A DNA stretch of 64,000 nt from an uncultured Acidobacteriota bacterium (GTDB taxonomy: Bacteria > Acidobacteriota > UBA6911 > RPQK01 > JAPXNP01), in contig CAVZRV010000028.1 in assembly GCA_963777605.1 (NCBI GenBank), positions 96,001-160,000 of the forward strand, read 5' to 3'. A program made the position numbers and the translations under genes. The first letter of the stretch is position 1. Each line of letters begins with the position of its first letter. Below, piece by piece: positions 1-64,000 of this stretch. Under the pieces are notes generated by a model, which was not told the DNA's origin, ran no database searches, and was given only the letters and a program-made list of their open reading frames with translations.

Positions 1-142
1 CAACCTGGTATCAGAGGTGTCCGGCCAGCTTGTCTCTGAGTCAGTGCCCATCAACCATACACCGAGTATCATGGGCCCGGCCTGCGGAATCCGTGGCCTA
101 AGGAGATTTCCCCGGGAACTCAGCCCACTGGCTTCGAGCATT

Positions 143-517
143 TCACTTTTTGGATTTCTTGCCTTTCTTCTTTTTCTTCTTCGACTTGCCCTTCTTCTTT
201 TTCTTGTCCTTATCCTTCTTGTGCTTGCCCTTCTTGCCGGTCTTGTGCTTCTTCGATTCCCTGTCCCGAGATTCTTCTGCGTCATCAGTGGAACTGTCCG
301 GTTCCGGCGCCAATTCACTTGACTCCACCCGCCTGGCCGCGACTTCAAGCGCATTCTGGCGGATTGCGGTGGCACGGGAGAGCGGGAACCCGGTGTATTT
401 GACGATCTTTTTGTCGGACAGCATCGCCAGATCCGGTACGGTGAGAACTCCTGCATCGAGCAGCTTTTGTGCGGTTGCCGGCCCAACACCCGGGACTTCG
501 GTGAGATCTTCCTTCAT
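143..517 (-). CDS. Helix-hairpin-helix domain protein with Lys-rich C-terminal tail
   Basis: LTEVPGVGPATAQKLLDAG is an HhH motif; the tail is KKHKTGKKGKHKKDKDKKKKKGKSKKKKKK; an AAGGAG-like RBS precedes the ATG at 517. Confidence 0.7.
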   Translation of the reverse strand: MKEDLTEVPGVGPATAQKLLDAGVLTVPDLAMLSDKKIVKYTGFPLSRATAIRQNALEVAARRVESSELAPEPDSSTDDAEESRDRESKKHKTGKKGKHKKDKDKKKKKGKSKKKKKKGKKSKK

Positions 518-817
518 TGCCCCTCCTTGGGCTCCATTCTGCACTCACAGATGGTAAAACGCCAAATACTTCCTTGGTGAATTCCTGAGCAAGCGACCCT
601 CGGCCCATCATGCCAGGGACCCCATGACCGGCTGGCCGGCACCTGGGTCGTCCGGGGTTGAATCTAATTCGCGCACTCAACGGAGTTGACTGAAATGTCC
701 GCGGCCGCCCCTGGTGCAGTCCCACGGCCGGAGAGCACACCTGCCCGATCTCTGCGCGCAATCCGGATTGAATCAGATCAGTTCAGAAACCAAAGACTCG
801 GGACGGGGTTCCCCTGA

Positions 818-2185
818 CTATTGGTACCCGAACAGAACCGGGAAACAGACGACTACCACTGCAGCCCACAACCCATATACGGGCAGATAGGCTGTTTGCC
901 AGCGCTCCACGGGTGCAAAGGGTGCCTTCGCCATCAGAAACCGGAGGTAGAGCACCGCCGACCAAGCGAGATTCACCAACAGGACCAGGTTCTCTCCCAG
1001 GGCCGCAACCCGGTTGGGGCTGAAGCCGAACTCGGTGATCCGGGCCGCGATCGCCCAGAGCGCGAAAGCATCAACCAGGAGTGCTCCGAGTACCAGCAGA
1101 AGTTGGAGTGCGTCGAAGAGTCCGGGCGGGGCCATTAGCTCTCTTGCGGATACGGAATAGAGAAGAAGTCCCAGCACCAGCACCAGGAGAAGGTCGAAGC
1201 TGATCAACACCTCCCGGTCCACGTTGATGCCGCTGCCCGTCCAGATCATGGTTGCGAGAAAAGCGAGGAGCAGGAGCAGGAAGAGCGGCGTGAAGAGCCG
1301 GGTCAACACGGGAGCCATGTTCTCGATCACGTTCTGCTTGGCCTCCACGAGCCACGCGCTGACCAGAACCGCGCCGACAACACCACAGGGCAACAACCAG
1401 GACTGAACAATCCATTCGACGTTGAGACCTATGGCGTTGAAGACGGCAAGCGTACAAGCCATCAGCACGCCGCCGCCGAAAGCGATCAGGGTGTAATAGA
1501 TGAACCACTCCCCGGTGAACCTCACGAAGTTCATGCGCCGCTCGTGATCCCTCCACGAGCCGCCCGTGTAGGCAAAGGCGACCGCCAGCCACAACACGAT
1601 CGGAAGATGAAGGGCAGTCAGGATCTCGGTGTGTCCCCGGGGTTGGTAAGGCATTACATTCACGACAACCGCGGAGACCGCGAAAAGGCCCGCCAACCCG
1701 GTCAGGGAAACCCGGTCGAGGCTGCGTTTCCAGGCGAAGAACACGGCCAGAAGCGGCAGCACGAAAAAGGTGAAGTTCCGAATGTAGAAGGAATTGTCCG
1801 CTTCCGGACCGGCAATCCTCAGCCCAAACAACTCCGGCACTTTAACTGCGATCGCCGCTGCGACAGCGAGCCCGACGGCGACAATCTCCTCGCGGCTCAG
1901 GAAGCTGTCCGGCTGATCTCCATCGGGTGACAGGATCAACTGTTTCCACAGCCGTTCTGAGTACTCCAGGGCGAACTCACGCGAAATTGCATCGAGGTTT
2001 CCGAGGCGCTTCACGGCCACAAGGAACGCTTCGTCAGATTTGAGACCCGCATCGCTCAGGCTCGTGATCTCATTGCGAAGGTGATCCTCGAGTTCTTCGA
2101 CATCCGCCGAACTCAAGACCTGCCGGCGAGAAAGGTATCTGCGCCACTCTCCGATGTGTTCTTCCAGAAATTGACTCGTCTCCAC
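818..2185 (-). CDS. Permease-prefix-domain-1 multi-pass membrane protein
   Basis: N-terminal DVEELEDHLRNEI...DEAFLVAVKRLG is followed by about 10 hydrophobic helices; GTG at 2185 follows a GGAGGAGG RBS; this is the typical PadR partner gene. Confidence 0.75.
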   Translation of the reverse strand: METSQFLEEHIGEWRRYLSRRQVLSSADVEELEDHLRNEITSLSDAGLKSDEAFLVAVKRLGNLDAISREFALEYSERLWKQLILSPDGDQPDSFLSREEIVAVGLAVAAAIAVKVPELFGLRIAGPEADNSFYIRNFTFFVLPLLAVFFAWKRSLDRVSLTGLAGLFAVSAVVVNVMPYQPRGHTEILTALHLPIVLWLAVAFAYTGGSWRDHERRMNFVRFTGEWFIYYTLIAFGGGVLMACTLAVFNAIGLNVEWIVQSWLLPCGVVGAVLVSAWLVEAKQNVIENMAPVLTRLFTPLFLLLLLAFLATMIWTGSGINVDREVLISFDLLLVLVLGLLLYSVSARELMAPPGLFDALQLLLVLGALLVDAFALWAIAARITEFGFSPNRVAALGENLVLLVNLAWSAVLYLRFLMAKAPFAPVERWQTAYLPVYGLWAAVVVVCFPVLFGYQ

Positions 2186-2211
2186 GTTTCCGCCTCCTCC
2201 AAGTCCCCCGC

Positions 2212-2565
2212 TTAGACACTCTCCGGGGCCCATCCGACCCCGGCAGCCCAGATTCCTCTCAGTGCCGAGTCGACGACTTCCCACTGGCGCCGGTGGCTGG
2301 CGAGCTCCTCCAGGCCCGACTGGGTGATGCGGTAATACTTGCGCCGCCGTCCAGTCTCAGATTCGCCCCAGGTTGACTCGATGAATCCGTTGCGTTCGAG
2401 GCGATGGAGCAGCGGGTAGAGCATTCCGTCGGTCCACTGGAGTTCGCTTCCGGAGAGTTCGCTAACGCGCTTGAGGATTGCATACCCCCAACTCTCCCCT
2501 TCGCTGAGGATTGCCAGCACCAGGGGAGTCGCCGAGGCCGCGACCAGGTCCTTGCCGATATTCAC
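2212..2565 (-). CDS. PadR family transcriptional regulator
   Basis: LVLAILSEGESWGYAILKRV...GMLYPLLHRLERNGFIES...RRRKYYRITQSG; GTG start at 2565. Confidence 0.9.
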   Translation of the reverse strand: MNIGKDLVAASATPLVLAILSEGESWGYAILKRVSELSGSELQWTDGMLYPLLHRLERNGFIESTWGESETGRRRKYYRITQSGLEELASHRRQWEVVDSALRGIWAAGVGWAPESV

Positions 2566-2609
2566 ATTCCGATTCCTTCCCTGCCGTGAGTTCCGATCGG
2601 AACCTAGAT

Positions 2610-2652
2610 GAATTATACATTGCGCCTTTATACATTGAGCTGTGATGTATTT
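2610..2652 (-). promoter_or_regulatory. Putative padR promoter with autoregulatory operator
   Basis: The minus strand carries TATAAT (2612-2617) preceded by TG. TTATACATTG is directly repeated (2613-2622, 2628-2637), and there is an ATACAT/ATGTAT inverted pair (2630-2650). Confidence 0.5.
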
Positions 2653-2996
2653 CAACATGGAGTGCCGAAAGCGCCAGCTTCCGCTTTTACCCAACCCGGA
2701 ATGGCTCAGTCGTGGAAAGGAAGCGAAAGCTTCCGTTGCCTCCATTCATTAGCACTTCGCACTTCGGTCTCGCACTTCTCCATCGAGATTCGAAATCGAC
2801 CTTCGGGCTTGACGCGTTCCACTTTCGTGGGGTTCCACGTTCAACGCCGGGTCAGTGCGGCTGGAGGGCTTGCCCTTGCGGCATCAACTGGGTGAAGCTT
2901 TCGCTTCCCATTCGGTGGGCCGGGGGTTTAAAGCGGAAGCTCTCGCTTCCGCACTTCCATGAGAATCTGGCGAGGAATTGGTCAATCAACCGTGAC

Positions 2997-3377
2997 TTAC
3001 AGCGCCTTGAGGTAGCGCTCGATCCAGCCGGCAATCTCGTCGAGCTCAGCCTGCCCCTCGATGATACGCCGGACAACGAACCGTTCCCCCTCGTCAGCGC
3101 CAACCGTCAGGACATGACCGTTCATGCGAAGGAAGACGGCGGTGAGGGCAAAGGACATGCGTTTGTTCCCGTCTACGAACGCGTGGTTGCGGGCCAGACT
3201 CTGCATTAGAGCGCCAGCCTGCTCCGAAAGAGACTGGTAATATCCCGATCTCGGTCTTGCCAGGCAGCTCTCCAGCAGCCCCCTGTCCCGAACACCGGGA
3301 GTTCCCCCGAAACGCTCGATCAGTTCGGCGTGCAAATAGAGCGCTTCTTCCAGAGTCGGGAAAAGTGTTTCCATCAC
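2997..3377 (-). CDS. Type II toxin, death-on-curing (Doc/Fic) family
   Basis: HAFVDGNKR matches the Doc-type motif; GVRDRGLLESCLARP. Confidence 0.9.
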   Translation of the reverse strand: MMETLFPTLEEALYLHAELIERFGGTPGVRDRGLLESCLARPRSGYYQSLSEQAGALMQSLARNHAFVDGNKRMSFALTAVFLRMNGHVLTVGADEGERFVVRRIIEGQAELDEIAGWIERYLKAL

Positions 3378-3390
3378 GCGGGCTCCGTCC

Positions 3391-3609
3391 TTAGCGGGCT
3401 AACCGGGTCAACAGGTCGGCGTTCTCATCGAGAACCGTAGCCGCGGCCTTCCGAAACGCCGGACGCAGGCGCACCGTCTGGAGGTGGACGGAGACTGCCT
3501 CGGTCAGAACCACCGAGATCTGCTGGTTCGACTCCTTGGCGTACCGCCGGAGTTCGGCCAGGACCTTCCGGTCCATCTGAGAGCTGAATTTTTCCAGCTG
3601 CTCACTCAT
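3391..3609 (-). CDS. Putative antitoxin (ribbon-helix-helix-like)
   Basis: 72-aa ORF directly upstream of the Doc toxin; beta-alpha-alpha N-terminus (KFSSQMDRKVLAELRRYA); C-terminal ENADLLTRLAR resembles Doc antitoxin tails. Confidence 0.7.
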   Translation of the reverse strand: MSEQLEKFSSQMDRKVLAELRRYAKESNQQISVVLTEAVSVHLQTVRLRPAFRKAAATVLDENADLLTRLAR

Positions 3610-3734
3610 GACTCCATCCTATCATGATGAATCAAGAATTGACTTGAAAGCAACGCATACCCATTGATGGAGCGACTTCGGAACATGCCGTACGCGTCGC
3701 TGCAATGGGACCGAACTCAAGCGCCGAGCCGGAT

Positions 3735-4409
3735 TCACTGGTGGGAAGCGGTGAATATTAAGAAGTACTGGTAAGGCAAGAAAGTATATTCCTTTTCCAG
3801 CTCGAAACCCGACTGCTTCATCTCGTCAATCAGATCCTGGCGAGGGATCTTCATACTCGTCGGCGGCCCGACGGGCAGATCGCGCTTCTGAAAATCGATC
3901 ATGATCACCTGTCCCCCGGGCTTGAGCATCCGTTTGAGCAATGAGAGGTAATGGGGGCGATCCTCGATGTGATGCCAAACGTCACAGATGAAGAAGCGAT
4001 CGATCGACCCGTCCGGCAGGAGTGGATCATCCGGGTCGGCCAGAACGGTGACCACGTTCGTCAGCTTCATGTCCCGGATGTGGCGGTTCATGTAGCGGAT
4101 CATGTCCGGGTTGATGTCCACGGCATAGACCCTTCCGCTCGCCCCGACATGTCGGGCAAATCGCAAGGTAAAGTAGCCCGATCCGGCTCCGATATCGGCA
4201 ATTGTCTCTCCCTCTTTCAGTGCCAGCGACGACACCACTTCATCCGGTTTCTGATAAGCGTCGCGAGCCGGGTCCTCCAGCATCGCGATATACGCCTTCG
4301 AATCCTGGTGGAGCCGATGCATTTCCTGCGCGGTTGACACGTGCGGGTTTTGCCCGGCAGCGAAGGCCGGTGACAGGAGGAGAACCGACAACCAAAGCTG
4401 CATTCTCAT
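3735..4409 (-). CDS. Class I SAM-dependent methyltransferase with signal peptide
   Basis: IADIGAGSGYFT, VYAVDI and LKPGG motifs; hydrophobic N-terminus MRMQLWLSVLLLSPAFA. Confidence 0.85.
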   Translation of the reverse strand: MRMQLWLSVLLLSPAFAAGQNPHVSTAQEMHRLHQDSKAYIAMLEDPARDAYQKPDEVVSSLALKEGETIADIGAGSGYFTLRFARHVGASGRVYAVDINPDMIRYMNRHIRDMKLTNVVTVLADPDDPLLPDGSIDRFFICDVWHHIEDRPHYLSLLKRMLKPGGQVIMIDFQKRDLPVGPPTSMKIPRQDLIDEMKQSGFELEKEYTFLPYQYFLIFTASHQ

Positions 4410-4717
4410 CGATATCGCCCTTTTTAGACGGTTCGTTAACTGATTGAAGTCCCAGGAACCGAGAGTCGCAAGCACCGTCTCACTGTGACAGCAAGCGATG
4501 ATCGACTCGCCGGGGAAGAGTTTCCAAACAAGGATAACAGGGGATTTCAAGTCACATCAAGATATCAACAGCCCCCGGTTGCCATGCCGGCTTCGGAGCC
4601 CTGGGAAACCGTTTTCATCGAGACAGGCGCTGACTTCTGTGCTTTACTGGTTTCTCCCGAAACTGGGCGTTGAAGTGTTGAACGGCTCTGTTTGAATTCC
4701 GTAAGGAGTGAAGCAAC

Positions 4718-6586
4718 GTGAACTCTTCTATCTTGATCCGGATCGGCAGCGTCGTGCTGTTTTCAGCTCTTTTCCTCTCGTGCACATCGAGGCCCGCCCA
4801 ACCGCCGAATATTCTTTGGATCACGTCTGAAGATAACGGCCCTCAACTGGGAGCCTATGGGGACGAGTTCGCGGTGACGCCTAACCTGGACTCTCTGGCC
4901 AGCCAGGGCATGATTTACACCAACGCGTGGTCGAACGCTCCGGTTTGCGCGCCCGCGCGGACCGCTATCATTGCCGGTGTCTACCCAACCTCGATCGGTG
5001 CGCAGCACATGCGGTCCATGGTCCGGCTCCCGGCCGGAATGAGGATGTATCCGCAGTTTCTCAGGCAAGCCGGCTACTACTGCACCAACAATTCGAAGGA
5101 GGATTACAACCTCGAGAAACCAGGACCAGTTTGGGACGACTCCTCAACGGAGGCCCACTTCAGAAACCGCCCCGAAGGCAGGCCCTTCTTCGCGGTTTTC
5201 AACATCATGAGCACTCACGAATCCCAGATCCGCAAGCGACCCCATACACCGGTCCACGACCCTGGCAAAGTCCGCGTCCCCGCATACCATCCCGACACCC
5301 CCGAAGTCCGACAGGACTGGGCTCAGTACTACGACAAGATGACCGAGATGGACGGGGAAGCAGGCGAGATTCTCGCCCAACTCCAGGCAGACGGGCTCGC
5401 CGAAGACACGATCGTCTTCTACTATGGTGATCACGGCCCCGGGCTCCCGCGGTCAAAGCGCTACCCGTACAATTCAGGCCTCCTCGTCCCCATGATTGTC
5501 TACATCCCTCCAAAGTACCAGCATCTGGCGCCCGCGGACTACACCGCAGGGGGTTCTTCAGCCCGCCCGGTCGCGTTCGTCGATCTCGCGCCAACCGTAC
5601 TTTCGCTCGCCGGCATCGAGCCTCCGGAGTACATGCAGGGAGAGCCGTTCCTGGGTCCTTACGCCCAGCCGCCGCGAGAGTTCAACTACGGGTTTCGCGG
5701 CCGCATGGATGAACGCTACGACATGACACGATCGGTTCGGGACGGCCGCTACAGCTACCTCCGCAACTACAATCCGCACAAAATCTACGGCCAGTATGTC
5801 GACTACATGTTCCAGACGCCGACCACTCAAGTGTGGCACCGTCTCTACCAGGAGGGAAAGCTTGAGCCTCCGCAAACCTATTTCTGGGAGACCAAGCCCT
5901 ACGAAGAACTCTACGATCTCGAAGAAGATCCGGACGAGACCGTCAACCTCGTCGACCGGCCGGAGACCCAGGCGGTCGTCGACCGGCTGAGGGGTGCAAT
6001 GGACCGCCATCTGGAAGAAGTCCGCGACATTGGATTTCTTCCGGAGGCGGAATTCCAGAAGCGCGCAGCCGGCAGGACGCCCGGGGATGTGGCGAGAGAC
6101 GAGGAAAGCTACCCGTTCCGCGACATCAAGGCCGCGGCCGATTTGGCCGCCTCCATGAAACCGGGAGCAGACGAAGAGCTGAAGGCAGCCACGCTTCATC
6201 CTGATGCCGGAGTTCGATACTGGGGCGCCCTGGGATTTCTGGTTCGTGGAAAGGAGTCCGTCAGGTCCAATCGGGAGACGCTTCACCATCTGCTCGAGGA
6301 CAAGTCGGAGGTGGTGCGAATCACGGCGGCTGAAGCTCTCGGCAGATACGGAACTGAGGCGGATGCCGCCCAGGCCCTCGATGTCCTGATCAGCTACGCC
6401 GATCCTGAGAAAAACGGGATCTATCTCGGCACGATGGCGATGAACGCACTCGACACCATGGACGAACGCGCTGCATCGGCAGCGGATGAGATTGAGTCTC
6501 TTCCCGATTCCGACCCCTCGGCCGACCAGCGGCTTCGAGATTATGTCGGTCGGCTCAAGTCGAAGATCCTGGCTGATCTCGAGTAG
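4718..6586 (+). CDS. Sulfatase (lipoprotein) with C-terminal HEAT repeats
   Basis: PNILWITSED, the CAPAR formylglycine motif and GDHG; HEAT-like tail (VRITAAEALG). Confidence 0.9.
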   Translation: MNSSILIRIGSVVLFSALFLSCTSRPAQPPNILWITSEDNGPQLGAYGDEFAVTPNLDSLASQGMIYTNAWSNAPVCAPARTAIIAGVYPTSIGAQHMRSMVRLPAGMRMYPQFLRQAGYYCTNNSKEDYNLEKPGPVWDDSSTEAHFRNRPEGRPFFAVFNIMSTHESQIRKRPHTPVHDPGKVRVPAYHPDTPEVRQDWAQYYDKMTEMDGEAGEILAQLQADGLAEDTIVFYYGDHGPGLPRSKRYPYNSGLLVPMIVYIPPKYQHLAPADYTAGGSSARPVAFVDLAPTVLSLAGIEPPEYMQGEPFLGPYAQPPREFNYGFRGRMDERYDMTRSVRDGRYSYLRNYNPHKIYGQYVDYMFQTPTTQVWHRLYQEGKLEPPQTYFWETKPYEELYDLEEDPDETVNLVDRPETQAVVDRLRGAMDRHLEEVRDIGFLPEAEFQKRAAGRTPGDVARDEESYPFRDIKAAADLAASMKPGADEELKAATLHPDAGVRYWGALGFLVRGKESVRSNRETLHHLLEDKSEVVRITAAEALGRYGTEADAAQALDVLISYADPEKNGIYLGTMAMNALDTMDERAASAADEIESLPDSDPSADQRLRDYVGRLKSKILADLE

Positions 6587-6675
6587 GTGGTCCGCTTCTC
6601 GGAACCGCAGCGCGGAACGCTGCCCGCTGGAAGAATTGAAGCCGGGCCCGGGCGGGCTTCAGAACACTAGAACGG

Positions 6676-8400
6676 TCATTCCGCAGGGTCGATCAGCGCC
6701 ACGGTATAGCTGAATTCCCTTGCTATCCCCCCAACCTTGACGTTGCTGATCGTCACGTTATGACCGGAGTTCAGCAGAACTTCATTGGGATCGGGGACCC
6801 AGACGATCGAGTTGTCTCCAAACCCGTTGGCGACCGTCTCGACGGTGACCTGGATCGGGAACTCGGGGCCCCGGTCCATCGTCACGGTTGCCTCGCTGAA
6901 GTCCGCGTCCGGGTACGAGAACGACCAACGCTCGAAGACGAGTTGGTAAGGGACATATCCCTGTGGAGGCCAGGCAGTTTCGACGAGCGGTCCGGAAGCG
7001 AAATTTCCGATCACCCAGAGCGCATTGGCCGAATCCTGGTCGGTGACAGCCGTTCCCGAGCCGATAACTCGCTGGCGGGGATAGAGAATCCATCGGCGGT
7101 GACCGGCCGAAGTGTTTCCGGGTCCGGCATCGCGGATGTAACCATCGACGATGTTCGAGACCGATGGTGCTTCGCCCTTGAGGTAGAAGAGGTTGGATTT
7201 CGCTGAAGCTTCTTTTCCGTCCTCGCTGTAGCACACCCAGGACGCCTGCGGATCGTGGTCGGCCCGGTTGTTCGCAATCATGATCAGGGCGGCAGCCTGC
7301 GCCTTCGCATTGAGGTCATCGTCGAGGACCAGATCGCCGGGGGCTCCGGCCATGGCGCGAAAGTAATTGATTCGGCGCAGCAGGGCTCGATTGAAAGAAT
7401 CGGAGACCGCACCGGGTAAACAGGTGTCCTCGTTGCCCGTCCAGTCTGCGACAAAACCTTCCGAAGCCTCGTAGAAATTGCGGTAGAGCTGGACTACGGC
7501 ATCCCGATCCCCGGAATCGACCGAAAGTCCGGTGTAGGGTACGGACTCCTCGTCCGCTTCTGCCGGCGCCGCTCCGAGCTGGACCGAAGCAAACTCGGGC
7601 GGAGACCCGACCAACAGGGTCGTGACGTAAAGCGGCTCGTCGCTGCTGATCTGGAATTGGGTCACGCGAGCATCGCGGGGCAACTCGGGAATAAAGCTGT
7701 AGGGGAAGAGCGCCTTCTGAACGTTTTCACCGCCGCCGAGATTAAATGTACCGGCGTACTGGGATCCGTCCGCTGCACGGGCGACGACCTGGACCTCGAC
7801 GGGCTGGTCGCCGTTTTCGGGATCGGGTTCCGGCGTCCACGGGTTGGCATCGATCGTCCGCTTCGCCACCACAGCCATTCCGGTATCAAAGGTCGTGTCA
7901 CTGGCACCGATCAGGCGATAACCCGTATGCGCCTCTTTGAGGCCCTGGACGGCTATTACGTCCGTGACCTGCCCCGCATCGTCCTCGAGGAAGTAGACCA
8001 GGGAGACCATCAGGTCGTCGATCGAATCGATTAGTTGAGGCTGCACGAACAGGTATCCGACCTGCAGTTCCTCGCTGCTGATTCGGTATATCGCGGATTC
8101 GCCGGCCTTCAGTGTGAAGTTGAGCCCACCCGCGTCCAGCACGAGTGGATCTCCATTGAACAGAGTGGTGAGTCCCGTCATCGGCTGGGTGACACCGTCC
8201 TGCCGATTCAACGCAAACGCTCCCTGCCAATCGCGCGTCAGGCCTGCGTTTCCGAGGCGCAGCTCAATGACCAGGTTTCCCCCTTCGGCGGGACCGACCG
8301 CCACTTGCGGAAAAACGATCCGCTCTGCCAGAAGCGGGAACGTAGTCAAAGCCGAACACAAAAGAAATGGGACGAGAACTGAAAGGCCTTTTCGACGCAT
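6676..8400 (-). CDS. Secreted CAP/SCP domain protein
   Basis: Signal peptide; C-terminal LRRINYFRAMAG...AQAAALIM...AGHRRWIL CAP signature. Confidence 0.75.
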   Translation of the reverse strand: MRRKGLSVLVPFLLCSALTTFPLLAERIVFPQVAVGPAEGGNLVIELRLGNAGLTRDWQGAFALNRQDGVTQPMTGLTTLFNGDPLVLDAGGLNFTLKAGESAIYRISSEELQVGYLFVQPQLIDSIDDLMVSLVYFLEDDAGQVTDVIAVQGLKEAHTGYRLIGASDTTFDTGMAVVAKRTIDANPWTPEPDPENGDQPVEVQVVARAADGSQYAGTFNLGGGENVQKALFPYSFIPELPRDARVTQFQISSDEPLYVTTLLVGSPPEFASVQLGAAPAEADEESVPYTGLSVDSGDRDAVVQLYRNFYEASEGFVADWTGNEDTCLPGAVSDSFNRALLRRINYFRAMAGAPGDLVLDDDLNAKAQAAALIMIANNRADHDPQASWVCYSEDGKEASAKSNLFYLKGEAPSVSNIVDGYIRDAGPGNTSAGHRRWILYPRQRVIGSGTAVTDQDSANALWVIGNFASGPLVETAWPPQGYVPYQLVFERWSFSYPDADFSEATVTMDRGPEFPIQVTVETVANGFGDNSIVWVPDPNEVLLNSGHNVTISNVKVGGIAREFSYTVALIDPAE

Positions 8401-8862
8401 CGAAACTTCTCCTTTTCCCCCGATTGATCAGCAACTGTACTAAAGCAACACCTCGGACTCAAGGGAAAATGAGCCGGGAGAAATGGGAACGGGAACACCA
8501 AACGGATTCGACATCTGGTGAATGTCTGCCTCCCGACAGGTTTCGAGTAAACTCCAGGCAGCACTTCTTCGTCTAAACCTGCAACAACGACTCTCACGTC
8601 GCGCCGGCGAGAGTCGTCCTCGAGCAATTGTTCAGGGAAATGTGAATTCAGCGAGTGGCGGGGTCGATTCGAAAGGGATCCCCCTTCTGCCGGGTGGGCG
8701 GACCTCCGGGATCCTGCACGGGCAAGCGTGCCTTTTCGATGGTACGGCGTCAACCATGAGCCGTGTCATAGCTTTCGCCAGTGAATCTGACGGTCGAACC
8801 CTTTGCATGAGTGGTTTGAACCTCCGCTGTGACTCGCGAAAAGCTCCGGAAGGGAGAAGGAA

Positions 8863-9762
8863 ATGGACTGCCTGAGACTATTCCTGAACACTGCAGCGGG
8901 TTTAATGATCGTATCTCTGGGCATTTTCGACTGCTCAGCACATCCGGTTCCCGATCTGGTCGTCAGCGGAAGACTGTTGAGCCACCAAGGTCAGGGCGGC
9001 AGCCTGGTGGTCCGACTGCGCTGCCCCCAATTTCAAGCTCAAACTCGGACCACGGAATCGGGACTTTTTGCGGTTCGGGTACCTCGAACAACCAGTCAAG
9101 ACTTCCTTTCATTGTCAACTCAGGAGGGTTGGCGATCCGAGGAACTATCCTTTTCCGACCTGCAGGCCAGAAGTTCGATGGAATGTTCTCTGCAGATACT
9201 TCGTTCGAGCACAATCCTGTCGCAACTTTGGGTAACCCTGCCACGCGGGCAACGGCATATCGATATCGGCGATCTCGAAATTGCCGACACGGTTACCCTG
9301 GGTTCGGACAAACCACTTACCGTACATTGGGCTTCTCTCGCTGCACCACCAGAGGCAAACGCAGCCTGTGCACAGGCAAGGAATGAACTCGGGAAGCAGC
9401 GCCCGAATCTCGAGAAAGCCAACCAACTCATCGAAAAGGCACTCCACCTGGATCCTGAAATGAAGGAAGCCTGGTATCTGAAGGCCTTTGCCGCAATGAG
9501 CACGGGAAATTTCGAAGCGGCCAGAGAGGCATCAGAGCGCGTCCATTCCAGCAACGATAGGGGTCGGTTTCCCAATATCGCTGTCGTTGACGCCCTCCTG
9601 CTCGCCCAGGACGGCAAAGTGGTCGAAGCAGCCTCCCTCCTCCGTTCCTTTCTCAGTCGGAATCCAGGGTACGAGAACCGGGCTGCAGTGGAGAAACAGA
9701 TAGATATCTGGGCGCCAACCGCCAGGACGCAGGAAGGTTCTCATCGATCGGAGGTTGATTAA
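8863..9762 (+). CDS. Hypothetical protein with C-terminal TPR repeats
   Basis: KANQLIEKALHLDPEMKEAWYLKA is TPR-like; beta-rich N-terminus. Confidence 0.55.
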   Translation: MDCLRLFLNTAAGLMIVSLGIFDCSAHPVPDLVVSGRLLSHQGQGGSLVVRLRCPQFQAQTRTTESGLFAVRVPRTTSQDFLSLSTQEGWRSEELSFSDLQARSSMECSLQILRSSTILSQLWVTLPRGQRHIDIGDLEIADTVTLGSDKPLTVHWASLAAPPEANAACAQARNELGKQRPNLEKANQLIEKALHLDPEMKEAWYLKAFAAMSTGNFEAAREASERVHSSNDRGRFPNIAVVDALLLAQDGKVVEAASLLRSFLSRNPGYENRAAVEKQIDIWAPTARTQEGSHRSEVD

Positions 9763-10143
9763 CGGAAACCGGGCATACCCCCTTGGACTGCTCAGCCCCC
9801 CCTGAGCCATAGAGCATTCAACTGGGCAGTTCCGCCGATGGATCTGAAGATCAGTCGTTCAGATAAGGGACGCCTCAGGATTGACTCAATCATATCCCGA
9901 CTGGACGGCGCCCGCGCGGGATCTGCCGGAGAATCTGCCCAGGAAGTGAGCCCGGTGGCCTGCTGCGGACGGGCTTCCTCCGTCGCCAAAGCGGACGGCG
10001 GCTCATCTGAACTCAGTGCGAGACAGAGGACTCTATCTGTGGTTTACTTACTTGCTTCGAGGTTTAGTGTTGAAACTTGAACCGCCCCATGCAACTTCCA
10101 TGCTGCTTTTCTCCAGCCTGGCACATCAGAATCTAAATCGCGT

Positions 10144-11658
10144 TTGGGAAAGGGAACATCAGTGAGCAAGAAATTCAATCGTAGAATGTTTATTGGCGCA
10201 TCCGGAGCCGGAGTGGCCGGAGCCGGCCTGGTCGGTTCGAAACTTCTGGCCGGGCGCCCGAGTGTCACCGTTCAGTCGACTCTGGACAACATACGGCAAC
10301 AGTCCCAGAAGCAGTATAGCCAGCGATTCAACATGTCCGGCTACCGTGCACCGAAGATCGATACGGTCCGTATCGGGTTCATCGGTCTCGGGAGCCGGGG
10401 TCCGGGGCATGCCCGGAATATGAGCCTCCTGGAAGGTGTTGAGATCAAGGCTCTCTGCGATCTCGTTCCTGAGGAAGCGGAAAAGGTCAGGAAATGGATT
10501 GACTTTGCCGGTTTCAATCCGGACATGTACACGGGCGATGCCGATGCCTGGAAGAAGCTCTGCGATCGAGACGACATCGACCTGGTTTACATTTGCACGC
10601 CCTGGAATCTGCATACCCCGATGGCGGTTTACGCGATGGAACAGGGCAAGCACGTGGCACTGGAGGTTCCTGCAGCCGATACGCTCGAAGAATGCTGGCA
10701 GTTGGTTGAGACCTCCGAGAAGACCCGCAAGCACTGCCAGATGATGGAGAACTGCTGTTACGACTTCTTCGAACTCCTGACTCTGAACATGGCCCGGCAG
10801 GGATTTTTCGGCGATATCGTCCACGGCGAGGGCGCCTATCTCCACACCCTGCTGGAGAGCAACTTCAACAAGAACGGCTACTGGAACATGTGGCGTCTGA
10901 GAGAAAACGAACACCGGCGCGGCAACCTCTACCCCACACACGGGCTGGGCCCGATTTGCCAGATCATGGACATCAACCGGGGCGACCGGATGGAGTACCT
11001 GGTCTCCATGATGAGCAACGATTTCGAGATGAACAAAACGGCCGAGGAACTGGCGGCAACGGACAACTTCTACAGGGAATTCGTTGACCAGCCCTACCGC
11101 GGCAACATGACCACCACGACCATCCGGACCAACAAGGGACGCACGATCATGCTGCAGCACGACGTGACTTCCCCGAACGTCTACTCCAGGATCCACAAGG
11201 TCAGTGGGACCAAGGCTTCCGCCCTGAAATACCCACTTCCACCCAAAATCGCCATCGGTCATCAGGGGTGGGTTTCGGATGAGGAATTCAAGACTCTGCA
11301 GGAAAAATACACACCGGAAATCGTCAAGCGAGTTGGTGAAATGGCGAAGGAGGTCGGTGGGCATGGCGGCATGGACTTCCTTGAAGACTGGCGCCTGATC
11401 GATTGTCTGCGCAACGGGTTGCCTCTCGACCAGGACGTCTACGATGCGGCCCTCTGGACCTCGATCGCGCCACTGAGTGAGTGGTCGGTTGCGAACCGCT
11501 CCAATTCGATCGACGTGCCCGATTTCACCGGCGGATCGTGGAAGGCCAACAGCCCTGTGGACATACGGTTGGAGGAAGGCGGCAATACGAAAGTAATCCG
11601 AGCCGCCCCGCGCCGACGCCGCAGGCCCCGCCCGGCTGTCGAAGGAGTCCAAAGCTAG
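10144..11658 (+). CDS. Gfo/Idh/MocA oxidoreductase, GH109-type alpha-N-acetylgalactosaminidase-like, Tat-exported
   Basis: Tat motif NRRMFI; RIGFIGLGSRG, ALEVPAA, MMENCCY, YPTHGLGP and GGHGGMDF. Confidence 0.85.
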   Translation: MGKGTSVSKKFNRRMFIGASGAGVAGAGLVGSKLLAGRPSVTVQSTLDNIRQQSQKQYSQRFNMSGYRAPKIDTVRIGFIGLGSRGPGHARNMSLLEGVEIKALCDLVPEEAEKVRKWIDFAGFNPDMYTGDADAWKKLCDRDDIDLVYICTPWNLHTPMAVYAMEQGKHVALEVPAADTLEECWQLVETSEKTRKHCQMMENCCYDFFELLTLNMARQGFFGDIVHGEGAYLHTLLESNFNKNGYWNMWRLRENEHRRGNLYPTHGLGPICQIMDINRGDRMEYLVSMMSNDFEMNKTAEELAATDNFYREFVDQPYRGNMTTTTIRTNKGRTIMLQHDVTSPNVYSRIHKVSGTKASALKYPLPPKIAIGHQGWVSDEEFKTLQEKYTPEIVKRVGEMAKEVGGHGGMDFLEDWRLIDCLRNGLPLDQDVYDAALWTSIAPLSEWSVANRSNSIDVPDFTGGSWKANSPVDIRLEEGGNTKVIRAAPRRRRRPRPAVEGVQS

Positions 11659-11769
11659 ATTCGGTAGAGGCGGGCCTGAACCAGCGGGCTGAATCGGACC
11701 GCTGGTTCAGGCTCGCCCGTCCACGCTGCAGAGATCATTGGTTTCATGCCGTAAACCAAGAGGATCATC

Positions 11770-13675
11770 TTGTTCTTCCTGAGTTTCCATCGCAAAGACC
11801 CGCCTCCGGACCATTCCGTCAGAAGCCAGGATGTGATTGGCCACCTGATGCCGTTTGCCCAGCCTGACCGAAGCGGCACTTTCGAAGACTGCCGGGCACT
11901 GCTGATCCAGTGCGTCACTTGGAATACCGCCCCGTCCCGGGAGGAGCCGGCGCCGTTCCGTGACCCAGAATCAGGGGTCCTCGCCGCCGCCTGGGCCCGG
12001 ATCGACAACCGGGAGGAACTGGCCGAAGAGCTTGGCATGTCACGGACGGAGGCCAATCGGATCTGCGACACCGAACTGATCTGCCACTGCTACGGCAAGT
12101 GGAGAGAGGATTGTGTCGATCACCTCGTTGGTGACTTCGTCTTTGTGATCTATGACGAGAAAGAGCGTCGGGTCTTCTGCGGTCGCGACCATATGGGAGT
12201 CCGGCCCTTTTACTACTTTCTCTCCGATGACCGGTTCGTCTGTGCCACCAGCATCGCCCCGCTGCTTCATGTCAAAGACTTGCCAATCCAGATCAGCCGG
12301 AAGTGGATCGTCGACTATCTGACCCGCCTGTCGATGAGTTTTGACGAGACCCCGTATCCGCAAATCCGCAAATTGCCCCCGGCCCACACGCTCACCGTCA
12401 CCCCGGAGCAACATCGTCTCCGACGGTATTTCGAACTCTCGGCGCAACCCGGAGCTGAAGCTGAAGGACTCCCGGGAGTATGTGGACGCCTATCGAGAGC
12501 AGTTGGAAACCGCCATCAAATGCCGGCTCGCCACCGGCTACCCCCTCGGCTCCGAACTGAGCGGGGGCATCGATTCATCGACCATCACCGCCTACGCCGC
12601 GAAATTTCTCGGCCGGCAACTCACCCATTTCCACGCGTTCGCTTTCGCTCACCTGGAGATGGAACCGCAGTACATCCTTGCCGTAAGCCAGGCATACGGA
12701 CTCCCGCACACCCACGTCGTGGCGGATCGCCCCCAGGTTACAGATGCGGTCATTGACCGGTCCCTCAGGATTCTCGGCTATCCAGTCGAACACGGCAATG
12801 CCACGTTCCATGAGCTGTTCTACCAGCTGGCGGAACAACTCGATGTGCGGACCCTGCTGTCGGGATTCGGCGGCGATGAGTTCGGGACGACCATCCACGG
12901 CTACATGGTGCCCATGGAATTCATGGTGAAGAATCGTTATCTGGACCTTCTGAACATCCTCCCCGGGAAATCATTTCTCCGTCCCCTGCGACTCGCAAAG
13001 CTGGCGCTCAGAAGAGTGAAAACAAGGAACTTCACCCGCCCTGCGTACAACCCCCGGTTCTTGCAGGCCTGGAACAACCGCTGGCCCCATCAGATCGTGA
13101 CCGACGAGGCGATCAACGCATTCGATCTAAAGACGCGCCATTTCGAAAATGCCCGGTTTGATGCCGGCTACACCGACCTCAAGCGATTCACCATTGAAAA
13201 GCGCTGGATGCCTTTCGTGCCCACCCGCATGGAGAACTGCACTCTCATGGCCGCCGGGCGCAAGATCGAGTACCGCTGGCCATTGCTGGACGTGCGCCTG
13301 GTGAAACTTTGGCTGAGCATCCCGTCAGAGGAAAACTACTTCAGGGGAATGGGCCGCTACCTTCATCGCCGGGCCATCGTCGGGGTCGTCCCGGATCTGG
13401 TCACCTGGAAGGCAAGTAAGGACATGGGAGATCCCGCTCCGAGTAGTGATGCCGTATCCGAGGCGCGCATGGATACCAACGTCCTGGACCAACTCCATCC
13501 GGATCTGAAAGGACTAATCGACGTCGAGAAACTCACTCGACAGGCCGGCAAGATCGCGGACGCTGACACTGCAAGAACTCCTGCTCTTCGCACTCAGATC
13601 AGTCGCAACCTGCGCGCAGTAAAACACCTCGATTACTGGCTAAAGCACTGTCCACCCGGAGCCTCCATAGTGTAA
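11770..13675 (+). CDS. Lasso peptide cyclase (asparagine synthetase-like, C protein), split by one frameshift near 12445
   Basis: Frame 1 has RIDNREEL, LVGDFVFVIYD and RDHMGVRPFYY. Frame 2 has ELSGGIDSS, LLSGFGGDE and PLLDVRLV. There is no N-terminal catalytic Cys, and B1/B2/precursor genes are nearby. Confidence 0.85.
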
Positions 13676-14941
13676 GCCGGAGGCATCCCCGCGAGCAGGC
13701 CTCCGTGGATGAGCTGGGGGATCAGGGTTCCCCACCCGGTGTTTCCCTCCAGCAGGAAGGGACCCTGATCCGTAACCACGTAATCCCAGGCAATGGCATA
13801 GACATCCCGGAAGTGTTCGTGCGCGGCAATGGAGTGCCCCTTCATTTCGGCCCAGAAGGGGACAGTCCGGTTTTCGGCCCTGGCGTAGGTTCCCAAAGGC
13901 GGGCTTCGGCTCCGACGGGGAATCGATCCGGCGTCCCACGGCAGGGTCTCTCCACTTTCCCGGTCAATCGGAAGAATGATGTGAAAGGCCCGCCCTCTCG
14001 GAAGGGGCTTTTGGCGGCCTCGTTCTGTCATTGGCCCGGGAATCTCCAGCACGGCTGCGTAGCAACGAGCCGATCGACCGGCCGGGGCCTCGGTAATGAC
14101 CCGGACAGTGACGGCATCATCGCTTTCACAGAGTCCGGCCAGGTCGGGATGGTTCGGCATCAGGGGCTGAACCAGGTAGGGTTCCTGTGCCAGGCTCTCT
14201 CGCAGGCGATCCCACGTCGCTGGGCAAGTCGTCATCCCCTGCCGCGTTTCAAACACGGAGAAGACGGGATTCACCACCGTCCCGCTTCACGACAAAACAT
14301 CCCCGCCCGGCCGACCCGTGGCGAGGTTTGACGAAGAGCCCCGGGTACCCGGTCATCTGAACCGACGCACTGAAATCGCCCCCTGGAGGAATCACTTCCA
14401 GGGTGGGAACCATGGGAATGCCATCTTGACCCAGGATTTCGGCTGTCGCCTGCTTATCTCCGAGAATCCGTCCAGACTCACCGCGGTTCCCGTTTCGCAG
14501 ATCGCGCCATCGATGAAATGCCGGTAGTTCATGGGTGAAGACGTAATTCCAAATCCGCTTGTCTTGACCCTTCCGATACAGCCGGAAAGCATATGTTTCC
14601 GACGGCGGGATACAGCAAGCCAGCGCAACCCGAATCACACGCAGGAACTGGGAGATCATCCCCATGCCGTCCCTATCCCTGACGGTTGGCCCCAGCCGCC
14701 TGACCGCGCGAAAGGTCCCCCGCCAGGAGGAGAAAAGCGTCCAACGGAGATAGAGAAACGCCTCCATCACCAGGAAGAGCGGGAGAGGAGCCCGGGGAAA
14801 GCCCTTGAGCCAGAGACTTCGGTGAATGCGGACTTCAGGAGCTTGACGGGGCAAAAGATAGCGGGGACTCACCAATCCGTGGGGCAGCGAGCGGTTCAGG
14901 AGATGGCGCCTCACGAAACTCCGGAAACTCATCTTGGCCAT
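13633..14941 (-). CDS. Sugar-transfer-associated-type ATP-grasp protein, frameshift near 14275
   Basis: ILGDKQAT, LFVKPRHGSAGRG, YLVQPLMPNHP, TVRVIT and IAWDYVVTDQGPFLLEGN; start overlaps the stop of the upstream gene. Confidence 0.75.
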
Positions 14942-16261
14942 CCCGTCCCCAGCGAAGACGAAGGAGGAACCTCTCCCGAAGGAATCTCCGAGTCCGGCAC
15001 GACGACACCCCGAACGCGAAGTAGCCGGCCGGTGTCGGGGGACAGCTCTTTCGAGCTCCATTCGGAGCGACTCTTCACATCACAGCCCAGGCCAAAGTAG
15101 AAATCGCCGTTCAGGATTTCGAATGCCCGGGCGAACGTCGAAGCGGTGAAATGCAGGACCTCGAACCATTCCCTTAGATCACGGCTGCCGATTACCGCGA
15201 CCTCAACGCCGGCTTCACCGGTCGGCCCCTGCAAAAGCACAAACGCGACTCCATCTTGAACGATCAGGTCTCTCGGAAACGTCCGATCCGGCAGCCGGAT
15301 GCGGGCGACCCGGCAGTTTCGAGGCGCCAGGGACTCGGCCCGATAGAGCCCGAATGGGAGCGGACCGGCGGAGCCGATGTAGAGCGCCGCATCGCCCACA
15401 GCCGTGGCCCGATGGATCGAGGATGCTCGCCCCCGGACCTCCGTCGTTTCAGGAAACAACTCCCCGGCGGTGAGGTCGGGCCTGCGCGAAAAGCCCTTCC
15501 CGTCTTCGGCCAGTTCGTAAACCGCGGAATAGTACTTCTCCCGGCCATGGTGCAGTGATCCACGTCTCCAGCCCCGGGCCGGGAAAAACGTCGGTGGCGT
15601 AGAGCCGTCCCGAGACCTGGAGAAAAGTCTGAACGGCATATCCGCCCAGTGGAAAAACCTTCCACGATCCGCCGCGATCTTCGGATACCGCGACCGCCGA
15701 GCCGTAGCCATTGAAATCGACATACCAGGGGACCGTATCCGTAGCCTTAAGCCCGACATAGAGACTCCCGGCGTGGCCAGTCAGAGCGGCGGCATGAATC
15801 GCCCGGGGAATCGTCCGCAACTTCCGCCAATTTCCGCCGGGTTCCCGGCGATAAAGGTTTCCGAGCTCCCAGCCTTCTCTCGGATCGGCACCCGGAATGT
15901 AGAGCGTATCCTCGACGATCTCAAAGCGGCTGATCTCCTCTTCGTCGACTTCCCCTTCCCGAACCACCGTTCCTGCGTCCGGGTCCCACGCCAGAATCGG
16001 CACCGGTCCCGCATTCGGGGCAGGACCGCTGTTGTCGTAGTTGCCCGCGCCGATATAGAGACGCCCGCTGAAAGCCTGCAGGTCCCAGACGTTGCGTGCA
16101 TAGACGGCATCTCCTCCTGAATAGCGGTCAGCAAACGGGATACCAAGGTCCTCGACGCTAGCTGCCCCTCCGGAAAAAGGGCTCACCGGGGGCGCCGGAA
16201 AGCAAAGTCCCCCCATAAACAGAACAGCCAGGACAGTGAAAAGGCTGGCTCGAAACTTCAA
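14929..16261 (-). CDS. Secreted beta-propeller-like hypothetical protein, frameshift near 15555
   Basis: Signal peptide KFRASLFTVLAVLFMGGLCFPA; repeated blades (FSGRLYIG, HAGSLYVG, VSGRLYA, LNGDFYFG); Asp-box SEDRGGSW. The longer ORF call upstream runs through repeat DNA. Confidence 0.6.
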
Positions 16262-16325
16262 TTCGCATGAATTGGAAGACTTGGACGACTTGGACTCGTT
16301 TGAGCCGGGCTTGATGCGGTCGGTG

Positions 16326-17188
16326 CAGAGCCGGGGACGCGATCGTCGGCTGGATCCTGGTTCCTGGCCCGGCAACAGTTCGGCGGTTCGCCAAAGTTCC
16401 GCAGGCGCAGGCCCGGTGAGGGCCTGCCTCTGTGTGCTCGACGGTCTTGCGGCTGGCGCCAAAACACAGAGCCGGGGGTAAGGCGAAGCCGCGCCCCCGG
16501 GTTCCTGGCCCGGCACCAGTTCGGCGGTTCGCCAAAGTTCCGCAGGCGCAGGCCCGGTGAGGGCCTGCCTCTGTGTGCTCGACGGTCTTGCGGCTGGCTC
16601 CAAAACGCAGAGCCGGGGGTAAGGCGAAGCCGCGGCCCCGGGTTCCTGGCCCGGCACCAATTCGGCGGTTCGCCAACGTTCCGTGGGCGCAGGCCCGGTG
16701 AGGGCCTGCCTCTGTGTGCTCGACGGTCTTGCGGCCGGCGCCAAAACACAGAGCCGGGGGTAAGGAACGCGCCCCCGGGTTCCAAAACACAGAGCCGGGG
16801 GTAAGGCGAAGCCGCCCCCCCGGGTTCCTGGTCCGGCACCAGTTCGGCGGTTCGGCAAAGTTCCGTGGACGCAGGCCCGGTGAGGGCCTGCCTCTGTGTG
16901 CTCGAGGGTCTTGCGGCTGGCGTCCAGACGCAGAGCCGGGGGTAAGGAACGCGCCCCCGGGTTCCAAAACACAGAGCCGGGGGTAAGGCGAAGCCGCCCC
17001 CCCGGGTTCCTGGTCCGGCACCAGTTCGGCGGTTCGGCAAAGTTCCGTGGACGCAGGCCCGGTGAGGGCCTGCCTCTGTGTGCTCGAGGATTTTGTGGCT
17101 GGCGTCCAGACGCAGAGCCGGGGGTAAGGCAAAGCCGCGCCCCCGGGCACATCAGGTCAGGTTTCACTCGATGCCGCGCCCCCGGGCA
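16326..17188 (+). repeat. Palindromic repeat array A (REP/BIME-like), 5 units of 141 or 182 bp
   Basis: Units start at 16360, 16501, 16642, 16824 and 17006. Each has the hairpins GCAGGCCC-GGTGA-GGGCCTGC and CCGGGGG-TAAGGCGAAGCCGCG-CCCCCGG; an optional 41-bp module is present in some. Confidence 0.95.
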
Positions 17189-17259
17189 TGTCGGGTAAAA
17201 CTTCACTCTCAGAATCATTCCCCGCGAGGTCGGAGCTCCCCGCAGAACAAGAGCAAAAG

Positions 17260-17562
17260 TCAGTCTGCGTCTTCCACGATCCGGATCGTGCCGTCAGACG
17301 CCAAGTCGTTCAGAAAGTCCAGGACGTCCTCCTGACAACGGCCCTCGTCAACCTCGTAGCGCGCCATCATTGTCTCGCAGATCTCCGACACCCGAACCGG
17401 GTTCTCAAGAAGATCCCAGATTTCACTGGCAATCACGTCAAGCCCGGAATAGGTGCCGTGTTCGACGCTCATCATGACCACTTCATCGTCGAGCAGGCTG
17501 GTTAAAACCTCCTCGGAACGGGCGATCGTCGATCCCAGTTCGACGGTCTTCTGTTTCTCCAT
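17260..17562 (-). CDS. Lasso peptide RRE (PqqD family, B1 protein)
   Basis: LDDEVVMMSVEHGTYSGLDVIASEIWDLLENP...CQEDVLDFLNDL; directly downstream of the precursor. Confidence 0.92.
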   Translation of the reverse strand: MEKQKTVELGSTIARSEEVLTSLLDDEVVMMSVEHGTYSGLDVIASEIWDLLENPVRVSEICETMMARYEVDEGRCQEDVLDFLNDLASDGTIRIVEDAD

Positions 17563-17689
17563 AGCCTATCACCACCAGCCTGAACGAACCGATCAGCAGC
17601 CCGGTATCCCCAACTCGACTGAGGTACAGGTCCGATTTCAGTGACGTTTCCGCGGACTCCAGCAGGAAACTGCTATGCTGCAATCGCCC

Positions 17690-17884
17690 TCAAGACGGAC
17701 CCGACTGGTACTTCGTCTCAAGGGAAATGAAGCTTGCTTTCCCTTCCGTAAGGCTTGCAGCCATTTTTCGCCTTGCAGGGCGTGACCAGGGTCGTTTCCC
17801 GCTGCGGGACCGCAACGGAGAATTTTCCAGAGTCCCGTTGACCTTGTCCACACCTGGCTGACCTCGCCGTTCGACTCGTGACAT
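17690..17884 (-). CDS. Lasso peptide precursor 1; predicted core GKASFISLETKYQSGPS (Gly1-Glu9 ring)
   Basis: Leader with WxxP motif (WSRP), Thr at -2 (LTE|G), Gly1, Glu9 and C-terminal Ser; GGAGG RBS; adjacent to the RRE gene. Confidence 0.85.
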   Translation of the reverse strand: MSRVERRGQPGVDKVNGTLENSPLRSRSGKRPWSRPARRKMAASLTEGKASFISLETKYQSGPS

Positions 17885-18030
17885 ATAGATTCCTTCCTCC
17901 AGCCCTTACCGGCCGGCGCTTCGTACTTGGCCCCATATAATCGCACGCCCCCCCCCACAAAGGCAATCCTCCAACAGGCTTCACGATTGAGAAAAGACAT
18001 CGGATCGGCTATTGATTCACGCTCGCCGAG

Positions 18031-18813
18031 GGCGCGATCGTCGGCTGGATCCGGGTTCCTGGTCCGGCACCAGTTCGGCGGTTCGGCACAGTGCCGTGGA
18101 CGCAGGCCCGGTGAGGGCCTGCCTCTGTGTGCTCGAGGATTTTGCGACTGGCGTCCAGACGCAGAGCCGGGGGTAAGGAACGCGCCCCCGGGTTCCAAAA
18201 CACAGAGCCGGGGGTAAGGCGAAGCCGCCCCCCCGGGTTCCTGGCCCGGCACCAGTTCGGCGGTTCGGCAAAGTTCCGTGGACGCAGGCCCGGTGAGGGC
18301 CTGCCTCTGTGTGCTCGACGGTCTTGCGACTGGCGCCAAAACACAGAGCCGGGGGTAAGGAACGCGCCCCCGGGTTCCAAAACACAGAGCCGGGGGTAGG
18401 CGAAGCCGGCCCCGGGGTCCCTGGCAGGGCAACGCGTTTGGGAGAGTCACGCAAAGCCAGAATGGGTGCTGTCGCCAGAGCATACCGACGGCTTGTGGGT
18501 TGGTGGGCGACCCCGTGGACGCAGGCCCGGTGAGGGCCTGCCTCTGTGTGCTCGACGGTCTTGCGGCTGGCGCCAAAACGCAGAGCCGGGGTAAGGCGGC
18601 CCCGCGCCCCCGGGTTCCTGGCAGGGCAACGCGTTTGGGAGAGTCACGCAAAGCCAGAATGGGTGCTGTCGCCAGAGCATACCGACGGCTTGTGGGTTGG
18701 TGGCGACCCCGTGGGCGCAGGCCCGGTGAGGGCCTGCCTCTGTGTGCTCGACGGTCTTGCGACTGGCGCCCAGACGCAGAGCCGGGGGTAAGGCGAAGCC
18801 GCGCCCCCGGGCA
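18031..18813 (+). repeat. Palindromic repeat array B, 4 units, mosaic of two linker types
   Basis: Same hairpins as array A. The first two units carry the array-A linker; the last two carry the linker found in the RAYT-flanking array at 41-45.6 kb. Confidence 0.95.
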
Positions 18814-18886
18814 TGTCGGGTAAAACTTCAACTCTCTGAATCATTCCCCGCGAGGTCGGAGTTCCCCAAGAGAACAAGAGCAAAAG

Positions 18887-19165
18887 TCAGTCTGCGTCTT
18901 CCACGATCCGGATCGTGCCGTCAGACGCCAGGTCGTTCAGAAAGTCGAGGACGTCCTCCTGACAACGGCCCTCGTCGACCTCGTAGCGCGCCATCATTGT
19001 CTCGCAGATCTCCGGACTCGAACCGAGGTACAAGGTCCCAGATTTCAGTGGCAATGTCAGCCCGGAATAGGTGCCGCGTCGACGCTCATCAAGACACTGC
19101 ATGCTGCAGGCTGGTAAAACCTCCTCGGAACGGGCGATCGTCGATCCCAGTTCGACGGTCTTCTC
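18887..19165 (-). pseudogene. Second copy of the lasso RRE (PqqD/B1), disrupted by indels
   Basis: C-terminal EICETMMARYEVDEGRCQEDVLDFLNDLASDGTIRIVEDAD is identical to 17260-17562; the 5' half is homologous at DNA level but contains several indels. Confidence 0.8.
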
Positions 19166-19247
19166 TTCAGATTCTCAAGCACCGCTCTAAATCCGACTGG
19201 GCCTACGGAATCACTTCAGTGGAAAGCCCGCCAACCGGCATCTGTCC

Positions 19248-19439
19248 TCAAGAGGGCGCGCTGTTGTATTTGGTGCCCAAAGTCTCTGATGAGGGACGAC
19301 AATCTTCCCTTCTGTAAGGTTTGCGGCCAATCTTTCGCCTCTCCGGGCGTGACCAGGGCCGTCTCCCACTACCGGGCCCCACCGGAGAACGTTCCGGGGT
19401 CCCGTTAACCCTATTCCGCTCCTGGTTGACCTCGTCCAT
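19248..19439 (-). CDS. Lasso peptide precursor 2 (two compensating indels); reconstructed core approximately GKIVVPSSETLGTKYNSAPS
   Basis: DNA is homologous to precursor 1. RRPWSRPERRK and SETLGTKYNSAPS* are in one frame, and AANLTEGKIVV is in the shifted frame between them. Confidence 0.7.
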   Translation of the reverse strand: MDEVNQERNRVNGTPERSPVGPGSGRRPWSRPERRKIGRKPYRREDCRPSSETLGTKYNSAPS

Positions 19440-19731
19440 TCGTCTAGTGACAGTAACTTCCTTCCTCCAGCCCTCACGGGACGGCGCTTCGTACTTGACC
19501 CAATTATAGTCGCACGCCCCCCCACAAAGACAATCCTCCAACAGGCTTGACGATTGAGAAAAGACATCGGATCGGCTATAAATTCAGGCTCGCCGGCCGG
19601 TGCTGCATGCCTCCGATTGGCCGCTTTCAGGTATTCTCTGGTGTGAGACAGAAGCGGTGGGTTCACGAATCGATCGGGTGGGTAAGGTCCGGTTGACCGA
19701 ACAACGACGCCAAAAGGATTGAAGAGGGTTT

Positions 19732-20631
19732 ATGGGCGGTTTCCATCGGTACCACGTTTTTGGTCTGAATATCGAATCGGCGATCCCGTTTCTGGACATC
19801 CCGGAGACGGAAGGCGCTGCCGACGTGACCATCGACTACGGCACGGTACCTGATGACCTCCCCGGCGCCACGATCAAAGGAGTCCGTTATCAGGCGGGCG
19901 GGGGGGAATTTCTTCTTCGGGTGGACAACGTGGCCCGATACTACGTGGCAAACGGCGCCACGATCATCGTTGAACCGCATCCAGGAGGAGCGGACCACGA
20001 GATTCTTCTCTTCTTGATGGGCTCGGCCATGGGGGCCCTCCTGCACCAGCGCAAGGTCCTGCCTCTGCACGGCAGTGCCGTCAGTCAAGACGGCAGCGGC
20101 ATTATCTTCCTCGGCCCGTCGGCCATCGGCAAGTCGACCCTGGCGGCGGGATTTCAGAAACAAGGTTACGCGCTGCTGGCAGATGACGTCTGCGCCGTAA
20201 CCGCCCAAAACGGGGACACTCCACGCATCATTCCGGGTTTTCCTCGCCTCAAACTGTGGAGGGATGCCCTGGAAAAGCTTGAAGAGAACAAGAGGGGATT
20301 GAATCGGGTTCGCCTCGACGAGACCTTCGAGAAGTACTTCCTGCCTTTTCAGCAACCTCAAAGCGATCCGGTTCCGGTCGGTGCCGTATTTTTACTCAAG
20401 ACGACCAACACCGATACGCTCGCACTTTCCGAACTGAAAGGGAATGAGAAGATCGATCCCCTGATTACCAACACCTACCGGGCCCGGTTCCTCAAGGGTA
20501 TGGGCGACAAGAGGGAACACTTCAGACTCTGTGCGGCCGTTGCCGGAAAAGCTTCGGTCTTCCAGGTCACCAGACCCCTCAAAGGGTTTCGGCTGGAAGA
20601 ATTGATGGCTCTCGTGGAGGAGCATTTTTGA
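19732..20631 (+). CDS. HPr kinase-like lasso peptide tailoring kinase
   Basis: PLHGSAV, Walker A GPSAIGKST, LADDV and PGFPRLKLW; paeninodin-type cluster context. Confidence 0.85.
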   Translation: MGGFHRYHVFGLNIESAIPFLDIPETEGAADVTIDYGTVPDDLPGATIKGVRYQAGGGEFLLRVDNVARYYVANGATIIVEPHPGGADHEILLFLMGSAMGALLHQRKVLPLHGSAVSQDGSGIIFLGPSAIGKSTLAAGFQKQGYALLADDVCAVTAQNGDTPRIIPGFPRLKLWRDALEKLEENKRGLNRVRLDETFEKYFLPFQQPQSDPVPVGAVFLLKTTNTDTLALSELKGNEKIDPLITNTYRARFLKGMGDKREHFRLCAAVAGKASVFQVTRPLKGFRLEELMALVEEHF

Positions 20632-21494
20632 CCGTGGGCGGCATTGTCTGGCTGGCATCCTACCCCAAATCCGGAAACACCTGGTTCCGTGTCTTCCTGT
20701 CCAATCTGATGGGTGAACTCGAGGAAGCCGCCAACATCAACGACTTGAAAAGCACCCCCATCGCCAGCGCAGGGGCATTTTCGACGAAGCGGTCGGCTTC
20801 GAATCCTCGGACCTGACCGCGGACGAAATCGACCGGCTCCGGCCTGAAATCTACAATCATATTGCTGCCGAGGCGGACGAGACTCGGTTCATGAAGGTGC
20901 ATGATGCGTACACCGAGATAGCGGCAGGCAGCCCCTGTTTCCGGCCGAGGCCACCCGGGGCGCTATCTATTTCTTGCGCAATCCCCTGGATGTGGCGGTC
21001 TCCTTTGCCCACCATTCAGGACACGATTACGACAAGGCGATCGCCCAGATGGCGGATCAAGAGAACTGCTTTTGCGGCAAAGTCTCGATCGACTGCACAA
21101 CCAGCTCCGGCAGAAGCTCCTCTCCTGGAGTTCCCACGTGATCAGCTGGATGGAAGCTCCCGGCATCGAAGTGTGCCTGGTGAGGTACGAAGACATGAAA
21201 CAGAAACCTCTCGAGACCTTTGAACGAGCGGCGCGTTTTGCCGGGCTTGTCTACGAACAGGCCCAGATTCAAAGAGCCATCGAGCTGAGTGCTTTCGACG
21301 CATTGAAGCGCCAGGAGGAGAAGAACGGTTTCGATGAAAAGAGTCCAAATTCAAAATTCTTTTTCCGAAGAGGGGAAGTCGGCTCCTGGCGGGAGGAGCT
21401 GAATAGCCGGCAGATTGAGAGGATCATCAGCGATCATGGCGAAGCGATGCGCAGATTCGGTTATCTGGATGAGAACGGCAAGGTGCGCCTTTGA
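20628..21494 (+). CDS. PAPS-dependent sulfotransferase, about 3 frameshifts (near 20775, 20935 and 21085)
   Basis: WLASYPKSGNTW (5'-PSB), KVHDAY, RNPLDVAVS (3'-PB), VRYEDM and FFRRGEVGSW are spread over several frames. Confidence 0.8.
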
Positions 21495-21937
21495 CTCGAT
21501 ATCCATCCCTGATCATCCGGTTCTTCAGGAAGCCCCTCGCCGAGCAACTGATCTTCAGTGAAGCGGTTTTCTGGCTTGCCCTCACCCGGATGGCAACGCT
21601 GATCCTACCGTTCAAATGGGTTGCCCGCTTTCTGGGAACCCACATGGCGGAATCGGATCGACTTCATCCCGCCGACCGGACGAGAAAAGCCCGGCGCGTT
21701 GCGTCGTGCATCCGCGCTATGAGCCGCCACCTGCCATGGGACTGTAAATGCCTGGTCCAAGCTATTTCCGGGAAGATGATGCTGGACCGCAGAAACATCT
21801 CCAATACCCTTTACCTCGGGGTCTCCAAAGGCCAGGAGGACGGGCTGATCGCCCATGCCTGGCTGCGTTCCGGTGAAACGATCATCCTCGGAGGTGGCGG
21901 ACTGGACCGGTTCACTGTGGTGGCAACCTTTACCTGA
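21491..21937 (+). CDS. Lasso peptide leader peptidase B2 (transglutaminase-like)
   Basis: KCLVQA, LYLGV and AHAWL catalytic motifs. Confidence 0.92.
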   Translation: MTRYPSLIIRFFRKPLAEQLIFSEAVFWLALTRMATLILPFKWVARFLGTHMAESDRLHPADRTRKARRVASCIRAMSRHLPWDCKCLVQAISGKMMLDRRNISNTLYLGVSKGQEDGLIAHAWLRSGETIILGGGGLDRFTVVATFT

Positions 21938-21968
21938 GGAAACCTGAAGAGGCCGCTCATCGGGGTCG

Positions 21969-22706
21969 ATGAAAACAACCGGGATAAGTGATCGAAAGGC
22001 AAGGATGAATAAGAACAACTTGAGGCACACCTGCATAATCTGCGGAAAGATCTTCCCGGACCGACAACTGGTCTCCGGTTCGGCCGTTCGAGATGTTCTC
22101 TCCACTGAGATTGCCCGCGATCATCCTTCCTGGTCGTCCGAAAGCCACATTTGCCGGCCGGATCTGGCGGAATACCGAACGCAGTATGTCCGTCACCTGC
22201 TCGAGTCCGAAAAAGGTGACATTACGGCGCTGGAGCAGGAGGTCCTCAACAGCATGCAGGCCCATGAACTGCTCGCCCGGAACGTCGATGCCGAGTTCGA
22301 GCAGGTGTGGACCTTCGGCGAGCGACTGGCCGACCGGATCGCGTCATTTGGCGGAAGCTGGGCTTTCATGATCTGTTTTGCCGCCTTCCTGGGATTGTGG
22401 ATCGGAATGAATTCCCTGGTGCTTCTGTGGCGTCCCCTGGATCCCTATCCGTTCATCTTCCTCAATCTGATTCTATCCTGCCTGGCCGCCGTCCAGGCAC
22501 CGATCATCATGATGAGCCAGAACCGCCAGGAGGCAAAGGATCGCGTTCGTTCTCAGCACGATTACCAGGTGAACCTCAAGGCGGAACTTGAGATCCGCCA
22601 ACTCCATGAAAAGATCGACCACCTGCTCTCCCACCAGTGGGACCGTCTGGCTCAGATCCAGGAGATCCAGCTCGACCTCCTTAACGAACTGGGCAAGAAA
22701 CGATAA
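21969..22706 (+). CDS. DUF1003 domain membrane protein
   Basis: GERLADRIASFGGSW, DPYPFIFLNLILS and APIIMMSQNRQ. Confidence 0.9.
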   Translation: MKTTGISDRKARMNKNNLRHTCIICGKIFPDRQLVSGSAVRDVLSTEIARDHPSWSSESHICRPDLAEYRTQYVRHLLESEKGDITALEQEVLNSMQAHELLARNVDAEFEQVWTFGERLADRIASFGGSWAFMICFAAFLGLWIGMNSLVLLWRPLDPYPFIFLNLILSCLAAVQAPIIMMSQNRQEAKDRVRSQHDYQVNLKAELEIRQLHEKIDHLLSHQWDRLAQIQEIQLDLLNELGKKR

Positions 22707-23274
22707 CCGGCGACCAGGAGATTCGCGGTGCCAGGATCGAAGGCCAGCGCAGTCGGCGCCGAGGAGAGGGGCCCGGGTCGGGACCGGGCGGCTAGTTCAT
22801 GGAAGCCCGCTCCCTCCGCGCGCGGAGACCATTCAGAGCGTGAAACTGGGGCGGGCGCACCGGACCTGGCACGCGGCCGGTGTTCAGAACGAGAGTAAAG
22901 CGAGCGCTACGCCTGACTCCCATCCATTACCAGTCCTGGATCTTGACTCCATCCCACGGTTGCGGCCTCCGGCAGCACTTCCGCTGACTCACCATCGTCC
23001 GGAGCCGCGGTCGCTCACACTCGCGTTCTGAAATCGGGGCATCCAGGATCCAGCCGAGAGCCAGGCTTCTAAGTTCCACCGATCGCCCGAATCTCCGTCC
23101 AGACGCATCCAACGGGACGAAACATGGCCGCTGCAGAAGAAACTGACCCGCATTTACTGGTGGGGCCCGGATCCGGCGAATCTCAAAGCCGGCATTCGAT
23201 AACGGTCACACCGTTTCATCCACGTTCTCACTGCGGGAGGCTCGCAAGAAGCCTCCCGCAGTCGGGGAACCCGG

Positions 23275-26200
23275 TTACGGTTTCTGGTAGTTCGGATACG
23301 GTGGACGGGTGAACGTCGGCGGATTGTAGTCCTTGAGCAATTTCAGGACTTCCTCCACGGCTCTTTCCAGCTGAGGGTCGTGCCCTTCCCGCACCAACTT
23401 CGGATCCATTTCGACTTCGATGTCCGGTGGCACTCCGTGGTTTTCCACGTCCCATATCCCGTCCGGAGAGTAAAAGGCGAGGTTCGGAGTACCCACATGG
23501 CCGCCGTCCAGGAGGTCCCCAGGGTTTGTGTAGTGTCCCACCAGCCCACCCCAGGTCCGCTTTCCGACCAGAGGTCCGATACCGGCCCGACGAAACATCC
23601 AGGGCATTGCATCGCCACCCGATCCTGCCAGTTCATTGATGATCATGACTTTCGGTCCGAAGATCGCCTCGATCGGAGTGGTGATGTCCTTCCCTTCCCG
23701 CATCGTGAAGTAGTTCAGGAGCGGCCGGCGCAGGAGATCGATCACGTAATCCGCGATGTCACCACCTCCGTTGAAGCGCTCGTCGATGATCGCGGCATCC
23801 TTTCCAACCTGCGCGAAGTAGTACCGGTTGAAGTTGGCGTAGCCCCCCTCATAGGTGTCTGGGAGGTAAACATACGCCACTCGGCCACCCGTCAATTCGT
23901 CCACCTTGCGCCGGTTGCCTTCGATCCAGGCGAGATTGCGCAGCCCCGATTCGCTCGCCACCGGCACCACCGTAGCCGTCCGGGAGTCTTGATCGTTCGG
24001 GTTTGGCCCAACTTTCAGGACCACTTGGACACCGGCCGTCTCCTCGAAAAACCGGTACAGGTTGTCCCCCGCATTGAGTTCCCGTCCGTTGACGGCCAGA
24101 AGATACTCACCCTCCTGAACGTTGACACCAGGTTGAGTGAGTGGGGCAACCAGCTTCGGGTTCCAGTTCTCACCGTTGAAGATCCGAGAGAAACGGTATC
24201 GCCCGTTTTCGACATCGTAATCCGCTCCCAGAAGTCCGCCCTTTACCTTCTTGACCTCAGGGAAGTCTCCACCCCCCACGAACATGTGCCCGACAGTCAA
24301 CTCCCCGAGCATTTCCTCGAATAGGTAATTGAGGTCATCGCGGCTTGAGATGCCGTCAAGGAAGGGTTCGTACCGGGCCTTCATGACGTCAATGTCCAGA
24401 CCGTGCAGGCCGGGATCGTAGAAGAAGTCCCGTTCGTCCCGCCAAACCTGCTCGAACATGTGTTGCCATTCGGCCGTCGGGTCAACGTAGACCTGCATCG
24501 CGTCGAGCTGCAGAGTACCGCCTTCCCCAGGCTTCGGGGCTCCCCCCGACAGCTTGCCGGCCGGGGCGATCGTCCACTGTTCCTTCTTCCGGAAGAGCAT
24601 CTTCTCTCCGCCGTCGGCGAGTTCGAAACTCTGGACGTCATCCAGGATCTGCTCCACCTTGCGCGTCTTCAGGTCAAACTGCTGAACCTCCAGCGAAAGC
24701 GAGCCGGGGTCAACCTCAGGACCGATGACAAGGGGACCTGCGGCAAGAAACAACACGCCCGACCTGCCGGCCGCCAGCGAAAGGTAGTTGCGGGCCGGAA
24801 TCGGCAGAGTCAGGATGCGTTGGCTGAGCCCGTCGAAGTCGATGGTGACCGGCCCAGGCTTCTCCACCTTGTCCTTTTCCCCCGTTTCAGTCGAGTCATT
24901 GCTCTCGGTCTTCTCCTCGTCGCTTTCCGGAGCGAGGGGAGACGGGAGGTCCTTTCTCAATACGACGATATAAACGCTTCTGGTCACCGGGTGGTTGAGG
25001 CTGGACATGTCGAGCCAACCCGGAGTGAGGCCCATGTCGGTGCTGGCAGTAAAGAAGAGGTGCTTCCCGTCAAGGTCAAAGCGGGGGAACAGCGCATCAC
25101 TCATCCCATCCGTCACCTGCCGGCTCAACTTCTCCTCCAGGGAATAGACAAACACCGCATGGAGGTGACTGACCAGCTGACGCGTGTATGCGATCCACCG
25201 ACTGTCCGGAGCCCAGGAAATCACCAGAGTCGGGTTCGGATCGATGTAGGTATCCCGGTCGATCCGCACCGGTTCAGGGTTCTCCAGGTCGACGTACCAG
25301 ATGTCGAGCCGCTTGTCCGAGTAGGCAATTTTTCGGGAATCCGGAGACCAGACCGGGTGGTAGAAGAATGTCGGTGGTTCTCCCAGGGGGATCCGCGTGA
25401 CCGGCCCGAGGCCTCCCTGATCCCTGATGTTCAGCTCATACTCTCCGGATTCGTCCGAGAAGTAGGCGATCGACTTGCCGTCCGGAGACCAGGCAGGAAA
25501 GATCTCCGACACCGCCACGGTGTTGGTGAGATTCCGAATATCCCCCTTTTCAGCCGGAACGGTCAGTATCTCCCCCCGGACTCCGAAAAGAGCTCGGGCT
25601 CCATTCGGAGAGATACCCGCCGACTGGATCTGCGCAGGCTTGATCTTCTCGAAGTGGGGACGGACCTGCGGAAGATCGCCGGCGACCCGGACATCCAGGT
25701 CCCGACCCGCGCCCTCGGCAACGTTATACACGTGCAATGAGCCAAACTGTTCATAGATGATGCGGCTTCCGTCTGCCGAGGCCGCCTTCAGATCCAATCC
25801 GTTGTTCTCGACTACCTGGCGAACCGTTTTCGAACCAGTGTCGTAGGCGAACAGTGAGACGGGACCATTTCGGTCGGACAGGAAGTAGACCGTCCGACCG
25901 ATCCAGATCGGGTTGAAGTCGTTGGAATTCTCGCGTGGAATTTCCGCTTCGACTCGGGAATCTGTCAAGTCCACAATCCAGATCTTCTTCGTCTGACCGC
26001 CCCGGTACCGCTTCCAAGCCTTCTGCCACTGGATCGTGGGAACGTATGCCATGCGTTTGCCGTCCGGAGAGAAGCATCCGTCTTCTCCCATTGGCAGGGG
26101 CAGGACTTCGGCGTCGCCTCCATCCACCGGGATCGTGAAAAGGCGAGGAAAGTAGGAGTGACTCTGACGGGGAGAATTGAAAAGTACGCGACTCCCGTCC

Positions 26201-26544
26201 GGAGTCCAGCCAACGGTTTCGTCCGGCCCCGGGTGGTAGGTCAACCGTTTCGGAATCCCGCCCGACACCGCGATTACATAAACGTCCTGGTTGCCGTCGT
26301 ATTCCGCCGTGAACGCAACCCACTTTCCGTCGGGAGAAAAGAACGGCCTGCTCTCATTCCCGACACCGGTTGTCAATCGATGGGGCGTTCCTCCCGCCAG
26401 GGAGGCTACCCAAAGGTCTCCGCCGTAGGCAAACGCGACCTGATCTCCGTGTAACGCAGGGTTGCGGAGCAACTGGGGACCGTCAGTCCCCGCCAAAACC
26501 AAACTCAGACCGGCAAACCAAAACAACAATCCTCTGACGATCAC
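23275..26544 (-). CDS. Tricorn protease homolog (S41 family)
   Basis: PD40 propeller repeats (FSPDGK), PDZ domain, DERFNGGG, AGSGGD, GKRTWGG and ENHGVPPD. Confidence 0.92.
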   Translation of the reverse strand: MIVRGLLFWFAGLSLVLAGTDGPQLLRNPALHGDQVAFAYGGDLWVASLAGGTPHRLTTGVGNESRPFFSPDGKWVAFTAEYDGNQDVYVIAVSGGIPKRLTYHPGPDETVGWTPDGSRVLFNSPRQSHSYFPRLFTIPVDGGDAEVLPLPMGEDGCFSPDGKRMAYVPTIQWQKAWKRYRGGQTKKIWIVDLTDSRVEAEIPRENSNDFNPIWIGRTVYFLSDRNGPVSLFAYDTGSKTVRQVVENNGLDLKAASADGSRIIYEQFGSLHVYNVAEGAGRDLDVRVAGDLPQVRPHFEKIKPAQIQSAGISPNGARALFGVRGEILTVPAEKGDIRNLTNTVAVSEIFPAWSPDGKSIAYFSDESGEYELNIRDQGGLGPVTRIPLGEPPTFFYHPVWSPDSRKIAYSDKRLDIWYVDLENPEPVRIDRDTYIDPNPTLVISWAPDSRWIAYTRQLVSHLHAVFVYSLEEKLSRQVTDGMSDALFPRFDLDGKHLFFTASTDMGLTPGWLDMSSLNHPVTRSVYIVVLRKDLPSPLAPESDEEKTESNDSTETGEKDKVEKPGPVTIDFDGLSQRILTLPIPARNYLSLAAGRSGVLFLAAGPLVIGPEVDPGSLSLEVQQFDLKTRKVEQILDDVQSFELADGGEKMLFRKKEQWTIAPAGKLSGGAPKPGEGGTLQLDAMQVYVDPTAEWQHMFEQVWRDERDFFYDPGLHGLDIDVMKARYEPFLDGISSRDDLNYLFEEMLGELTVGHMFVGGGDFPEVKKVKGGLLGADYDVENGRYRFSRIFNGENWNPKLVAPLTQPGVNVQEGEYLLAVNGRELNAGDNLYRFFEETAGVQVVLKVGPNPNDQDSRTATVVPVASESGLRNLAWIEGNRRKVDELTGGRVAYVYLPDTYEGGYANFNRYYFAQVGKDAAIIDERFNGGGDIADYVIDLLRRPLLNYFTMREGKDITTPIEAIFGPKVMIINELAGSGGDAMPWMFRRAGIGPLVGKRTWGGLVGHYTNPGDLLDGGHVGTPNLAFYSPDGIWDVENHGVPPDIEVEMDPKLVREGHDPQLERAVEEVLKLLKDYNPPTFTRPPYPNYQKP

Positions 26545-27067
26545 TATCCACCCCGCTTTCAGGAAATCGAAGAGGTATCGCCCCCAGCGACCCGGCATTC
26601 TCCCTGGTTCGACCTGGGCTCGAGCACCTGCTCGCGGCTATTATGTCACCTGGCCGAAAAAACAGAATAGGCCGGCTTCCGGTCGCTCTGGCTTGCCAGA
26701 GTTTCAATCGAACAGCGTCTCAAAGGCCCGGGTTACGAGAGTCTGTTCCTGATTTCCAGACATTCTTTGCTCGTCAACCTGGCCAAGGCATATGGAAACA
26801 GTGACAGGAAACCGGACCGCTGGGTTACCGGGCGTCCCCGAGCTCTCCCTGATGGCCAGTTTCGCCTATTGGCAACTGGTCAAAGAAGCGGTTCTGGCGC
26901 TTCACGCACTGGAACCGATCCAAAATCGGCAATTTCCAGTAAACTTGGCCACGTCCGTTGAAGCGGGGATAAAGAGGCCCGTTGAACATTGGCCACAGCG
27001 GGACTGAGAGTCGGGGAGCAATGAGGGAATTTGATCGCACTTTCCGGCGTGACGATTCGGGGAGATC

Positions 27068-28810
27068 ATGAGTCTGTTCCGGCTTCCGGCCGCTCTTACA
27101 GCTCAGGTCAGGCGATTTCTGTCCGGCGCCGGTTACCGCGGAATCCTCCTCTTCTTTTTGACTCTCACTGCCGGACTCTTCCAGGGGGCAGGTCTGATGC
27201 TGCTGATTCCCCTCCTGCACATCATCGGCATCGGCGATAAGGAAGGGGCCGCCGACAGTATCACTCGTTGGATCAGTCGAGGCTTTGACCTCCTCGGCCT
27301 CCCCCTCAATCTGCCCATGGTCCTGGCAGCGTTCGTCGTGCTGGCGTCGATCCAGGCCCTTCTCCTGTTCGGGCAATCCGTGCTGGGAACGTCTCTGGTT
27401 CAGGACTACATTCGCTCGCTCCGCAACGATCTCTTTCGGGGGATGGCGATGGCTCCCCCATCCCACCTCTCGAAGCGGAGGGCTTCCGACCTCCTCCACC
27501 TGACGGCACATGACATCAATCAAGTCGGCGCCGGAACCCAGCAGGCTTTTAACCTGGTGCGTGACCTGCTCATTTCGCTGGTCTTCGTCGGGCTGAGTTT
27601 CACGATTTCGGTCCCGCTAAGCCTGCTGGCTCTGCTGAGTGGACTTATTCTTGTGGTCCTTCTGCGGCCGCTCAATCGAACCTCACAACAGACCGGGCAG
27701 AGATTGCGGAACAGAATGGAGGCACTCACGGCTGACGTCTCGGACCTGTTGTCGGGTTTGAAGCTCGTCAAAGCATTCGGACGGGAGTGCACGGCAATCG
27801 AGCGATTCAGAGAGAGAAACGACGAGACCTGGTCGGAGCAGATCGGTTTCGTCAAAGCCAGGTCGGGGACCCAGGTTTTTTCGCAGATCGGCAGCGCTAT
27901 CACGATGGCGCTCTTCGTGTTCGTCGCGTCTAAAGGGCTCATGATCCCGGCCTCGGAGTACCTGGTCATGATTCTGCTCTTCTCCCGCCTCCTCCCTCGG
28001 GTTTCCGCCCTGCAGCAGTCATGGCAGTTCATTTGCCACAGTCAATCTTCACTGGATGCGATCCAGAATGCTCTGACGGAACTATCGGCCCACCAGGAGG
28101 CACCGCTGAAGTTTTCCGAGCCACCCCTCCAACTGCGGAAGAAGATCACCTTTTCGGAGGTCACCTTTCGTTATGCTCCGGGCCTCGAACCCGCAGTCCG
28201 GAGCCTGAAGTTCGAAATCCCGGCCGGGCAGATCACCGCTGTTCTGGGTCCTTCCGGATCGGGGAAGACGACGATGGCGGACCTCATCGCCGGCCTGCTT
28301 TCCCCGGAAACAGGTTCGATTTCGGTGGACGGTAGGCCGCTCGACCGTTTCCTGGTTCCTCGATGGAGACGGTCCATCGGTTACGTCCCCCAGGAGAGCT
28401 ACCTCTTTCACGAGTCCATCCGGTCCAACCTCCTCTGGGCCCGTCCTGAAGCCTCGGAGGATGAACTCTGGGACGCGCTGCGCCTTGCGGGAGCCGAACG
28501 GTTCGTGTCCCGTCTCGATCGAGGGCTCGACACGGTCGTTCGGGACCGGGGGGGCCGACTCTCCGGCGGCGAACGACAGAGGGTCGCCCTGGCGCGTGCC
28601 CTCCTGATTCGGCCGACCCTGCTCTTGCTCGACGAGGCAACCAGCGAAGTGGACCGAAAGAGTCAAGAGCGAATCCTCGACTCGGTGGCCGGTCTCAAGG
28701 GAAAGATGACCGTCGTGATCATCGCCCACCATGCCCCGGTTGAAGGCATCGCCGACCAGGTGCTGGTGATGGAACAGGGGAGCGTCCGCGTTTCCAAGCT
28801 GGTTCACTGA
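27068..28810 (+). CDS. ABC exporter, fused permease/ATPase (candidate lasso exporter)
   Basis: Transmembrane domain followed by GPSGSGKT, LSGGERQR and LLLLDEATS. Confidence 0.88.
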   Translation: MSLFRLPAALTAQVRRFLSGAGYRGILLFFLTLTAGLFQGAGLMLLIPLLHIIGIGDKEGAADSITRWISRGFDLLGLPLNLPMVLAAFVVLASIQALLLFGQSVLGTSLVQDYIRSLRNDLFRGMAMAPPSHLSKRRASDLLHLTAHDINQVGAGTQQAFNLVRDLLISLVFVGLSFTISVPLSLLALLSGLILVVLLRPLNRTSQQTGQRLRNRMEALTADVSDLLSGLKLVKAFGRECTAIERFRERNDETWSEQIGFVKARSGTQVFSQIGSAITMALFVFVASKGLMIPASEYLVMILLFSRLLPRVSALQQSWQFICHSQSSLDAIQNALTELSAHQEAPLKFSEPPLQLRKKITFSEVTFRYAPGLEPAVRSLKFEIPAGQITAVLGPSGSGKTTMADLIAGLLSPETGSISVDGRPLDRFLVPRWRRSIGYVPQESYLFHESIRSNLLWARPEASEDELWDALRLAGAERFVSRLDRGLDTVVRDRGGRLSGGERQRVALARALLIRPTLLLLDEATSEVDRKSQERILDSVAGLKGKMTVVIIAHHAPVEGIADQVLVMEQGSVRVSKLVH

Positions 28811-28959
28811 GTTCTGGGCCGGATCAGTTTCGAAGGTTCAGGCGTCATGAGCCGCGTTCGAAAAGGCCTCTCTCTAAACAGGACTGCGGAACCCTGTCGG
28901 ACTTATCCATCAGTCCTCCGTGAGCAAGGACAGAACCGGAAGCTAAACTTTCTGGGAGT

Positions 28960-30435
28960 TTGACGAGTCCAATCACTTCAGAGGTTGAAGCCACCTCGTA
29001 CGAACAACATTGCAACGATCTTCCCGGTTCGACTCGGCGCCTGACGCGTTGCGGACTCGATTTCCTGGAGATCACAGCCCCAATGAACAAGGCGCTTATG
29101 ACTTTGCTGAGGCTACTCAAATGGAATCAGAAACTCCGGAAAAGAAAGGGCCTATTCGGCGTTCGGACCCCTGAAACTGATGCTTCACGGCGGAGAATTC
29201 CCGTCCGATCAGCGATTCGGCTATTGACTTGCCTGCTTCTGGTCTCTTTCTTCATGTCCCTCTCACTTTCTGCGAGCCAGGGAATGGCCGCGACCTCAGA
29301 GGATGCGGACCCGGCCCTTTCTTTCTCCGTTCCCGGGGCCGGCCCTGAAGGAGCCCGCCGCCTTCCCAACCCGACGGGACCATTTCAAATCTCGACAGCC
29401 ACACTCTTCTGGGTTGATGAGAAACGCCCGGATACATTGACGCCCAATCCGAACGATCTCCGCCAGATCCTGGTTCAACTCTGGTATCCCGCCCAACGCA
29501 CAAAGGACGACCGTCCTGTCGCTTACTTCCCGGAGGTGGACGCCCTCATGGATGGGCTGCGCGCCCGGGGAGAAAAGATTTTCCGCGCTATCGCCGACGA
29601 CTTGTCTGTCTACCGCTCGGTCCAAACGGACGTAGTCGCAAATGAGCCTCTCTTGCCGACCGACCAGCCATATCCTCTCGTCATCTTCTCTCCGGGTGGC
29701 AACATGTCACGGCACTGGCATTCTGCGCTGGCGCGTGAACTTGCGAGCCGGGGGTACGTGGTGGCCGTACTCAGCCACGAGCACAGCGGACTTGATTTCT
29801 TCCCTCTGGGCGGCGCCATACCCGATGCCGTTTTCTGGCATCCCGACGATTCCGTGTCCGCTGAAGAGAAAGCGAGCAGGGATGCCCAACTGACCGACCT
29901 CCTCGCCGGTGACGCAGAATTCGTGTTGGACCGGCTCTCCGCGCCGGGGGGGCCGGGAGGAATTCAGGGTTACCAGGGCAACGTAGCCCAGGATAAGATC
30001 GCGATCGTGGGGCACTCGCGCGGCGGCAGCACGGTGGGACGGGTATGTTCAGAGGACGCTCGGATCAAAGCCTGTGTAGTCCTCGACAACATCGGACCCG
30101 AACCCGAAATCAGCGAGGGCCTGCCAATTCCTCAAATGACCATCCGGTCGGGATGGCCCGAAGCCCGGGTAAGAAAGCTTCACGACTTCCTCCGACTCAA
30201 TCAGACTGCGGCCTGGGACATTTCCATCGACGGCGCGTCCCATTTCAGCTTTAGCGACCTTCCCCTCGTCAACGCGGAACGTTACCCCTCCCCAATTGAC
30301 CCGGAGCTGGCCCACGAGATCCTGATGACCTACCTTTTGTCTTTCCTGGATCACTGGCTGAAAGGACGTCCAGACCGTCTGCTGGACCTCAAGGAGAGTC
30401 CGTTTCCCGGTGTTCATCTGGAGCGGCTCCGATGA
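28960..30435 (+). CDS. Alpha/beta hydrolase (PAF-acetylhydrolase-like); true start probably further downstream
   Basis: VQLWYPA, PLVIFSPG, ELASRGYVV, GHSRGG and HFSFSD. Confidence 0.8.
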   Translation: MTSPITSEVEATSYEQHCNDLPGSTRRLTRCGLDFLEITAPMNKALMTLLRLLKWNQKLRKRKGLFGVRTPETDASRRRIPVRSAIRLLTCLLLVSFFMSLSLSASQGMAATSEDADPALSFSVPGAGPEGARRLPNPTGPFQISTATLFWVDEKRPDTLTPNPNDLRQILVQLWYPAQRTKDDRPVAYFPEVDALMDGLRARGEKIFRAIADDLSVYRSVQTDVVANEPLLPTDQPYPLVIFSPGGNMSRHWHSALARELASRGYVVAVLSHEHSGLDFFPLGGAIPDAVFWHPDDSVSAEEKASRDAQLTDLLAGDAEFVLDRLSAPGGPGGIQGYQGNVAQDKIAIVGHSRGGSTVGRVCSEDARIKACVVLDNIGPEPEISEGLPIPQMTIRSGWPEARVRKLHDFLRLNQTAAWDISIDGASHFSFSDLPLVNAERYPSPIDPELAHEILMTYLLSFLDHWLKGRPDRLLDLKESPFPGVHLERLR

Positions 30436-31517
30436 TCGCCCGATGGCCGCTCTGGATCACTCAGGGGCTGCTCTTGGTCTCGCTCTCGATAACGGGTTCC
30501 TGCGCCCTGGGCCGGCACAAAGCCTGGCCGGATAAGACCTGGGACAGAGTCCCGGATCTCGCGTCCGCCGGATGGGATGTCGACAAACTGCGTGATCTAC
30601 GATTGTTTGCAGAGCACGAGGGCACGGCATCACTCCTCGTAGTCCAAGACGGCCGGATCGTTCTCTCATACGGCGACATCAAGCGCCCGCTGAAGGCCCA
30701 TTCGATCCGGAAGAGTCTGGTCAGTGCCCTCTACGGCACCTACCTGGGAAGGTTGAACTTGAACACCACCCTGGAGCAAGTCGGAATCGATGACTATGGC
30801 CGCCTGACACCCCAGGAGAAAAGTGCAACGGCTCGGGATCTGCTGATGGCTCGATCGGGTGTCTTTCTGCCCGGGGCCTATGAGAACCACGCCTTCGATC
30901 GGTTTCGCCCAAAGCGCGGCACCTACCCTCCAGGAGCCCGCTGGAGTTACCAGAACTGGGACTTCAATGTTGCCGGATTCATTCTCGAATTGATGACCGG
31001 CGACAACCTGTTTCGTTCCTTTCGAGACCGAATTGCCGCGCCGATCGGCATGCAGGACTACGACATCCAGGACATGCGCTGGCGGTACGACCCGCGAACG
31101 TGGCATCCCGCCTATCTTTTCCGCATCAGCACGAGAGACCTTGCTCGATTCGGCCTGCTCTTCCTGAGAGGTGGCCGCTGGAAAGACCATCAGATCATTC
31201 CCGCAACCTGGGTCTACGAGTCGACAAGATGGCACTCGCAGGTGCGCAAACCGGACGGAACCCTCCTCCCAGGTTCGGGCTACGGATACATGTGGTGGGT
31301 GGGAGACAGCACGCTTCCCCCGAAACTGTCAGATCAACTTTACGCTGCCGTCGGAACCGGGGAACAGTTTCTTGGGGTGCTCCCCAGACTGGGCATCGTC
31401 TTCGTACACCGAACCGACACGGATCTCCCGCCCGAAGAATTCAACACAGTCGATCACTCAGACATTATGACGATGTTGAAGATGGTTGCTGAGGCGTACG
31501 ATCCTGAACGCGAATAG
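30432..31517 (+). CDS. Serine hydrolase, beta-lactamase-related
   Basis: SIRK (SxxK), WSYQN, DLARFG and GYGYMWW. Confidence 0.85.
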   Translation: MIARWPLWITQGLLLVSLSITGSCALGRHKAWPDKTWDRVPDLASAGWDVDKLRDLRLFAEHEGTASLLVVQDGRIVLSYGDIKRPLKAHSIRKSLVSALYGTYLGRLNLNTTLEQVGIDDYGRLTPQEKSATARDLLMARSGVFLPGAYENHAFDRFRPKRGTYPPGARWSYQNWDFNVAGFILELMTGDNLFRSFRDRIAAPIGMQDYDIQDMRWRYDPRTWHPAYLFRISTRDLARFGLLFLRGGRWKDHQIIPATWVYESTRWHSQVRKPDGTLLPGSGYGYMWWVGDSTLPPKLSDQLYAAVGTGEQFLGVLPRLGIVFVHRTDTDLPPEEFNTVDHSDIMTMLKMVAEAYDPERE

Positions 31518-31847
31518 GTAGACACTCAGAAATGATTGGGTCGTGCAGGCTATGGAAAAACGAATTCCAATTCTTGAGATCTACGCACTCGTGATGACTT
31601 TGGTGGTGTAACGAGGAATCCTCAATCAAGCCATCCTCATTCCGCCCGTCTCGACTGGGTGCCCTCTGAGGCATCAAGAGGGTTGCTCATCCTTGGCGTC
31701 CTCTATATGATCCATGCAAGAATTGGCCGTGGATTCGCGGAATCAGGACTGGCATCCTGGCTGCGCGGCGAATCTGAAGAATCACACGTCTAAAGACCTT
31801 CTACCAGCGACTGGATCGGCCGTTGCTGCAGTCCAGGGAGAACCAGA

Positions 31848-32657
31848 ATGGAAAACGTCATCCAAAACCTCAATCAATGGGTCGTCACGTATGGACTGAA
31901 TGTGGTCGGCGCGATCCTCATCCTCATTATCGGCCGTGTCGTTGCGGGTATCTTGCGCAATGTTACGCTCCGAGGACTGAGGAAGGGCAATGTCGATGAA
32001 ACGCTGGCCCTCTTCTTCTCACGGCTGGTGTTTATCGCCGTCGTTGTCTTTGCGGTGTTGGCCGCCCTGTCCAAGTTCGGAGTGGAAACGGCATCGTTTG
32101 TCGTGGTTCTCGGCGCCGTCGGGTTCGCGTTTGGATTCGCCCTGCAGGGATCTCTCTCGAATTTTGCCGCCGGTGTAATGCTCCTGGTTTTCCGCCCCTT
32201 CAGGATCGGCGAATACGTTGAGGTCGCCGGAGTGGCGGGCTCGGTCAAGGAAATCGATTTGTTCACGACCACCCTGGCTACGCCCGACAACGTGAAGATC
32301 ATCGTCGGCAACGGCGCCATTTTCGGCAGCACCATCAAGAACTACTCCGCTTACCCTACGCGCCGTTGTGATCTCGCAATCGGAATCGGTTACACCTCGA
32401 GCATCGAGAAGGCGGTCTCGGTCATGGACCGGCTCATCCAGGCTGACAGCCGAGTGCTCAAAGAACCGGCACACCAGTTGGCCGTATCGGAACTCGCTGA
32501 TTCCAGCGTCAATTTTGTCGTTCGAATGTGGTGTGCAAAGGAAGACTACTGGGCTCTCAAGTTTGACATGACAAGAGCCATCAAAGAGGCCTTCGACAGA
32601 GAAGGGATCGAAATACCGTTCCCGCAACGGACCGTGCACATCGTCAAGAACCCTTGA
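31848..32657 (+). CDS. mscS: Small-conductance mechanosensitive channel
   Basis: GFALQGSLSNFAAGV, FRPFRIGEYV and GIEIPFPQRTVH. Confidence 0.9.
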   Translation: MENVIQNLNQWVVTYGLNVVGAILILIIGRVVAGILRNVTLRGLRKGNVDETLALFFSRLVFIAVVVFAVLAALSKFGVETASFVVVLGAVGFAFGFALQGSLSNFAAGVMLLVFRPFRIGEYVEVAGVAGSVKEIDLFTTTLATPDNVKIIVGNGAIFGSTIKNYSAYPTRRCDLAIGIGYTSSIEKAVSVMDRLIQADSRVLKEPAHQLAVSELADSSVNFVVRMWCAKEDYWALKFDMTRAIKEAFDREGIEIPFPQRTVHIVKNP

Positions 32658-32716
32658 CCGGCAAAAAGCCCGGCATCCTGATGTGGGCTTGCCACACTCC
32701 GGCCTGAGCCTCCCGG

Positions 32717-33091
32717 TCAGTCTTTAGCCTTATGAGAAGATTCGATCATAACCAGGCCGGAATCCGCCTGTTTTGGCAGGTTGACCAGATTCCCGAGGTT
32801 GAAAGCGTCCTTGATTTTTCCCTTCACCGCCACGCGGGCTCCCTCTCGCGGAACCCCTTCCCGGGAGACGATCCAGAGCCTTCCCGTGCCGTCGTCGACC
32901 TGGTAGGCGCCTCTTCCGAGGACCGAATAACTGTCCGTCACCCTTCCCTCGATTCGGACATCTTTGTTCGCATAACGGCTCGGGTCAGCCAGGATGTGAT
33001 TGATCGATCGAGTGGCACACCCGGAAAGTAACACGGCCGCAAACGTCATCAATGTCAGAGTCCCCGCCAACGACTTCAGCTTCAGCTTCAT
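32717..33091 (-). CDS. OB-fold lipoprotein
   Basis: Lipobox LSGC; YQVDDGTGRLWIV. Confidence 0.7.
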   Translation of the reverse strand: MKLKLKSLAGTLTLMTFAAVLLSGCATRSINHILADPSRYANKDVRIEGRVTDSYSVLGRGAYQVDDGTGRLWIVSREGVPREGARVAVKGKIKDAFNLGNLVNLPKQADSGLVMIESSHKAKD

Positions 33092-33262
33092 CTCGACCCT
33101 CCTGCCAAGTTGGAAACCGCCCTTCTGAGCAGAATACGCCACCCCCTTTCGAGGATCAAACGTTCATTTTTAACGAGTTGGGAAAACCTGGGGGAACTGG
33201 GTTTTCGAGGGATCAGTTCAATCCCGGTGAGAGCTACTCGCACTCCAAGAGGATGGCGCCGC

Positions 33263-33306
33263 ACGCAGAGCCGGGGGTAAGGCGAAGCCGCGGCGCCCCC
33301 GGGTAC
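33263..33306 (+). repeat. Solo copy of the array hairpin
   Basis: ACGCAGAGCCGGGGGTAAGGCGAAGCCGC...CCCCCGGGTAC matches arrays A and B; intergenic. Confidence 0.85.
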
Positions 33307-33431
33307 TTCGGACTCAGGAATTCCCAGAACTTGAAGTCCTGGGTTAGAGTCGAACTGCCCGGGGGCTGTGACCATCCGGGTCAAAGAGAAGGGCCGGGTG
33401 CTGCTTCCCGCTTCCCGATTTGCAGCAAGTT

Positions 33432-35051
33432 TCACTCTCGGAATGGTCTCCGCTGGGCGGAAGGGCCGGGTTGACCTGGAACTCCTATCGGTAGTTGCCG
33501 GTGGAGTTTGAAATTGCCACCGACCTGGCCCCTGAAAGGCGGTTTCAGTCTGAATAACTTTTCCCTGCTGTTTTCCTCGGCCTTACCTCCTGTGACGCTT
33601 GAAGGGTGGGCCTGGTTGAGCAGGGACTTCATCTCACCGACGACCTCCGCGTATTCCGGATCGGCTGCCAGATTGTGGAGTTCATGGGGATCGGACCGAT
33701 GATCGTAAAGCTCGGCACCCTTGTCCCCAAAATCCCACTCGGTATAGCGCCACCGGTCGGTTCGAACGCTGTGCCCCGGGGCATCCTGGCGCTGGACCTG
33801 TGTGTAGGCCGGGTACGGCCAGTCCGCCTGGGGGTTATCAACCAGCGGACGAAGACTGTGGCCTTCCAGGTAACCCGGCGCTTCCAGGCCTGCCAGGTCG
33901 GCAACAGTCGCGTAGAGATCGACCAGTTCAACCGGCCGGGAGGTAGCCTCTCCGGCCCTAGGCTGTCCCGGCACGGAGATCAGGAGCGGCACCCGTGCGG
34001 ACTCCTCAAAGCAGCTCTGCTTGAACCAGAGGCCGTGTTCTCCCAGGTGGTAGCCATGGTCACTCCAGAACACGATGATGGTGTTCTGCCGCAATCCGAG
34101 CCGTTCCACCGCATCCAGAACCTTACCGATCTGCGCGTCAACAAAGGAGATTGCGGCGTAATAGGCGCGCTTCGATTCCCGCGCCTGGTCGGGTGTGACG
34201 CCGAAGTAGGGCCACGGCCGCGTCGATGCGAGGGCGAGTTCAGGGTAGTCATTCGGCGTCTCGGGAGTGATTTCCGGCAATTCAATCTCATTCATGGGGT
34301 AGAGATCGAAGTACTTCCTGGGCGTCACCCACGGGCAGTGTGGTTTGTAAAAGCCGGCCGCGATGAAGAAGGGTTCATCCTTGTGTTGCTCGAGAAGCTC
34401 AATCGTCTGAGCCGCCACCTTGCCGTCGGTGTGCTGCCCGTCCGTGCCTGTCGGGTCGGCCAGGAAGGCCAGCGCCGAACCGAGTCCCCGACTGGGAGTG
34501 TAATTCATGATGTCCGGCTCGAGCGCCGTCTTGTCCCGCCCCGCCGGGTTGAACCGCTCCATCCATGAAGCCCGGTCATCCAGACCATTCGTGCCGATAT
34601 CACCGGGGTTCCCGTAGTGATAGATCTTGCCGACCCTCGCGACGTAGTATCCGTTTTGCTGGAACAGCTGCGGCATGGTGACGACGTCCGGGAGGTCCTG
34701 CCTGAAGTGATAGTGCAGATCGAATACCCGGGTCGTGTCAGGCCGCAGCCCAGTCATCACCGAAGACCGGCTGGGGCTGCAGAGCGGAAACTGACAGTAG
34801 GCGTTCTCAAACCGCATCCCACTGGCGGCAAGCCGATCCAGGCTCGGCGACTTGACGAAGGGATGGTCGTAGCAGCCGAGATCGTTGTTCATGTCATCGA
34901 CGGCAATGAACAGAACGTTGGGTCTGGACGGTGCCGTACAGGAAGCTCCAAGTGCAAGCAAACCGATGATAACCACGAACATTCCGACCGGCGTCTTCAG
35001 CATGTGTCCCCTTTGTCTGATCTCACTTGGGCTGTGGCTGAACATCTTCAT
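33432..35051 (-). CDS. Sulfatase (iduronate-2-sulfatase-like)
   Basis: NVLFIAVDD, CSPSR, GKIYH, KPHCP and SDHGYHLGE. Confidence 0.9.
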   Translation of the reverse strand: MKMFSHSPSEIRQRGHMLKTPVGMFVVIIGLLALGASCTAPSRPNVLFIAVDDMNNDLGCYDHPFVKSPSLDRLAASGMRFENAYCQFPLCSPSRSSVMTGLRPDTTRVFDLHYHFRQDLPDVVTMPQLFQQNGYYVARVGKIYHYGNPGDIGTNGLDDRASWMERFNPAGRDKTALEPDIMNYTPSRGLGSALAFLADPTGTDGQHTDGKVAAQTIELLEQHKDEPFFIAAGFYKPHCPWVTPRKYFDLYPMNEIELPEITPETPNDYPELALASTRPWPYFGVTPDQARESKRAYYAAISFVDAQIGKVLDAVERLGLRQNTIIVFWSDHGYHLGEHGLWFKQSCFEESARVPLLISVPGQPRAGEATSRPVELVDLYATVADLAGLEAPGYLEGHSLRPLVDNPQADWPYPAYTQVQRQDAPGHSVRTDRWRYTEWDFGDKGAELYDHRSDPHELHNLAADPEYAEVVGEMKSLLNQAHPSSVTGGKAEENSREKLFRLKPPFRGQVGGNFKLHRQLPIGVPGQPGPSAQRRPFRE

Positions 35052-35301
35052 AGATGCCCACGAATCGACCCTGACACCGAGGATTTATCAGATTTCTACA
35101 CTACCAGATTCGACTGTCCTGACGAATCGAACCGGCTTCGTTCTCGGAAATCCGCTGTCAAACGGAATCCGGAGAAGCCCGCCTTGAGTACGCAAGCACC
35201 GGTTTCGGGTGCTGCGATGCGTGGGGAATTCCCACCAGCCAAGAACGGGCTCTCCGAATTCACGATCCGGTGCACTCCTGTTCCTACCAGACCGAAATAG
35301 G

Positions 35302-37440
35302 TTAGAAATCCGCGAGGGACGAATCATCTGGAAGCGACGGGAGGTTGAATTCAGGCGGCTTGGTGCCGCGCTTGCTCTTGCCGTTGGGACGAGCCTGCTG
35401 GTGGCGCGCCTCGAACGGACGGCCTGCCGGGGCAGCGGGTTTGGAGGCCTTGGCAGCGGGTTTCACGTATTCGTGGGGGGATGCGCTGCCGTTGGCGCGG
35501 TCGAGCCGGAAGCTGCCGACCAGTTCCTGCATTTGCTGGGCCTGGCTGGCGAGTTCTTCGGCTGCGCTGGCCGATTCTTCGGCGTTGGCGGCCGACTGTT
35601 GGGTGATCTGATTCATCTGTTCGATGGCGGTGTTGACTTCCTTGATTCCGCCGCTCTGCTGTTCGGATGCAACGGTGACCTCGTTCATTGCCGCTTCAAC
35701 CGATTCGATCTTGCGGGCGATCTCCTCCAACTGCGCCAGCACCTGCGTGTTGCGCTGGAAACCGTCTTCGGCGTTGCGAACGGCCTCTTCGATCAGCGCA
35801 GACGTGTTCTTGGCCGCTTCCGCGCTTCGAATGGCGAGGTTTCGGACTTCCTCGGCCACCACCGCAAAGCCCTTCCCGGCTTCCCCGGCCCGGGCCGCTT
35901 CGACGGCGGCGTTCAGTGCCAGGAGGTTGGTCTGGAAGGCGATCTCGTCGATCGTCTTCACGATCTTCGCGGTTTGGTCCGAAGAGGTCTTGATCTTTTC
36001 CATGGACTGGCTGAGCAGACCCATGTTCTTCACGCCGTCGGCCGAACTGGTACGGGCTTCCTGTACGAAGGACTGGGCTTCGCGGGCGCTCGCCGAGTTG
36101 GCATCGGCCATGCCGGCCACTTCCTGCAGGCTGGCGGCGACTTCTTCCAAAGTACTGGCCTGTTCAGACGCCCCCTGGGCCAGTGACTGGCTTCCCGTCC
36201 CGATCTGCTCGGCGGCCGAGGACACCTGGGTCGCCCCGTTGGAAACACTGAGCATGCCGGAATGCAGATTCTCGATGGCCTTGTTGAGAGCGGATTTGAT
36301 CTTGGCGTGGTCTCCCGAGTACTGTCCCTGCACTCGAACTGAGAGATCCCGGTCCGCCACCTGTTCGAGGATCTGGGCCGCTTCGTTGATGGGATTCAAA
36401 ATCGAGTCCAGCATCAGGTTGATGCCTTCGACAATGGCCCGGTATCCGCCCTGGAAGGCGTCGGCCTTGCCGCGGGTGGAGAGCTGTCCATCGATCGACG
36501 CCTGGTTCAGGCGTCCCGCTTCGTCGACCAGCCCCTGAAGGGACGCCACGGTCTTGTTGATGGCCGGCGAAATTTCGTCTGCCGAGTCCTTGGCTGGCAC
36601 GGAAACCGTGAGATCCCCTTCAGCGATGCGCTGCATGGCTCCGACGACGTGAGTCTGGAGATCGTCAGAGAAGCTGTCCATGGCGTCGCTCATGACTCCG
36701 ATTTCGTCCTTGCGGCTCAGGTTGAGGCGACGTCCGAGGTGTCCATTGCCCAGTTCCTGGATCATTTCGACAACGTGCTGAAGCGGCTTGGCAATCGCCT
36801 GTGTCAGCAGGACCCCAAATCCAACCGCGGCACCAAGGGCCAGCGAAGAAATGATCAGGAGCAGGGAGTTCGCCTGGGCGGCGGCAGCGTCGCCCTCAGT
36901 GTCCAACTGCTCGGCGATCTTGGCGTTGAGGTCAATCAGTGCCCTTAGACTCTCGCGGGAGGACTGCTGGAGTTGACCTGGCCTCCCCATCAATGATCGA
37001 GATGGCTTCCTCGTTTTGATGCTTCAGGGCCAGTGCCACCGCCTGGGCGCGTTTCGGCACGTAATTCTTCCACGCGTCCTGGAACTTGGCGAGCAAGGCC
37101 TCTTCTTCCGGAACGAGAGAAGTCTTGGCGTATGCCTCCATGTAGGAGTCAATCCTGGCGCTCTCTTCCTCGATGACCTTTGCCGAAGCCTGCATTGCCG
37201 CCAAGTCGTCGCGCATGACGAGATTGAAGGTTTCCCCGCGTGGAAATCAGGAACGCGGCATTGGCGTATCCGAGGTCACGAATGGCCGACAGCCGGTCCA
37301 CATACATGGTGGTAGATCTCTCCGAGCCGGCAGTTACCTCGGACCAGCCGATGTAGGCGACTGCTACCGGTGGCCAGAACCACGACGGCAAAAGAGAACA
37401 AGAGTTTCTTGGCAATCTTCAGGTTGTAGAACCACTTCAT
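35302..37440 (-). CDS. Methyl-accepting chemotaxis protein (4HB sensor, HAMP, signalling domain); about 3 frameshifts in the 5' part
   Basis: [14 protein letters not shown] start at 37440; [34 protein letters not shown]. Confidence 0.85.
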
Positions 37441-37689
37441 TTGGGATCCTCCCTCCACTCTAAAGCCTGCATTTAAAATAAAATCCACGAGTTACTGTTA
37501 ACGGCTTAGCTTTCTATGGCTATCGACAGTGAGAAGGAAAAGCAGGATTGGAAATAGTGGGATGGTTCCTGTTGGAAAATTCCTACTTGAACCCGAACTC
37601 AAAACGGGAGTTCTTCGCTTGCGGGCGCAACATGCAGTTGGTACTGTCCCTCGATCTGACGCAGCCTTGAAGCCGGGATCTCGACCGGT

Positions 37690-38094
37690 TTGAACTCCGG
37701 GACATCCCCAGGCGAGACCTTCTCGCCGGCCAGAATCCGGGGAAGATCCCGGCGCACCAAGTCAACCGCTCCCACCGACAGGTTGCGGGTGTCGACAATG
37801 TCGGCCCCCTATTCGCGAATGCAGTTTCAGCTCAATCCGGACATCAAGAAAGAATTCGACCGGCTGACGGAGGACCTTTCCGCGCTTACGGATCGCGCGG
37901 TTGGAGACAAGATCTTCCGCCCGGTGGGCGGTCGCACCTTCGCCCTGATGCTCGAGGGCATCTCCCATTCCTTCTTCATGGTCTGGCTCCAGAATCCCGA
38001 CCCCGCAACAGTCGATCGTAAGGTTGAGGTAATTCTGGACCTCTTCTACGGCGGCGCCCTGGCTCAGTCCAGTGGCGGAATCCGCAGGACCTGA
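37690..38094 (+). pseudogene. Possible C-terminal remnant of a TetR-like regulator
   Basis: Helical C-terminal pattern (RAVGDKIFRPVGGRTFALML...VILDLFYGG) with no HTH upstream. Confidence 0.3.
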
Positions 38095-38525
38095 CCGGGG
38101 TAGATCTTGTCAGGATCCTTCAGCATCGGCTTGTTGGCTTCGAAGATCACCGGGTACTTCATTGCGCTCCCGTAATGCTGTTTGGCAATCTTCGAGAGCG
38201 TATCCCCGCGCACGACCGTGTAGAAGACCGCTGGTGGCTCGGGCGCCACGACCTCGAGACGATCGTCCACCTTCGCAATACCGTTGACATTGCCGACCAA
38301 CAGTACAACCTTCTCTTTCTCGCCCTGGCTTGGCACCGTGCCGAAGACGGTCGCGACATCATCGTTAACCTCGATCCGGAGGTTCTCCACCGAGAGTCCG
38401 AACGCTTTGACCTGAGAGACCAAAGCGTCGGCCTTCACGATTGCCTGCTCAGCCTTTTCCGCCTTGGTTTCGCCTATTCCGAACAGCTTCGCTCCAGCTT
38501 CTTTAACAAAATCAAACAGTCCCAT
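38064..38525 (-). CDS. lysM: BON+LysM protein (Kbp/YgaU-like)
   Basis: MGLFDFVKEAGAKLF; YTVVRGDTLSKIAK...IFEANKPMLKDPDKIYPGQVLRIP. Confidence 0.9.
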   Translation of the reverse strand: MGLFDFVKEAGAKLFGIGETKAEKAEQAIVKADALVSQVKAFGLSVENLRIEVNDDVATVFGTVPSQGEKEKVVLLVGNVNGIAKVDDRLEVVAPEPPAVFYTVVRGDTLSKIAKQHYGSAMKYPVIFEANKPMLKDPDKIYPGQVLRIPPLD

Positions 38526-38562
38526 TTGAATCTCCTCTCATCCTGATTCGTGCAAATACACT

Positions 38563-39150
38563 CTATTTATTGCTGAAGAACCCTCCGAGCAACTGGGACC
38601 CGATCCGCGCGATGTCGTCCGTCACGTCACCGTCTTGGTCCGAATCGAGCAGCGACAGAAGCCCTCCAAAAGGACTGGCCGCTGAACTCGACTTCGCTTC
38701 CTGCCGGAGCGTCGTGGAAAGGTCCCCGGCTGCGAGTCCCTGGCTCCGCTGTGCCTTTCCCAGTGCTCCCATGACGACGGGCGCCAGAAGCGACAGAAGC
38801 TTGGATATTGACTCACCTCCCAGGCCGGATGCCTGCTGGAGGCCCCTTTCCACACCCGGCCGGCGATTTCCAAGTACATGTTGCAGGATCCCGTCTCCGG
38901 CACCGGTACCCCCCTGGCCCAGGAATCCGGCCAGATCGTCAAGAATCGAGCCGTCATGATCCCTGTCAACGGCGTTCGAAAGGGCCGTCGCGCCTTGCGG
39001 TTCCGCACTGTTTCGCCCCAGCGCACCGAGCAATAGCGGGAGGGCAGCCGCGACTGCCTGCTGAGTCTGTTGCGGGCCGGTCCCCAACTGTCGCCCGATC
39101 TGATTCATCTCCCGGCTCCCCAGACTCTGCTGAATTAGGTCCAAAATCAT
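38563..39150 (-). CDS. DUF937 domain protein
   Basis: ALPLLLGAL, HDGSILDDL and LDSDQDGDVTDD. Confidence 0.85.
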   Translation of the reverse strand: MILDLIQQSLGSREMNQIGRQLGTGPQQTQQAVAAALPLLLGALGRNSAEPQGATALSNAVDRDHDGSILDDLAGFLGQGGTGAGDGILQHVLGNRRPGVERGLQQASGLGGESISKLLSLLAPVVMGALGKAQRSQGLAAGDLSTTLRQEAKSSSAASPFGGLLSLLDSDQDGDVTDDIARIGSQLLGGFFSNK

Positions 39151-39233
39151 CTCGTATTCCCTTCAAGCGGCAGTGTACAGGTTTCTGAGCGAAGAAGGAG
39201 CCCAACGAAACACCTGTCACACGCAAACGCGCC

Positions 39234-39497
39234 CTACTCCATCTCAATGTGAATCAATACCGGCTCCACGACTCCGTGAGCCTGCTTCCCGGCTGCAAGT
39301 TCGGGGGAGTTGAAGGCCGCCTTCATTCCCTCAATATCGTGAACATCCACGCTCACTGCGACCTTGTTGCCGCCGTCGGCCCCGAGATAGTCGATTACAT
39401 TCGATCCCCAGGGCGCAAACGCAGCAACCCGTTCGGAATGCTTGCTCGCCCAGAGGGCACGATCGCGAACCTGGTGTGTGAAGATGACTCGTGGCAT
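39234..39497 (-). CDS. Small hypothetical protein (dimeric alpha/beta barrel-like)
   Basis: AGGAG RBS; IFTHQVRDRALW...AHGVVEP. Confidence 0.65.
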   Translation of the reverse strand: MPRVIFTHQVRDRALWASKHSERVAAFAPWGSNVIDYLGADGGNKVAVSVDVHDIEGMKAAFNSPELAAGKQAHGVVEPVLIHIEME

Positions 39498-39940
39498 GGT
39501 TTCTCCTTTTCAAAGTTCTTGGGCTTTTCAACCGTCAAAGCACTCTGGCGGGCACGGAATACGGCGCCGTCCCTGTACTTGTTGCCGTCGTGGACCAGGA
39601 TTTTACACGCCACGACAGCTTATTTATTTGGATTGTAAATCCATTCTACTCATAGTTCCATGTGCTAATGGACCAATCCCTGAAGTGAGGCTCGAAGAGA
39701 CGGATCACCAATTCAGGACTCCGCTCCCTGTACAATGACAGTTCTGTCGATATTGGAGGCATGCCTTGATTCAGCCATTTCTCGATTCCTCTCCCCGGAT
39801 CGATCCGACATGTTTCATTGCCCCATCCGCGGTGATAATCGGGGACGGGCAGAAGGCAGGAGCAGGCGATCGGGCTTGAGGAGACAGCAGTTGTCTGTGA
39901 GAATCAAACTAACGCAACGCGATCGTCTGGAGCCTTTGCT

Positions 39941-40663
39941 ATGAGAGTCTCGCTTCTATTTGTTTTCACTATTATTACAGCACTGTGCACGAGTCCCTGC
40001 CCGGCCCAGGAGGAACGCGACGTTCCTCTGCTGATTGTGACAGGAGACGCCACCGTCAGTTCGGCGCCCGATCAGGCCCTCGTTCGTCTGGGGGTGGTCC
40101 GGCAGAGCGGAACGGCCGACGAGGCCCAAAAGCAAGTCAGTTCGGCAGTGCGGAAAATCCTGGAGAGCCTCCGCGAGTTGGACATTGACTCGAGAGATCT
40201 TCAGACGTCTCAGCTTACCCTGTTTCCGGTCTACTCGGATCGCCGGCCCGAGCCGAATCGCCCTTCCGAACCGACGATCGTGGGATATCGAGCCAGCAAC
40301 ATCGTTTCCGCCACCGTGAACAGATTGCAGGGAATCGGAGTTGTGATTGATTCGGCGCTGACCGCAGGGGCAAACCGAATCGAGGGGATCAATTTCCGAC
40401 TGAAGAACGACACCGCGGCCCGGGACGAAGCATTGACGGCGGCGGTGGCCGAGGCCCGCCGAAAGGCCGAGGTTATGGCTGCAGCAGCAGGAGTCGAGAT
40501 CGTCGGCATCCTGGAAATCGCAGAGCAGAACGTTTCGGTGCGTCCATTCTCCGCCCGGCCTGAGGCCATGATGGCCAGGGCCGCCGTGGAGACTCCCGTC
40601 GAGCCGGGCGAGGTCGATGTAACCGCCACAGTGACAATTCGTTATCGAATTTCCGGGAACTGA
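39941..40663 (+). CDS. SIMPL (DUF541) domain protein
   Basis: Signal peptide; VTGDATVSSAPDQA, GANRIEGINF and VEPGEVDVTATV. Confidence 0.9.
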   Translation: MRVSLLFVFTIITALCTSPCPAQEERDVPLLIVTGDATVSSAPDQALVRLGVVRQSGTADEAQKQVSSAVRKILESLRELDIDSRDLQTSQLTLFPVYSDRRPEPNRPSEPTIVGYRASNIVSATVNRLQGIGVVIDSALTAGANRIEGINFRLKNDTAARDEALTAAVAEARRKAEVMAAAAGVEIVGILEIAEQNVSVRPFSARPEAMMARAAVETPVEPGEVDVTATVTIRYRISGN

Positions 40664-42532
40664 CTTCAACTCGGAAGACCTGGGAAAACTGGGGAATTTG
40701 GATGCGTCTGGGTGGAGATGGAAGCTTCCCAACCGTACCCACTGTCAACGGCCGTTGGGAACCCCGCGCCGAAGGCTCGTTGGTCTGGTGGTGCTCCCCC
40801 ACTTTCACCGACAACCAGGCCAATGACAGGGCGAGTGGATTTCATAGCCGCAGTCTACCGACTTTGGGCAGGCCAACGCACTTTTGCAGACGATTGCCGC
40901 GATTTCCCTCCCGTTGAGGGCCTGATGAGTCGGCTCCATTGAAAGGACAATTCCAGGGTCAACGTCCAGAAAGTGTTTGGGCGCCAGCCGCAGGACTGTT
41001 GAGTACTCTGCGTTTGGGCGCCAGCCGCAGGACTGTTGAGTACTCTGCGTTTGGGCGCCAGCCGCAGGACTGTTGAGTACTCTGCGTTTGGGCGCCAGCC
41101 GCAGGACTGTCGAGTACACAGAGGCAGGCCCTTCACGGGCCTGCGTCCGCGGGGTCGCCACCAACCCACAAGTCGTCGAAAAGCTTTGGCGACAGCACCC
41201 ACTCCGGCTTTGCGTGACTCTCCCAAACTCGTTGCCCTGCCAGGTACCCGGGGGCGCGTTCCTTACCCCCGGCTCTGAGTCTGGGCGCCGGCCGCAGGAC
41301 TGTCGAGTACTCTGCGTTTGGGCGCCAGCCGCAGGACTGTTGAGTACTCTGCGTTTGGGCGCCAGCCGCAGGACTGTCGAGCACACAGAGGCAGGCCCTT
41401 CACGGGCCTGCGTCCGCGGGCTCGCCACCAACCCACAAGTCGTCGAAAAGCTTTGGCGACAGCACCCATTCCGGCTTTGCATGACTCCCCCAAACTCGTT
41501 GCCCTGCCAGGTACCCGGGGGCGCGTTCCTTACCCCCGGCTCTGGTCTGGGCGCCAGCCGCGACTGTTGAGTACTCTGCGTTTGGGCGCCAGCCGCAGGA
41601 CTGTTGAGTACTCTGCGTTTGGGCGCCAGCTGCAGGACTGTCGAGTACACAGAGGCAGGCCCTCACCGGGCCTGCGTCCTCGGGGTCGCCACCAACCCAC
41701 AAGCCGTCGAAAAGCTTTGGCGACAGCACCCACTCCGGCTTTGCATGACTCTCCCAAACTCGTTGCCCTGCCAGGTACCCGGGGGCGCGTTCCTTACCCC
41801 CGGCTCTGCGTCTGGGCGCCAGCTGCAGGACTGTTGAGTACTCTGCGTTTGGGCGCCAGCCGCAGGACTGTTGAGTACTCTGCGTTTGGGCGCCAGCCGC
41901 AGGACTGTCGAGTACACAGAGGCAGGCCCTTCACGGGCCTGCGTCCGCGGGGTCGCCACCAACCCACAAGTCGTCGAAAAGCTTTGGCGACAGCACCCAC
42001 TCCGGCTTTCCGTGACTCTCCCAAACTCGTTGCCCTGCCAGGTACCCGGGGGCGCGTTCCTTACCCCCGGCTCTGAGTCTGGGCCCAGCAGGACTGTTGA
42101 GACTCTGCGTTTGGGCGCCAGCCGCAGGACTGTCGAGCACACAGAGGCAGGCCCTTCACGGGCCTGCGTCCGCGGGCTCGCCACCCACCCACAAGCCGTC
42201 GAAAAGCTTTGGCGACAGCACCCACTCCGGTTTCCGTGACTCCCCCAAACTCGTTGCCCTGCCAGGTACCCGGGGGCGCGTTCCTTACCCCCGGCTCTGA
42301 GTCTGGGCGCCGGCCGCAGGACTGTCGAGTACTCTGCGTTTGGGCGCCAGCCGCAGGACTGTTGAGTACTCTGCGTTTGGGCGCCAGCTGCAGGACTGTC
42401 GAGTACACAGAGGCAGGCCCTCACCGGGCCTGCGTCCGCGGGGTCGGCACCGTACCGTAGGCCCACGAAAGTCGAAACTAAGCTGGGAAGTCAGCTACGT
42501 GCGTTCGGTTCTCAACGTCGGTCCGACTCGTA

Positions 42533-43093
42533 CTACAATCCATCCTTGTAGTCTTTCCATTTCGGATTCAGGTAAGTCTCCAGTGGTTCCCCTTGCTGGT
42601 TCAGCACGTAATCGATCGCTCCCGGGATGTCCCTGGCGGTCCACAGGAACCTTCGGCTTCCCTTCCCGATCCACCGTCGCCGACCAATTGGGTCGAGTCC
42701 TTGATTGACTAGGTCCCGCCCGGCCCTCTCCTTGATTCGCGCCAGAATCTCCTCGGACTCCACGGCGGCTGAAATGACCGAATGGAGATGGGTTGTCCGA
42801 ACGTGTGCTGCGATCAGTTCCCACTCGTTGCTATTGCATGCCGTTTTGACCGACTCCATCACAAGTCTCCGTCTCGATCGGTTCATCCTATATCGCTCCT
42901 GGACCATACACGCTCCGTTTTCCGATTCCCATCTCGGATTCGGAGACAGATAGGGTGCCCCGTACCGGTTGTGCTTCCGATTCACAGATCCTTTGCGACT
43001 TCCATGCAAGTGGTGGCCGTAGCACTTCAGGGTCACCAGATAGGCCGCCGGAAAGTTAATGAGTGAGTAGGCAGAGAATTCATATTCATTCAT
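42533..43093 (-). CDS. HUH/Y1 tyrosine transposase, RAYT-like, copy 1 (186 aa)
   Basis: AYLVTLKCYGHHLHG N-terminus, HUH motif THLH and catalytic Tyr in IDYVLNQQG; flanked by palindromic repeats. Confidence 0.8.
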   Translation of the reverse strand: MNEYEFSAYSLINFPAAYLVTLKCYGHHLHGSRKGSVNRKHNRYGAPYLSPNPRWESENGACMVQERYRMNRSRRRLVMESVKTACNSNEWELIAAHVRTTHLHSVISAAVESEEILARIKERAGRDLVNQGLDPIGRRRWIGKGSRRFLWTARDIPGAIDYVLNQQGEPLETYLNPKWKDYKDGL

Positions 43094-44493
43094 CAAATCT
43101 ATACACGTTCGAACTGAGCAAAACTGCGAGAGTCGTCGAACACACTGAGGCAGGCCCTTAACGGGCCTGCGTCCTCGGGGTCGCCACCAACCCACAAGCC
43201 GTCGAAAAGCTTTGGCGACAGCACCCACTCCGGCTTTGCATGACTCTCCCAAACTCGTTGCCCTGCCAGGTACCCGGGGGCGCGTTCCTTACCCCCGGCT
43301 CTGCGTTTGGGCGCCAGCCGCAGGACTGTCGAGTACTCTGCGTTTGGGCGCCAGCCGCAGGACTGTTGAGTACTCTGCGTTTGGGCGCCAGCCGCAGGAC
43401 TGTTGAGTACTCTGCGTTTGGGCGCCAGCCGCAGGACTGTCGAGTACACAGAGGCAGGCCCTTCACGGGCCTGCGTCCGCGGGGTCGCCACCAACCCACA
43501 AGTCGTCGAAAAGTTCTGGCGACAGCACCCACTCCGGTTTCCGTGACTCTCCCAAACTCGTTACCCTGCCAGGTACCCGGGGGCGCGTTCCTTACCCCCG
43601 GCTCTGCGTCTGGGCGCCAGCCGCAGGACTGTTGAGTACTCTGCGTTTGGGCGCCAGCCGCAGGACTGTCGAGCACACAGAGGCAGGCCCTTCACGGGCC
43701 TGCGTCCGCGGGCTCACCACCAACCCACAAGTCGTCGAAAAGCTTTGGCGACAGCACCCACTCCGGCTTTGCGTGACTCTCCCAAACTCGTTGCCCTGCC
43801 AGGTACCCGGGGGCGCGTTCCTTACCCCCGGCTCTGCGTTTGGGCGCCAGCCGCAGGATGTTGAGTACTCTGCGTTTGGGCGCCAGCCGCAGGACTGTTG
43901 AGTACTCTGCGTTTGGGCGCCAGCCGCAGGACTGTCGAGCACACAGAGGCAGGCCCTTCACCGGGCCTGCGTCCGCGGGGTCGCCACCAACCCACAAGTC
44001 GTCGAAAAGCTTTGGCGACAGCACCCATTCCGGCTTTGCGTGACTCCCCCAAACTCGTTGCCCTGCCAGGTACCCGGGGGCGCGTTCCTTACCCCCGGCT
44101 CTGAGTCTGGGCGCCAGCCGCAGGACTGTTGAGTACTCTGCGTTTGGGCGCCAGCCGCAGGACTGTCGAGTACACAGAGGCAGGCCCTTCACGGGCCTGC
44201 GTCCGCGGGGTCGCCACCAACCCACAAGTCGTCGAAAAGCTTTGGCGACAGCACCCACTCCGGTTTCCGTGACTCTCCCAAACTCGTTACCCTGCCAGGT
44301 ACCCGGGGGCGCGTTCCTTACCCCCGGCTCTGCGTTTGGGCGCCCAGCTCGCAGGACTGTCGAGTACACAGAGGCAGGCCCTCACCGGGCCTGCGTCCGC
44401 GGGGTCGCCACCGTACCGTAGGCCCACGAAAGTCGAAACTAAGCTGGGAAGTCAGCTACGTGCGTTCGGTTCTCAACGTCGGGCCGACTCGTA

Positions 44494-45054
44494 CTACAAT
44501 CCATCCTTGTAGTCTTTCCATTTCGGATTCAGGTAAGTCTCCAGTGGTTCCCCTTGCTGGTTCAGGACGTAATCGATCGCTCCCGGGATGTCCCTGGCGG
44601 TCCACAGGAACCTTCGGCTTCCCTTCCCGATCCACCGTCGCCGACCAATTCGGTCGAGTCCTTGATTGACTAGGTCCCGCCCGGCCCTCTCCTTGATTCG
44701 CGCCAGAATCTCCTCGGACTCCACGGCGGCTGAAATGACCGAATGGAGATGGGTTGTCCGAACGTGTGCTGCGATCAGTTCCCACTCGTTGCTATTGCAT
44801 GCCGTTTTGACCGACTCCATCACAAGTCTCCGTCTCGATCGGTTCATCCTATATCGCTCCTGGACCATGCACGCTCCGTTTTCCGATTCCCATCTCGGAT
44901 TCGGAGACAGATAGGGTGCCCCGTACCGGTTGTGCTTCCGATTCACAGATCCTTTGCGACTTCCATGCAAGTGGTGGCCGTAGCACTTCAGGGTCACCAG
45001 ATAGGCCGCCGGAAAGTTAATGAGTGAGTAGGCAGAGAATTCATATTCATTCAT
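44494..45054 (-). CDS. HUH/Y1 tyrosine transposase, RAYT-like, copy 2
   Basis: Near-identical to copy 1 at an offset of 1961 bp; one amino-acid change seen (P/R). Confidence 0.8.
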   Translation of the reverse strand: MNEYEFSAYSLINFPAAYLVTLKCYGHHLHGSRKGSVNRKHNRYGAPYLSPNPRWESENGACMVQERYRMNRSRRRLVMESVKTACNSNEWELIAAHVRTTHLHSVISAAVESEEILARIKERAGRDLVNQGLDRIGRRRWIGKGSRRFLWTARDIPGAIDYVLNQQGEPLETYLNPKWKDYKDGL

Positions 45055-45727
45055 CAAATCTATACACGTTCGAACTGAGCAAAACTGCGAGAGTCGTCGA
45101 GTACACAGAGGCAGGCCAGGCCTGCGTCCGCGGGGGCGGCACCCACCCACAAGTCGTCGATAAGCTTTGGCGACAGCACCCACTCCGGTTTCCGTGACTC
45201 TCCCAAACTCGTTGCCCTGCCAGGTACCCGGGGGCGCGTTCCTTACCCCCGGCTCTGTGTCTGGGCGCCAGCCGCAGGACTGTCGAGTACTCTGCGTTTG
45301 GGCGCCAGCCGCAGGACTGTCGAGCACACAGAGGCAGGCCCTTACACGGGCCTGCGTCCGCGGGGTCGCCACCAACCCACAAGTCGCCGAAAAGCTTTGG
45401 CGACAGCACCCATTCCGGCTTTGCGTGACTCTCCCAAACTCGTTGCCCTGCCAGGTACCCGGGGGCGCGTTCCTTACCCCCGGCTCTGTGTCTGGGCGCC
45501 AGCCGCAGGACTGTTGAGTACTCTGCGTTTGGGCGCCAGCCGCAGGACTGTTGAGTACTCTGCGTTTGGGCGCCAGCCGCAGGACTGTCGAGCACACAGA
45601 GGCAGGCCCTTCACGGGCCTGCGTCCGTGAGTTTGGCAGCTCCCGATCGCAGCCCCGTCTCACGATAGAATAGTGGACTAAGTAAGTCTGAGACCTCACC
45701 AGAACGGAATCATCGGAGGATTAACTG

Positions 45728-46783
45728 ATGCATAACGCTAAAGCCTATTCCGCAGCGAGCGCGACCTCGCCGCTTTCCCCAACAACGATCAACCGGCGTG
45801 ACCCAACCGATCGCGACGTGCAAATCGAAATTCTCTTCTGCGGCATTTGCCATTCGGATCTCCACGCAGTCCGAAGCGAGTGGACCGGCTTTCCCACTGT
45901 CTACCCGATCGTCCCCGGCCATGAGATCGTCGGGCGAGTCACCAGGGTCGGTTCAGCCGTGACCAGGTTCCAGCCCGGCGACCTTGCCGGCGTCGGATGC
46001 ATGGTCGACTCGGACGGGACCTGCCCCTCTTGCCGAGATGGCCTCCAACAGTTCTGTCCGAACATGACTCTCACCTACAACTCACCGGATCCGCACCTCG
46101 ATGGCGTCACCTACGGGGGCTACTCCGACAGCATCGTTGTCGATGAGCGTTTCGTCCTCCGCGTCCCGTCCAATCTCGAACTGTCCGGGGCGGCACCTCT
46201 GCTCTGCGCCGGAATTACCACTTACTCACCGATGCGCCGATGGGGCGTCTCCGAAGGACAGAAGGTGGGCGTCGTCGGCCTCGGAGGACTGGGTCATATG
46301 GGGGTAAAGTTCGCCCATGCGTTCGGAGCCCACGTCGTGGTCTTCACTACCTCACCCAGCAAGAAAGAGGACGCGCTTCGCCTCGGTGCCAACGACGTGG
46401 TCAATTCTCGGAACGAAGAGGAAATGCAAGAGCATGCCGGCAGTTTCCACTTCATCCTCGATACCGTCTCCGCCCGGCACGACATCAATGCGCTGATCCA
46501 CCTGCTCGGGCGTGACGGCAACCTGGCCCTTGTCGGTGCGCCGGATGATCCCCTGGCCGTCTCCGCGATGGGCCTCCTGTTCGGACGCAAGAGCATTTCG
46601 GGTTCGCTGATCGGCGGAATCGCCGAGACCCAGGAGATGCTCGACTTCTGCGGCCGGCACAACATCACCTCCGACGTCGAAGTCATTCCGATCCAGAAGG
46701 TCAACGAAGCCTACGAGAGAATGCTCAGGTCCGATGTGAAATTCCGCTTCTCCATCGACATGGCTTCGCTCAAGTCCGAGTAG
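45728..46783 (+). CDS. Zn-dependent NAD(P) alcohol dehydrogenase (cinnamyl-ADH family)
   Basis: CGICHSD, GHEIVG, APLLCAGITTYSP and GLGGLG. Confidence 0.92.
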   Translation: MHNAKAYSAASATSPLSPTTINRRDPTDRDVQIEILFCGICHSDLHAVRSEWTGFPTVYPIVPGHEIVGRVTRVGSAVTRFQPGDLAGVGCMVDSDGTCPSCRDGLQQFCPNMTLTYNSPDPHLDGVTYGGYSDSIVVDERFVLRVPSNLELSGAAPLLCAGITTYSPMRRWGVSEGQKVGVVGLGGLGHMGVKFAHAFGAHVVVFTTSPSKKEDALRLGANDVVNSRNEEEMQEHAGSFHFILDTVSARHDINALIHLLGRDGNLALVGAPDDPLAVSAMGLLFGRKSISGSLIGGIAETQEMLDFCGRHNITSDVEVIPIQKVNEAYERMLRSDVKFRFSIDMASLKSE

Positions 46784-46990
46784 TTGCAGCCCGGGAAGAG
46801 GTACTTCTTCGTCCACGGCTGAGCTGGAGCTTTCGTCCGATCAGATCGAATTTCGCGTACTGAGCTTCGGTCAGTGACTCGTTCTCTTTCCATTCGCCAC
46901 AACTGTCCGCCATGGAAGGGCCGAGCATTTTCTCGAAGATATCGTTGCCGAGATCGAAGTGCATCTCACCAATGTCGGCCAGGGACACTG
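46784..46990 (-). pseudogene. cfa: Internal fragment of cyclopropane fatty acyl phospholipid synthase
   Basis: HFDLGNDIFEKMLGPSMADSCGEWKENESLTEAQYAKFDLIGRKLQL resembles the Cfa HYDLGND...YSC..W...LEEAQ..K region; no complete ORF. Confidence 0.65.
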
Positions 46991-47095
46991 ACCGTGATCC
47001 ACGAGGACAGCCCCGACACGTATCAGGTCATCGAAGTCGGCCAATACGTGCCCTTCTCCGGACCACCTGACCCCGGTTCTGAAAAAAGCACTCAC

Positions 47096-47256
47096 GCCAG
47101 GCTGGCAGCCTGGACTACTTCGGTCACAGAGAGTAGTCCAGGCATCCGTGCCTGGGCTGTCCGCCGGGCAGCCTTGCCCGGCACAGTCTCCAAATCACGG
47201 CCACCCGCTCCGGGCTGGCAGCCCGAGCGACCTGCCAGGCTGGCAGCCTGGATTAC
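47096..47256. repeat. Cluster of GTAG-headed REP-like hairpins (second family)
   Basis: GTAGTCCAGGCTGCCAGCCTGG on the minus strand (47096-47118, variant at 47234-47256), GTAGTCCAGGCATCCGTGCCTGG on the plus strand (47133-47155), and two more hairpins between them. Confidence 0.65.
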
Positions 47257-47258
47257 TT

Positions 47259-49463
<2,205 letters not shown>

Positions 49464-49571
49464 TTATATTCGGATGAACAGTTGAAGAAGGTTCTTCTCT
49501 TGCCATGGTTCTTCCTACTTGATCAAAGACTCCAGATTGGTATCGAGTGATTCAAGGGCCATTCTAAACCA

Positions 49572-49637
49572 GATAATATTTGTTATCAACTAATACTAAG
49601 ACTTGACAGATGAGAGGCCTGCCGCCAAAATGGAATT
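49572..49637 (+). promoter_or_regulatory. Fur/Per-box-like inverted repeat and sigma70 promoter of the fur-family gene
   Basis: GATAA-N6-TTATC at 49572-49587; TTGACA (49603-49608), 17-bp spacer, CAAAAT (49626-49631). Confidence 0.55.
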
Positions 49638-50075
49638 GTGGACACGACCAATTCCTTTGAAACGCTCCTGGACAAGGCCAGGGCATCGAGATTACGCCTC
49701 ACCCCGCAACGGATGGAGCTCTTACGCGCCCTGAGCGAGACGAAGAAGCATCCGACGGCGGACGACCTTTACCGTCACGTGAAGCGACTGCTGCCGTCGG
49801 TCACTCAGGCAACCATTCATCGAAATCTCCAGGAATTGGTCAAGGCCGGATTGATTGCCACGTTGGAGCGAACAGGAGGTCCGACTCAATATGATCCGAC
49901 GGCCGACGACCACCACCATTTCGTCTGCCGCCAATGCGGACGAATCTTCGATGTGTACCTGAGCCATTCCGATTACCGGATCGACCAGCAAAAGTCTGAG
50001 TTGGGCGACGCTTCGATCGATCGCTTCGAAATCCATTTCGACGGAACCTGCACCGAATGTCAAACTCCCCGGTGA
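49638..50075 (+). CDS. Fur family regulator (PerR/FurA-like)
   Basis: LRLTPQR, HPTADDLY, HHHFVCRQCG and C-terminal CTEC; divergent from katG. Confidence 0.9.
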   Translation: MDTTNSFETLLDKARASRLRLTPQRMELLRALSETKKHPTADDLYRHVKRLLPSVTQATIHRNLQELVKAGLIATLERTGGPTQYDPTADDHHHFVCRQCGRIFDVYLSHSDYRIDQQKSELGDASIDRFEIHFDGTCTECQTPR

Positions 50076-50143
50076 ACTGGCCCTTGAGGTTCCCGGAATC
50101 CTTCTGTCGTCTTGCAGTTTCGATCCCGGTTCGGTAACCATTC

Positions 50144-51574
50144 TCAATCCAGCGCCGACAGGACGGTTCGCCAGACCTTTGCCGTGCCCTTGTCGGTTAC
50201 ATCCAAAGCGTTCTCATATTCCTCGTGGTTGCCCTGTGCTTCCGGGGTAACCATGCGTACGAACACAAACTCATTCACCGGGTCTACCAGGCAGATGTTG
50301 TGGTAAGCCCCCAGGAAGCCGTAGCCGTTTCGGTCTACTCCCTCGAAAATCCCGTTTGTGTTCACAAACATCTGAAAGCCGTACCCACGTCGACGAAAGT
50401 CGTCCTGACCCGGGGCAACGGGAATTTGCTGCAACAGGGGATCGTTGACGGTGGCCTGCTTGATGAAGTCTTCGCTGAGGAGTTGATTGCCGTCCCAGCG
50501 ACCCTTGTTCAAGTAGAACTGCCCAAACTTGGCCAGCTCACGGGCGCTGATCAACACACTGCGCCAGCCCAGGCAGTCCCCTTGGCGGGAACGCAGCCAA
50601 TCCGCCTCGACTACGCCAATCTCGTTGAGGATGCGTTCGCGCAAGAAGACGATCGGCTGCTTGCCGGTAACCCGTTTCACGATTATCGCCAGGGCGTGCG
50701 AGGTCGCCTGTTCATAAGACCAGGCCGTTCCGGGTTCCCTTTCCATGGGCCAGTTCAGCATGGCCTCGGTCGGGTTCGAAGCTTCCGTGTATTTCCGGTA
50801 ATCACTTTTCAGCCCGGAAGTCATGGTCAGCAGGTTTCGGATCGTGATCGTGCGCTTGTCGTCAGTGTCCCACTCCTTCAAGTATTTGCAGGCAGGATCA
50901 TCCAGCCCCAGTTTCCCGTCATCCATCAGGAGGCCGATGGCTGTTCCGGTGAAGGCTTTCCCAGCTGAGTAAATGTCGAAGCGGGATTCGGGCCCGAAAT
51001 CGCTCCAGTAATGCTCCCAGACCAGCTTGCCTTTATAGACCAGACAGGCAGCACCGGTCTTGTTGGCCCCCAGCAATTCCGTCAACTCGTGGTTCAGAAC
51101 CTCCGGTCTCAGCCCCACCGATTCCGGTCTGGCTTCCTCCCATCGAAATGTCTCCACGGCCTTCTGCTCCGACACCTCGGATTGACGGGAAGCCGGTTGC
51201 GGGCTACAGGACGCGGTCAGGAAAAGAAAGGCAGCGATTACTGCACAGCGCAATCTGCTGTCCTGAGTCGGAAATTTCCACGAACCTGTTGCGAGCGCAA
51301 CGGGATCCAGATCAAGGCATCGCCGAGGAGGCCCAACGCAGAGAGGGGACCCGTCCCGCCGCAACCCGCAGGGCCAAGAGGGGTTGCGGCCGATCCCTTC
51401 GTCACTCTTCGTCGACAATGCGACGGCATCGACGCCTCCTCGATTCGCAAGCTCGACTCGCAAGCCCCCTCCGCAGGTGCCTGCCAATTTCCGAATCAGG
51501 ACACTAAGCTGTAAGTTCATAGTCGACCTTCCCTGTGAAGAGTGCCGTTCCAGGCCCTGAAGCCGGGTGATCAA
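50144..51574 (-). CDS. Serine hydrolase, beta-lactamase-related lipoprotein (true start probably nearer 51250)
   Basis: SAGK (SxxK), LLTMTSG and WSYEQ; lipobox-like LTASC. Confidence 0.75.
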   Translation of the reverse strand: MITRLQGLERHSSQGRSTMNLQLSVLIRKLAGTCGGGLRVELANRGGVDAVALSTKSDEGIGRNPSWPCGLRRDGSPLCVGPPRRCLDLDPVALATGSWKFPTQDSRLRCAVIAAFLFLTASCSPQPASRQSEVSEQKAVETFRWEEARPESVGLRPEVLNHELTELLGANKTGAACLVYKGKLVWEHYWSDFGPESRFDIYSAGKAFTGTAIGLLMDDGKLGLDDPACKYLKEWDTDDKRTITIRNLLTMTSGLKSDYRKYTEASNPTEAMLNWPMEREPGTAWSYEQATSHALAIIVKRVTGKQPIVFLRERILNEIGVVEADWLRSRQGDCLGWRSVLISARELAKFGQFYLNKGRWDGNQLLSEDFIKQATVNDPLLQQIPVAPGQDDFRRRGYGFQMFVNTNGIFEGVDRNGYGFLGAYHNICLVDPVNEFVFVRMVTPEAQGNHEEYENALDVTDKGTAKVWRTVLSALD

Positions 51575-51903
51575 TCATTTCCGAAAATAAGCCACGCGAG
51601 CCCCTGATTACAGAGACATGCGTCGCAGCGGGTCTGGCCAATTGTGCATGGAGGGGAGTTCGATGGACAAGTCTTTTCCCGGACCGGGCACCGGAGTGCA
51701 CTTAACGCCTGCTGAAGTCCGCTCTTCACGATGACGATCTCCGATCGATCTCTGCCGGCGAGGGGTTTGATGAAGCGGAATCGATTTCCGTCGCTGGGAC
51801 GCTCCCGCCCTCGGGATTGAGTCCGCCAAGCAGAGAATCTTGCGGGTCGGATTTCCATTGTGGATAGTGACTCCGTCGTTTAAGGTCAGAATGAGAGGCC
51901 CGC

Positions 51904-52971
51904 ATGACCGGATTGCTGCAATTTTTGGGAGAGGCAATGCGCAGCCTGGCCCCAACGGCTGCAACGCTAATCGCTGTACTCACCATCGTTTTCGTGGTTA
52001 GGCACATCCTGAATCGGCGTTACGCTGATTCGGTCGGGCTCAAGTTCCGAATCCAGTTCATACTCCTGCTGCTGTCTTTCGGTGGCCTGATTGCGGTAAT
52101 TCTGGCGAGCCCGGTCACTGAGGGTGCCAAGACCCAGTTGTTGAGCCTGATCGGAATCCTTTTGAGTGCGGCTCTCGCGCTCTCTTCGACCACTTTTCTC
52201 GGCAATATCATGGCGGGACTCATGCAGAGAGCTGTCAAGAGTTTTCGGGTGGGTGACTTCATCCGGGTTCAGGATTACTTTGGGCGGGTATCCGAACTCG
52301 GGCTCTTTCACGTCGAGATTCAAACCGAAGACCGAGATCTGACAACTATGCCCAACCTCTTCCTGGCGACCCATCCGGTCAAAGTAATACGCGGGGGAAC
52401 GCTCGTGACGGCGGAAGTCTCGCTCGGATATGACGTTGGGCGAAAAATCGCAAGTGAGCAACTGCGGGCTGCAGCCTCTGAAGCCGGCCTGGAAGACTCC
52501 TTTGTCCACGTCATGGAACTGGGCGATTTCTCGGTCACCTACCGGGTCTCCGGAATTCTTGGTGACGTAAAGAGCCTGCTGTCGGCCCGTTCTCGTTTGC
52601 GGGAGGAAATTTTGGACAATTGTCACGCTGCCGGGATTGAGATTGTCTCGCCCAACTTCATGAATCAGCGCGTTCTGGATGCCGAAAGGAAAATGATCCC
52701 TCCCAATCCGGACCTCGACTTGACCCCGGCTCCCGACCAAGAACACCTACCCGAGGAGAGAATCTTCGACAAGGCCGAGAAGGCCCAATCTCTGGAACGG
52801 ATCCGGCAACACGAGGAAAAGCTGAAGCAACACGTCCTGACGCTCGAACGCCGAATCAAGGAGGCTCCAAACGAGGGTACAAAATCCCGACTCACGCGAC
52901 GGATCGAGAGGATTCAATCCAGGCTGGAAGAAGCCAGGAAAGTGATCGAGGCCGAATCTCAGAGAGACTAA
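51904..52971 (+). CDS. MscS-family mechanosensitive channel
   Basis: SSTTFLGNIMAG, FRVGDFI and GIEIVSPNFMNQR. Confidence 0.85.
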   Translation: MTGLLQFLGEAMRSLAPTAATLIAVLTIVFVVRHILNRRYADSVGLKFRIQFILLLLSFGGLIAVILASPVTEGAKTQLLSLIGILLSAALALSSTTFLGNIMAGLMQRAVKSFRVGDFIRVQDYFGRVSELGLFHVEIQTEDRDLTTMPNLFLATHPVKVIRGGTLVTAEVSLGYDVGRKIASEQLRAAASEAGLEDSFVHVMELGDFSVTYRVSGILGDVKSLLSARSRLREEILDNCHAAGIEIVSPNFMNQRVLDAERKMIPPNPDLDLTPAPDQEHLPEERIFDKAEKAQSLERIRQHEEKLKQHVLTLERRIKEAPNEGTKSRLTRRIERIQSRLEEARKVIEAESQRD

Positions 52972-53409
52972 CGAACCTGAACACGGTCAACCGGTGCCGT
53001 TGACATCCTTCGCCGCGCCGGATTCACCTCGTCCGAAGAGGTGTTCAGCCCTTATAAGGGCTGAATTCTCGTATGAGGTGGCCCGTGCACCCAGGCAGAT
53101 GCCGGGCTGAAAAGAGGCCCCTTTCAGGGTCCGGGCAGGTTCCGATCCCGTGATTCCCCCCTTTTCACGTCCGGTAACTGTCCAAGAGCCTGAATCCAGC
53201 TGACAATCGCGCTTTAAATCGGCCCCAAACCGGTCTCCGGTCTCCGGCCAGGTGACTTCGAGCGCGAGACAAGCAGGATATGTCCTACCTTCTGTCTCAC
53301 GTCAGCCCCGCCCCCGCTCTCCGCGGTTGTGTCGTCCAACAGGTGCAGGTAGACTCCTTTCGCCGGCGTTTACCGGCACAACATCCGAGCACTCCAAGGA
53401 GATGGCCCC

Positions 53410-56400
53410 GTGCACAAAGCTGCGATCCGTTTTGTCCTGACTTTTGGCATCCTCGCCGTCACGGGCTCATTCGCCCCGGCTCAGTCGCCTGACCTGTACG
53501 GCGAGATGAACTGGCGTTCCATCGGGCCGACACGGGCATCACGTACTCGGGCGCTCGATGGTGTTCCTGATCAGCCCAACGTCTTTTATGCCGGATTCGA
53601 CAACGGGGGCGTGTGGCGCACCACCGACTACGGATCCACCTGGCAGCCCATCTTCGATGACCAGCCCACAAGCTCCATCGGTGCGATCGCTGTGGCGCCT
53701 TCTGATCCGAGCATCATCTATGTCGGAAGCGGCGCCGGCATCATCCGGCCGGATCTCTCGACCGGCGACGGCATGTACAAGTCCACCGACGGCGGTGCAA
53801 CCTGGACGCACCTGGGGCTCCGAGACAGCCAGATGATTGCGGATGTGGTCGTCGATCCCGCAAACCCCGAACGTCTCTTTGTCGGAGTTCTGGGTCACCC
53901 CTACGGCCCCAACGAGGAAAGAGGGATATTCAGGTCCACCGACGGCGGTCTGACGTTCGAGAGAGTCCTGTACCTTGACGAGTACACCAGGGGCAACGAC
54001 ATCCTCCTCGACCCCTCTGACCCGAACACTGTCTACGCCACGCTCTGGCAGCAGCAGGAGGCATTCCGGGAGGGCGACGAGTTCGGCGGTTCGGGCGAGC
54101 GCATCTTTAAATCCATGGACGGAGGCACCACCTGGCGCCCTCTGACTGAAGGTCTCCCCAGCGTCATCCAGGCCAATCTGGCTGCGGCGCCCAGCAACCC
54201 TCGGGTCGTCTATGCCATGGTTGCGGGAGTACCTCGAGGAAATGAAAACACCAGCGTCAACGGGGTCGTGGGGTTGTACAAGTCCACGGACGCCGGTGAG
54301 CACTGGAGCCCGGTCAACGTGCCGGAGGGACCCGTGGGAGTTGCGACGCCCCATGTGGACACGCGGCCCCTGGCGCGCATCGGGGGCGGGGACCTGCCCA
54401 CCATCACCGTGGATCCCACGGACGAGAACGTCATTTACAGCGCCACGGTGGTCATGTGGCGGAGTGATGACGGCGGGGTCCACTGGACCGCGGTGCGGGG
54501 CGCCTATGGCGGAGACGACTACCAGAAAATCTGGATCAACCCGAAGAACCCTAACATCATCTTCACCGTGTCCGACCAGGGCGCCGTAATCTCGGCCAAC
54601 CGCGGCGAGTCATGGAGCAACTGGTACACCCAGCCCACCGCAGCCATGTTCCACGTAACCGCCGACAACGACTTCCCGTACCGTCTCTGTGCCGGTCAGC
54701 AGGATGCGGGTTCCGCCTGTGTCCAGAGCCGTTCCATGGACGGCATGATCACCTTCCACGACTGGCACCCGGTCAACATCCAGGAATACGGCATCGCCGC
54801 GCCGGACCCCCGCGATCCGGACATGGTCTACGGCAGCAGCCGGTCGGACGTCACCCTCTACAACCGCAAAACGCGCCAGACCACGCATGTCGGACCGGAC
54901 ATGGGCCCGCGCGGCGGGCCGTTCAACCGGGATGTGCGCACCATGCCGATCCTGTGGTCGCCGGTCGACCCGGATCTGCTGTTCTACGTCTCCAACGTAG
55001 CCTGGAAGACCCATGACCGAGGCAAGAGCTGGACACGGATCAGCCCCGACCTTTCGCGCGCCACCTGGAACATCCCCGCTAATGTTGGGAAATACGCCTC
55101 CGATGTCACACCGGCTCAGCAGGGCACCATCACCGCACTGTCGGCTTCCTCATTGGACGTGGACGTCCTTTGGGCCGGCACCGATGACGGCAACATCCAG
55201 GTGACGACGGACGGGGGCGCCCACTGGAGCAACGTGACTCCGCCCGAGATCAAACCATGGACCCGCATCTTCAATATTGAAGCGGGCCACTTTGACAAAG
55301 GCACCGCGTACGCCGCAGCGAATACGATGCGCCTCGACGACATGAATCCCCACTTCTGGCGCACCCACGACGGAGGCCGGACGTGGACCGAGATCAACAA
55401 CGGACTTGATGCCGGAGCCGTGGCCAACTCGATCCGGGAAGATCCCCGAAAGCCGGGGCTCCTCTATGCCGCCACGGAAACCCAGGTCTGGTTCTCCGTT
55501 GACGACGGCGACCACTGGAGTTCGCTTCGCCTGAACATGCCGGCGGTTTCGGTGCGCGAAATCAAAGTGAAGGACGACAGCACCTGTCTGTGCTCCGACC
55601 TGGTTGCGGGCACGCACGGACGAGGCTTTTGGATCCTGGATAACGTGACGCCCCTGCGGCAGGTGGCGGAGGCACAGGCGGCGAGCGGCGCCTACCTGTT
55701 CAAGCCGGCAACGGCGCTCCGCGTTCGTTTCGTTACCAACGACCCCACGGAGTGGCCGCCGGAGGTGCCGCACGGAGAGAACCCGCTCCCGGGCGCAATC
55801 ATCGACTACTACCTGGCCACTGACACCTCAAGTCCCGTCAATCTCGATATTCTGGACGCCGACGGGAAAGTCGTGCGCTCCCTTTCCAGCGACGACCCGG
55901 TGCTCGTTCCCGATCCCGGGCTCGATCCCGAGGGGTACGACAAGATCTGCAGGAAGGATCCCACCGCCCCCGACTGCAGCGTTCCCCTCTACTGGCCGGC
56001 GCCGCAGATGGTCCTCTCGACCCGAAAGGGGATGCATCGCTTCTCCTGGGATCTCCACTTTGATCCCATCGGGCCTGAGCCCAGGGAGGCGAGCGGCGCA
56101 AACGGGGCCGTGCCCCACCGGACCTACCCGTCGGCGCGGGCGCCCTGGGCCCCTCCGGGCGAGTACACGGTGCGCCTGACGGTGAACGGCGAGCAATTCA
56201 GCCAACCGCTTTCGCTGCGTCTCGACCCCCGAGTAACGACATCCTCTGAGGACCTGGCCCTCCTGGCATCCCTGTCGAGGGAAATGTACGACGGAGCCGT
56301 AGCTGCTCACGCTGCATACGAAGAGGCCCGGGTCCTGGTAGCGGAGCTCGAAACGACAGGAAAGTTGGACGCCAAGGCCAAGGTCGAAGCGCTGGCGCCA

Positions 56401-56625
56401 CCGCCTCAACCCCGGGATCGCCGCCGCTTCCGGCGGAGCGAACCCGCCGGTCCGCCCACCCTGGCAAGCGTCAGCGAGGCCATGATGAACGCTGCCATGG
56501 CAATGCAGGAAGCGGACGTATCACCGACGAAGCGGCAGATCGAGGCCTGCGACGCGGCGCATGCCCAGTTCGAGGAATTGATGCCGCGCTGGAACGCCCT
56601 CAAGGCGGCTCACTCGAAACGGTGA
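53410..56625 (+). CDS. Secreted BNR/VPS10-repeat glycosyl hydrolase-like protein
   Basis: WRSIGP; many Asp-boxes (STDGGATW, SDDGGVHW); THGRGFWILD. Confidence 0.85.
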   Translation: MHKAAIRFVLTFGILAVTGSFAPAQSPDLYGEMNWRSIGPTRASRTRALDGVPDQPNVFYAGFDNGGVWRTTDYGSTWQPIFDDQPTSSIGAIAVAPSDPSIIYVGSGAGIIRPDLSTGDGMYKSTDGGATWTHLGLRDSQMIADVVVDPANPERLFVGVLGHPYGPNEERGIFRSTDGGLTFERVLYLDEYTRGNDILLDPSDPNTVYATLWQQQEAFREGDEFGGSGERIFKSMDGGTTWRPLTEGLPSVIQANLAAAPSNPRVVYAMVAGVPRGNENTSVNGVVGLYKSTDAGEHWSPVNVPEGPVGVATPHVDTRPLARIGGGDLPTITVDPTDENVIYSATVVMWRSDDGGVHWTAVRGAYGGDDYQKIWINPKNPNIIFTVSDQGAVISANRGESWSNWYTQPTAAMFHVTADNDFPYRLCAGQQDAGSACVQSRSMDGMITFHDWHPVNIQEYGIAAPDPRDPDMVYGSSRSDVTLYNRKTRQTTHVGPDMGPRGGPFNRDVRTMPILWSPVDPDLLFYVSNVAWKTHDRGKSWTRISPDLSRATWNIPANVGKYASDVTPAQQGTITALSASSLDVDVLWAGTDDGNIQVTTDGGAHWSNVTPPEIKPWTRIFNIEAGHFDKGTAYAAANTMRLDDMNPHFWRTHDGGRTWTEINNGLDAGAVANSIREDPRKPGLLYAATETQVWFSVDDGDHWSSLRLNMPAVSVREIKVKDDSTCLCSDLVAGTHGRGFWILDNVTPLRQVAEAQAASGAYLFKPATALRVRFVTNDPTEWPPEVPHGENPLPGAIIDYYLATDTSSPVNLDILDADGKVVRSLSSDDPVLVPDPGLDPEGYDKICRKDPTAPDCSVPLYWPAPQMVLSTRKGMHRFSWDLHFDPIGPEPREASGANGAVPHRTYPSARAPWAPPGEYTVRLTVNGEQFSQPLSLRLDPRVTTSSEDLALLASLSREMYDGAVAAHAAYEEARVLVAELETTGKLDAKAKVEALAPPPQPRDRRRFRRSEPAGPPTLASVSEAMMNAAMAMQEADVSPTKRQIEACDAAHAQFEELMPRWNALKAAHSKR

Positions 56626-56767
56626 GCACCGAGGACCGATCGGGCGGCCCCTCCGCACTGTTCATCGTGTGGAATCGCGGGTAGCAGCGACTGTTCTCAA
56701 CCCCCGGCGAAGTAAACCTCGTCCCGGACCAGGGCCTATCGGCCGTCAAGCTGCGCTGGACGTTTAG

Positions 56768-58746
56768 CCCAAGTTCGTCACGAAAGCGCTTGAGCGAGTT
56801 GTAAGTCGTTTAGATTCAGTCAAGCGCTTTGCAAAGTCTCCACTACACTCGGATTGAAGTCGAGCCGTTCCGGCAGGGTGATCTTCAACTGATTGAGCAG
56901 TTGTTTCTGTTCCGGTTCGGGCCGGGTCACCCGTCGCAGCCGGATCTCCCGTCCGTCGGTCGTCGGCAAGACGATGTCCGCACTCTGGATCGTCGACAGC
57001 AGGCTCAGTGCCCGGGCCGGGGACAGATCCGAACCGCGTGCTTTCAACAGGTGCTTGAGCGTCACCCACAGCGCATAACCGAGAAACGCCACCAGGACGT
57101 GGGCCTTGATCCGGCTCTCCTTGCGGTGGAAGATCGGCCGGATCGCCAGTTCACTTTTCAGCGTCCGGAACACCGACTCGACTTCGGTCAACTGGATGTA
57201 CTTCGTCCACAACTGCTCGGCCGTCTCCGCTTCCAGGTTCGTGCGCAGCAGATAAGCCCCTTCCCGCAACTCCTGCCAGTCCCGCCGCTCCTGCCGGTAA
57301 CTCCAGACCAGGCGAACTCCCTGCGGCGTGGTCTGGATCTCGGCCTCATACAGGTCGGCCACCTGGGGGTGACGGGCCAGGATCCCGCCCAACTGCCGTT
57401 CCATCTTCAGCCGGTCCTTCAACCGCCCTGTCTCGATCCGTCGGGCCAGGCTCTCGAGGGCCGTTTCCAGCCGATTCGAAAACCGGCTCCGGATCGCTGT
57501 CTCCTTCTCCTGTCGGGCCCGCGTCCGGCACAGCACGTAGGTCTCTTCTCCCGACGGCACCCGCACCAGCTTCACCTCCACGTCCTCTCGCACCGCGGCC
57601 CAGTCTTCGGCCAGCAGTTCCTGTTCAAACTCCTTCAGCTTCGCCCGTGGGGTTCCGACCAGATACCGGGCTCCCCGCTTGCGCAGCACCTTCAGATTGG
57701 CTTCGCTGACAATCCCCCGGTCGAACACCCACACCCGCCGCGCCTTTCCGTACTTGCGTTCCAGCACCCGCAACATCGTCTGCAGCGTCGTCACATCGGC
57801 CCGATTGCCGTCAAACACCTCATAACTGCACGGAAACCCTTCCGGATTGACCACCAGGGCCAGCACCAACTGCTTGCAGTCCGGGCGATGGTCCCGCGAG
57901 TAGCCCCGGCGCAGCATCCGGTTCTCCTCGCCCTGTCCCTCCACATACGTGCTCGTCAGGTCATACAGCAGGACGTCGAACGACGCTTCGAACAGTTCCC
58001 CGTAGCGTTGTTTCAGGTGCGTCTCCAACGCTGCCTTGTGTCGGACCAGTCGGTCCAGGCAGCGGTACAGGCGCGTATCGTTCAGCTGACCCGATGCGAT
58101 CCCCACCAGGTCATCCAGCGCCGTCGTTGGATACCAGGTCTGTTCGATGCCCCGTTCGCTGGCCGGCGCGATCAGTCGGTTGACGGCCAGTACGGCTGCT
58201 ACCCGGGACCACGGCACGTCGGCCGTTTCCCCATCCAGCAACCGCTCCAGCAGTCGATCCAGACCCAATTTCCGCCACAGTTCCAGCCCTACATAGCAAT
58301 CCCCGAACCGTCGCGAGCGCTCCAGCCGGACCTGACCCAACAGCACTCGGGCCACCCCAGGATCTTCTTCCACCGCAACGTCGGATGGAAACAGCTTCAA
58401 CTGCCGGCTCTCGCCCTGTTCGTTGAAGACCTCCACCGTCTTCAGCCACCGGCTCTGGGCCGAGTCGTTCAGTTCACCCAGGTAACAGAGCGTGCGCTGC
58501 CGGGGTCCGTCGGCCGTCCGCACGGTCTCCACCAGTGACCAGTAGGTGTGTTCCTTGCCGTCTTTAAATCGCCGATTCGGGCGCAGAAACATGCTTCAGA
58601 GATGGTGCCATTTCGCCACCAGGCCGCGCAATGGGGTAGGTCTACACTACATCGGGTTTTGGAAAATCGACCGTTGGAAACAAAAGACTTGCGGTCAAAA
58701 GGTCGCTGAAAATCGTCAGGAATGGCCCTTTCGTGACGAACTTGGG
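56768..58746 (-). mobile_element. Complete IS1634-family insertion sequence
   Basis: Perfect 19-bp TIRs CCCAAGTTCGTCACGAAAG (56768-56786 and 58728-58746); TTAG direct repeat on both flanks. Confidence 0.9.
56820..58592 (-). CDS. IS1634 family DDE transposase
   Basis: YWSLVETVR, LYDLTSTY, GYSRDHRPD, VFDRG, VESVFRTLK and RPIFH. Confidence 0.93.
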   Translation of the reverse strand: MFLRPNRRFKDGKEHTYWSLVETVRTADGPRQRTLCYLGELNDSAQSRWLKTVEVFNEQGESRQLKLFPSDVAVEEDPGVARVLLGQVRLERSRRFGDCYVGLELWRKLGLDRLLERLLDGETADVPWSRVAAVLAVNRLIAPASERGIEQTWYPTTALDDLVGIASGQLNDTRLYRCLDRLVRHKAALETHLKQRYGELFEASFDVLLYDLTSTYVEGQGEENRMLRRGYSRDHRPDCKQLVLALVVNPEGFPCSYEVFDGNRADVTTLQTMLRVLERKYGKARRVWVFDRGIVSEANLKVLRKRGARYLVGTPRAKLKEFEQELLAEDWAAVREDVEVKLVRVPSGEETYVLCRTRARQEKETAIRSRFSNRLETALESLARRIETGRLKDRLKMERQLGGILARHPQVADLYEAEIQTTPQGVRLVWSYRQERRDWQELREGAYLLRTNLEAETAEQLWTKYIQLTEVESVFRTLKSELAIRPIFHRKESRIKAHVLVAFLGYALWVTLKHLLKARGSDLSPARALSLLSTIQSADIVLPTTDGREIRLRRVTRPEPEQKQLLNQLKITLPERLDFNPSVVETLQSA

Positions 58747-58794
58747 TTAGGCCCCGCTGTTCCACGCCGCGGGATGGAAGATATTGAAAGCTCT

Positions 58795-60399
58795 CTACGG
58801 CTGCGAACAGAGCGAAATCGCTTCGGAGACCGTCTTGATCCCAATCGACTGATAGTCATTGAACGGACCGTCGGCGCTCCCGGCCGGCCAGGTGGCCGGG
58901 TCGGCGTACTGGCCGTCGTCCCGGAACTCATTCTGAAGGCGGGCGATTTCCGCCTTCAGCTCCTGGAACTTCGCCGCGATCTCCGGTTGAGCGGCTTCCG
59001 ACGGGTTGAAGAGCAGATTGTGCTGCTCGGTGGGATCGGAAACCAGGTCAAACAATTCGTAGGCGTCCTTGTCCCAGTAATAGATCAGCTTGTGCGTCGC
59101 CGTGCGCACGCCATAATGCGCTGCCGTGTTGTGATGTCCCGGGCTGTGGTAGTAGCGATAGTAAAGAGAAGTCCGCCAATCGGCCGGCGACTCGCCGCGC
59201 AGCAGCGGAGCCAGGCTGCGACCCTGCATCGACTCGGGGACATCCAGCCCGGCCAGGTCCAGGAACGTAGGGGCTAAATCAATGTTGGCCACAAACTGGT
59301 TCGGCGTGATCCCTGCCTTGATCCCGGGCCCGCGGGCCAGCAACGGGACGTGCAGCCCCGGTTCGTACATGAACCGCTTGTCGTAGAGACCCAGATCGCC
59401 CAGGTACCAGCCGTTGTCGGCCGAGTAGATGACGATGGTGCTCGTCTGCCAGACCCGATCGGTCGAGGTAGTCGAGAACTTTGCCAACACTGTCATCCAC
59501 ACCCTGCACGCAAGCCAGGTAGTCCTGCATGTAGCGTTGGTACTTCCACTTGGTGAGTTCCTTGCCCGTCAGAGCTCTGGCCGTCGACCGTCACTTCGGT
59601 CGGCTTCTACTGAAAGCCACTGGTTGCGTGCCTGGCCGTTCAGGCCCTCGGGTGGCTCCAACTTGAGATCGCGCCGCGTCAGATCGTGCGCCACCGTCTG
59701 CTGATTCTCCGGCAAGGCGGCGGGACGGGTCGCGTAGTCGTCCCACAGCGTGTCGGGCTCGGGGATGACCGCATCCTTGAAACGGGCCTTGTTGCGTTCG
59801 TCCGGCTCCCAGTCCCGGTGCGGCGCCTTATGATGCAGCATGAGAAAGAACGGTTTGTCCTTGGGCCGCGTCTCGAGGAATTCGATCCCGAGATCGCCGA
59901 TGATTTCGGTCACGTGCCCCTGAATCGTCAACCTCTTGCCCTGCACGAGGAAGTCAGGGTTCCAGTACACGCCCTGGCCGGGCAGCACGATCCAGCGGTC
60001 GAAGCCGGTCGGGTCGCTCCCCAGGTGCCACTTGCCGATCATGCCGGTGTGGTAGCCGCCGGCCTGAAGGTGCTTGGCGACCGTATCGCGGGAGCCATCA
60101 AAACGATTGAAGACCGGGACGCCGTTCAGGTGCGAGTACTGGCCGGTTATCAAGGTCGCACGGCTTGGCGTGCAGATCGAATTGGTGACGAAGGAATTGG
60201 TGAACCGGACCCCTCCCTCGGCGAGCCGGTCGATGTTCGGCGTCTGGTTGACCTTGGAGCCGTACGCGGAGATCGCGTGCTCGGCGTGGTCGTCCGAGAA
60301 GATAAAGAGGATATTGGGGCGCTGGGCAGCCGTCGCGGCGCCCGTGACGATCAGAGACAAGGCCCCCACCACAAGACAGGTCCATTTGCGAAAAAACAT
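58795..60399 (-). CDS. Sulfatase (N-acetylglucosamine-6-sulfatase-like), frameshifted near 59590 and 59450
   Basis: PNILFIFSDD, CTPSR, GKWHL, HHKAPH, DYLACVQGVDD and DKRFMYE across three frames. Confidence 0.85.
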
Positions 60400-60943
60400 T
60401 TCGGGATTCCTTTGGTTGCGTGCACGCCAGAGCATGATGATAACCGACGATTCCTCCAGTCAGGCGTGTCCGCTGACTTGTTTTGATCCGGTTTTTCAGT
60501 CCCAGAGGTGGTAACCCATGTAGATCAGTAGGGCTCCTCCAGTTGGCCATCCGCACCTTCATTCTTGGTTCTGATCGGATCCGATCGTCTACAGTAACCA
60601 GCAAGAAACTATAACCGGCGTTGCTTTCAATTTCCAAAGGATTCGTTTCCTCCTGTGTCCGCATGCCCCTCGAACACAAGGCTGCAACTCCAGGGGAGTT
60701 GGTGGCGATGATCATCACCCGGGTGACCGGATCGACCGCCTGGGATGGCGCACCGCAGGACGAGTCCGCGCGTTCGGCCACGGTCGAGGCGGCATAGGAA
60801 CGTCGGCCTATATGGCCTGCCTGATCATGATGTCAGCATCGCCGTAATGATCAACCACTTTGGCGGTGGCCTCTTGACTCGGACCGTCAGGGACCTTGCC
60901 CGAGTCGCAGCCTTTCATACGGAATCGACGCCGAGAGATCAAT

Positions 60944-62071
60944 TCAGTCTTCGGCCATCTTCATCACAATCAGGGAAACATCATCGGTAGGGTGGAGTTC
61001 GGCCGAATTCTCTTCGAGATATGTGAGGAGACCATCCAGGATTTCGGTAGCCCTCCGAGCAGCCAGCCCTCGCAGCAATTCAGCCAACGTTGTTCTGCCA
61101 AGCTCACGACCATCGAGATCCAGAGCCTCAGTGAGCCCGTCGGTGTAAAGTAGTAAAAGGTCACCGGGTGACAGCAAAAGGTGGCCTTCCTCATATTGGC
61201 TGCCGCGAAAAGCTCCCAGTAATATGCCTCCGGTCTCAAGTTCGAGAAGACTTCCATCTGACCGCAACAGGATCGGAAAATTGTGTCCCGCATTGCAGTA
61301 GGAGAGCATCCGATCCCGTTCATCGTAGACCCCATAAAACGCTGTGACAAAACGGTTTGCCGCAGTAGTCTCCCAGAGAAGGTCGTTCACCTTGGTCATT
61401 ATCGTTGTCATGGCATAGTTATTTCGAATCTCCGCCAGCAATGCGGCCCGAAACGCTGCCATCATAAGTCCGGCCGGGATCCCCTTGCCGGCAACATCGC
61501 CGATCACCAGGCCCCAGTGTCCTTCCACAATCTTGAAGACGTCGTAATAGTCTCCACTGACCAGGTCTGATGGAATATTGACGGCAGCAAGATCTACGCC
61601 TCGTAGCTGAGGCAAAGACTCGGGGAAGAAATGAAGCTGCGTAAGCCTGGAGGCTTTGACGCTGTTCGTCAGTGCCTTGTGCTCTTCGTAGCGAGAAACA
61701 TCCTCGAGGATTGCTGTCAGTAGAACCTCACCGCTTGGCAGTTCCAATCTGAAAATCGAGGCCTTCGCTGGAAAGGTAGAGCCGTCCTTGCGCCGGCCCA
61801 CAATTTCTCCCCGAAATCCCATCTCCCGTGCAACATCGCCAGACGCAATGAATTCACGCAGATGGCGTTCGTGCAGAGCCCTTAATGACGAGGGGATGAG
61901 AATGCCCAGCGGACGCCCCAAAATGTCTTGTCTCTCGTAGCCGAAGATCCGCTCGGCGGCGGGGTTGAACGAAGTAATGACAGCACTGGAATCGACGGTG
62001 ACGATGGCTTCGTTTGAATATTCCAGAATCCCTTCCCCGAGGGATTGAAAGATGCCTTTTTCCATGCTCAA
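60944..62071 (-). CDS. PAS domain + PP2C (SpoIIE/RsbU) phosphatase
   Basis: FNPAAERIFGY PAS; SGDYYD, GDVAGKG, YTDGLTE and DDVS. Confidence 0.9.
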   Translation of the reverse strand: MSMEKGIFQSLGEGILEYSNEAIVTVDSSAVITSFNPAAERIFGYERQDILGRPLGILIPSSLRALHERHLREFIASGDVAREMGFRGEIVGRRKDGSTFPAKASIFRLELPSGEVLLTAILEDVSRYEEHKALTNSVKASRLTQLHFFPESLPQLRGVDLAAVNIPSDLVSGDYYDVFKIVEGHWGLVIGDVAGKGIPAGLMMAAFRAALLAEIRNNYAMTTIMTKVNDLLWETTAANRFVTAFYGVYDERDRMLSYCNAGHNFPILLRSDGSLLELETGGILLGAFRGSQYEEGHLLLSPGDLLLLYTDGLTEALDLDGRELGRTTLAELLRGLAARRATEILDGLLTYLEENSAELHPTDDVSLIVMKMAED

Positions 62072-62342
62072 GGTACCCTAACTGGATTCAGGTCGGGATG
62101 CAATGGCCGCCTCATTCTGATGCGGTTGTTGAACCTTATCTCATGCTGGACCTGTCCTCCCGCATCTCGACCGGGGCGCAAATCCCCGACGTGCTATACT
62201 GAGATTTGGTCACGTGACGCGTCCACCTCTTCCTATCGGTGTCACCCGCTGGGCGCCAACAGACGTCAAGTAACAATCGGAACTCCCGCCCCCTGGCCAG
62301 AGCAGAATCGATCAGCCAATACCGCCACAAAGAAAGAATATT

Positions 62343-62876
62343 ATGACCGGACGTATTGAGAAGCTGGCAACGACGAAGGAACTTGGCCACATTACCACCA
62401 ACAGTGGGCCTGCCCAATTCCACTTCACTTACCGGCAGACACTCGACGCTCCGGACCGATTGACCGTTGGCCAACTGGTCAGCTTCGAAGTCGAGAAGGG
62501 CGCCGTCGCATTTGCCGTTGGGGTCCGCCCCAAGGAGTCGGATGAGCCTCTTCCCGAGAGTCGAAGCGCAGCGCGTGAGATCCGCTATCAGGGTTTTGAG
62601 CAAACGAGAAACATCCGATCCTACAAGTTTCAGGCATGGCGTAGCGGCGAGGAGAACGAGGAAGCAATCGTGACCGCTGACCTCGCTTTGTTTCGCAGAC
62701 ATGGAATTGGCATCCAGGAAGGCCCCGGAATTTGTCTGCGACTGGTGGAGGCAGAGTTCCGGGAGAGTTCCGCGATCGACTCGACTGTCTGGAGGCGTCA
62801 ACTCTCCGACAAGGAATTGGAAGCTTACATTTCAGCCCGGGCAATTCCCAAGAACTCCCGCAGGAAGAGAAGTTGA
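62343..62876 (+). CDS. Hypothetical protein with cold-shock-like N-terminus
   Basis: MTGRIEKL...GHIT...FHF...LTVGQLVSFEV resembles a cold-shock OB fold. Confidence 0.6.
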   Translation: MTGRIEKLATTKELGHITTNSGPAQFHFTYRQTLDAPDRLTVGQLVSFEVEKGAVAFAVGVRPKESDEPLPESRSAAREIRYQGFEQTRNIRSYKFQAWRSGEENEEAIVTADLALFRRHGIGIQEGPGICLRLVEAEFRESSAIDSTVWRRQLSDKELEAYISARAIPKNSRRKRS

Positions 62877-62894
62877 CCCGCTGGAACCCTCTCC

Positions 62895-64000
62895 ATGCCA
62901 CGTAACAAGCTCATCGCCTTTGTACTGGCGGGCGGCACGGGTACCCGCTTGCTCCCGCTGACAAAAGATCGCGCCAAACCTGCCATCTCGATCGGGGGGA
63001 AGTACCGGATCATCGATTTTGCCTTGAGCAATCTGATCAATTCCGGCGTTTACTCCATCTACGTTTTGGTTCAGTTCAAGAGCCAATCCTTGTTACGGCA
63101 CCTCAGGCACGGATGGCAGTTTGCGAACATCTTAAGTGATCAATTCATCATTCCGGTACCCGCGCAAAAGCACTCGCCCGATGGAAAGTGGTACGAAGGC
63201 ACGGCAGACGCCGTCTATCAGAATCTCAACCTGATTGACGATGTTGAAGATCAGCTCGTAGCAATCTTTGGTGGAGACCACATTTACCAGATGGACGTCA
63301 GCCAGATGATTGAATTTCACGAAAAGAAACAGGCAGAAGTAACAGTCGCCACGATCCCGGTGGAAAAGGATCTGGCGGCAGAATTTGGCGTGGTTGAAGT
63401 GGCAGAGTCTGGAAAGATCCTGGCGTTCCATGAAAAGCGGGCCGACGCCCCCAGAATGCCGGGCGAACCGCATCTCGTCCATGCATCGATGGGAAATTAC
63501 ATCTTTTCTGCCCAGACGCTGCGGGAGGCACTTCGGTTCGACTCAGCGAGATCGAACAGCACGCATGACTTTGGCCGAGACATATTGCCTGGGCTTCTCG
63601 GACAAGCTCCTGTCTATGCCTATGACTTCCAAACCAATCAGGTACCCGGGGAACTGGGCGGCAGGCCTGCGTATTGGAAGGACGTCGGCACGCTGCAGGC
63701 ATATTATGATGCTCAAATGGACCTTTGCGCTTCCCTGCCCTCGCTGAATCTTTACAATCATCGGTGGCCGATCCGAACAGCCAGTTTTGCTGACCCCTGC
63801 GCAAAGTTCACCTATGACCGTGAGGGCCGATCCGGCCAGGCGATCGGCTCGCTGGTCTCGGGCGGCTGTATTGTCGTTGGAGGTGAAATCCGAAATTCGG
63901 TCCTGGGCCGGAACGTCCGCGTAAACAGCGGTGCCAGAATTGATGATTCGATTGTCCTTGACAACTGTGTAATCGGTCGAAATTCAAGGATACGCAGGGC
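62895..64000 (+). CDS. glgC: Glucose-1-phosphate adenylyltransferase (runs off the window end)
   Basis: Translated by hand: VLAGGTGTRLLPLTKDRAKPA, WYEGTADAVYQN, GDHIY, SMGNY and YWKDVGT. Confidence 0.95.
   Translation, partial: MPRNKLIAFVLAGGTGTRLLPLTKDRAKPAISIGGKYRIIDFALSNLINSGVYSIYVLVQFKSQSLLRHLRHGWQFANILSDQFIIPVPAQKHSPDGKWYEGTADAVYQNLNLIDDVEDQLVAIFGGDHIYQMDVSQMIEFHEKKQAEVTVATIPVEKDLAAEFGVVEVAESGKILAFHEKRADAPRMPGEPHLVHASMGNYIFSAQTLREALRFDSARSNSTHDFGRDILPGLLGQAPVYAYDFQTNQVPGELGGRPAYWKDVGTLQAYYDAQMDLCASLPSLNLYNHRWPIRTASFADPCAKFTYDREGRSGQAIGSLVSGGCIVVGGEIRNSVLGRNVRVNSGARIDDSIVLDNCVIGRNSRIRR

Follow-up and report, generated by a model that had tools for sequence, protein, structure and literature searches.

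Two copies of a putative class 3 TnpA-Y1 gene within a large array of REP-like hairpins: a probable REPtron from an uncultured Acidobacteriota bacterium

Introduction

Class 3 of the TnpA-Y1 proteins was defined in 2018 on 14-24 sequences by Quentin, Siguier, Chandler and Fichant (PMC6006769). According to the parts of that study available to us, its members carry the histidine motif NHVH and the tyrosine motif YV[VI][AENY]EQ, have a median length of 178 aa, share an extended conserved N-terminal region (profile of about 155 aa) and occur in Planctomycetes, Acidobacteria and Proteobacteria. The same source already terms the class REPtron-like, with a 5' CnGA-footed structure; the class has been proposed as a possible evolutionary bridge from IS200 transposases to domesticated RAYTs. 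In the accessible literature on the class, we found no report of activity or biochemistry for any class 3 enzyme. Tandem amplification of BIMEs with variable copy number is known from a second system, that of E. coli, and strand transfer by TnpA-REP has been proposed as its cause in the text available to us (PMC3333891).

Here we describe two Y1 genes embedded in a 4.6-kb hairpin array. The window refers to the whole stretch of DNA that was analysed, 64,000 nucleotides.

Results

Splitting the array at every hairpin 1 (GCAGGCCC-loop-GGGCCTGC) defines its units and gives the following features.

40975..45627, + strand: array 1, whole (Tandem Repeats Finder, cutting at hairpin 1); lead of four 37-bp modules, 12 composite units, two gene intervals, terminal hairpin 1 and GTCCG
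40975..41123, + strand: lead of four 37-bp modules (GTTTGGGCGCCAGCCGCAGGACTGTYGAGTACTCTGC), 149 bp
41124..42412, + strand: units 1-5, of 267, 264, 267, 225 and 266 bp
42413..43149, + strand: gene interval 1, 737 bp, between successive cuts at hairpin 1
42533..43093, - strand: candidate class 3 TnpA-Y1 (HUH/Y1) gene, copy 1, 186 aa; H102/H104 (THLH), Tyr162 in YVLNQQ
43150..44373, + strand: units 7-11, of 304, 229, 266, 231 and 194 bp, with 4, 2, 3, 2 and 1 modules
44374..45110, + strand: gene interval 2, 737 bp; 8 positions differ from interval 1
44494..45054, - strand: candidate class 3 TnpA-Y1 gene, copy 2, 186 aa; 1 aa (P/R) and 3 nt in the ORF differ from copy 1
45111..45601, + strand: units 13-14, of 223 and 268 bp
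45602..45627, + strand: terminal hairpin 1 and GTCCG, 26 bp; right end of the array

Tandem Repeats Finder reports 37-bp arrays with 92-99% matches inside higher-order periods of 229-267 bp (40975-45592). A 29-nt module pattern, allowed at most 3 mismatches, gives 33 hits over the whole window, of which 31 fall within array 1, against 0.00 expected from 100 shuffles. In the lead, each module junction forms an 8-nt palindrome, GAGTACTC. In every one of the 12 units, 194-304 bp long, hairpin 1 and hairpin 2 precede a run of one to four 37-bp modules. The plan of units 1-5 is a CAGAG foot with hairpin 1, a core of about 103 nt, hairpin 2 with CTCTG, and then two or three modules. Variation among the 12 units lies in the core (28 of 155 core columns); the stems and the last 44 columns, comprising hairpin 2 and its foot, are invariant. 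Copy number varies at two nested scales.

These results reproduce the layout given in a first-pass annotation, namely five units, a gene, five units, a gene, and two units plus a partial one. Its description of a unit as two GC hairpins with a variable run of modules holds in the 12 units, with one hairpin 1 damaged (45111), and the cassette of about 685 bp that it placed between direct hairpin-1 copies corresponds to a unique segment of 683 bp (42452-43134 in gene interval 1). Arrays of this sort break short-read assemblies and yield spurious long ORFs; array 1 itself may be mis-assembled.

Hairpin 1 has an 8-bp stem with a loop of 5 nt in nine units and 6 nt in two. In the twelfth, unit 13, which adjoins gene copy 2, the loop and part of the stem are gone (45111-45125, GCAGGCCAGGCCTGC). 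Hairpin 2, CCGGGGG-N11-CCCCCGG, is identical in 12 of 12 units. The hairpin family counts 50 members in the window: 15 of hairpin 1 and 12 of hairpin 2 in array 1, nine of hairpin 1 and 13 of hairpin-2 type in a second array, and one solitary element. A foot lies directly at the stem in all 50, reading C[AG]CAGAG in 49 and CACTGAG in one, so that a single foot is common to three different hairpin sequences at three loci. Within a unit, the foot of hairpin 1 is on the top strand and that of hairpin 2 on the bottom strand. The units do all run in direct orientation, as had been noted, but the hairpin feet inside each unit do not. Because the feet of the two hairpin types are on opposite strands, each unit corresponds to a BIME-like REP/iREP doublet: foot and hairpin 1, core, hairpin 2 and inverted foot, one or more 37-bp linker modules, and again foot and hairpin 1, through 12 repeats in which the two hairpins share no sequence relationship. 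A REPIN, made of two inverted copies of one REP that pair into a long hairpin, was considered and rejected, since hairpin 1 (GCAGGCCC...) and hairpin 2 (CCGGGGG...) differ and folding of the unit gives separate hairpins.

The remaining hairpins of the window lie at these positions.

16326..17150, - strand: array 2a, same hairpin family, inverted; five hairpin 1 and seven hairpin-2-type, all footed, in shorter variant units
18040..18812, - strand: array 2b, four hairpin 1 and six hairpin-2-type; two units have an array-1-like core
33262..33305, + strand: solitary hairpin-2-type element with a CGCAGAG foot, intergenic

Array 2 (16.3-18.8 kb) reads array, PqqD gene, array, degraded PqqD copy. A gene unrelated to the HUH gene is therefore embedded and duplicated in a layout like that of array 1, which favours array-mediated segmental duplication over rolling-circle amplification by the HUH enzyme.

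Both copies of the Y1 gene are intact ORFs with the catalytic residues present. The two intervals are 98.9% identical, with a gene-to-gene spacing of 1961 bp. We found no further copy elsewhere in the 64-kb window, no tnpB-like ORF beside the gene among the ORFs scanned, and no promoter-like site in the region. At 186 aa, the protein consists of one Y1 domain and has neither a helicase nor a second tyrosine. An AF2 model built on a 100-sequence alignment (pLDDT 93.7) gave as its best Foldseek match the E. coli TnpA-REP bound to a REP hairpin (4er8_A, E=3.4e-5), followed by the TnpA proteins of IS200, ISDra2 and IS608; the top PDB matches all had a probability of 1.00, with target-normalised TM-scores of 0.52-0.64, and an earlier, shallower model gave the same order. 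In this model the window protein has the predicted HUH/Y1 endonuclease fold, a metal-binding HUH strand with a single catalytic tyrosine on the following helix. The family profile (174 positions) also hits 2f4f, an IS200 transposase, in an alignment that pairs the HUH strands. The fold, the family matches and the intact motifs bear out the earlier reading of the ORFs as HUH/Y1 proteins related to RAYTs and IS200. Of 100 family members, 90 match the Pfam profile Y1_Tnp at E<=0.01; the window protein itself falls below every curated cutoff (Y1_Tnp 16.4 bits versus 23; NCBIfam IS200, transpos_IS200, 16.3 versus 55; REP_Tyr_transpos 14.4 versus 80).

Within a family alignment of 156 sequences, the two histidine positions are conserved in 156 and 154, and H-x-H together with the tyrosine is intact in 147. 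NHVH is the commonest variant (60/156), followed by THVH (38/156); the class 3 NHVH type is therefore found at the level of the family, and the window protein has THLH. The tyrosine motif has the consensus YV[LVI]xxQ, with Q at +5 in 146 and V at +1 in 132 sequences. YVLNQQ of the window protein fits the class 3 Y-x4-Q, but YVLNQ also reads as a class 1-like Y-x3-Q. Upstream of the core, residues T21, Y25, G26, L29 and G31 are almost invariant in the 100-sequence alignment, consistent with the conserved N-terminal region of class 3 as far as it is described, and the length of 186 aa is near the reported median. At the flanks, CAGAG or CTGAG abuts the stem of every hairpin of the family at the three window loci. 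By motifs, taxa and flanks, the sequence fits class 3 TnpA-Y1 and calls for no new class, and the atypical element of the first-pass annotation gives way to a described one, as far as the available text of PMC6006769 describes it. Two other assignments were rejected. RAYT or TnpA-REP proteins (class 2) have Y-x3-NP and a GT[AG]G foot, in place of which we find YVLNQQGEP and CAGAG, besides the low REP_Tyr_transpos score. An IS200/IS605 TnpA (class 1.1) would be expected to match its family HMM, to reach high copy number as a unit and often to be paired with tnpB; here the HMM scores are below cutoff, there are only two copies, in one array, and a tnpB-like ORF is missing from those scanned.

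The family contains 3557 clusters at 50% identity (E<=1e-3), or 478 at E<=1e-30, and is much larger than the published class 3 set. We compared 39 related loci, from Acidobacteriota, Planctomycetota and Lentisphaerae. Of these, 37 have 150 bp or more of context to either side, and repeats bridge the gene in 31 of the 37 (direct in 24, inverted in 26). Footed repeats flank relatives in other phyla too. Many of these repeats read C[ACG]GA[AG]CCGCGACCGTNAGGGAGCGG, like class 3 REPs in the part of the PMC6006769 supplement available to us. None of the 39 loci has a second gene copy within +-8 kb or a comparable array, the longest being no more than 726 bp; this count is biased, since many loci lie on short-read MAG contigs whose ends fall at or close to repeats. 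Internal repeats, spaced 227-297 aa apart, occur in four long database proteins of the family, as would fit direct repeats flanking the domain. No matches on plasmids or phages were found. The array size and the second gene copy are still unusual among the 39 loci.

Discussion

We think it likely that the locus is a REPtron, with a class 3 TnpA-Y1 gene inside arrays of its own cognate REP-like hairpins that were amplified by local recombination. Each unit would be a BIME-like doublet of hairpin 1 with a top-strand CAGAG foot and hairpin 2 with a bottom-strand foot, followed by one to four 37-bp linkers, and the array hairpins are most likely the recognition sites of the embedded enzyme itself. 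By analogy with E. coli TnpA-REP and the TnpA proteins of IS608 and ISDra2, the enzyme would bind footed hairpins extruded in single-stranded DNA, cut nearby through Tyr162 and an HUH-bound metal, and rejoin the strands, a reaction that could seed and diversify the repeats across the genome. The 4.6-kb array would have grown by local tandem amplification, the numbers of modules and units shifting by slippage or unequal recombination, perhaps with some help from strand transfer by the enzyme. Since the gene lies between direct copies of hairpin 1 and of the unit, it would have been carried along by a segmental duplication of about 1.96 kb, and the cassettes would therefore be the REPtron gene duplicated in its own flanking array, with no special insertions.

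Counting for recombination are the gene intervals, both 737 bp with 8 differences, the PqqD layout of array 2, and the mosaic of the units: units 3 and 7 differ at 2 positions, units 8 and 11 at 2, and units 1 and 4 at 1. Counting against the REPtron reading are the direct flanking hairpins, as in IS200/IS605, and a gene whose two copies are 98.9% identical, as would suit an IS. Recombination and enzyme-driven amplification look alike in a single sequence.

The IS-like aspect raises the possibility of an autonomous IS200/IS605-like element, in which a mobile unit of hairpin 1, gene and hairpin 1, with one and the same top-strand hairpin at its left and right ends, moved twice into a pre-existing array beside the element's own recognition hairpin. 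The gene-less units would be MITE-like derivatives, and since every element restores its target, they could be inserted one behind the other in head-to-tail order. Direct hairpins like those at IS200/IS605 ends, the identical 737-bp span and near identity of the two copies, the class 1-like reading of YVLNQ, the direct repeats bridging the gene in 24 of 37 relatives and the internal repeats of the four long proteins would all agree with such an element. However, both copies are in one array with the same junction context and no other is seen in 64 kb, the gene is single within +-8 kb in 39 of 39 related loci, and PqqD, not a transposase, is embedded and duplicated likewise. With no tnpB-like ORF adjoining among those scanned, no plasmid or phage matches and an NCBIfam IS200 score far under cutoff, we find this reading unlikely.

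A broader proposal, which we hold to be just as doubtful, sees class 3 Y1 enzymes as genuinely intermediate between IS and domesticated RAYTs. The hairpin-1-bounded gene would still be mobile as a unit, and the enzyme would build head-to-tail arrays by placing excised single-stranded units, time after time, next to its own footed hairpin. Self-targeting of this kind is possible because each element recreates its own target. If true, the array would record self-targeted, array-building transposition and not recombination, and two perfect hairpins with one foot on two strands would make a defined substrate set for an unstudied HUH class.

Rolling-circle replication is initiated by HUH enzymes of other families. 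The first-pass annotation had suggested that HUH nicking at a hairpin led to rolling-circle or other replicative amplification, here of the whole block of five units and gene. Five units do precede each gene copy, at the 1961-bp spacing, and strand transfer by TnpA-REP can build tandem BIMEs in vitro, according to the available text of PMC3333891. Yet same-position units of the two blocks differ by 4, 10, 8, 6 and 5 positions, against 1-2 for some non-matching pairs, so there is no positional correspondence; the module counts are unequal (3,3,3,2,3 in units 1-5 versus 4,2,3,2,1 in units 7-11); the protein is a lone Y1 domain without helicase or second tyrosine; and the PqqD duplication needs no such mechanism. 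Nothing in the locus points to rolling-circle amplification specifically, and we regard it as improbable.

A passive satellite, in which slippage or recombination made a tandem repeat unrelated to an enzyme whose gene is there by chance or decaying, would agree with the nested 37-bp copy-number variation typical of slippage, the lack of a promoter-like site in the region and the damaged hairpin beside gene copy 2, but is very improbable given two intact ORFs with catalytic residues, an enzyme-class-specific foot on three hairpin types at three loci, and footed repeats beside relatives in other phyla.

Two intact gene copies and 50 hairpins of three kinds, with one foot on both strands, are a clean natural substrate set. 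With such a set, the use of strand, hairpin and foot, and enzyme-driven tandem amplification, become directly testable.

The locus agrees with the class 3 loci of PMC6006769, as far as its text available to us goes, in family motifs, length, taxa, N-terminal region and flanking secondary structures with a 5' CnGA(G) foot immediately at the stem. In both, further copies of the structures are found at other sites of the genome, and two or more closely related genes in one genome are sometimes reported. The first-pass annotation would have been refuted by homologues that group with a described RAYT class of the same BIME organisation, and class 3, already termed REPtron-like and CnGA-footed, goes half of the way to that. 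Unlike its weak, bulged structures, the stems here are perfect and GC-rich, with two unrelated sequences; the composite units of 194-304 bp repeated 12 times, the nested 37-bp module and the gene placed twice in the array also set this locus apart, and the main text of that paper nowhere uses the word "tandem".

In the E. coli REPtron with BIME-2 arrays (class 2.2; Ton-Hoang et al. 2012, PMC3333891, in the parts available), footed hairpins likewise form arrays on the borders of a Y1 gene. REP and iREP, told apart by the orientation of the foot, alternate there and are joined by linkers of two kinds, and the tandem copies vary in number and are well conserved at a given locus; the TnpA-REP structure of this system, 4er8, is also the best structural match of the window protein. 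In contrast, the foot here is CAGAG and not GTAG, the motif is Y-x4-Q and not Y-x3-NP, the units are several times longer, the gene is in two copies where that of E. coli is described as single, and hairpins 1 and 2 are unrelated, unlike the Y and Z REPs. IS200/IS605 elements and their MITE-like derivatives share the Y1 HUH fold, hairpins of the same strand to either side of the gene, and copies that are nearly identical, but here no tnpB-like ORF is seen among those scanned, the HMM scores are below cutoff, the copies are seen in one array only, and gene-less hairpin elements vastly outnumber the gene. Bacterial repeat systems of this kind are known, if little studied, and array 1 is unusually large for one of them.

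Architecture of array 1

The hairpin-repeat array at 40975-45627, array 1, contains two copies of a gene for a 186-aa HUH/Y1 protein (Y1 protein). Tandem Repeats Finder reports 37-bp arrays with 92-99% matches inside higher-order periods of 229-267 bp, spanning 40975-45592. Cutting at each copy of hairpin 1 (H1, GCAGGCCC-loop-GGGCCTGC) defines the pieces listed here, in which a module is the 37-bp linker repeat.

Pieces of array 1, cut at H1, and the genes they hold
Lead: four modules, 149 bp
First unit block: 5 units of 267, 264, 267, 225 and 266 bp
Gene interval 1: 737 bp; its gene-interval-specific segment, 42452-43134, is 683 bp
42533-43093, minus strand: Y1 gene copy 1, 186-aa ORF
Second unit block: 5 units of 304, 229, 266, 231 and 194 bp
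Gene interval 2: exactly 737 bp
44494-45054, minus strand: Y1 gene copy 2, 186-aa ORF
Last units: 2 units of 223 and 268 bp
Right end: final H1 plus GTCCG, 26 bp

The cutting confirms the layout and sizes proposed in the first-pass annotation (five units, gene, five units, gene, two units and a partial one, with a cassette of about 685 bp). Hairpin 2 (H2, CCGGGGG-N11-CCCCCGG) is identical in 12 of 12 units, each of which carries 1-4 modules. Among these units 28 of 155 core columns vary, none of them in the last 44 columns, which comprise H2 and its foot. H1 stems are invariant and their loops variable, the damaged copy at 45111 being the sole exception. When one unit is folded as DNA, both hairpins are predicted whichever strand is used. 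With up to 3 mismatches tolerated, a 29-nt module pattern has 33 matches in the window, 31 of them in array 1 and the other 2 near 16.4 and 18.6 kb; 100 shuffles gave an expectation of none. Every module-module junction (for example 41305-41312) is a perfect 8-nt palindrome, GAGTACTC, so runs of modules could form 8-bp stems with 29-nt loops. Just outside the array, 40905-40930 (CCCGTTGAGGGCCTG) weakly resembles an inverted H1 half and 45628-45660 (GTTTGGCAGC) a module start; both may be decayed copies.

Rfam, searched over the whole window at gathering thresholds, gave 0 matches, and the repeats are thus not covered by a known RNA family. Scanning 40600-45800 revealed no promoter-like sites and 2 terminator-like sites versus 4.4 expected. 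The repeats were also considered as coding DNA. This was rejected: of the four long ORFs that cross the repeats, with 281, 267, 252 and 225 aa, none reaches the cutoff of any Pfam family, and one matches DUF6448 below threshold.

A second array and a shared foot

The same hairpin family forms a second array in the window, in the opposite orientation.

Array 2 and its neighbors
12341-13675: Asn_synthase
14249-15061: ATP-grasp-like
16326-17150 and 18040-18812: array 2, orientation opposite to array 1
17260-17562, minus strand: PqqD-family gene (Pfam E=1.3e-18)
about 18880-19150: second PqqD-family gene copy, frameshifted
19732-20631: HPr-kinase-like
27068-28810: ABC transporter

The order is array, PqqD-family gene, array, frameshifted PqqD copy, which is the architecture of array 1 around a gene unrelated to HUH enzymes. 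The surrounding genes look like a lasso-peptide-type cluster, disrupted or duplicated by the repeats.

A CAGAG-type motif, the foot, adjoins the hairpin stems. On the top strand of array 1 it lies upstream of all 15 H1 copies, as CACAGAG in 14 and CACTGAG in 1, while CTCTG (bottom-strand CAGAG) follows 12 of 12 H2 copies. Array 2 has the mirror arrangement on 9 H1 and 13 H2-type copies, the latter with different loops. A solitary intergenic H2-type element at 33262-33305, with a CGCAGAG foot, indicates that the hairpins also occur singly, like REPs. Within the 64-kb window 50 of 50 hairpins are footed, and the foot is common to three different hairpin sequences. Along a unit, foot-H1 is followed by roughly 103 nt of core, then by H2-foot and the linker module(s), up to the next foot-H1; the two feet of a unit face outward on opposite strands. 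The earlier description of the repeats as "all in direct orientation" overlooks this internal inversion.

The Y1 protein and its class

The two Y1 proteins differ at one residue. Alone, the protein falls below the Pfam Y1_Tnp cutoff (16.4 vs 23 bits) and the NCBIfam cutoffs for IS200 (16.3 vs 55) and REP_Tyr_transpos (14.4 vs 80). A word-indexed search yielded no more than 7 relatives, of which three carry the name RayT in their source, and phmmer with the single sequence found nothing relevant in the PDB; PDB matches came from the family profile and the fold search alone. Y1_Tnp is matched at E≤0.01 by 90 of 100 family members scanned, and the profile matches the IS200 transposase 2f4f with the HUH strand aligned. 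AlphaFold2, given a 100-sequence alignment that included 99 of 155 relatives picked by length (155-200 aa), returned a model with a pLDDT of 93.7. Its first-ranked Foldseek match in the PDB is 4er8_A, E. coli TnpA-REP bound to a REP hairpin (E=3.4e-5), followed by the IS200, ISDra2 and IS608 transposases; an earlier model (8 sequences, pLDDT 68) gave the same ranking. Both window copies have His102, His104 and Tyr162, as do 147 of 156 family sequences. Taken together, family matches, predicted fold and catalytic residues establish the HUH/Y1 fold as far as prediction can go, as the first-pass annotation had proposed.

Alternative upstream starts stretch the Y1 ORFs through the repeats, to 401 aa (44494-45699, minus strand) and 239 aa (42533-43252, minus strand), and gene callers would report these as spurious long proteins. 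Of 33 family representatives with 230 aa or more, 15 contain internal exact repeats, whose periods are 13-47 aa in some and 227-297 aa in others. These may reflect the same extended-ORF artefact, or else direct repeats on either side of the domain.

Quentin, Siguier, Chandler and Fichant (2018; PMC6006769) recognize IS200-like class 1 and RAYT class 2 among TnpA-Y1 proteins and introduce a further, small class 3. As described there, class 3 comprises 14-24 proteins (median 178 aa) from Planctomycetes, Acidobacteria and Proteobacteria, with an extended, conserved N-terminus and the motifs NHVH and YV[VI][AENY]EQ (Y----Q); Solibacter usitatus has about 600 class 3 structures and three closely related genes. 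In our family the HUH motif most often reads NHVH (60 of 156), then THVH (38 of 156), and Y-x4-Q is found in 146 of 156. We collected 39 related loci from contigs sampled at one genome per species; they come from Bryobacterales/Solibacter, other Acidobacteriota, Pirellulales, Gemmatales, Phycisphaerales, Thermoguttaceae and Lentisphaerae, and the best relative is 43% identical to the window protein. Under strict criteria few footed perfect hairpins turned up near these relatives, because class 3 REPs are bulged, and gene-bridging repeats were instead counted by repeat-pair detection. Short repeats bridge the gene in 31 of 37 loci with two-sided context (24 direct, 26 inverted, 19 both). Many read like the class 3 REPs tabulated in PMC6006769, such as ACGAGCCGCGACCGTCAGGGAGCG, and 6 of the 39 loci contain the degenerate pattern CNGAGCCGCNACYGT, which adjoins the gene in three (L007, L034 and L036). 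The foot of the window hairpins is likewise the class 3 foot given in that paper, CnGA(G). Motifs, size, taxa and flanks thus fit a class 3 assignment for the Y1 protein. In a profile search of 1.84 billion representatives, the number of clusters was 3557 at E≤1e-3, falling to 2152 at E≤1e-10 and to 478 at E≤1e-30; the weakest hits may include other Y1 classes. By this count the class 3-like family greatly exceeds the 14-24 sequences published in 2018.

Relatives and genomic setting

Examining the flanks of homologues, as the first-pass annotation had suggested, bore out that the array is atypical in size. Each of the 39 related loci has the gene only once within about 8 kb. The longest long-period array among them, at L037 (positions 1-726 of a Thermoguttaceae MAG contig), measures 726 bp (370 bp x 1.9), is broken off at the contig start and lies directly upstream of the gene for a 27%-identical relative. 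Its 370-bp unit, repeated at least 1.9 times, holds three perfect hairpins, of which two are mutually inverted copies, and it is the closest analogue of the window architecture. The next longest span 477 bp (L004, 141 x 3.4) and 272 bp (L022). Against these loci the window array is the extreme case. For many relatives the MAG contig is short and breaks off at a repeat or close to one (L016, L036 and L037, among others), and arrays are therefore probably under-assembled.

Array 1 is surrounded by ordinary chromosomal genes, SIMPL upstream and a zinc alcohol dehydrogenase and KatG downstream, with several sulfatases. No related sequence was found in plasmids (DNA and protein search) or phages (protein search). 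An unrelated, insertion-sequence-type ORF at 56820-58592 (minus strand) has a DDE_Tnp_1 transposase domain (E=3.9e-13). GC skew of the plus strand is negative in 28 of 32 2-kb bins and cumulative skew falls steadily across the window, so the minus strand, the Y1 sense strand, would be leading-strand sequence.

Origin of the layout

Gene intervals 1 and 2 show 8 differences, of which 3 lie in the ORF. The units form a mosaic of variants, the nearest pairs being u1/u4 (1 difference) and u3/u7, u8/u11 and u1/u9 (2 each). Position-matched units of the two blocks differ by 4, 10, 8, 6 and 5, and module counts are 3,3,3,2,3 versus 4,2,3,2,1. The lack of positional correspondence between the blocks rules against a simple duplication of "5 units + gene", at least as one recent copy; array 1 has been reshuffled. 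Array 2, with its duplicated PqqD-family gene, shows the same layout. Direct repeats either side of any gene would promote unequal recombination, and recombination between those flanking the Y1 gene could have duplicated it, which is the economical reading. Strand transfer by E. coli TnpA-REP was shown in vitro and proposed to assemble tandem BIMEs (PMC3333891); by analogy, enzyme-catalyzed strand transfer may contribute here. That the hairpin-bounded Y1 gene is still mobile as a unit, in the manner of an IS, seems improbable to us; class 3 members are said to "resemble both IS and REPtrons" (PMC6006769). HUH-driven rolling-circle amplification of the array, one of two routes inferred in the first-pass annotation, is without specific support and very unlikely.

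Comparison with known systems

Sequence comparison points to a REPtron of class 3 TnpA-Y1, probably enlarged by local recombination. The element is atypical in scale, regularity and its two gene copies, but not in kind; its protein fits a class already described. What is new is composite BIME-like units of 194-304 bp with two unrelated perfect hairpins and one foot, as well as the nested 37-bp module, the twelve units and the two genes inside the array. Its value is as a good experimental system for an HUH class that is unstudied, rather than as a new kind of element. H1 and H2 are unrelated in sequence, and REPIN identity of the unit is rejected. The unit has the alternating REP/iREP pattern with two kinds of linker by which BIMEs are defined; BIME-2 "occur as multiple tandem copies", their number differing among loci and strains (PMC3333891).
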